This document shows positions 1 through 64,000 of a stretch of 64,000 nt of DNA, one piece after another. Source of the stretch: Macrostomum lignano (lineage: Eukaryota); assembly GCA_002269645.1 (NCBI GenBank), contig NIVC01001739.1, positions 179,239 to 243,238 on the forward strand. The letters run 5' to 3'. Under the pieces are notes generated by a model, which worked only from the letters and a program-made list of their open reading frames with translations, made no database searches and was not told the DNA's origin. Position 1 is the stretch's first letter; every line of letters begins with the position of its first letter. A program made the translations under genes and the position numbers.

Positions 1-179
1 GAGAAAGTTAGTTTTAAGTCTAAAAAAAATTTACGGTTGGTGAGGGTGTATGGTTAAAGGTTAAGGGTTGTATGTGGGGTTCGGTGCTGAAACAATTAGG
101 TTTAATGTTGAATGGGACTGCTCGACGGTTGGATAAGGATGTCTGGGGATTGGATTAGGGGTGCTCGGGGTTGGATAAA

Positions 180-330
180 GGTGCATGTGGGTTGATAACA
201 TTGCATTTGGGTTGGATAAGGGTGAATGTGGGTTGGATAAGAGTGCATGTGGGTGGATAAGAGTGCATGTGGGTTGGATAAAGGTACATGAGGGTTGGAT
301 AAAGGTACATGAGGGTTGGATAAAGATACC
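180..330. repeat. Degenerate ~21-bp tandem repeat (gtgcatgtgggttggataaag)
   Basis: Repeated gggttggataa core; produces the low-complexity ORF 185-382. Confidence 0.7.
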
Positions 331-512
331 TAAGGGTTCAATTGACGATATGCTACGTTGGATACGGAAAGTTGAGAGTTAAGGTAAGGGAGTAAATGAA
401 GTTTGGTGAGGTTCATTTTTTATCCCAAACTCCATCTCTCCAATAAATTTGTAAACAACTAAAGCTCACTATTTTTGGTAATTTACTACATAAAAAACCT
501 GTATCCAATAAG

Positions 513-3698
<3,186 letters not shown>

Positions 3699-5956
3699 TA
3701 ACTATATTCATTGCTTTCCGAAAATTTTTTATGTATACATGTACGTGTGAACCTATAAAAGCCAGTACACATGTGAATAACATGCAATTTAATCTACTTT
3801 TCGTCATACATTTCTTTATTTGTTGTAACTAATCGTAAATTTAAGTAGTACGAGTACATCATATAATTTTACCTATGTAAAAAGGTTCAATTAAAACACA
3901 TTTTTAGTGTAAGCACAGATACTATAGTTATTATAGTATCTGTGAGTGTAAGTTCTTAAAGCCGATCACGGTTGTCTGAGTAGAGATTCCTTTCTTGAGC
4001 GCCGAAAAAATTCCTAACTTCTCAAATTCATTATTGTAAAATGCATGCATGACCCTGAATACAGTATCTGCATTGATCCACTTCTTAGACTAGTAGAATT
4101 CCTCTTCCATATCCATCACAAATATTATCTGTGGTTTAAGATAGCTAGAAGAGTAGAAGATGAAAGATTGGTTTTTTAGTTCTTTAGATAACGATTTTAG
4201 CGTAGCGCACCGTCGACTCTCGTCATATGCACCCGGCCGAGCCAGAGCAGCTAGTACATTTACCTAATTTTGTCATTTTTAAAGGGAGCTGGACCCTACG
4301 CAAAAAACGACTTCATTTCAAGGGTTGCAGAGAGTTCCAAACGAGCGTATTTTTCAATTAAATCAATGGTAATGAATGCATAAATCATTTCTCTAATGAC
4401 CAGCCAGTGGGATAAAAAATTCGCAGGCCATGATCTAGCTCCCTCCAAGCCGCGAGTTTTTCTACGGCGCTATCTGTTTTCCTCAGCCTCAGCAACTTTA
4501 TATACTGTACCTGCAGTCTGCATGGTAGAGATGAAAAGCGTGCCTGCCTATTTTTTTAGTATAACTGATGTAAGCGCGCACACATGCAAATGCGAAATTC
4601 GTGGCAGAACACAAGCGAGCAGACAATTTTGATGGCAGAGCTACAAGTGCGCAGACAATTTTGATGGCAAAAACAAAAGCGCGCAGAAAATTTTGATTGC
4701 AGAGACAGAAGTGTGGAGACGTTGTATTGTTATAAAGCACTTACAAACTTTTTATTTTCGTTTTTAAAATGCAAATTTTCCGTGAAAACTTTTCCAATAA
4801 TTAGGCGGCAGACGGAATTCCTCTCTTTGAGAAATTGAGCGCAGAGGTCTTTGGCGGGTAAAAGTTAAAAATGCGTTTTTTACTATTCCAGTGTTTTATA
4901 TTTACAACTTATTTCTAATTTTTTATATTTCAAATATGATTAGATTTGACTTTAAAAGATTTTAAAGGCGAGTGAGTTCATTGCAAGCAACTTGCAATTG
5001 CAAGTGACATGTGTGTTTTCTGGGCAGCTAGGCCATATACTGCTATAGGCCGCGAACAAAGTGTATTACGGGTGGTGCGATGACATTGAAATTCAGGAGT
5101 TGTGCCGTGCGGCTAGTTAATTTAAACCCTCAACTTGTCTTTTTTATTGGTGTGGCTTACCTGCTGAATGTTTTTTAAAGTTTAATTCTCGTAAGGGGGG
5201 CGGTGGTCTACTTAAACTTCTTATAACTTTTGACTATCTAATGTCAAATTATAGTTTATTGTACAAGGGGTTCTCCCCTGCTTGTTAATGTTATTTTATG
5301 CTAATACTTGTTCTCCATTTGTTCTGCTGTTTCTGTCTTTGTTGGCAATAAATTTGATTTATGTTCTAAATTATTTTCTTAATATTTCTGGCATTTTTAA
5401 ATAGACAATTCAGCAACCTGCTTCATTTTCCTACTTTGGACTATTACCCCATGTGACTTGTTGACTTATTATTATCTACCATGTTGTATACTACTATTAA
5501 TTTGTCAAACCCGAGAATTTAAGTTAGGCCCCTAAAGATAGAAATAGATGCTAATTTTTAAAATGAGCTTTATTGTACAAGTATTTAATGGCTAGATGCC
5601 TACACCTAATAAAATGGGAGGGGCCAAACTAGGGGGTATAATTTAGTGGTCAGAATATCAGACTTACAACTGAAAAAAGACTGGAAATTAAAGTCTATTT
5701 GGAAAAATTTGTCTTTAAACCAGACAATTAACTTTGTATTACATTAGTTAGACCTAACTTGGCTATAAAATTGGTATTACTAGCATTAGCTAGAAATCTA
5801 TGATAATTGAAGATGTGTATTGCAACCACCAATCCTTGGACTAAATAGCTATGTATAGCCTTCAGATGTATTGCATAAGCACAATGGTAGAGTGCCTATA
5901 GCTAATAGCTGTGGCTAAGTTTTTGGTTGCATATTAGGGCATTTATTATATATTAC

Positions 5957-6005
<49 letters not shown>
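5957..6005. repeat. (TTA)n microsatellite
   Basis: Direct reading. Confidence 0.95.
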
Positions 6006-6009
<4 letters not shown>

Positions 6010-7802
6010 ACTATTATTAATATTAATACCTAGTCCTAGGCCTAATGCTTTTAAATAGCCTAAAATGTTTTGGGATGTTTTAAATTTATTTTAAACCCTA
6101 AACTAATAAGTTAATTGATTTAAGCCTATCTGAATCTAGTAAATGAAACTATGTATTTGTAAAGAGTATGGTTGTAATGTTGTATTTTTCTATGAATATG
6201 CATTTTACCATTATAATTTAGAGCATTCTGGGGTATATTTTTTGAAACAGATTGATAAAAAATAATTTGTTCTTAGGCCTCTATATACACAGCTAGGCCT
6301 ATAGGAATTTTAACTTTTTATAAGTAATATGTTTTTTATTATAATAGTATAATCTAAGAAAGTGTTGCTAAATTTGCTAGAAAAAAACTTTTAGATGTTC
6401 TTTATTAGGCCCTTTATGCCAAGATGAAAAAGGAGGGAAAGAAAATTGAAAATAAGAGAAAAAAGAAGACAGATAAGACAAAACATGGGGTGAGAGAAGA
6501 CATAAAAGATAAGAAAGTTGGCAAAAATCAAAGGTAATTTTTATCTGAAAGCAAACATGTATTGTTTACAACCTATTTTTGATTTTAGTATGCATAATAC
6601 TAATTTAATTTGATTTTATTCATTTTCTACTTTTGAATCGCTGTTACAACCTACTTAAAAAATTCAAACAAAAATAAGTAAAAAATAGACAAATTTTAGC
6701 TATTTCAGTTTTTATACCTTTGCATAACTATTAAAGTCAATGCATAAATTCATATTGAGATATTTTATTGATACCTATGAACTCTCTTAATAACACTTTA
6801 TGCTATCTTTTTGCCAAAACTAATCAGGGAATATCTCGAAAAATGTCTTCTGCCCTAAAACCAAACTTTGGCTTGGATAGAAAAACAAGCAGCACATCTC
6901 CATATCAGTTTTCTGACTTGGCCTCCCTGAATTCTGTGCATAGCAATGCTGCAATTCGCTGGGAAGATTATTTTGATGAGCCAACTGGAACAGCCATTGC
7001 ACCACCCACCTCACTAAGCTACAGATTGTTATCTGATTTTGGCATCAGCCCTGCTATTATTCAACAAATGAAAGTGGAGCTGTTCTACTGCTGTAGCAGT
7101 TGTGATTTTGGCTGTCAGCTATGCTTGAACACTACTAAAAGTAGTGCCAGTCTAGAGCTAACTTCAACAAGAACTGCGACACAAACCTGCTCAGTACGTT
7201 TAAAGAGGCCAGCTGTGATCATTCAACATGGACAGCCCAGGAAGAGCCAACTTGGATAAACTGCCAAGGATATGTATAACCTGCATATTTTACATAGAAT
7301 TGCCTCATACTAAATTTGTAATCAGAGAAACAGTTTTTTAAATGATGATTTTTATCAAGCATATAAGCTGCTATATTACAGACTATTGTGTTAACAAAAC
7401 TCTGTGATAAAAAGATTTTTACAATTGGTTATTATTAATACTGACAATATGCCTCTTCCAATCTGATCATTGTAAAGCAACAACATTTTAAACTGTGAAT
7501 TTTTAAATAAAACAAAACAATATATGCATAAATTAATCTGAAATGCCTTTTCTATCCATTACTACCGGGCAGTTGTAACATTGTCTGCTAATTTGTACAC
7601 AACAAAAATTTCTATTTACATTTATTGGTGTTGATAAAGCTTCAAAATAAATACCAGCTCTAAACAATTTTGGCTACTTTTATTGTTATAATTGTGAAAA
7701 TGTTTTTTTTAATAAAGCTTAAAACATTTATCTCTTCTTTTAAAAGTAGTAGCTAGGATTATAAATTATTTTATGGACTCAAGAGATGAATATTGTATTC
7801 AA

Positions 7803-8377
7803 AGAGAGGCAGAGTCAAGCACTGAGGGAGTCGAGAGGCAGAGTCAAGCACTGAGGGAGTGGAGAGGCAGAGTCAAGCACAAGCACTGAGGGAGTCGAGA
7901 GGCAGAGTCAAGCACTGAGGGAGTGGAGAGGCAGAGTCAAGCACTGAGGGAGTGGAGAGGCAGAGTCAAGCACTGAGGGAGTGGAGAGGCAGAGTCAAGC
8001 ACTGAGGGAGTCGAGAGGCAGAGTCAAGCACTGAGGGAGTGGAGAGGCAGAGTCAAGCACTGAGGGAGTGGAGAGGCAGAGTCAAGCACTGAGGGGGGAG
8101 TGGAGAGGCAGAGTCAAGCACTGAGGGGGGAGTGGAGAGGCAGAGTCAAGCACTGAGGGGGGAGTGGAGAGGCAGAGTCAAGCACTGACTGAGAGTTGAG
8201 TCGAGAGGCAGAGTCAAGCACTGAGGAAGTGGAGAGGCAGAGTCAAGCACTGAGGGGGGAGTGGAGAGGCAGAGTCAAGCACTGAGGGGGGAGTGGAGAG
8301 GCAGAGTCAAGCACTGAGGGGGGAGTGGAGAGGCAGAGTCAAGCACTGAGGGGGGAGTGGAGAGGCAGAGTCAAGCA
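7803..8377. repeat. 27-30 bp minisatellite (gagaggcagagtcaagcactgagggagtg)
   Basis: About 20 tandem units; shares the core GAGTCAAGCACTGAGGGAG with the array at 24737-25660. Confidence 0.95.
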
Positions 8378-8774
8378 CCCAGGAAAGTGGATTTCTATTT
8401 TTCCAGATACAATTGCTCAAATTTCTAAGAAGGAATTCGTGTCATATTTGTGTCTAACGCTCCTAATTATCTTGTCTGTCACTCTATATCTTTCATATTT
8501 CTCTTGATAGAATCTGTCAATAATTTGGTTGCATTTCTGGTACGTCTCATCGGATCCGAAGGATATGGATTTGTCTTAAGTCGCACGCCAGTTAATCTGG
8601 TTAGACTGGCATGGATACACATTCGCACGGTTGCATACTTCGGCAAAACTAATTTAATGGAACCGAAGCAAGAGCGATTCAGGCGTAAAGGGGTGCGACT
8701 AACTCATTCCACTGTAGAATGGTCTTATCGTTTTTGTTAGAATAAATTGTCAAGTTCATTGTTTTCTTGCTATC

Positions 8775-9440
8775 TCCATATCAGCGTGTGCTACCCTCCA
8801 TATTAGTGTGTGTGCTACCCTCCATATCAGTGTGTGTGCTACCCTCCATATCAGTGTGCTATCCTCAATATCAGTTTGTGCTACCCTCCATATCAGTATG
8901 CTATCCTCAATATCAGTTTGTGCTACCCTCCATATCAATGTGTGTGCTACCCTCCATATCAGTGTGTGTGCTACCCTCCATATCAGTGTGTGTGCTACCC
9001 TCCATATCAGTGTGTGTGCTACCCTCCATATCAGTGTGTGTGCTACCCTCCATATCAGTGTGTGCTACCCTCCATATCAGTGTGTGTGCTATACCCTCCG
9101 TGTCAGTGTGTGCTACCCTCCATATCAGTGTGTGCTACCCTCCATTTTAGTGTGTGCTACCCTCCATATCAGTGTGTGCTACCCTCCATTTTAGTGTGTG
9201 CTACCCTCCATATCAGTGTGTGTGCTACCCTCCATATCAGTGTGTGTGCTACCCTCCATATCAGTGTGTGCTACCCTCCATATCAGTGTGTGCTACCCTC
9301 CATATCAGTATGTGTGCTACCCTCCATATCAGTGTGTGTGCTATACCCTCCATATCAGTGTGTGTGCTATACCCTCCATATCAGTGTGTGCTACCCTCCA
9401 TATCAGTGTGTGTGCTACCCTCCATATCAGTGTGTGTGCT
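8775..9440. repeat. 22/24-bp minisatellite (gtgtgctaccctccatatca)
   Basis: Direct reading; gives the CYPPYQCV pseudo-ORFs. Confidence 0.95.
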
Positions 9441-10232
9441 GCGAACCATATATCAGAAAAGCTTTGAGCTTTCACGTTAAGCATCTGAATTTGTCAAGGT
9501 GTGTAGCGTAGCAAAAAATATCCCAAAAAATTCACGCGCTTGTCGGGTGTCTGGTAAAAATGACAAATTCTCCCTCTGAATATTTCAATCAAACGCTGCA
9601 ATTTTTGTATTATGGTGCAGTCTTTATTTATTATTAATAGTTTATATTTCCTATAGGCGACATATCGTGTTGAGCTGCATGCAATAGCATCACGGAAACC
9701 GGAGTAGGATGCTACATTCCTACAATTTACTTTTCTTAGAAATGATTGATTCATAATATTTTGATGCTGCACTTACCGATTAAAAACTGTCAGCTAATTA
9801 AATTTTATAAAGTGAGATCTGACGGCACGCCAGCTTCGTGCCATTCTTTGGCCAAACTGATCTGCGGTAAACTTTAAGCTGACCTGACTGCTTGATTGAG
9901 ACTGATAGATGAATATGAAATCAACTTCATTGATTTCTGCTCTCCTTGCAGTCTTTCCTTTAATTTCCTTTCTAATCGGCCCGTCTCTCACAACAGTGAT
10001 TGGATTCTTTTAAGTAGGCTCCCCCTCACCTTACTGACACTTAATCCGATTCAAATGAGCCTTCAGAGTCGCGGCTCGCCCACGCTGCCTTTGTCGACCA
10101 ACACTCTTTGGGTGGCAACAATAAGAGCAGGTGCGGCCTTGATGACAAGCCTTGAACGGGACGCCACAATCAATCGGCTTGCTGAGGAACTATTTTATTA
10201 ATCAGGAAAAGTACAACTCGACCGGTTAAGCT

Positions 10233-11760
10233 AATCTCCAATCTTGCATTGCGCTACTCTCCAATCTTACATTTCGATAATCTCCAATCTTACATTGCGC
10301 TACTCTCCAATCTTACATTTCGATAATCTCCAATCTTACATTGCGCTACTCTCCAATCTTACATTGCGATAATCTCCAATCTTACATTGCGATAATCTCC
10401 AATCTTGCATTGCGATAATATCCAATCTTGCATTGCGATAATATCCAATCTTGCATTGCGCTGATCTCCAATCTTGCATTGCGCTGATCTTCAACCTTGA
10501 ATTGCGATGAACTCCAATCATGCATTGCGCTGATCTCCAATCTTGCATTGCGATAATCTCCTATCTTGCATTGCGCTGATCTCCAACCTTGCATTGCGAT
10601 GATCTCCAATCTTGCATTGCGCTGATCTCCAATCTTGCATTGCGCTGATCTCCAATCTTGCATTGCGATAATATCCAACCTTGCATTGCGATAATATCCA
10701 ATCTTGCATTGCGCTGATCTCCAATCTTGCATTGCGCTGATCTTCAACCTTGAATTGCGATGATCTCCAATCTTGCATTGCGCTGATCTCCAATCTTGCA
10801 TTGCGCTGATCTCCAATCTTGCATTGCGCTGATCTCCAATCTTGCATTGCGATAATCTCCAATCTTGCATTGCGATAATATCCAACCTTGCATTGCGATA
10901 ATATCCAATCATGCATTGCGCTGATCTCCAATCTTGCATTGCGATAATCTCCAATCTTGCATTGCGCTGATCTCCAATCTTGCATTGCGCTGATCTCCAA
11001 TCTTGCATTGCGATGATCTCCAATCTTGCATTGCGCTAATCTCCAATCTTGCATTGCGCTAATCTCCAATCTTGCTACACATTGCGCTGATCTCCAATCT
11101 TGCATTGCGCTGATCTCCAATCTTGCATTGCGATGATCTCCAACCTTGCATTGCGATTATCTCCAATCTTGCATTGCGCTGATCTCCAATCTTGCATTGC
11201 GATGATCTCCAATCTTGCATTGCGCTAATCTCCAATTTTGCATTGCGCTAATCTCCAATCTTGCTACACATTGCGCTGATCTCCAATCTTGCATTGCGCT
11301 GATCTCCAATCTTGCATTGCGATGATCTCCAACCTTGCATTGCGATTATCTCCAATCTTGCATTGCGCTGATCTCCAATCTTGCATCGCGCTGATCTCCA
11401 ATCTTGCATTGCGCTAATCTCCAATCTTGCATTGCGCTAATCTCCAATCTTGCTACACATTGCGCTGATCTCCAATCTTGCATTGCGCTAATCTCCAATC
11501 TTGCTACACATTGCGCTAATCTCCAATCTTGCTACACATTGCGCTAATCTCCAATCTTGCATTGCGCTAATCTCCAATCTTGCTACACATTGCGCTAATC
11601 TCCAATCTTGCTACACATTGCGCTGATCTCCAATCTTGCATTGCGCTAATCTCCAATCTTGCATTGCGCTAATCTCCAATCTTGCTACGCATTGCGCTAA
11701 TCTCCAATCTTGCATTGCGCTAATCTCCAATCTTGCATTGCGCTTATCTCCAAGCTTGCT
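10233..11760. repeat. 23-bp minisatellite (ctccaatcttgcattgcgctgat)
   Basis: About 65 units; the 23-aa periodicity of the minus-strand ORFs equals 3 units. Confidence 0.97.
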
Positions 11761-12339
11761 ACGCATTGCGCTACGCAGTCTCCAGTTTGCACCGCACCAG
11801 CGACAGCTCGAATCGATTTGCCGGCTTTCAGCCTGCCAACAGTGCGCCATCTCTAAGAGTCTGCTGTGATCTGGCGCAACCATTTTCAGGGCATAAGACA
11901 GAAAAAAATTGAGTACAAGCTTTTGAATCCAATGTTTACCGGGCATAAACCTTCCGCCATCCCCACCAAACACTACTGCACTATCGCGCAAGTTGCGTTA
12001 TTTGGGTCGTTCGCAGTTGCCAGCAGTGTTCACCCGGTGAATCAGCATGACTAAGCCAAAGATGCAAAATCGACTGAAAATCTGAGAAAATTCACGATTG
12101 TATTTTTAGCAGCCTAAAAATAACGATTTCAAAGCGGGGAATAATTTGCATAGGGCGTGGGACAATGACTGTCAGCGTCCCTTGTCAGATTGTGTATCAG
12201 CTGTCTTTAGCTTGTCTCAAAATAGAAAACGATTCAATGGCAACGCAAATAAAAAGGATTCGTCTTTGAATATAACACCTGTTTACACAGCGCATTTCGT
12301 GCACATTTTTTATGATTTGGGACTTTCTTCAAATGCAAT

Positions 12340-15300
12340 GTGGAACACACGACACTGCAAGACACACGGCACTGCAGGACACACGACACTGCAGGACACA
12401 TCGCACTGCAGGACACACGGCACTGCAGGACACATCGCACTGCAGGACACACGGCACACACGGCACTGCAAAACACATCGCACTGCAGGACACACGGCAC
12501 TGCAGGAGACACGGCACTGCAGGACACACGACACTGCAGGACACAGGGCACTGCAGGACACAGGGCACTGCAGGACACAGGGCACTGCAGGACACACGAC
12601 ACTGCAGGACACATCGCACTGCAGGACACACGGCACTGCAGGACACATCGCACTGCAGGACACACGGCACACACGGCACTGCAAGACACACGGCACTGCA
12701 GGACACACGGAACTGCAGGACACACGACACTGCAGGACACACGACACTGCAGGACACACGGCACTGCAGGACACACGGCACTGCAGGACACATCGCACTG
12801 CAGGACACACGGCACACACGGCACTGCAAGACACCCGGCACTGCAGGACACACGGCACTGCAGGACACACGGCACTGCAGGAGACACGGCACTGCAGGAC
12901 ACACGACACTGCAGGACACACGACACTGCAGGACACACGACACTGCAGGACACACGACACTGCAGGACACACGGCACTGCAGGAGACACGGCACTGCAGG
13001 AGACACGGCACTGCAGGACACACGACACTGCAGGACACACGACACTGCAGGACACACGACACTGCAGGACACACGACACTGCAGGACACACGGCACTGCA
13101 GGAGACACGGCACTGCAGGACACACGACACTGCAGGACACACGGCACACACGGCACTGCAGGACACACGGCACTGCAGGACACACGGCACTGCAGGACAC
13201 ACGGCAATGCAGGACACATCGCACTGCAGGGACACACGGCACACACGGCACTGCAGGACACACGGCACTGCAGGACACACGACACTGCAGGACACACGGC
13301 ACTGCAGGACACATCGCACTGCAGGACACACGGCACACACGGCACTGCAAAACACATCGCACTGCAGGACACACGGCACTGCAGGAGACACGGCACTGCA
13401 GGACACACGACACTGCAGGACACAGGGCACTGCAGGACACAGGGCACTGCAGGACACAGGGCACTGCAGGACACATCGCACTGCAGGACACACGGCACAC
13501 ACGGCACTGCAAGACACACGGCACTGCAGGACACACGGCACTGCAGGACACACGGCACTGCAGGACACACGACACTGCAGGACACACGGCACTGCAGGAC
13601 ACAGGGCACTGCAGGACACATCGCACTGCAGGACACACGGCACTGCAGGACACATCGCAGTGCAGGACACACGGCACACACGGCACTGCAGGACACACGG
13701 CACTGCAGGACACACGGCACTGCAGGACACATCGCAGTGCAGGACACACGGCACACACGGCACTGCAGGACACACGAAACTGCAGGACACACGACACTGC
13801 AGGACACACGGCACTGCAGGACACAGGGCACTGCAGGACACACGACACTGCAGGACACACGGCACTGCAGGACACATCGCACTGCAGGACACACGGCACT
13901 GCAGGACACATCGCAGTGCAGGACACACGGCACACACGGCACTGCAGGACACACGGCACTGCAGGACACACGACACTGCAGGACACACGGCACTGCAGGA
14001 CACAGGGCACTGCAGGACACATCGCACTGCAGGACACACGGCACTGCAGGACACATCGCAGTGCAGGACACACGGCACACACGGCACTGCAGGACACACG
14101 ACACTGCAGGACACACGACACTGCAGGACACACGACACTGCAGGACACACGGCACTGCAGGACACAGGGCACTGCAGGACACATCGCACTGCAGGACACA
14201 CGGCACTGCAGGACACATCGCAGTGCAGGACACACGGCACACACGGCACTGCAGGACACACGACACTGCAGGACACACGGCACTGCAGGACACATCGCAG
14301 TGCAGGACACACGGCACACACGGCACTGCAGGACACACGACACTGCAGGACACACGGCACTGCAGGACACACGACACTGCAGGACACACGGCACTGCAGG
14401 ACACACGACACTGCAGGACACACGACACTGCAGGACACACGGCACTGCAGGACACACGGCACTGCAGGACACACGGCACTGCAGGACACACGGCACTGCA
14501 GGACACACGGCACTGCAGGGACACACGGCACTGCAGGACACACGACACTGCAGGACACACGGCACTGCAGGACACACGGCACTGCAGGACACACGACACT
14601 GCAGGACACACGGCACTGCAGGACACACGACACTGCAGGACACACGGCACTGCAGGACACACGGCACTGCAGGAGACACGGCACTGCAGGAGACATCGCA
14701 GTGCAGGACACACGGCACACACGGCACTGCAGGACACATCGCACTGCAGGACACACGACACTGCAGGACACACGGCACTGCAGGAGACACGACACTGCAG
14801 GACACACGACACTGCAGGACACACGGCACTGCAGGACACAGGGCACTGCAGGAGACATCGCAGTGCAGGACACACGGCACACACGGCACTGCAGGACACA
14901 CGGCACTGCAGGAGACACGACACTGCAGGACACACGACACTGCAGGACACACGGCACTGCAGGACACAGGGCACTGCAGGAGACATCGCAGTGCAGGACA
15001 CACGGCACACACGGCACTGCAGGACACACGGCACTGCAGGACACATCGCACTGCAGGACACGACACTGCAGGACACACGGCACTGCAGGACACATCGCAC
15101 TGCAGGACACGACACTGCAGGACACACGGCACTGCAGGACACAGGGCACTGCAGGACACATCGCACTGCAGGACACACGGCACTGCAAGACACACGGCAC
15201 TGCAGGACACACGGCACTGCAGGACACACGGCACTGCAGGAGACACGGCACTGCAGGAGACATCGCAGTGCAGGACACACGGCACACACGGCACTGCAGG

Positions 15301-18300
15301 ACACACGGCACACACGGCACTGCAGGACACACGGCACACACGGCACTGCAGGACACACGGCACTGCAGGACACACGGCACACACGGCACTGCAGGACACA
15401 CGGCACTGCAGGACACACGGCACTGCAGGACACACGGCACTGCAGGACACACGGCACTGCAGGACACACGGCACTGCAGGACACACGGCACTGCAGGACA
15501 CACGGCACACACGGCACTGCAGGACACACGGCACACACGGCACTGCAGGACACACGGCACTGCAGGAAACACGGCACACACGGCACTGCAGGACACACGG
15601 CACTGCAGGACACACGGCACTGCAGGACACACGGCACTGCAGGACACACGGCACTGCAGGACACACGGCACTGCAGGACACACGGCACTGCAGGACACAC
15701 GGCACTGCAGGACACACGGCACTGCAGGACACACGGCACTGCAGGACACACGGCACACACGGCACTGCAGGACACACGGCACACACGGCACTGCAGGACA
15801 CACGGCACACACGGCACTGCAGGACACACGGCACACACGGCACTGCAGGACACAGGGCACTGCAGGACACAGGGCACTGCAGGACACATCGCACTGCAGG
15901 ACACACGGCACACACGGCACTGCAAGACACACGGCACTGCAGGACACACGGCACTGCAGGACACACGGCACTGCAGGACACACGACACTGCAGGACACAC
16001 GGCACTGCAGGACACAGGGCACTGCAGGACACATCGCACTGCAGGACACACGGCACTGCAGGACACATCGCAGTGCAGGACACACGGCACACACGGCACT
16101 GCAGGACACACGGCACTGCAGGACACACGGCACTGCAGGACACATCGCAGTGCAGGACAAACGGCACACACGGCACTGCAGGACACACGAAACTGCAGGA
16201 CACACGGCACTGCAGGACACAGGGCACTGCAGGACACACGACACTGCAGGACACACGGCACTGCAGGACACATCGCACTGCAGGACACACGGCACTGCAG
16301 GACACATCGCAGTGCAGGACACACGGCACACACGGCACTGCAGGACACACGGCACTGCAGGACACACGACACTGCAGGACACACGGCACTGCAGGACACA
16401 GGGCACTGCAGGACACATCGCACTGCAGGACACACGGCACTGCAGGACACATCGCAGTGCAGGACACACGGCACACACGGCACTGCAGGACACACGACAC
16501 TGCAGGACACACGACACTGCAGGACACACGACACTGCAGGACACACGGCACTGCAGGACACAGGGCACTGCAGGACACATCGCACTGCAGGACACACGGC
16601 ACTGCAGGACACATCGCAGTGCAGGACACACGGCACACACGGCACTGCAGGACACACGACACTGCAGGACACACGGCACTGCAGGACACATCGCAGTGCA
16701 GGACACACGGCACACACGGCACTGCAGGACACACGACACTGCAGGACACACGGCACTGCAGGACACACGACACTGCAGGACACACGGCACTGCAGGACAC
16801 ACGACACTGCAGGACACACGACACTGCAGGACACACGGCACTGCAGGACACACGGCACTGCAGGACACACGGCACTGCAGGACACACGGCACTGCAGGAC
16901 ACACGGCACTGCAGGGACACACGGCACACACGGCACTGCAGGACACACGGCACTGCAGGACACACGACACTGCAGGACACACGGCACTGCAGGACACACG
17001 GCACTGCAGGACACACGACACTGCAGGACACACGGCACTGCAGGACACACGACACTGCAGGACACACGGCACTGCAGGACACACGGCACTGCAGGAGACA
17101 CGGCACTGCAGGAGACATCGCAGTGCAGGACACACGGCACACACGGCACTGCAGGACACATCGCACTGCAGGACACACGACACTGCAGGACACACGGCAC
17201 TGCAGGAGACACGACACTGCAGGACACACGACACTGCAGGACACACGGCACTGCAGGACACAGGGCACTGCAGGAGACATCGCAGTGCAGGACACACGGC
17301 ACACACGGCACTGCAGGACACACGGCACTGCAGGACACATCGCACTGCAGGACACGACACTGCAGGACACACGGCACTGCAGGACACATCGCACTGCAGG
17401 ACACGACACTGCAGGACACACGGCACTGCAGGACACAGGGCACTGCAGGACACATCGCACTGCAGGACACACGGCACTGCAAGACACACGGCACTGCAGG
17501 ACACACGGCACTGCAGGACACACGGCACTGCAGGAGACACGGCACTGCAGGAGACATCGCAGTGCAGGACACACGGCACTGCAGGACACACGGCACTGCA
17601 GGACACACGGCACTGCAGGACACACGGCACACACGGCACTGCAGGACACATGGCACACACGGCACTGCAGGACACACGGCACATACGGCACTGCAGGACA
17701 CACGGCACTGCAGGACACACGGCACACACGGCACTGCAGGACACACGGCACTGCAGGACACACGGCACTGCAGGACACACGGCACTGCAGGACACACGGC
17801 ACACACGGCACTGCAGGACACACGGCACACACGGCACTGCAGGACACACGGCACTGCAGGAAACACGGCACACACGGCACTGCAGGACACACGGCACTGC
17901 AGGACACACGGCACTGCAGGACACACGGCACTGCAGGACACACGGCACTGCAGGACACACGGCACTGCAGGACACACGGCACTGCAGGACACACGGCACT
18001 GCAGGACACACGGCACTGCAGGACACACGGCACTGCAGGACACACGGCACTGCAGGACACACGGCACTGCAGGACACACGGCACTGCAGGACACACGGCA
18101 CACACGGCACTGCAGGACACACGGCACACACGGCACTGCAGGACACACGGCACACACGGCACTGCAGGACACACGGCACACACGGCACTGCAGGACACAC
18201 GGCACTGCAGGACACACGGCACACACGGCACTGCAGGACACACGGCACTGCAGGACACACGGCACTGCAGGACACACGGCACACACGGCACTGCAGGACA

Positions 18301-19728
18301 CACGGCACACACGGCACTGCAGGACACACGGCACACACGGCACTGCAGGACACACGGCACACACGGCACTGCAGGACACACGGCACTGCAGGACACACGG
18401 CACACACGGCACTGCAGGACACACGGCACACACGGCACTGCAGGACACACGGCACTGCAGGACACACGGCACACACGGCACTGCAGGACACACGGCACTG
18501 CAGGACACACGGCACTGCAGGACACACGGCACTGCAGGAGACACGGCACTGCAGGACACACGGCACTGCAGGACACACGGCACACACGGCACTGCAGGAC
18601 ATACGGCACACACGGCACTGCAGGACACACGGCACACACGGCACTGCAGGACACACGGCACACACGGCACTGCAGGACACACGGCACACACGGCACTGCA
18701 GGACACACGGCACTGCAGGACACACGGCACACACGGCACTGCAGGACACACGGCACTGCAGGACACACGGCACACACGGCACTGCAGGACACACGGCACT
18801 GCAGGACACACGGCACTGCAGGACACACGGCACTGCAGGACACACGGCACTGCAGGACACACGGCACTGCAGGACACACGGCACTGCAGGACACACGGCA
18901 CTGCAGGAGACACGGCACTGCAGGACACAGGGCACTGCAGGACACACGGCACTGCAGGACACACGACACTGCAGGACACAGGGCACTGCAGGACACACGG
19001 CACTGCAGGACACACGGCACTGCAGGAGACACGGCACTGCAGGACACAGGGCACTTCAGGACACACGACACTGCAGGACACACGACACTGCAGGACACAC
19101 GGCACTGCAGGACACACGGCACTGCAGGACACACGGCACACACGGCACTGCAGGACACACAGCACTGCAGGACACACGGCACACACGGCACTGCAGGACA
19201 CACGGCACACACGGCACTGCAGGACACACGGCACACACGGCACTGCAGGACACATGGCACACACGGCACTGCAGGACACACGGCACACACGGCACTGCAG
19301 GACACACGGCACACACGGCACTGCAGGACACACGGCACTGCAGGACACACGGCACTGCAGGAGACACGGCACTGCAGGACACACGGCACTGCAGGACACA
19401 CGACACTGCAGGACACACGGCACTGCAGGACACACGGCACTGCAGGACACACGGCACTGCAGGACACACGGCACTTCAGGAGACACGGCACTGCAGGACA
19501 CACGACACTGCAGGACACACGGCACTTCAGGACACACGGCACTGCAGGACACACGGCACTTCAGGAGACACGGCACTGCAGGACACACGACACTGCAGGA
19601 CACACGACACTGCAGGACACACGGCACTGCAGGAGACACGGCACTGCAGGACACACGGCACTGCAGGACACACGGCACTGCAGGACACACGGCACTGCAG
19701 GACACACGGCACTGCAGGACACACGGCA
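12340..19728. repeat. 7.4-kb satellite array, 17-bp unit gcactgcaggacacacg with 9-bp (acacggcac) insertion variants and higher-order duplication
   Basis: Roughly 400 units, nearly all carrying CTGCAG. The consensus unit has no stop codon in any frame, which explains the six ORFs longer than 2200 aa. Confidence 0.99.
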
Positions 19729-19936
19729 GTAAGGCTTGACAAATTAAAACAAAGCGAAAGAGTCTCAGGCTCATAATAGGTTGCCTCAGCATGTGCAAGG
19801 AATTGCAATCCAACAACGCCTTTACTGAAGTACGAAGTACTCGTATATTGTGTTGTAGGTAGGGGCGTGGGACAGGCTGGAGAATGATGTTAAGTCCAAC
19901 AGGAAGCTGCAGGCAACAATGGGCCCTCGAAAATCT

Positions 19937-19942
19937 TTTATT
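19937..19942 (-). terminator. Probable polyadenylation signal AATAAA of the NPF gene
   Basis: tttatt on the plus strand, about 240 nt past the stop codon. Confidence 0.45.
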
Positions 19943-20183
19943 TGACAAAATAAGCCACTCCTGATTTTAATATACAAGTAAACTAAACATGTGTAGGCAA
20001 ACCCTTTGGGAACTTTCGCACCTGTGCCCGAATTTCACTTCAAGCGGGGCCATGTCTATTGTAGTAGGATAAAATTGGAGTGCCCAGTTTGTCAATCAAC
20101 ATCTGATCCATTCATTATACGATAGGCGCTGTCAGTCTCTGCCTGCCCGTCCCTCGGGTCCTCGCAGCAGGTCAAGCTGAAGC

Positions 20184-20665
20184 TTAGCGCCTCCTCTTGC
20201 CAAATCTGAAATTGGACCGTTAATTAATGCAGCAGTGAAACTTGCAATTTAATGATTGTCACGAAGCTTTATTTATCAATGTAGGAGGGAGAGAGTTGGG
20301 GGGCCAGGAGAAAAGGTTAGAAGGGATGGGGTAAAGGGAAGCGGCGCTTCTGGTGCTGGCAGCGTAGAAGAGGAATGGAGAGTTTAAGAAGGAAAATAGA
20401 TATTGAGACGGGAGATAAGATAGGGAATATAGAGGCAAGATAGACAGAGAGCTGGAATGCCGAAAGAAAGCAAGGGGATTAAACCAGGCGAGAGCAACTG
20501 AGGGGAACCTGCGGCTGAGATAATCGGCTTGAGAAGTTCGAGACAAACTGAGGGGGTGGTGGGACGCTCTTCAACAAAACTTCCTCGCCTCCCTCGTAAT
20601 GAGGATTAAATTCCCCAGAGAATCAGCCCTGGCTGGCTGCTAGCTAATTAAAAAGTTAGCAAAAT

Positions 20666-20724
<59 letters not shown>

Positions 20725-21400
20725 GGTGATTGCTATCGGAGCTGCGCTGATGAATCGGAAGAGCGGAAGGAGGGTTGCGGCGCCACCGCTGCGCCCGTTT
20801 TTAATGAAAAATTTCAAAATGAAAAATGAAAGGGGTGGCGGGGGCCGGCTACGCGATCTGAGGATCTGGGGTTTTGGAGGTTGGGAACTAAAGATCTATC
20901 ATGATTCTGGCGTCTGGTACGAGTATGGGGCTTAAGGATCTTGGATATGCGATCTGAGGAACTTGATGATGGGTCTGAGGATCTGGGGATCTGAGGATCT
21001 GGAGATCTGAGAATCTGGGGATCTGAGGATCTGGGGATCTGAGGATCTGGGGATCTGAGGATCTGAGGATCTGGGGATCTGGGGATCTGAGGATCTGGGG
21101 ATCTGAGGATCTGGTGAACTGAGATCTGGGGGTCTGAGGATCTTACCTGGGCCGGCTGACCATGGCATAGTACACCTGTAGCCTGTCCAGATAATCCTTC
21201 AAGGCTGCCTCGGATTCGAAGTCGCCGTTATCGCCGGTGGTGGCTCCGCCATCTCCCAGCTCCCTAGCCCTGTCTGAGTCCACAGCCGACTGCAGCAGTT
21301 CGGCCACTGCGGCTCGCGGCCTGGCTTCAACTTGCTGCACCAGGCAGCAAGCGACCGCGGCGAAGGTGACGGCGAGGACAAGCAGTGCGACACTCTTCAT
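20184..21400 (-). CDS. npf: Neuropeptide F / NPY-family precursor (91 aa)
   Basis: Exon 21147-21400: signal peptide MKSVALLVLAVTFAAVACCLVQQVEA, then ...DFESEAALKDYLDRLQVYYAMVSRP-AG|gtaag. Exon 20184-20205: ttcag|A TTT GGC AAG AGG AGG CGC TAA, giving RPRF-GKRRR. The phase-2 intron in the Arg codon before the amidated Phe is the conserved NPY/NPF intron position. Confidence 0.95.
20668..20722. repeat. (GA)n microsatellite in the NPF intron
   Basis: Direct reading. Confidence 0.97.
20930..21142. repeat. Short-unit tandem repeat (gaggatctggggatct) abutting the NPF donor site
   Basis: Direct reading. Confidence 0.9.
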
Positions 21401-21500
21401 GGCTCAGATTGTTTGCTTGGCCTGTTGTTGGCTTCGTTAGTTCGTATAGAATATTCTTCTGGCGTCTCGGCAAGCGAGGGAGATCCGCGACTGCGACGCA

Positions 21501-21554
21501 TTTATAGCCGCGGCTCCGAGACGGGGCCTCTGGGCGGGGATGTCCGGTGATTGG
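21501..21554 (-). promoter_or_regulatory. NPF core promoter: TATAAA (21501-21506) and CCAAT (21550-21554)
   Basis: Minus strand reads gccaatc...ccgcggcTATAAAtgcg about 100 nt upstream of the ATG, within a GC-rich patch. Confidence 0.65.
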
Positions 21555-21619
21555 CTGGCTGGGGGAATGCGTCTCCTCAGTAGGGCTTGGAATGATTTTA
21601 AGGAGGAATAACACGTTGG

Positions 21620-22770
21620 AGAGTGACACAGGAGTGACACGCATTTAAGACATGGAGTGACACACTGGAGAATTAGAGTGACACACTTTGAAGACAGGGA
21701 GTGACACATTGGAGACAGGGAGTGACATACTGGAGACAGGGAGTGACACATTGGAGACAGGGAGTGACATACTGGAGACAGGGAGTGACACATTGGAGAC
21801 AGGGAGTGACATACTGGAGACAGGGAGTGACACATTGGAGACAGGGAGTGACATACTGGAGACAGGGAGTGACACATTAAAGACAGGGAGTGACACACAT
21901 TGAAGATAAGGAGTGACACACATTTTAGACAGGGAAGTGACATTAATAGGAGACGGAGAGTGACACATGGAAGACAGAGAGTGACACAGGGAGTGACGCA
22001 CATTGGAGACGCGGGTGTCACACAGGAGACAGGGAGTGACACATTGAAGACGGAGTGACATATCAAAGACAGGAAGAGACACGTTGGAGACAGGGAGTGA
22101 AACTCATAGGAGACAGGGAGTGACACATCAAAGACAGGAAGAGACACATTGGAGACAGGGAGTGACACATTGAAGACAGGGAGTGACACATTGAAGACAG
22201 GGAGTGACACACATTGAAGATAAGAAGTGACACACATTGAAGATAAGAAGTGACACACATTGAAGACAGGGAGTGACACACATTGAAGATAAGAAGTGAC
22301 ACACATTGAAGATAAGAAGTGACACACATTGAAGACAGGGAGTGACACACATTGAAGACAGGGAGTGACACACATTGAAGACAGGGAGTGACACACATTG
22401 AAGATAAGAAGTGACACACATTGAAGACAGGGAGTGACACACATTGAAGACAGGGAGTGACACACATTGAAGATAAGAAGTGACACACATTGAAGACAGG
22501 GAGTGACACACATTGAAGATAAGAAGTGACACACATTGAAGACAGGGAGTGACACACATTGAAGATAAGAAGTGACACACATTGAATACAGGGAGTGATA
22601 CACTGGAGATATTGAGTGAAACACATTTTAGACAGGGAAGTGACACAAATACGAGACGGGGAGTGACACATGGAAGACATAGAGTGACACAGGGAGTGAC
22701 GCACATTGGAGACGCAGGCGTCACACAGGAGACGGAGTGACACAATAGAGAAACAGAAGTGTGACATGGG
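21620..22770. repeat. 21-23 bp minisatellite (ggagacagggagtgacacatt / gagtgacacacattgaagacagg) upstream of the NPF promoter
   Basis: Direct reading; the block at ~21900-22040 recurs at ~22610-22745. Confidence 0.95.
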
Positions 22771-23339
22771 AAACTGAGGTGTTCAGAGACAGCAATGGCC
22801 CGAAGGAGAATGGATCTGAATTCATCAATTCATTTGCAATGTTGCTTTGGCTATAAAAAGCTCAGAAGCGATTAGTCAGTTCCATTTCGATGTTATTGCA
22901 TTATCTATACAAGGTGCTAATTGATTTAGCCATTGTCAAATATGCTTTGTTAGCATATCTGCAGTATTAGGGGCAGTACTGCGTAGTTATTGCCCAAAAT
23001 TATCAGGTGCAAAGTGAAATCCATTACAGTGGCAGAATCTCATTGCAGATGGTTAGGTTTTTATGCTTCGGGTTGTCAATGTAAACAGACTGCACAGCGC
23101 GGGTGGACAGAGTTAAATGAGTTTTTTTGCATTCGCTTGAAATTTTCATCAGTTGGTTTCCATAAGGTTTCTTCGGTGACCATATTAAACATATTGCTCA
23201 TTAGTGAAGTATTGATTAATTGCTTGTTGACTGATTGACACCTGCGGGACTGCCTGTTGCTGTTTGGCCAATCCCAATGTACTTTTATATACTTCAGGTG
23301 CTCTTATGGATTTCTACAATAATTAACTTCAGCGCGAAT

Positions 23340-23890
23340 TGTGTCTTTTCGGTGCCGGATTGTGTCTTTTGGGTGCCGAATTGTGTCTCATCGGTGCCAA
23401 ATAGTGTCTTATCGGTGCAAAATAGTGTCTTATCGGTGCAAAATAGTGTCTTATCGGTGCAAAATAGTGTCTTATCGGTGCAAAATAGTGTCTTATCGGT
23501 GCCGAATTGTGTATTTTGAGTGCTAAATTGTGTCTTTTGAGTGAAAAATTGTCTTTTGAGTGCTAAATTGTGTCTTTTGAGTGAAAAATTGTCTTTTGAG
23601 TGCTGAATTGTGTCTTTTGAGTGAAAAATTGTCTTTTGAGTGCTGAATTGTGTCTTTTGAGTGAAAAAATTGTCTTTTGAGTGCTGAATTGTGTCTTTTG
23701 GGTGCCAAATTGTGTCTTATCGGTGTCGAATTGTGTCTTATCGGTGTCGAATTGTGTCTTATCGGTGTCGAATTGTGTCTTATCGGAGTCGAATTGTGTC
23801 TTATCGGTGTCGAATTGTGTCTTATCGGTGTCGAATTGTGTCTTATCGGTGTCGAATTGTGTCTTATCGGTGCCAAATTGTGTCTTATCA
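23340..23890. repeat. 21-bp minisatellite (aattgtgtcttatcggtgtcg) plus a related ttttgagtg sub-array
   Basis: Direct reading. Confidence 0.93.
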
Positions 23891-24344
23891 GTCGCAAGTG
23901 CAGGTTGGTCGGAAATGAAATTATTCTGACTCATAGATGACCACTGGACTGTGACAGTAACCAGCTTAGCTTAGAAATGTTTACTCTGCAGACCATAGCA
24001 GTCAAAACAATTTTTTCTTACTCAGTATACGAGTCATTAGAAAACGCCTAACTTGAAACAAAAACAAAATGCTTCGTACCTTGACTGGTAAGTCAAAGAA
24101 GACAGGCAGAATTGCTGGCACAGAGAGTGGATCTAGCAGCAGGCTGGGGGTGGTTAAACACACATCTCATTGTGCCATGGACTGCTTGTTTACTGGGGTT
24201 TAACAGGAACGGAAGGGCGCAGAGGTCACGAATGGAGCAGTGTACATTGGTTACTAATAAAAGCCTAATTCTCTCTGAGTTGAAGACTAAGAAATGAAAT
24301 CCAGATTGCTTAAAACTTGACAAAAAATTGTTTTATCTATCAAA

Positions 24345-34317
<9,973 letters not shown>

Positions 34318-34472
34318 GGATGCAGGTGCACTGATGCGGCAGCTGAGAGTCTGATTCCAGCAGTTTTTACAACCAATATGAGTGCTTTTGAGTGTATATT
34401 TTATTCACTATGTTGTTTTTGTATAAAATAGATTAACTTCGATCAATATGCGAGCGTAGGTCAAAGCTTTAA

Positions 34473-37400
34473 CCTCCAAAAGTCTGATGGTAAGCACTGC
34501 TTACCATGCGCACACCCTAGTTTCAGTCTAGGCAGAAGTCAGATGATTCAGATCAAATATAATCTATGGTAAAATTCACACTCCGTTCCGGTCGGCTATG
34601 GTAAGCAGAACTTTTAGAACGATAGCTTCCCTGATTTTTTTACTCGTAGTTTAGATCTCTTTCTCAAACAAAATAACCAACAGACGGTACAAAAATTTCA
34701 GCTTCCTTGAAATACAACTGTATACAGTAAGATCAGTTTTCGTTTATATAAATTTGATGTATATTTTTGCTGAGTGAGAAAACAATTGAGTAAGAATAAA
34801 TTGAGTATCACCGTACGCGTAAGTTAATTAAAATTTTCTGAAGAGAAACAATCTACTCGTACCAGCGTATGATGCAAACATGAAAACTGGGACATGAAAA
34901 ATGTCAGCAGAACAGAGGCGGATGCAGATTTTTTTGACCCAGGAAATTATTAAGTAGTGCAGAATTTTTGTACCTAGGAGGCGGCAGCTAAGGGAAAAGA
35001 CACAACAAAGGCGAGCTGCGCAGCTGGGGGCGCCACAGATGTATGTTGTTTGGGGGGCAGTTGCCCTCTTTGCCCCCGCATAAACCCGTATTTGGAGCAG
35101 GACAGAATTGATAACAGAAAAAGTAAATGTTATTTAATTACTATCACTTGTTTCTTAGATCTTTAAAGATGTTTTATCACGAAGTATACAAACGATTCGT
35201 TTTTGGCATTCATTCAAACAATTCTTATGGCGCATTCTCAGCAACTCGAGATGTTAGCGCCGCTAGTATTCTGAATTAATTTTTAATTATAGTCTCAGAA
35301 AGAAGAAGCTAACTGAGAGAAACCCATTTCCTCAATTTTCTTTCAGGCACACGTATAGAAGGGAATATAGCAGGAAATATTCTTCCAGCATGCGTGCACT
35401 GGGAACAAAAACTGTCAAGAATTCAAGAATGCCATTGCTGAAAGCAGGTCTCCAGACACAGTCCTGGTTCACCTGGACACGCAGGGCAGCAGTAAATTGA
35501 TCGTTTGATTCTTTCAGCTCGGTAGCAGACGCGACACCGCTTAGTTGGCCTTGGCTGACTTTCTCGGGCCGCAATTCGCATTGGGAAATGCGGGCTGACT
35601 TGGCCGAAGGCTTGAGCTGCAGCGGCTGCTCGCCTTCTGCTCATCCCAGTGCTCTGCACGAATTCACGAATGCTGGCTTCCAGAAACTTAACGAACACCT
35701 TTCGGCCGCCGCACTTACAGTATACAATCCAAGCATTTCGGACCATCTGCAAGCACAGGTGCAAACCAAGTTTCAAAAACCATTTTCTGATTTTCCGAGC
35801 AGGCTGGTAGGGCTGCATGTGGCCGTCCATTCGATCGACGTCGCCCATGCAGCGGTTGTAACTCAAAGCTGAGCGGCACTTCTGCACTGCAGCCGCTGCT
35901 CCACCTCGGGCGATTCGTCGGACTGGAACTTTTGATGCTGCCTCCTTTGTGTCCAGCAAATACAACGTTTTTAGACCGCTTTCCTTTCTTTCAACAATCT
36001 TTGCGGCCAGTACGGCACCCTTGCGCATGAAGCCGACATCATTGGGCGGCACATTTAACTGCCTGAGCTCAATCGGCACGCCTCGGTCAGCTCGTATGGT
36101 GCAAGTCAGATGAGTATCTCGATCCAGGAGGTACATAGCCAACCGATAAGAACCAAACCACTTGTCGGCAAAAATGCGGTAGCCTTGGTCCAACAGATCT
36201 TGGCAAAGCTCGACAACAATTTTTTCGCTGAATGACAGGTTTCCGCTTTGTGGATCTAAAGCAAATCTACGATTCTCCTCCGGAGTAGCATGAACTCGAA
36301 AGTTGAACAAGTAGCCTGTTTCAGACTCACAAGCACAGTACACCTTGATGCCATACCTGGCGCGCTTAGTTGGAATGTATTGCTTGAAGCCTAATCGTCC
36401 TTTGTAAAGAACCAACGATTCGTCAACACTTATTTCTTCGTCAGGTCTGTAGATGTTCACGCAGGTGTCACGCAAATTGTTCAAAAATGGACGAATATTG
36501 TACAACGGATCACCAGGTGTGGGATCCTCAAGGCAATCATAAAAGCGAAGAAAGCCGAGCAATTGCTTGAAGCGGTCTCTAGAGAGCGCCTCAGGTGCTT
36601 GAAAGTATGGTGTCGAGTGGTAGCTGCCAGTACTCCAGTAGTCATTCATCTCAGTCTTCTTGTTGCTTCCCATGTACAGGTACATGCCAATCAACTTCTT
36701 GACTTCGTTTGCGCTACATTCGTTCCACTGTAACAAACTCACAGGCAGGTCATCAGCATCCAATGAATGAATTGCTGCCCAAGCTCTACGGTTAGTCCAC
36801 ATAGCTAGATCTTCAAACAACGAATCAGACAGGAATAAACCTAAGAAGAAGGAAGTTGAGTTCTCAACATCGGCAGGCACTATTATTCCAGGATTCAGGC
36901 CAGGTGTTCCGAAAAACTCGATATCTCTCGTCGATGCGTCGTTCCCAACGATAGCAGGCCGCCACGACAACTCATCAGCAACCTGTACGTCCTCATCAAC
37001 ACTGTCCAGAACATCTGACTCACCAGAAGAATCATCTGATAAGAGGTAGTCCTCGTCGTCCGATGTCATGAGTTCAGAAATTTCGTCCACTTGGGCCATT
37101 TCAAAGCTCTTTGAGAACTGATTTTAGTATTCGGCTTAAACCAGACTGAGACAGATAAAGTATAGGAAACGAAAACTTAAGGAGTCAAAGAACCACTGTA
37201 GTATAAAGCACGACTGAATAAGCTGTCAAAAAGCTAGACGAGTAAGGAGATGGATCAGCTTCTCTGTTTGAACTGACTGGGGCTAGGAAAAGAACGTTTC
37301 TTATACTGTTCGTGTTGCCCTTTCCTCTTGTACAGGGACCAGTGTGCTTTCAGTCTAGAAACAGGCTACTTAAATGTACATTTTTGCTTATTTTTCTACC

Positions 37401-37563
37401 CCAGCCGACTGAATGTCTATTGATAAGCATTGCTTACCATGCCGACCGGAACGGAGAGAAAAAATATCTATGGCTCAGTCAGAAGCCAAATAGTCTATGG
37501 TAAGCACTGCTTACCATCCGACTGGAACGGAGATGAAAAATTTTGGGCCCAGTCTTGAAGAGG
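34473..37563 (-). mobile_element. piggyBac-family DNA transposon, 3091 bp
   Basis: TTAA at 34469-34472 and 37564-37567. Ends CCTCCAAAAGTCTG and revcomp CCTCTTCAAGACTG (10/14 match). Subterminal inverted repeats ctccgttccggtcggc(t)atggtaagca and 21-bp palindromes at both ends; contains the transposase ORF. Confidence 0.9.
35423..37099 (-). CDS. piggyBac transposase (558 aa, intact)
   Basis: Acidic N-terminus, ALSRDRF, SVDESLV (D1), KRARYGIK, FADKWF (D2), GDVDRMD (D3) and a C-terminal Cys-rich domain CRVC..CPAC..LC..CF..WH. Confidence 0.95.
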   Translation of the reverse strand: MAQVDEISELMTSDDEDYLLSDDSSGESDVLDSVDEDVQVADELSWRPAIVGNDASTRDIEFFGTPGLNPGIIVPADVENSTSFFLGLFLSDSLFEDLAMWTNRRAWAAIHSLDADDLPVSLLQWNECSANEVKKLIGMYLYMGSNKKTEMNDYWSTGSYHSTPYFQAPEALSRDRFKQLLGFLRFYDCLEDPTPGDPLYNIRPFLNNLRDTCVNIYRPDEEISVDESLVLYKGRLGFKQYIPTKRARYGIKVYCACESETGYLFNFRVHATPEENRRFALDPQSGNLSFSEKIVVELCQDLLDQGYRIFADKWFGSYRLAMYLLDRDTHLTCTIRADRGVPIELRQLNVPPNDVGFMRKGAVLAAKIVERKESGLKTLYLLDTKEAASKVPVRRIARGGAAAAVQKCRSALSYNRCMGDVDRMDGHMQPYQPARKIRKWFLKLGLHLCLQMVRNAWIVYCKCGGRKVFVKFLEASIREFVQSTGMSRRRAAAAAQAFGQVSPHFPMRIAARESQPRPTKRCRVCYRAERIKRSIYCCPACPGEPGLCLETCFQQWHS

Positions 37564-37659
37564 TTAACGAGCGGAAATGCATACCGTAAGAATCTGCATC
37601 ACTGTTCCCGAAATTTGGTTTTTTGCAATTCGTTTCCTCCTTCGATGTGCACTGGGTCA

Positions 37660-39680
37660 CGCAGTTATTGGGTCATAGAGCTAGTGGGTCATGCAGTTAT
37701 TGGGTCATAGAGCTTGTGGGTCATGCAGTTACTGGGTCATAGAGCTAGTGGGTCATGCAGTTATTGGGTCATAGAGCTTGTGGGTCATGCAGTTATTGGG
37801 TCATAGAGCTAGTGGGTCATGCAGTTATTGGGTCATAGAGCTAGTGGGTTATGGACTATAGTGGGTCATGGACTATAGTAGGTCATATAGACAAGTGGTT
37901 CATGGACTATAGTGGGTCCTGGACTATGATGGGCCATGGACTATAGTGGGTCAGAGACTAGTGGGTCGTGCAGTTATTGGGTCATAGAGCTAGAGGTTCA
38001 TGGACTAGTGGGTCATGAAGTTATTGGGTCATAGAGCTAGTGGGTCATGCAGTTATTGGGTCATAGAGCTTGTGGGTCATGCAGTTATTGGGTCATAGAG
38101 CTAGTGGGTCATGCAGTTATTGGGTCATAGAGCTAGTGGGTCATGGACTATAGTGGGTCATGGACTATAGTAGGTCATGGACTATAATGGGCCATGGACT
38201 ATAGTGGGTCATGGACTATAGTAGGTCATATAGACAAGTGGGTCATGGACTATAGTGGGTCAGAGACTAGTGGGTCGTGCAGTTATTGGGTCATAAAGCT
38301 AGTGGGTCATGCAGTTATTGGGTCATAGTTGTAGTGGGCCATGGACTAGTGGGTCATGCAGTTATTGGGCCATAAATGTGCAATCGTGTCCTTTTTAGCC
38401 CTACTGCCGCACCCCGACCCTTCCAGTCTGCCCCACCCTTTTTTTTCTCCATCAGTAATCAATGCGTACGCCACCTTGCACCTCACCCCCCATACCGTAC
38501 ATTTGTTCTTAAGTTATATTCATGTACGCGTAGGACAAGTGAAAAATATATACTGAATGGCCTGACGGCAGTCAGCATCGCGAGTCGGCCTCATGCTGAA
38601 CGCGCGGAAGACGGTAGCGGACAACGCCGAGACCTGGACCCTGACGGCGCTTTGGAGAAGCAGCTGGACGCTGCGCATGCATACGTGCTCTACACGAGGG
38701 CACGCCTGATGCGGCCTTCTGACCTGCTGCTCGAGCGGCGACTTCGACTGGCTGGCCACGTCATCCGGTCGGAGGCTCGCTGCCCTGAGCCCCCCTGTAC
38801 GAGGTGCTGCTGCTCAAGCTGCAGGGACCGCGCAGGCGAGGCCAAGGGCGAACGGCGAGATTTCTGACAGGCTTTTGACCGATGCTGGCGCCCCGGACCA
38901 AGCTGGAGGTGTGACTTTCTGAGGCCTATGGCCCAGAGACGCGCTTTCTGACTTCTCCCCCCTTTCTGGCCACTGTGTGGCTGGCGGGGTGAAGAACTTT
39001 GTTGTTGTTGTTGTTGTATATAATGAAGTCGCTGCCTGGTGGGCAGCCCCCTCCCCTTGCTTGCGTTTGGTCCGCCCCCGTTGGCTATTGAGCAAAACTA
39101 AGTACTCGTCTACCATGAAAAGTGCACAGCGAATTGCATCGGCTTTGTTCGTGAGCTGCTGTTCTTTTCCTGCTTCTCCCTAGGGCGCGGGACGTGAGCC
39201 TTGACTGGGGACCTGGCGGGTCGCAGCTTCCCACGAGTTAGGCTGCCGGCGTCGCTCCGAAGGGGGGCAGAACAACGCCTAGAGCTAGTGGGTCATGGAC
39301 TAGTGGGTCATGAAGTTATTGGTTCATAGAGCTAGTGGGTCATGGACTAGTGGGTCATGCAGTTATTGGTTCATAGAGCTAGTGGGTCATGGACTAGTGG
39401 GTCAAAGAATATTTGGTCATAGACTAGGGGGTCATAGAGCTAGTGGGTCATGGACTAGTGGGTCAAAGAATATTTGGTCATAGACTAGGGGGTCATAGAA
39501 TAGTGGGTCATGGACCAGTTGGTCATAGAATAGCGGGTCATGGACTAGTTGGTCATAGAATAGTGGGTCATGGACTAGTTGGTCATAGAATAGCGGGTCA
39601 TGGACTAGTTGGTCATAGAATAGTGGGTCATGGACTAGTTGGTCATAGAATAGTGGGTCATGGACTAGTTGGTCATAGTA
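37660..39680. repeat. gggtcat-core minisatellite (16/32-bp units 37660-38365; 16/30-bp units 39280-39680) split by a 0.9-kb non-repeat island
   Basis: Direct reading. Confidence 0.92.
38558..39016 (+). mobile_element. 5'-truncated, decayed RTE-like non-LTR retrotransposon fragment
   Basis: Translates to ERRLRLAGHVIRS and, in another frame, GPRRRGQGR (post-RT C-terminal motifs of RTE-like LINEs). Ends in a (GTT)n tail; flanked by TATATA[C/A]TGAA at 38547-38557 and 39017-39027 (11-bp TSD, 1 mismatch). Confidence 0.7.
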
Positions 39681-40029
39681 CAAGGGAATCCAAGAGCTCG
39701 AGTTTATTTCGTATATTTACTAAGACAAATTGGAATAATTATTTTTATGCTTCGTGAATTTAAATAATCAGCAAAATAGTTTTCAATAATACATGTATAT
39801 TTTATTGAGCTTTAAATATTAGTAAAATATGGCAAAATTATAGCATAATAAATCAACTTCTGCAGAAATTCTTGCATGATAAACAGACACATTAAAATTG
39901 TCACTAATAATCAACGTTTGGTAAAATAACTGCAATAAATCCGAATGAAATAAAAGTATTGATTAGTTGTTACTGTAAAATTTATTTGTTATAGTGCGAA
40001 AATTAATTCAGGACCCACTCACATCTAAC

Positions 40030-41090
40030 AATGAGCAATTGCCATCTGTCTATGACCAACTCACATCTGTCTATGACTAACTCACATCTGTCTACGACCA
40101 ACTCACATCTGTCTATGACCAACTCACATTTATCAATGACCAGCTCCCATCTGTCTATGACCAACTTATTTCTGTCTATGACCAACTCACATCTGTCTAT
40201 GACCAGCTCAGATCTGTCAATGACCAACTCAGATCTATCAGTGACCAAATCACATCTATCAATGACCAACTCAGATCTATCAATGACCAAATCACATCTA
40301 TCAATGACCAACTCAGATCTATCAATGACCAAATCACATCTATCAATGACCAACTCACATCTATCAGTGACCAACTCCATCTATCAATGACCAACTCCAT
40401 CTATCAGTGACCAAATCACATCTATCAATGACCAAATCACATCGATCAATGACCAACTCACATCTATCAATGACCAACTCCATCTATCAGTGACCAAATC
40501 ACATTTATCAATGACCAATTCCAACTCGCATTTATCAATGACCAACTCACATCTATCAATGACCAACTCACATCTATCAGTGACCAACTCCATCTATCAA
40601 TGACCAACTCCATCTATCAGTGATCAAATCACATCTATCAATGACCAAATCGCATCGATCAATGACCAACTCACATCTATCAATGACCAACTCACATCTA
40701 TCAATGACCAACTCACATCTGTCAATGACCAACTCACATCTATCAATGACCAACTCACATCTGTCTATGACCAACTTATTTCTGTCTATGACCAGCTCAG
40801 ATCTGTCAATTACCAACTCAGATCTATCAGTGACCAAATCACATCTATCAATGACCAACTCACATCTATCAGTGACCAACTCCATCTATCAATGACCAAC
40901 TCCATCTATCAGTGACCAAATCACATCTATCAATGACCAAATCACATCGATCAATGACCAACTCACATCTATCAATGACCAACTCACATCTGTCAATGAC
41001 CAACTCACATCTGTCAATGACCAACTCACATCTATCAATGACCAACTCACATCTGTCAATGGCCAACTCACATTTATCAAAGACCAACTG
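40030..41090. repeat. 21-bp minisatellite (acatctatcaatgaccaactc) downstream of the CRYM stop codon
   Basis: About 50 units; reverse complement of the array at 41620-42235. Confidence 0.96.
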
Positions 41091-41206
41091 ATGCCATCTT
41101 CAATGATAAATTAACATTATACCATAGTCAACAGACCTATAAGCAACTCAAAAAACTCATGAAAACCAATGAGCAATTAGCATCTACCTGTCACCAATGA
41201 CCAGTT

Positions 41207-44200
41207 TCACTCCTTCATCCGGAGATCCCACACTAGCCGGGCAGTGGCGGCGTCCTCAATGCCCAGTCCAAGCGACTTGAAGACGGTGAGGCCGCCGCGG
41301 CTGGCCCGGGCCTCGCGGAACCGCTCGGGATGGGCGATGAGCTCGCCAAGCTCCGCGTGCACCGTCGCCTTGTTGACGATGACGTCGCCCGACTCGCTGC
41401 TCGCCGACTCTCGACTGTCAGCGACGAGGAACGCCGCCGAGGTGACGGACTCGTCCAGCTCGCGCTGGTCCGGCCGGCACGCGCCGACAGCGTTCACGTG
41501 ACACAGGCGGGGCAGCCAATCGGCGCGCAGCACCGGGTCACGTGACGAGGTCACCGTGCACACAATGTCCGCCTGGTCTACGGCAGCCTTGGCCGAGTCG
41601 CAGTCCTCAACCTGAGAGGGATTGATAAATATGAGTTGGTCATTGATAGATATGAGTTGGTCATTGATAAATATGAGTTGGTCATTGATAGAAATGAGTT
41701 GGTCATTGATAGATATGAGTTGGTCATTGATATATAACAATTGGTCATTGATAGATATGAGCTGGTCATTGATAGATATGAGTTGGTCATTGATAGATGC
41801 GAGTTGGTCATTGATAGATGCGAGTTGGTCATTGATAGATGCGAGTTGGTCATTGATAGATGCGAGTTGGTCATTGATAGATGCGAGTTGGTCATTGATA
41901 GATGCGAGTTGGTCATTGATAGATGCGAGTTGGTCATTGATAGATGCGAGTTGGTCATTGATAGATGCGATTTGGTCATTGATAGATATGAGTTGGTCAT
42001 TGATAGATTCGAGTTGGTCATTGATAGATATGAGTTGACCATTGATAGATTCGAGTTGGTCATTGATAGATAATATTTGGTCATTGATAGATATGAGTTG
42101 GTCATTGATAGATTCAAGCTGGACATTGATAGATAATATTTGGTCATTGATAGATATGAGTTGGTCATTGATAGATGCGAGTTGGACATTGATAGATAAC
42201 ATTTGGTCATTGATAGACATGAGTTGCTCATTGATGGATGCGCTTGTTAAATCTCTAACCCGTCCTTTCAGCTAGATTACCTTCATGACATCCGGCTTGA
42301 ATTTGGCAGACAGCATAATCTTTTCTACCAGAGCAGCTCGCCTCTCGGGGTTCCGACTGTGCACCCGGATGCATTCAATGGCGAACAGAGTGGCTATGGC
42401 CTCGAAGTGGCTGAACGCTTGGGCGCCGGAGCCCAGCAAAGCCAGGGTTCGACTTTGCGGATGAGCAAGGTGCCTTCGAGATAAAGAGGTTGGGTCAGGA
42501 TAAGCAAAGTGGAGTGACGTCATATTTGAAGGCTCGATTGAGAAATGTATATCAAACGGCAAGAGCAGATAGCGTGGCGGTACATCAAAGGACATGGGCA
42601 GATAGGATGGCGGTACTCGTACAACAAAGTACATGGGCAGAAAGGGTGGCGGTACATCAAAGGACATTGGCAGATAGGGTGGCGGCACTTCAAAGGACAT
42701 GTGTAGATAGGGTGGCGGTACATCAAAGGACATGTGTAGATAGGGTGGCGGTACATCAAAGGACATGTGTAGATAGGGTGGCGGTACATCAAAGGACATG
42801 GGTAGATAGGGCGGCGGCACATCAAAGGACAGAGACAGATAGGGTGACGGCACATCGAAATGACATGGGCAGATAGGGCTGGCGGTACATCAAAGGACAT
42901 GGCAGATAGGATGGCGGCACATCAAAAGACATGGGCAGATAGGGTGGGCGGCACATCAAAGGAACTGAGAGTAGGTCCCACTGCAGGCTAACCTGGATGC
43001 CACAGCACTGGCAGCAGCAGTTCTCATACAGGTGATCTCCTCAGCGTCCATCAGAGCTTGCAGGCTGCCACTCTCGGGGTCAAACAAGGTCACAATGCCT
43101 TGGTGACTGGGCAGGTCAGTGTTTCCAGGAAACACAGTGACCAGCTTGCAGGCGAGGGCGGAGTCGGGCGCGCTGTAGCAGGGCATGGTGAGCAGCAAGC
43201 CGGTGCTGCCGGAGTCCACTTTAGTGCGCATAGGCTGACAAAACTCGGACTTCTTAGTCGAGTAGGTGATGAGGGATCGTTCCACGGTGGGGATCAGATC
43301 CTCATAGGAGAGCAATCCTTTGATTTCTTGGCCCGAGATGAATGGGGGTGTACCGTGTTGTTGTTGAGTTGTTGCCATGGTAACATGCATTTTTTTCTGA
43401 ATTTCTATACTGACTGCCAATGTTAATGAATCAAGTGCAGGTTCACTCACATAACTTAAATTACTTAGGTACATCAATAATAGACTATGGTATTATTTTG
43501 GACAATAAAGTGACTCATTTAGCAAAGAATGATGCACCTGATGTGCAGATGTGCCACCTCAGCGAATCATAAAAGTCCATAGCCCTTTCATGTGCCACCT
43601 CAGCGAATCATAAAAGTCCATAGCCCTTTCATGTGCCACCTCAGCGAATCATAAAAGTCCATAACCCTTTTGACGTGCCGCCTTGGCAAATCATAAACCT
43701 TTGACGTGCCGCCTCGGAAAATTATAACCCTTTGATGTGCCGCCTTGGCAAACTCATAACCCTTAATTTGATGTGCCGCCTTGGCAAACTCATAACCCTT
43801 TGATGTGCCGCCTTGGCAAACTCATAACCCTTTGATGTGCCGCCTTGGCAAACTCATAACCCTTAATTTGATGTGCCGCCTTGGCAAACTCATAACCCTT
43901 TGATGTGCCGCCTTGGCAAACTCATAACCCTTTGATGTGCCGCCTTGGCAAACTCATAACCCTTTGATGTGCCGCCTTGGCAAACTCATAACCCTTTGAT
44001 GTGCCGCCTTAGCAAACGCTGATCTTTTGATGCAGAGCAAACGTCTAGCAAGTGGCTGGAAATGCCAAGCAAAAATCTACCTGGATGCCACAGCACTGGC
44101 AGCAGCAGTTCGCATACAGGTGATCTCCTCAGCGTCCATCAGAGCTTGCAGACTGCCATTGTTGGGGTCAAACAAGGTCACAATGCCTTGGTGACTGGGC

Positions 44201-44445
44201 AGGTCATGGTTTCCAGGAAACACAGTGACCAGCTTGCAGGCGAGAGCAGCATCAGGCGCATTGTAGCAGGGCATGGTGGCCAAAATGCCATTGTTGCTAG
44301 TGAAAACTTTTTCTCTGAGTGGCTGGTGGAATTGGGACTTCCAGTTTGAATAAGTGACTAAAGAGCGTTCCACAACTGTGATGAGGTCCTCATAGGTTAG
44401 GAAAGCTTTAATTTCAGGACCAGTAATAAATACAGGGTTGCTCAT
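41207..44445 (-). CDS. CRYM: Mu-crystallin / ketimine reductase (ornithine cyclodeaminase family) with two alternative first coding exons
   Basis: Exon 1a 44081-44445 and exon 1b 42993-43378 both end ...MRTAAASAVASR at AG|GT, phase 2. Shared exon 2 is 42281-42473 (LALLGSGAQA, Rossmann motif) and exon 3 is 41207-41611 (NAVGA..P..RELD, VFKSLGLGIED). About 320 aa via 1a and about 327 aa via 1b. Confidence 0.92.
41620..42235. repeat. 21-bp minisatellite (gagttggtcattgatagatgc) filling CRYM intron 2
   Basis: About 29 units; inverted relative to 40030-41090. Confidence 0.96.
42570..42962. repeat. 33-bp minisatellite with core ggcgg[c/t]acatcaaagg (CRYM intron downstream of exon 1b)
   Basis: About 12 units. 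Confidence 0.92.
43548..44016. repeat. 32-41 bp minisatellite with core cctttgatgtgccgcc (between CRYM exons 1a and 1b)
   Basis: Core is the exact reverse complement of the 42570-42962 core. Confidence 0.92.
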
Positions 44446-45777
44446 TGTGCTAGAAACATAGTTTGGTTTAATAAATATTTAGCGATGGTCACGAAACCCA
44501 TAGAAAATATTAGGAAATTTGAAAATATTATTAAAATATCATAATGTAAACAACAAAACCTAAAATACAATTCTTGAAACTCTAATCTCAAATCTGCCTT
44601 ATCTTTTCATCTTTTTCATGCATGATTGCATTGCATTATAAAAGTAAATGTTGGAGCAATTCGTATATAATAATATAATCTATTTTAGCATTGTTCATCC
44701 TAATATCAATATTCAATAACTGACTGACTGAAAATTATTACATAGTTTAATGTCATGATTCAATACTTTTATGGCCAATAAAATCATATTTTTTGTGTGT
44801 TTCTTATACATTTAAGTATTTTATCCGATGGTTTAATGATTGAATACTTGAATGGCTAAATGGCCATATGATTCACAGTTTTCACTTTACTTTTTACATC
44901 ACCTTTGTCCCTTGCAAAGTTTGAATCTGTTTGATAGAACTCAAACTAACATTTTTGTGATTTCAAAAGGTAGTAAGACATAAGGCATAAGGCATTTGCT
45001 TAAGACAATGATGTTCTACTTTTTTGCGTTCTCGTGCAAAATGGATTTGGCTGTAGAAAGTGATCGACAGGTATTTTTAACAGCATAAACTAATTGAAAT
45101 CTTAAGCCGTTAAGGTAGCATATACTGTGGAAACAAAATGCAATTACAGAAAACTGTCTGTCTGTATTTTTCTTCTAAGAAAAGGTAGTTCAGTCATTGA
45201 CCAAAGGGTCAAAGCTGTCACTTCGTAACTAACAACGATAATAATGGTGGAAATATATATATATTTATTAGAAATTTAGAATATTAAAATTTCAAGAGCG
45301 ATAATTCTAGATCTTTTTTAGGGGGGCAAACGGCAACTTAAACCGAGGGACTCTGTGACATCCGCCAGCTTTTCGTTTTTCGAGGAGGCTCTTCCCCCTC
45401 CTTTTCGTTCTGGCCTGGCGTGGAAGCGGCTAGCTTCCTCGTCTTGGTCTGCTGGTGGGGGACGGACCCCCCTGCTGCTTTTTTGCGGGGCAGGTGGCTG
45501 CTAAGTAGTTGGCTGCTGGCTAAGCGCCAACTACCCATCGGCAGCCCTTAGTTGCAACTGGTACCACACGGGTTCTCGAGGGCCGCTCTTGTGGGGGAGG
45601 GCTCGGGCGTCGGCTGTCAACTCGACCTGGCGCCTGTGTCCCAAGCCCGCAGCCGGCCTCCCGCCCCCTGATCTTGCAGAGTGTGGACCGGGGGCCTGCC
45701 GGAGCCTCGCCTGGGAGCAATCCTGGGATAAGACGGCAACCCAAAGCTTCTCTGCTGTTTACCGTGGCAGAGGGTAG

Positions 45778-50608
<4,831 letters not shown>

Positions 50609-53182
50609 TCCTTGTGCTCTTTTACCTTGGGGTTGCGATAGGGGCCTCGCGGCCTATTCGCGGCGCCTGCGCCCCCCGTCAGTAGTAAGTAAGTAAGTAA
50701 GTAGATCTTTTTTAAGCGGGTGAAAAAATAAAACAGGAAAAACATAAGTTTATTTTTAAAAATGAATAGAGCTGTTTAACTAACTTATTAAATATTTAAT
50801 ATAAAAATTTTTCATCCTTAACAAATGAGCTACAATATACAGCATTTAAATTTGTTTCAAATAGTTTTTAGAGTCTCGTGCTACTTTTAATTCAGCAATT
50901 GAGTGTTATTTTTGCCTCTCTTGCAAACTGCTCTATAAGAAGGAACAATAATAAATCACTTAAAGATACGCATATAGAGCTGCATCTCTATTTTTGTAGA
51001 TTAGGAAACATGCACCATTGCAGCTATGAATTGTAAACTCTAAGTCGAAAATCGCAACACTTCAAATTCACACAGAATTATAATTGTAAGTTAAGGGCCT
51101 ATCAATCATATTAATTTTGACCAGTGTAGTAGGACAGTGGTTTTTTCACAATCAAGATCCGTAATTGTGCTTTTGCTATTGTAATCAGTGCTTGTTCAAT
51201 TGTTCTAGAAATTTGTATAGGCCTAGGTAGGCATAGGGAGTAACAACTGAATGATTCCATGAAATTAAGCCTATTTAATGCCAATTGCCAATGAATTCGA
51301 AGGCCTATGGTAAGGGTCTATTTTAGTTATGCTCTCTGTAATAGGCCTATGGACCTAGTTATGGTAAAGCTGTTGAAATTTAATCTAATTTTCTATAGGG
51401 TCTAGTATACTTATCCAGACTGTCCAGACAGTGGATTTTAGATATTATTTTCAGGTTTAGTTATATAGATTAATGATTGAACAGTGCAAGTTTCATAAAA
51501 AAGCAGTTGAGCAGTTTTTTTAAATTAATTGCTTATCTACCTAGATAGATAGGCCTACTTATTTATACAGATTTTAGATATTATGTTTATAGTTCCTCTT
51601 TGTCTGCTTTGTTAATATAGTACTTGGCTATAGTAGCTTACCCAAGAGGGTAAGGAGGGAGGTAATTGGCCCCCTTAGTCTATATCAAGACTTTAAAAAA
51701 TCAAGAAGGACAAGTGCATCTTTGCCAAAATATAGAGCTATCCTCTCTGCCTCTCTCTTGACTCTTAGATCTTTAGCCTTTAAAATCTATTTCCTTTTTC
51801 AATAAATTTCTGGGTATTCTATCTGGACCTTAGTTTTTTAAACCTCTCAATAGTAATCTATCCTACTTAATGTTTATTTTCTTATTGATGTTTTACAATA
51901 GTCCACTCTTTGATCATATGTATCCTAATGAGATTATCCAAGTGTGTTAGTTCTTTTCTTTAATATCTGATCTTCCCTCTTCCGTCTTTTCTTCTTTTCT
52001 TCTCTCTTTTCTCTTATCCTCTCTTCTCTTTTCCTTGATTTTTTCTTGTCTTTCCTCCACTTTCTCTTCTTTCCTCTCTTTTTTTATTCTCTTAACTTTC
52101 TTTCTTCTATCTCCTTCCTCTTCTCTATTCCCTTTCCTATCCCCTCTTTTGGCCCACAGTTATGCTCTAGGCTGTCTATTTAGTCTAGGTCCTCAAAATT
52201 AAAAAAAGTTTGCTAACCCCTAATCTAAGTAGTTCTTTTTTCTTACTAGTAGTATTATTATTTACTAGTAGCATTCTTATTTCTAAACTAGTAGCATTCT
52301 TGTTATATACCAAAAGGTCTATTACTAATATTTTATTTTTTGTATATATTTCTTAGAATAATTCTTCTTGGAATATATCTGCTATTTAAGAATTTAACTA
52401 TCTAGTCTTTAGGTAAAACCAAGAGTAGAAAGTCATGAGTTTCTTTATACTATATATTTATCTCCAAGATCTATAAGTATGAGTATTTGTATTATATTTC
52501 TTTTATCTATTTATGAGCATTTTGCTCTTTTTAGAAATAAGAAAGTCTAAAATAGGATTCTCAATGTTTACTTGGAATACAACTATAAGTCTTACATCTT
52601 ACCAAATTTTGTATTTGTTTATACTAATTTTTTGGTTCATTTAAAGCAAAAAGTGAATGTGAATATTATTATAAAATGTGTATAAATTAAAAAATAGTAG
52701 AGTTGTATATACATTAAATTTGTACTAAATTTTTTGTTACAAAAAAGAAAGTTTTTTATATATAATATTATATATTTTATATTTTTTAAACCTATTTTTT
52801 CTAAACTACATCTTATAATATGGTCTTAGTTTAAAACTTAGGTCTATTTTCATTCTGCAGTGTATTTACTCAAGATATAGGGCCATAGCACTCTTATGAT
52901 GTCACAAGGCATGCCATCTTTAGACTTTGATTATGTAAGTATTTTTAAACTAAAAACTATTTTCTTGATGATAAATTAATGTTAATGTTTTATGCAGATT
53001 TTGATACATAATATTGACACTTATGCTTGCTAATACAGAAGGTGCCATACTATTTCTAACATTACAACTTTATTTAGGCAAATTCATTCTAAATCTTTCA
53101 GAACAATTAATTCACATGCCAGAACTATTAAAAGAAATTCTGAGGAAAAACTTCATAAACAGAGAAACAGAACAAAATTTTA

Positions 53183-56100
53183 ATGAATCCTATGTCACAG
53201 ACAGTTTTTGATCACGAAGAGCTCCATCATCTGCCCCTGCCAGCATCTTGCCACCTGCTTGAGTCAGAAATTCTTCTGCGGGTTGGTCGCCTCGCCAATG
53301 GCCAGATCATCGCCCTGACCAGCTACCGATTGCTCATCCTTGTGCACAGATTTGTCAGCTGTGACAGTGTCCCGGAGTCAAGTCTTGATCCAGTCTTTGT
53401 CCAGCCGCTGCGCTGCATCTCTCGATTAATCACGGCAGGCATTGAGTTTACCGCTATTCGAGTTGAATTTGTTTTAATTGCCTCACCGCTTGCGCTGCAG
53501 TTTGCCAGTGCGGCTGAGGCTCTGAGCTGGGCGCGGCGGCTGGACCCGTCCGCCATCGCTGCGCTGCCCCATCTGCGTTGCAGTTTGAATTCGAGCAGTC
53601 CGACCGAAGATGAAGCTGCTGATCCGAACGAATTGATTGTTGCCATGGAAACCCGCCGGTTAGGCTTAACAGAAGCAAATGGCTGGCGGCTGAGCAAAGC
53701 GAATGATGATTACTCAGTCTGCAGCAGTTATTCCAGGTGAGGCTGAGAATTTGATCGTTTGAGAATTCTTATGGTGAGATTTTGAAAATCTAGATTTTTG
53801 TCACCGGTGAGATTTTGAAGATTTAGATTTTTGTTGATCTAGATTCTTGTCATCGGTGAGATTTTGAGGATCTAGATTCTGTCAAGGGTGTCTAGATTCT
53901 GTCAAGGGTGAGATTTTGAAGATCTAGATTCTTGCCAAGGGTAAGATTTTGAGGATCTCGATTCTTGCCAAGGGTAAGATTTTGAGGATCTCGATTTTTG
54001 TTAAGGGTGAGATTTTTAATACCAGAATTTCTTTAAGTTAAGATTTTGCAGATTAGAGAGGGGTTCTGAGGGTGAGCATTTAAAATGCTGAGATTCTGTC
54101 ACCAAACGATTGGTTGATAAGGTGAGATTTGAGGATACAAATTCCGTTCCTTGAAGATTCGAACCCTAACCAACTACAGACGTCACGTGACGCCAACGAA
54201 GCTGTCAGACGCGGAGCTCATCGCCTCAAGCAAATATCGGTCTCGCGGTCGGTTTCCCAGCATTGTTTGGCGTTGTCAAGGCAACGGCGCCGTTTTAGCG
54301 CGCTCCGGCCAGCCGCTGGTGGCGCTGCTTGGCTGGCGTTGCGAGGCCGACGAGAAATTGCTGGCCCTGATTGGCAACTCGGGCAGGGGCAGACTGCTCA
54401 TTGCCGACGCCAGGACTTACAGGTATGACCTGCATGACTGGCTGTATGACCTGCATGACTGGCTGTATGACCTGCAGGACTGACTGATATGACCTGCATG
54501 ACTGGCTGTATGACCTGCAGGACTGACTGATATGACCTGCATGACTGGCTGTATGACCTGCATGACTGGCTGTATGACCTTCATGACTGGCTGTATGACC
54601 TGCATGACTGACTGTATGACCTGCATGACTGGCTGTACCACCTGCATGACTGGCTGTATGACCTGCATGACTGGCTGTATGACCTGCATGACTGGCTGTA
54701 TGACCTTCATGACTGGCTGTATGACCTGCATGACTGACTGTATGACCTGCATGACTGGCTGTACCACCTGCATGACTGGCTGTATGACCTGCATGACTGG
54801 CTGTATGACCTGCATGACTGGCTGTATGACCTTCATGACTGGCTGTATGACCTGCATGACTGGCTGTATGACCTGCATGACTGGCTGTACCACCTGCATG
54901 ACTGGCTGTATGACCTGCATGACTGGCTGTATGACCTGCATGACTGGCTGTATGACCTGCAGGACTGACTGATATGACCTGCATGACTGGCTGTATGACC
55001 TTCATGACTGGCTGTATGACCTGCATTACTGACTGTATGACCTGCATGACTGGCTGTATCACCTGCATGACTGGCTGTATGACCTGCATGACTGGCTGTA
55101 TGATCCAAACGACTTGAACTGTACGACTCGAATGAGTGGCTCTATGACCGAAAGTACAACCTCATCCTCAGCAACTTCATAGCGTTTTTTCCAAACGGAG
55201 CAAAACTGCTGTGCTGAACTAATCCAGGACCTGCTTCCCAAGGGAAATGTCTTATTATAGCTAATTTAACCTGTAGCCGTTCATACTTCGCCGTGCCCGG
55301 CCTATAATAAGCCCGGCTAATTTCTGCCCAATTATTATTGCCGAAACTGTCGCAAACTGTTCGAATCTATTTTTAGCTTGTACAGATAGCTTCTACCATT
55401 CCCTACCCCTCCCGTCTGGCCGTGCGGCCGTGCAATTAACTGATAAGCAAAGCCGGCTAGGCGTGTTTATTACAGCATGCCACGTGACGGCTTTGCCTTA
55501 TGACTCAAAAACTCAACCTAAAATAGGTGTTGCATAAATGCACGCTTGTTCCATTATACCCGCTATTATCTGGTTTCTTTATCTAGACTAGCGTGAGCCA
55601 GTTTGAGTCGCGTGACCAGTACTTGCTGGTGGTGTGAGCGACTCGATAATACTGTTGCAGGTGCTGCGTGTTATGCGTGTCGTACAATTATATGATATAA
55701 AATATTATGCACTTTATTTTCGCTGTCTGTATAGCACCAGTTGCGCGACATACTAACACTCCAGTGACTCTCCTGACACTACAGTGACTCTCCTGATACT
55801 CCAGTGACTCTCCTGACACTACAGTGACTCTCCTGACACTCCAGTGACTCTCCTGACACTACAGTGACTCTCCTGACACTTCAGTGACTCTCCTGACACT
55901 ACAGTGACTCTCCTGACACTCCAGTGACTCTCCTGACACTACAGTGACTCTCCTGATACTCCAGTGACTCTCCTGACACTCCAGTGACTCTCCTGACACT
56001 ACAGTGACTCTCCTGACACTTCAGTGACTCTCCTGACACTACAGTGACTCTCCTGACACTCCAGTGACTCTCCTGACACTACAGTGACTCTCCTGATACT

Positions 56101-59100
56101 CCAGTGACTCTCCTGACACTCTAGTGACTCTCCTGACACTCCAGTGACTCTCCTGACACTACAGTGACTCTCCTGATACTCCAGTGACTCTCCTGACACT
56201 CCAGTGACTCTCCTGACACTACAGTGACTCTCCTGACACTACAGTGACTCTCCTGACACTCCAGTGACTCTCCTGACACTACAGTGACTCTCCTGACACT
56301 TCAGTGACTCTCCTGACACTACAGTGACTCTCCTGACACTCCAGTGACTCTCCTGACACTACAGTGACTCTCCTGATACTCCAGTGACTCTCCTGACACT
56401 CTAGTGACTCTCCTGATACTCCAGTGACTCTCCTGACACTACAGTGACTCTCCTGATACTCCAGTGACTCTCCTGACACTCCAGTGACTCTCCTGACACT
56501 ACAGTGACTCTCCTGACACTACAGTGACTCTCCTGACACTCCAGTGACTCTCCTGACACTACAGTGACTCTCCTGATACTCCAGTGACTCTCCTGACACT
56601 ACAGTGACTCTCCTGACACTCCAGTGACTCTCCTGACACTACAGTGACTCTCCTGACACTCCAGTGACTCTCCTGACACTACAGTGACTCTCCTGACACT
56701 CCAGTGACTCTCCTGACACTACAGTGACTCTCCTGACACTTCAGTGACTCTCCTGACACTACAGTGACTCTCCTGACACTCCAGTGACTCTCCTGACACT
56801 ACAGTGACTCTCCTGATACTCCAGTGACTCTCCTGACACTACAGTGACTCTCCTGACACTCCAGTGACTCTCCTGACACTACAGTGACTCTCCTGACACT
56901 CCAGTGACTCTCAAAACACTCTAGTGACTCTCATGACACTCCAGTGACTCTTCCGACACTCAAGTGACTCTCCTGACACTCCAGTGACTCTCATGACCCT
57001 CTAGTGACTCTCAAAACACTCTAGTGACTCTCATGACACTCCAGTGACTCTTCCGACACTCAAGTGACTCTCCGACGCTCCAGTGACTCTCATGACACTC
57101 CATTAAACTCTCCTAACACGGCTATGACTGTTTCGACAAGCCATTAACTGTTTTGACATTCCATTGACTCTCCGGACCCTCATTGACTGTTCTGATACCT
57201 CCTAACAGTTTATTGACTCTCCTAACACCTCACAGACACTGTGACACCTCATTGACTCTTCTTATACTCGATCAATCGTTCTGACACCACATCCGCTACC
57301 TTTTTGAGTTCTGACCGAATTTCGAGCTTTGCCAGCACGGCAGCCCTACAAATTTGCAACCCGCCAATCCGCAGAAGCGCCCTGGCCAACCGCACAGTTG
57401 GTGGCGGCTTTGAAAACGGCAGCTACTATTCGAACTCTGAGATCGCCTTCCTTGAGCTGCCGAATTTGCATTCGATTCGGCAGAGCTTCCTTGCTATGCA
57501 GCAGAGAGCCTTGGCTCCGGACGCGGATTTTGCTGAGCTGGCAGACGCTGGCGGAGCGTGCCTTCTCGGCGAGCTGGAGAAGTCCCGCTGGCTGCAGCTT
57601 GTCTCGGCTCTGATGGGGCACGCCACGAGGCTGGCAGCCGCCCTTGTTGTTGATGGTGAGCTGGATTTGTGTTGACTTGGATTGTTGATCTATCCGATGG
57701 ATTGGTAATCTATCCCATGGATTGCTAATCTATTCCATGGATTGCTAATCTATCCCATGGATTGCTAATCTATCCCATGGATTGCTAATCTATCCCATGG
57801 ATTGCTAATATATCCCATGGATTGCTAATCCATCTCTCCCAAACTACTCGCAGGCCGATCAGTTCTGGTCCACTGCTCGGACGGCTGGGATCGGACTCCC
57901 CAGCTCACCTGCCTGACTCTGTTGCTAAGCGACCCGCACTATCGCAGTTTGGCCGGCTTTCGAACTCTGCTAGACCGCGAGTGGCTGCAGTTCGGGCACA
58001 AGTTCGCCAGCCGCTGCGGCCCCGCTGAGCCCAACGAATGGTCGCCAATATTTGTGCAGTTTCTGGACTGCCTTCATCAGTTAATTAGCCAGTTTCCAAG
58101 CGAGTTTGAGTTCACGGATCTGCTGCTGCGCAGGCTGGCAACGCACTGCTATAGCGGCCTGTTCGGGCAGCTGAGCTGCAACTCTGATGCGGAGCGTTCG
58201 GCTGTTGCTATGACAACTCAGCAGCGGTGGAGTCTGTGGAGCCTGTTCGAGCTGCAGGGAGTTCGGAATCTGTTCTATCAGCCCAGCCGCGAGGTGCTGT
58301 CCCCGGACATCGGGCTGGCTAGCCTGAGCATCTGGTCCGAGCTCTACGTTCAGGGCAGTCGGATGGCTCCGGACAGTGTCCGATGCGACCTGGACGGACT
58401 GCCGGTTGAGATTGAGCCGCCACAGGTGAATTTCTGTGTGGTTTCTATTCTAGCAGGATTGGCTAGAGATTTTGTTGTGGGATTTAGGATGTATAGAGGA
58501 TCAATGATTTGGGATTCAGAGACTGGGATTATTGATTATGGATTCAGAGACTGGGATTATTGATTTTGGATTCAGAGACTGGGATTATTGATTATGGATT
58601 TAGAGACTGGGATTATTGATTATGGATTTAGAGACTGGGATTATTGATTATGGATTCAGAGACTGGGATTATTGATTATGGATTCAGAGACTGGGATTAT
58701 TGATTATGGATTCAGAGACTGGGATTATTGATTATGGATTCAGAGACTGGGATTATTGATTATGGATTCAGAGACTGGGATTATTGATTATGGATTCAGA
58801 GACTGGGATTATTGATTATGGATTCAGAGACTGGGATTATTGATTATGGATTCAGAGACTGGGATTATTGATTATGGATTCAGAGATTGGGATTATTGAT
58901 TATGGATTCAGAGACTGGGATTATTGATTATGGATTCAGAGATTGGGATTATTGATTATGGATTCAGAGACTGGGATTATTGATTATGGATTCAGAGATT
59001 GGGATTATTGATTATGGATTCAGAGACTGGGATTATTGATTATGGATTCAGAGACTGGGATCATCAATGATTTGGGATTCAGAGACTGGGATCTAGGATG

Positions 59101-59786
59101 TGAGATTCAGATCGAGAATGTGCCACTTTGAGCTTTGAAGTCTTAGACTCAACTCAGTAATAAAATCTTCATCTTCAATTTCTCACCTTCAGGCGCAGCT
59201 TCTCTCCCTCATCAACCAGCTGGAGACGACTCGCATTCAAGCGCGCCAACTGCAGGACCAGCTGAACTCTTCTCAGCTGGCATCAACATCGCCAGTTGTA
59301 GAATCACCAACCTTGGCCGCCTCTCTGCAGCAGCAGCCACCGAAGTCCTCTCTGCCCAGCATTGAAGTTGTTGACGGGGCCGACGCTCGCCGCTGCTTCA
59401 CCCACTGGGTGCCCGACCACCAGCGAAGCAGGTGCGCCGGCTGCGCTGCGACATTCTGGAAAGCAATCAGGCGTCGGCATCATTGCCGCGCCTGTGGCGA
59501 CGTGTTCTGCCACGCCTGCTGCTGCGAGTACGTGCAGCTGCCCAGCCAGCTGCTGTCGGGCCCCAGCCGGGTCTGCAGGCCCTGCGCCACCGCGGTCAGG
59601 AATGTCGTTCAGCAGGTCGAGTTTGGCGGCGGCAGCAGCGGCGACGGCGGCAACGATGATACCGCCGCTCTGACGGCAGCGGCAGCGGCGGCCGCTGCGG
59701 CGGCTGCAGTTCTTACTACACAGCAGGTGCCGGCGCCTTCGATATCGATTACGTCATCGGACAGCCAGATTACCGTGAAATCTTAA
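53183..59786 (+). CDS. MTMR3/4: Myotubularin-related phosphoinositide 3-phosphatase with C-terminal FYVE domain (MTMR3/MTMR4 type), about 747 aa
   Basis: Exons 53183-53736 (start uncertain), 54180-54422, 57375-57655, 57854-58425 and 59193-59786, all in phase. Motifs: YRSRGRFP, ARSGQP, DARTYRSALANRTVGGG, catalytic VLVHCSDGWDRT intact, REWLQFGHKFASR, coiled coil, FYVE WVPD/RRHHCR/RVC. Confidence 0.93.
53760..54010. repeat. Degenerate ~32-bp repeat (ggtgagattttgaggatctagattcttgtcaag) in MTMR intron 1
   Basis: Direct reading. Confidence 0.8.
54423..55102. repeat. 21-bp minisatellite (gtatgacctgcatgactggct) starting exactly at the MTMR intron 2 donor
   Basis: About 32 units; the first unit is the AG|GTATGA donor. 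Confidence 0.97.
55751..57100. repeat. 20-bp minisatellite (ctcctgacactccagtgact) in MTMR intron 2, with a 280-bp higher-order repeat
   Basis: About 58 clean units plus a degenerate tail; identical ORFs at 55999 and 56279 mark the 280-bp period. Confidence 0.97.
57700..57830. repeat. 20-bp minisatellite (tatcccatggattgctaatc) in MTMR intron 3
   Basis: Direct reading. Confidence 0.9.
58505..59095. repeat. 28-bp minisatellite (ctgggattattgattatggattcagaga) in MTMR intron 4
   Basis: Direct reading. Confidence 0.96.
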
Positions 59787-61049
59787 TTGATTCCTGTGGA
59801 TTCTATTTTGCAAAACAATGATGTTCAACAATATATAGCTGGTAATTTCTAATCAGTAGCAAGTAAAGAAAGCTGTAAGTGTTTTGTTAGAATAGCTAGA
59901 TAATTAAGATCAATTTCTTTCGATCAGTTCAGTAGTTAGGACGCTAAACCCGAGGCAGAAGTAATTTACATTTGCACTGAGCAAAGCGCAAGCGGGGCAG
60001 ATAAATGTACATATAAATTTAAGCCCCGTCCCGACGCTGGAGGATTAAGTCCGTAAAAATAAAGAAAAGATTTTATTGCCAACCGATTTTATTGAAGCGA
60101 ATCACGTGACACGCCTTCGGGGCCTACATGTACATTTGCGTTAACTAGCTCAGTTGATAATGTACACTGCTGCATAACCCGCCTAGTCAATTAAAAAATC
60201 AGGGATTGATTTTATTCCATGCCATGACCCCACCCTGTTTTACTCATATTGAGGGGTAGAGGAGGGGCAGAAATCACGTGACGCTGATTCCTCCGGTCTA
60301 ATGTACATTATTACCAGGCTAAACCCCCAGGACGCGAGAGAGCAATAAAATTTGCGAAGCAGCTTTGCGTGTTGATAAATAGGAAGAACTGGCTACTGGC
60401 CTACTGATTTGGAAGTAGCTTAGAAGCATATTCGCTGGTTAATCAGATTTTTTATCGTTTTATGTAAATAAGTATTGCTCATCTGTCATTTTTCAATTTT
60501 AGTTTTTTGACACTATAAAGCTGTAAAAATTTACACGTCAAGTGTTTTTAATACCATCATTTGTATTACCTTTGCATGCGTCAATTAACTTTTTCATGTC
60601 TCCTAATTGTGATAAAATCAAATTATCTGTATATCGCTCTATTTTTTAGTTTTTTCTAAGCTGAGTTTAACATACTGTTAGTGTTTCTATTAAATTGAAC
60701 TCAAGTTTCTTTACGTGCCTAAAATCGCTTAAGTGTTTAGAAATTCTTTTTCAAAAATTGATTTCAAGGGTTTCATTAATTCCACTGGCTTACGTAAGAA
60801 GTTCATGTCAAATTCGTGCATGCATTGCCTGCTCATTAAATAACCCCCGGCGAGTGCCAGGGAAATGTCTAACCAAATTCTAATAATAACCGGTGGATTT
60901 CGAAGTTTGTAACTAAACCTCACCTTCGACAACACTATAGGTAGGTGTATTGTGCAAGTCAAATTTTTCTATTTACATTATGCGGTGTATTGTTTTGTGC
61001 ATAAGTTCAAGCGTCATTTTATCTAATTATAGCATATGTAATTATCTAC

Positions 61050-61400
61050 AACCTGGGTGTACACTGGCCCAATACCAACACCCACCACCCGGCAATGTAC
61101 ACTGGCCCAATATCAATACTCATGAACACTGGCCCCTATCAACACCCACCACCCCGCAGTGTACACTGATCCCTATCAACACCCACCACCCCGCAGTATA
61201 CATGTACACTGGTCCCTATCAACACCCACCACCCGACAGTGTACACTGGGCCCTATCAACACCCACCACCCCGCAGTATACACTGATCCCTATCAACACC
61301 CACCACCCCGCAGTATACACTGGTCCCTATCAACACCCACCACCCGACAGTGTACACTGGGCCCTATTAACACCCACCACCCCGCAGGGTACACCTAACG
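61050..61400. repeat. ~42-48 bp minisatellite (tacactggtccctatcaacacccaccaccc...)
   Basis: Direct reading; lies between the convergent MTMR and PSME4 3' ends. Confidence 0.9.
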
Positions 61401-62053
61401 TCACCAATGTCTCTAATTCTAAGCGTTTCTTATGTAGTGACTATTTTTAATTACCGCACCTGTACGTTACTCCAGTACTCTGTAAAAGCGTTTTACATTA
61501 ACTTTGGCATCAATATATCATTAGGAATCGCCCCACACCGAAAATGTGTTTCAATCGTCAGATTTTCAAGTAAAAAAATTCAGCAGATCCAACGAGTATG
61601 ACTTATTAATTTCTTTTCAAATTCAAAGCTTCAAGACTGGCGAAACGGCATAAAATGGTTCATATTTTAATAATACGCACTGCCCACCAAGGAGACACGC
61701 CGGCAATATCAACTAAAGGAACATAAGAGCCAGAACTGAGAGAAGTGTTCTTTCTGACGAAAATAGAATCAATAGAAGCGATGATGGTAGTGTAAATCCG
61801 GGAGTTGGGACTGTCGGACTGACTGACTGAATGGCAGCAAGATAAAAAACGCAAATCTATCGTTCTGAACTAGTCAAAGTACTTGCAGTAGTAAACTGTT
61901 GTTAAGTTTTGTCACCAGGAGAGCAAACAGAAGACAAACAAGTTAATTCGGGGGCTTGGAAGACCTACTCGCTCGCTCACTGTCACACAGGAGGGGGGGG
62001 GGCTAAAAAATTAATTCCGCTATTTGAGTAACCCAGTCCGAGGGCCAAGCAGT

Positions 62054-64000
62054 TCAGGCATAGTAGTTAGGCGACACCAGCAGGTCCGTGAGCACTAGCA
62101 GCTGCTCCTCGGTGAACATGTCCTTGTCGGCGTGCCACGTCTCCTGGTGGGTCCGCTTGAAGCTGGCCAGGGTGCTGCGAACCGAGCTTTTTATTGGCTC
62201 GGGGTCGTTCACGTGCTGGCACAGCTGCATCAGCACGGGCGGCAGGTGCGCCGGGACATCGTAGGGCGCCGATTCAACTATGGAGCAGAGGCCGAGCACC
62301 CCGCTATGCCTGGCGTTCACCTGGCCGAGCTCCGGCCGCTGCCGCCCGGCTGCCGCTTCCTCAGCGGGTGCGGCACAGGCGCTGCAGGTCGGGCAGCAGC
62401 TGGGCTCCGTCATCAGTCAGCCGGAGGTAGCCGCAGCGCAGCAGGCCGACAGCGTCCCGAGGCCGCCTTGCGCACGTCCAGACTGTCGTCCTGCAGCAGG
62501 CGGAGCACCAGGCGGCGAACTCGGGAGGCAGGTCGCCTGGAGATGTCAGGAGAAAATTATCGGTAAAGACATTGAGCTGTCAGGAGAGACACTGAGGTGT
62601 CAGGAGAGACACTGAGGTGTCAGGAAAGCCATTTAGGTGTCAGGAAGGACATGGAGGTTTCAGGAGAGACACTGAGGTGTCAGGAGAAACACAGAGGTGT
62701 CAGGAGAGACACTGAGGTGTCAGGAAAGCCATTTAGGTGTCAGGAAGGACATGGAGGTTTCAGGAGAGACACTGAGGTGTCAGGAGAAACACAGAGGTGT
62801 CAGGAGAGACACTGAGGTGTCAGGAAAGCCATTTAGGTGTCAGGAAGGACATGGAGGTTTCAGGAGAGACACTGAGGTGTCAGGAGAAACACAGAGGTTT
62901 CAGGAGAGACACTGAGGTGTCAGGAAAGCCATTTAGGTGTCAGGAAGGACATGGAGGTTTCAGGAGAGACACTGAGGTGTCAGGAGAAACACAGAGGTGT
63001 CAGGAGAGACACTGAGGTGTCAGGAAAGCCATTTAGGTGTCAGGAAGGACATGGAGGTTTCAGGAGAGACACTGAGGTGTCAGGAGAAACACAGAGGTGT
63101 CAGGAAAGCCATTTAGGTGTCAGGAAAGCCATTTAGGTGTCAGGAAAGACATGGAGGTGTCAGGAGAGACACTGAGGTGTAAAAAGACAGAAGATCCCAG
63201 ATGCAGGCCACTCACAGCGCCATGACAAACAGGTTGAAGAACACGCAGCACTGCAGCAGCCTGAGCAGGCATTCCCGCGACTTCCAGGAAATCAAGCTGG
63301 TCGACAGCTGTTCAAAACGGTCCACAAGCTGCGGAGCAACCTCAGAAGTGACAGGGAGCACGGCGAACATGTCCAAAGCCGCTTGCAAGTCTTTGTCCAG
63401 CATCAGATCGAAGCTGGAGATTTGCAGCAGTTCGAGCATCGGCGGCAGCAGCAGCCAGATGGACTCATTCGGCTGGGTTGATGCCAGCCTGGTTAACTGC
63501 AGTGCAGATGCTGCGGATGGTGAATACGGCGTCGCTCTTGCGCTGCTGCGTCTCAGTTGCGTCCGGCGAGGCGGCCGAACTGGAAATTGCGTCATTCATC
63601 ATTTGACCTTAAATAACGGCAACAATAGTAATCGGAAATCGAAATGACCTCTAAATGACCCCGACTGATCTCAGAACAGCACTGGGATGACCAAACAACC
63701 TCAAATGACCTTGAATTTATATGACGTCACACTAAACCGGAATAAAAACGCGGATTACGAGGATTACAATTCAGATTAGACCGAGGGATTAAATTCAGAT
63801 TTAGACCGACTTAAACGAGACAAAAACAGCACAACATATTAAACTGCTCACGAAGACTGCTGCGACATTTCCACGTCCTCCAGGTCATCCTCCTCGTCTC
63901 TCCGCTGCGATCGTCGACAATGCGAACGCTGGCCGAGCTGGAGCTGGCGGCCCGGCCACCGCCACCGAGCCGTCCTCGCTGGCAACAACCTGGCCGGGGT
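62054..64000 (-). CDS. PSME4: Proteasome activator PA200/Blm10, 3' exons (runs off the window end; several apparent frameshifts)
   Basis: Exons 62054-62536 and 63216-63579, plus a partial exon ~63853-64000. Motifs: SWKSRECLLRLLQCCVFFNLF, LLQDDSLDVRKAAS, RHSGVLGL..SAPYDVP..FKRTHQETW..LLVSPNYYA* (C-terminal YYA, the HbYX motif). Confidence 0.9.
62545..63180. repeat. 20-bp minisatellite (actgaggtgtcaggagagac) with a 100-bp higher-order repeat, filling the last PSME4 intron
   Basis: Near-identical ORFs at 62597, 62697 and 62797 show the 100-bp period. Confidence 0.96.

What the first reader, a model, noticed from the sequence alone, without database searches (positions are those of the whole stretch)
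42570..44445. Duplicated CRYM first exon bracketed by mutually inverted minisatellites: candidate repeat-built RNA switch for exon choice
Seen: two paralogous first coding exons (1a 44081-44445, 1b 42993-43378) end at the same phase-2 donor and share one copy of exons 2-3; no second copy of exons 2-3 lies between them. The array upstream of 1b (43548-44016, about nine copies of cctttgatgtgccgcc, e.g. 43797-43812) and the array just downstream of it (42570-42962, about 12 copies of ggcgg[c/t]acatcaaagg, e.g. 42813-42828 and 42947-42962) are exact reverse complements over a 16-bp core, with near-matching periods (32 vs 33 bp). Both exons have an AG acceptor a few nt before their ATG (44450-44451, 43397-43398), and splicing 1a into that 1b acceptor is out of frame. 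Known: variable-first-exon loci (UGT1A, clustered protocadherins) and pairing-driven exon choice (Dscam docking/selector). In CRYM the N-terminal part contributes to substrate binding and dimerisation, while the shared exons carry the NAD(P)H Rossmann motif. Inference: a transcript starting at 1a contains both arrays and could loop out 1b with its splice sites, whereas one starting at 1b lacks the upstream arm and keeps 1b. That would give two enzymes with different N-terminal domains on one dinucleotide-binding domain.
Basis: partly seen in the sequence, partly recalled or inferred. Interest (0 to 1): 0.88.

Follow-up and report, generated by a model that had tools for sequence, protein, structure and literature searches.

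The report
Duplicated first exon between complementary minisatellites
A flatworm (Macrostomum lignano) mu-crystallin/ketimine-reductase gene really does have two alternative first coding exons, and the second sits between two minisatellites that could base-pair in the RNA; but similar inverted repeat pairs flank ordinary exons nearby, so the pairing is more likely a by-product of repeat turnover than an evolved splicing switch.

Summary
The window is Macrostomum lignano, Mlig_3_7 scaffold NIVC01001739.1. On the minus strand lies a three-exon CRYM (ketimine reductase) gene. Its first coding exon is duplicated in tandem: 1a at 44445-44081 and 1b at 43378-42993. Both end at a phase-2 donor, and exons 2 and 3 occur once.

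Arrays A (44017-43549) and B (42963-42547) share the 16-nt core GGCGGCACATCAAAGG in opposite orientation: 23 hits against 0.03 expected, found nowhere else in the window. The minimum-energy fold pairs A with B (234 pairs) and loops out 1b.

The duplication is not an artefact. A second copy of the locus and two older gene models have it. The 5' halves of 1a and 1b are saturated at synonymous sites yet conserved in protein (pS 0.78, pN 0.25). The 3' halves are kept alike by gene conversion.

The "switch" reading is untested and weakened:
- 40% of the window is tandem arrays.
- The last exon of the same gene sits between a much stronger inverted pair (C/D).
- The core is no better conserved than the rest of the unit.
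- Array variants break sense-strand pairing but not antisense pairing.
- Only 1b-2-3 is annotated.

If it works, the mechanism is the known one of reverse-complementary intron matches promoting exon skipping. Interest is moderate.

The parts
44081..44445 (-). Exon 1a: alternative first coding exon, 121 codons plus 2 nt, donor CAG|GTAGAT
   Evidence: Open from ATG to GT, phase 2. tblastn 100% to the 1a-2-3 model. Intact in L001, P0001 and P0122. pN 0.25 against pS 0.78 versus 1b in the 5' half.
43549..44017 (-). Array A: minisatellite in the interval between 1a and 1b. Sense unit is GGCGGCACATCAAAGG+GTTATGAGTTTGCCAA (32 nt, about 11 copies), followed by 41-nt variant units (about 3.6 copies)
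   Evidence: TRF, repeat families D2-D4 and D6, 13 core hits on the - strand. Copy numbers differ in L001: 7 and 6.6.
43379..43548 (-). Unique AT-rich spacer upstream of 1b. It holds 11 AG dinucleotides and two further in-frame ATGs (43474, 43390)
   Evidence: frames and pyrimidine content of each AG. The GenBank model PAA91884.1 starts its coding sequence at the equivalent of 43474.
42993..43378 (-). Exon 1b: alternative first coding exon, 128 codons plus 2 nt, donor CAG|GTTAGC. It resembles the single N-terminus of a related species' transcript more than 1a does
   Evidence: 1b-2-3 is the RNA-seq-guided GenBank model for the L001 copy.
42547..42963 (-). Array B: minisatellite filling most of the 1b-exon 2 intron. 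Sense unit is CCTTTGATGT[G/A]CCGCC+ACCCTATCTGCCCATGT (33 nt, about 12 copies)
   Evidence: TRF, 10 core hits on the + strand, 234 predicted A:B base pairs.
42281..42473 (-). Exon 2 (shared), carrying the GSGAQA dinucleotide-binding motif
   Evidence: Aligns to mouse and human CRYM structures.
41621..42239 (-). Array C: 21-nt minisatellite filling intron 2 up to about 10 nt from the exon 3 acceptor
   Evidence: TRF, sequence. Inverted relative of array D.
41207..41611 (-). Exon 3 (shared, last coding exon, includes the stop codon)
40012..41089 (-). Array D: 21-nt minisatellite, reverse complement of array C over the whole unit. Probably lies inside the 3' UTR
   Evidence: TRF. 13-15 shared inverted k-mers with C. 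C+exon 3+D folds at -1277 against -562 kcal/mol for the parts. The first AATAAA after the stop is at 39986.

Best explanation
This is a Macrostomum lignano CRYM/ketimine-reductase gene whose first coding exon was duplicated in tandem long ago.

Shown:
- Both copies, 1a and 1b, remain intact and constrained.
- Their 3' halves are repeatedly homogenised by gene conversion.
- Both end at the same phase-2 donor, so either can be joined to the single exon 2.

Inferred:
- Which exon ends up in the mRNA is set mainly by where the transcript starts: a start upstream of 1a, or a start in or near the 1a-1b interval.
- The introns, like much of this genome, have been overrun by fast-evolving minisatellites. 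Arrays A and B descend from one seed of about 16-23 nt laid down in opposite orientations. They are therefore complementary and would pair in any pre-mRNA that spans both, looping out 1b.
- This duplex is a by-product of local repeat turnover, not an evolved selector. At most it reinforces skipping of 1b in transcripts that start at 1a, in the way reverse-complementary intron matches promote exon skipping elsewhere.
For: Gene identity:
- Best hits are M. lignano CRYM.
- E = 1e-61 to mouse CRYM 4bv8 and 9e-60 to human 2i99.

Structure and single copy of exons 2-3.

The duplication is genuine:
- The same layout is found in a second scaffold, L001, with different array copy numbers.
- Two ML2 models also show it.

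Constraint and conversion:
- 5' half pS 0.775, pN 0.249.
- 3' half pS 0.074.
- The P0001 locus carries LLDAEEITCI in both 1a and 1b, where the window has LMDAEEITCM in both.

The substrate-binding Arg/Lys/Arg positions (QP[LM]R, CKLV, MRTAA) are kept in both exons.

Pairing is predicted:
- 234 A:B pairs; -540 kcal/mol against -345 for the parts and -466 when B is flipped.

By-product reading:
- 40% of the window is tandem arrays, and 5 of 8 related array pairs are inverted.
- C/D brackets the last exon with a gain of about 715 kcal/mol, and D is probably transcribed.
- Two iGluR exons lie between weakly inverted arrays.
- The core is not preferentially conserved.
- The antisense strand folds better than the sense strand.

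Precedent for the modest effect I allow: a 13-nt reverse-complementary match drives exon skipping in C. elegans zip-2 (PMC8330042).
Against: - There is no transcript evidence for 1a at all, so 'alternative first exon' rests on sequence constraint alone.
- Ten or so near-perfect 16-bp helices within 1.1 kb are far more than is needed for an effect in vivo, so calling the pairing incidental may understate it.
- Outside the CRYM locus only one adjacent array pair in the window is inverted-related. The base rate therefore rests on a small local sample.
- The geometry does fit a bridge: the first exact core lies about 70 nt after the 1a donor, and the last core about 100 nt before the exon 2 acceptor.
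- The two available copies are 95-100% identical, so no real test of conservation or compensation was possible.
Confidence: 0.5

Rival explanations
1. The A:B minisatellite duplex is an evolved RNA switch. In transcripts that begin at 1a it loops out 1b and brings the 1a donor next to exon 2. Transcripts that begin at 1b lack arm A and keep 1b.
For: - The complementarity is exact and highly non-random.
- Matching periods of 32 and 33 nt let the helices stack in register.
- The energy gain is about 75-195 kcal/mol.
- The bridge geometry places the 1a donor and the exon 2 acceptor within about 170 nt of each other.
- Both exons are constrained.
- Short reverse-complementary matches are known to suffice for exon skipping (PMC8330042).
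- Tandem exon duplication is known to generate regulatory pairings (PMC6071210).
Against: - No 1a-exon 2 product is on record.
- There is no competing partner for the core.
- The last exon of the same gene has a much stronger bracket that cannot be a choice device.
- The core is no better conserved than the non-core part of the unit.
- 7 of 8 variant B cores give true mismatches in the sense RNA, while most give G.U in the antisense.
- A 4-nt insertion inside the core has spread to two A units in this copy.
- The annotated 1b coding sequence starts 75 nt or less from arm A.
Confidence: 0.2
2. 1a is a relic exon that is not used in mature mRNA. It looks intact only because gene conversion from 1b keeps refreshing it, and the gene makes 1b-2-3 only.
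For: - Only 1b-2-3 is annotated, from RNA-seq-guided assembly.
- The related species' transcripts have a 1b-like N-terminus.
- 1a has lower GC3 in its 5' half (0.48 against 0.68).
- 1a has more lineage-specific amino-acid changes (9 against 4).
- Conversion is demonstrably active.
Against: - The 5' half is not homogenised, yet it shows pN 0.25 against saturated pS 0.78.
- 1a's amino-acid distance to the outgroup (dN 0.285) equals that of 1b (0.298).
- The reading frame, start codon, donor and substrate-binding residues are intact in every copy seen.
- The transcript assembler used an isoform-fraction filter of 0.75, which would drop a minor isoform.
Confidence: 0.15
3. The A:B pairing acts mainly on other RNA outcomes. 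It could drive back-splicing of 1b into a circular RNA, or create long double-stranded RNA that triggers editing or small-RNA production and lowers expression of this gene copy.
For: - An exon flanked by reverse-complementary intron sequence is the standard architecture for circular RNA (PMC8330042).
- 1b has a donor 30 nt before B and several AGs after A.
- The predicted duplexes are very long, especially C:D.
Against: - All AGs upstream of 1b have weak pyrimidine tracts.
- There are no RNA data.
- The helices are 16 bp interrupted by 16-17-nt internal loops, a poor substrate for dsRNA-processing enzymes (inference).
Confidence: 0.1
4. The tandem exon pair is an assembly or haplotype-collapse artefact.
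For: The genome is repeat-rich and partly duplicated, and the DV1 line carries extra large chromosomes.
Against: - The same 1a-A-1b-B order appears in two different Mlig_3_7 scaffolds with different array copy numbers.
- It also appears in two gene models from the older ML2 assembly.
- 1a and 1b differ at saturation at synonymous sites in their 5' halves, far beyond allelic divergence.
Confidence: 0.02

Closest known systems
Reverse-complementary matches in flanking introns that promote exon skipping and back-splicing (C. elegans zip-2, PMC8330042; Alu pairs and the mouse Sry inverted repeats, from my own knowledge)
   Same: Complementary sequences lie in the two introns that flank one exon and are predicted to pair across it and loop it out. 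This is the mechanism that would apply here if the pairing has any effect.
   Different: - The arms are two different minisatellites that share only a 16-23-nt core per 32-33-nt unit. They would form a ladder of short helices, not one stem.
- The looped exon is a first-type exon without a convincing acceptor.
- No skipped or circular product has been observed.
Docking/selector control of mutually exclusive exons (Dscam, 14-3-3xi, srp, ATE1; PMC6071210, PMC7797038)
   Same: The exons are tandem-duplicated and of similar length and phase, with long-range intronic complementarity. Tandem duplication is proposed as the source of such structures.
   Different: - There is one complementary pair only, with no competing selector.
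- The duplicated exons are 5' exons with their own start codons, not internal cassettes.
- The complementary elements are not in homologous positions relative to the two exon copies (both lie downstream of a donor, in opposite orientation).
Variable-first-exon loci (UGT1A, clustered protocadherins; from my own knowledge)
   Same: Several paralogous first exons, each with its own ATG and donor, are joined to one set of constant exons. Paralogous exons are homogenised by gene conversion in part of their length.
   Different: Only two variable exons are present. Separate promoters are unproven. The organism also uses spliced-leader trans-splicing, which offers another way to create the second 5' end.
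Foldback-type transposable elements of Drosophila, whose long inverted arms are built of tandem subrepeats (from my own knowledge)
   Same: Two inverted arms, each a tandem array of short units, flank a unique middle segment.
   Different: - A and B are alike over only half of the unit.
- The middle segments are essential exons of a host gene (1b, and exon 3 for C/D).
- I did not look for target-site duplications or other copies of the arms; the core is absent from the rest of the window.

Membership tests
Ornithine cyclodeaminase / mu-crystallin (CRYM, ketimine reductase) family | Full-length similarity to family members with solved structures, and the Pfam OCD_Mu_crystall domain | tested here: met
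   E = 1.6e-61 to mouse CRYM (4bv8) and 9e-60 to human CRYM (2i99) over residues 4-315. PF02423 is recorded on all close homologues.
Ornithine cyclodeaminase / mu-crystallin (CRYM, ketimine reductase) family | Dinucleotide-binding GxGxxA/G motif and conserved Arg/Lys/Arg substrate-binding positions | tested here: met
   LGSGAQA lies in exon 2. QP[LM]R, CKLV and MRTAA are present in both 1a and 1b and align to QPVR, TKLV and KRTAA of mouse and human CRYM. The functional role of these residues is from my own knowledge of the family.
Variable (alternative) first coding exons on shared constant exons | Two or more paralogous first exons in tandem, each with a start codon and a donor of the same phase, and one copy of the downstream exons | tested here: met
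Variable (alternative) first coding exons on shared constant exons | Mature mRNAs joining each first exon separately to the constant exons | tested here: inconclusive
   1b-2-3 exists as the RNA-seq-guided GenBank model PAA91884.1. No 1a-2-3 protein is in the 5.8-billion-cluster collection. ML2 models fuse 1a and 1b. No read data were available.
Variable (alternative) first coding exons on shared constant exons | A separate transcription start (or trans-splice site) for each first exon | not testable with these tools
   No 5'-end or spliced-leader read data. Neither AG matches the published trans-splice motif [T/C]TNCAG: 1a has TTTCTAG and 1b has ATTCAG.
Docking/selector RNA-pairing control of mutually exclusive exons | [quoted passage not shown] | tested here: not met
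   The core occurs only in arrays A and B, in one orientation each. There is no third site in the window.
Docking/selector RNA-pairing control of mutually exclusive exons | Conservation or compensatory change of the pairing across species | not testable with these tools
   Only two copies of the locus were available, at 95-100% identity. The related species is represented by a transcript only. Within the arrays the core is no better conserved than the rest of the unit.
Reverse-complementary intron matches flanking an exon (exon skipping / circular RNA architecture) | Complementary sequences in both flanking introns, pairing across the exon in preference to local pairing | tested here: met
   23 core hits against 0.03 expected. 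234 A:B pairs in the minimum-energy fold. -540 kcal/mol against -466 with B flipped and -345 for the parts. These are thermodynamic predictions only.
Reverse-complementary intron matches flanking an exon (exon skipping / circular RNA architecture) | The flanked exon has both a usable acceptor and a usable donor; skipped or circular products are observed | tested here: inconclusive
   A donor is present. The 11 candidate AGs all have pyrimidine content of 0.40-0.60. Products could not be examined.
Foldback-type transposon | Inverted arms homologous along their length, enclosing non-essential DNA, dispersed in the genome | tested here: not met
   A and B share 16-23 of 32-33 nt per unit. The enclosed DNA is a constrained coding exon. 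The core is absent elsewhere in the window.

The most novel reading that the evidence does not exclude
The minisatellite ladder is a working long-range RNA bridge. About ten periodic 16-bp helices between two unrelated-looking arrays hold the 1a donor next to the exon 2 acceptor and hide 1b, so array copy number, which differs between genome copies, tunes the ratio of two CRYM isoforms. More broadly, M. lignano may tolerate or exploit inverted intronic minisatellites as bridges for splicing across repeat-bloated introns.
Probability: 0.15. Interest if true: 0.7.

Novelty: new member of a known kind. Interest (0 to 1): 0.38.

Why it matters
If both exons are used, the flatworm makes two ketimine reductases. 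They would differ in the first 70 or so residues of the dimerisation/substrate domain and share the catalytic core. That is a tidy case of isoform diversification by 5'-exon duplication, with ongoing partial gene conversion.

The complementary minisatellites offer a natural experiment. Their copy number differs between the two copies of the locus, and M. lignano can be made transgenic. The question of whether repeat-built intron pairing affects splice choice could therefore be tested directly.

If the pairing is inert, the locus still shows that very large predicted intron/UTR duplexes (hundreds of kcal/mol around exon 3) are compatible with a conserved, constrained gene. That is a useful caution against reading function into complementary repeats in repeat-rich genomes.

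Tried and rejected
- **Assembly or haplotype artefact.** Rejected: two scaffolds and two older models share the layout, and the 5' halves are saturated at synonymous sites.
- **Search for any 1a-exon 2 protein or fragment.** Nothing found with the full-length query, the 161-aa junction query or the exact look-up. The second search scored only 93 candidates and did not even re-list P0001, so it is a weak negative.
- **Known RNA families or a spliced-leader gene in the locus.** None.
- **Wider sample of M. lignano DNA for a base rate of inverted array pairs.** The last protein search, with the iGluR exon, returned nothing. The LINE ORF is not on record. The piggyBac look-up returned the window's own scaffold. 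The base rate therefore rests on the window alone.
- **Extra conservation of the paired core within arrays.** Not seen in 3 of 4 arrays; nominal p = 0.014 in one.
- **Literature on this gene model or on Macrostomum minisatellites.** Nothing found. The ML2 genome paper is not in the searchable library, so I cannot say whether the fused ML2 models rest on RNA.
- **Foldback-transposon origin.** Rejected for A/B (see membership test).
- **Homology between the sequences just downstream of the two donors or upstream of the two ATGs.** None visible in direct orientation. The arrays are therefore not simply the duplicated intron.
Full report
**Source and gene**

The best protein matches to the spliced exons are Macrostomum lignano 'ketimine reductase mu-crystallin' entries. 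A look-up of the window's piggyBac transposase returned a locus (L003, GCA_002269645.1 scaffold NIVC01001739.1) that is 100% identical to window 47099-25423. The window is therefore part of the Mlig_3_7 assembly of this free-living flatworm.

The gene lies on the minus strand and has three coding exons:
- exon 1, as 1a (44445-44081) or 1b (43378-42993);
- exon 2 (42473-42281);
- exon 3 (41611-41207, ending in TGA).

The product aligns end to end with mouse and human CRYM structures (E = 1.6e-61 and 9e-60). The GSGAQA dinucleotide-binding motif is in exon 2.

**Check of the observation**

- Both first exons are open from ATG to a GT donor and have lengths of 365 and 386 nt, so both leave phase 2.
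- tblastn of either spliced protein against the window finds exon 1 twice and exons 2 and 3 once.
- Tandem Repeats Finder reports array A at 43660-44017 (32 nt, 11 copies) continuing as 41-nt units at 43549-43697, and array B at 42547-42963 (33 nt, 12.4 copies).
- The 16-mer GGCGGCACATCAAAGG, allowing two mismatches, occurs 23 times against 0.03 expected from shuffles. There are 10 hits on the plus strand, all in B, and 13 on the minus strand, all in A. There are none elsewhere in 64 kb.
- Weak similarity continues for about 7 nt past the core (GGACATGG against GGGTTATGA). This points to common descent of a seed of about 23 nt, not convergence.

Minor corrections:
- Only two B units are exact. 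Five read GGCGGTAC.
- Two A units in this copy carry a 4-nt insertion inside the core.
- The AG at 43398-43397 is indeed out of frame with the 1a donor. But it is one of 11 AGs in the 170-nt spacer, five of which are in frame, and all follow weak pyrimidine tracts.

**The duplication is real and old**

A second Mlig_3_7 scaffold (L001, NIVC01000070.1) is colinear with the window. It has the same order, 1a-A-1b-B-exon 2-C-exon 3-D, but different array copy numbers: 7 and 6.6 against 11 and 3.6 for the two parts of A, and 14.4 against 12.4 for B. Two gene models from the older ML2 assembly also contain both exons.

Nei-Gojobori counts were made separately for the two halves of the exon.

| Comparison | pS | pN |
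|---|---|---|
| 1a vs 1b, 5' half (up to ...APD.A) | 0.775 (saturated) | 0.249 |
| 1a vs 1b, 3' half | 0.074 | 0.040 |

The amino-acid distance of 1a to a related species' transcript (L002, 70% identical protein) is dN 0.285. That equals the distance for 1b (0.298). A pseudo-exon would not keep this pattern, so 1a has been a coding exon for most of its history.

The similarity in the 3' half stops exactly at the donor. In the P0001 locus both 1a and 1b read LLDAEEITCI, where both read LMDAEEITCM in the window, and P0001's 1b has taken 1a's DPNNG. This is the signature of continuing gene conversion between the two exons within each locus.

**Transcript evidence**

The GenBank annotation of Mlig_3_7 derives from RNA-seq-guided assembly (StringTie/TACO plus the TBONE boundary pipeline, PMC5730564).

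- For the L001 copy it gives one product, PAA91884.1. This is 1b-2-3 with an N-terminal extension that starts at the equivalent of window 43474, only 75 nt after the end of array A.
- The window's own copy is not annotated.
- No 1a-2-3 protein or fragment is present in the protein collection.
- The ML2 models join 1a, a mini-exon made from the first 1.5 units of array A, and 1b in one frame. I could not establish whether RNA supports these.
- The assembler's isoform-fraction filter of 0.75 means a minor 1a isoform could have been dropped.

Use of 1a is therefore inferred from constraint only.

**Predicted RNA structure**

The sense RNA from the 1a donor to the exon 2 acceptor (1607 nt) has a minimum free energy of -540.3 kcal/mol. 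The fold contains 234 A:B base pairs, arranged as a ladder of core helices in register, with 1b in the loop.

| RNA folded | MFE (kcal/mol) |
|---|---|
| Full interval, sense strand | -540.3 |
| Three parts folded separately, summed | -345.3 |
| Control with B reverse-complemented | -465.6 |
| Full interval, antisense strand | -602.3 |

The inverted orientation is therefore worth about 75 kcal/mol over the flipped control and about 195 over isolated parts.

The geometry suits a bridge. The first exact core is about 70 nt after the 1a donor, and the last core is about 100 nt before the exon 2 acceptor. However, the arrays fill most of both intervals, so this geometry follows almost automatically.

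**Evidence against a dedicated switch**

1. Forty per cent of the window is tandem array. M. lignano is known for an unusually high simple- and tandem-repeat content (PMC5730564).
2. Among 33 arrays, 8 pairs share frequent 11-mers, and 5 of these pairs are inverted.
3. Arrays C and D are reverse complements over their whole 21-nt unit and bracket exon 3, the indispensable last coding exon. C+exon 3+D folds at -1277 kcal/mol against -562 for the parts. The first AATAAA after the stop codon lies at 39986, just beyond D, so D is probably transcribed (inference).
4. In the neighbouring glutamate-receptor gene, two apparent exons (about 27915-28105 and 28197-28322, plus strand) lie between arrays that share an inverted 9-10-nt core.
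5. Within the arrays the paired core is no better conserved than the unpaired remainder (Fisher p = 0.62, 0.45 and 0.83; one array p = 0.014).
6. The commonest B variant creates a C.A mismatch in the sense RNA but a G.U pair in the antisense RNA. Only one of eight variant B cores stays pairing-compatible in the sense strand, and the antisense strand folds better.
7. No third copy of the core exists that could compete, so the docking/selector design is absent.

**Most likely working**

Shown: two constrained paralogous first exons, one set of constant exons, partial gene conversion, and complementary arrays with strong predicted pairing.

Inferred:
- Exon choice follows the transcript's 5' end.
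- In a transcript that starts at 1a, the 1a donor must outcompete the nearer 1b donor for the exon 2 acceptor. An A:B duplex would favour that by looping out 1b.

Deleting a 13-nt reverse-complementary match in C. elegans zip-2 abolishes exon skipping (PMC8330042), so an effect here is plausible if such transcripts exist.

I judge the arrays to be a by-product of local minisatellite turnover that may have this side effect (confidence 0.5). I do not think they form a selected switch (0.2). The alternatives are that 1a is unused (0.15), or that the pairing mainly produces circular or double-stranded RNA (0.1).

**Comparison with known systems**

- The gene is a clear CRYM family member.
- The exon arrangement matches variable-first-exon loci in layout, but separate starts are unproven.
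- The pairing matches the architecture of reverse-complementary intron matches. It does not match docking/selector systems, which need competing partners (PMC6071210).
- The unusual feature is that the arms are two different minisatellites sharing an inverted core at nearly equal periods. I know of no described case, but no function has been shown either.

I therefore file it as a new member of a known kind, with moderate interest.

Noticed in passing
window 42993-43190 and 44081-44278 (3' halves of exons 1b and 1a): The 3' halves of the two first exons are about 95% identical, and the similarity ends exactly at the splice donor. The 5' halves are saturated at synonymous sites. A third copy of the locus (P0001) has the same two derived residues in both exons. 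This indicates ongoing gene conversion confined to half of the exon.
   Followed up: yes
window 40012-41089 and 41621-42239: Arrays D and C are reverse complements over the whole 21-nt unit and bracket the last coding exon of CRYM. The predicted gain from pairing is about 715 kcal/mol. Array C runs to within about 10 nt of the exon 3 acceptor, so the branch site must lie inside a repeat unit.
   Followed up: partly
window 45321-50700 (+): A 5.4-kb non-LTR retrotransposon is inserted about 880 bp upstream of the 1a ATG. It has a 1272-aa ORF (endonuclease, reverse transcriptase, RNase H), a (GTAA)n tail and a 13-bp target-site duplication TAGATCTTTTTTA. It is absent from the other copy of the locus (L001), where the site is empty.
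   Followed up: partly
window 34473-37563 (-): A 3.1-kb piggyBac-type element with an intact 558-aa transposase (DDE_Tnp_1_7, E = 9e-65) and a TTAA duplication. L001 has the empty TTAA site, so this is an insertion polymorphism of a possibly active element. GenBank annotates it as a gene.
   Followed up: partly
window about 1800-34317 (+): An ionotropic glutamate-receptor gene (870-aa GenBank product; Lig_chan exon at 1817-2722) spans more than 30 kb because its introns hold giant arrays, including a 7.4-kb array of a 17-nt unit at 12345-19728. Two apparent exons at about 27915-28105 and 28197-28322 lie between arrays that share an inverted 9-10-nt core.
   Followed up: partly
window 37100-47099 (= L003 1-10000): The CRYM copy in the window is intact but carries no gene call in the GenBank annotation, whereas the near-identical copy on NIVC01000070.1 does. 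The two copies differ by the LINE insertion upstream and the piggyBac insertion downstream.
   Followed up: no
window 43985-44047 (first units of array A): Each A unit contains AAGG|GTTATGAG, a passable splice donor. Older ML2 gene models use an AG at 44049-44048 and one such donor to make an in-frame mini-exon linking 1a to 1b. Whether any RNA does this is unknown.
   Followed up: partly
window 37653-38373 and 39280-39678: Two further arrays (unit TAGTGGGTCA...) downstream of the gene are related to arrays C and D (AGT[T/G]GGTCA). On the plus strand the orientations run E, E, D (inverted), C. This is a local family of related minisatellites in mixed orientation.
   Followed up: partly
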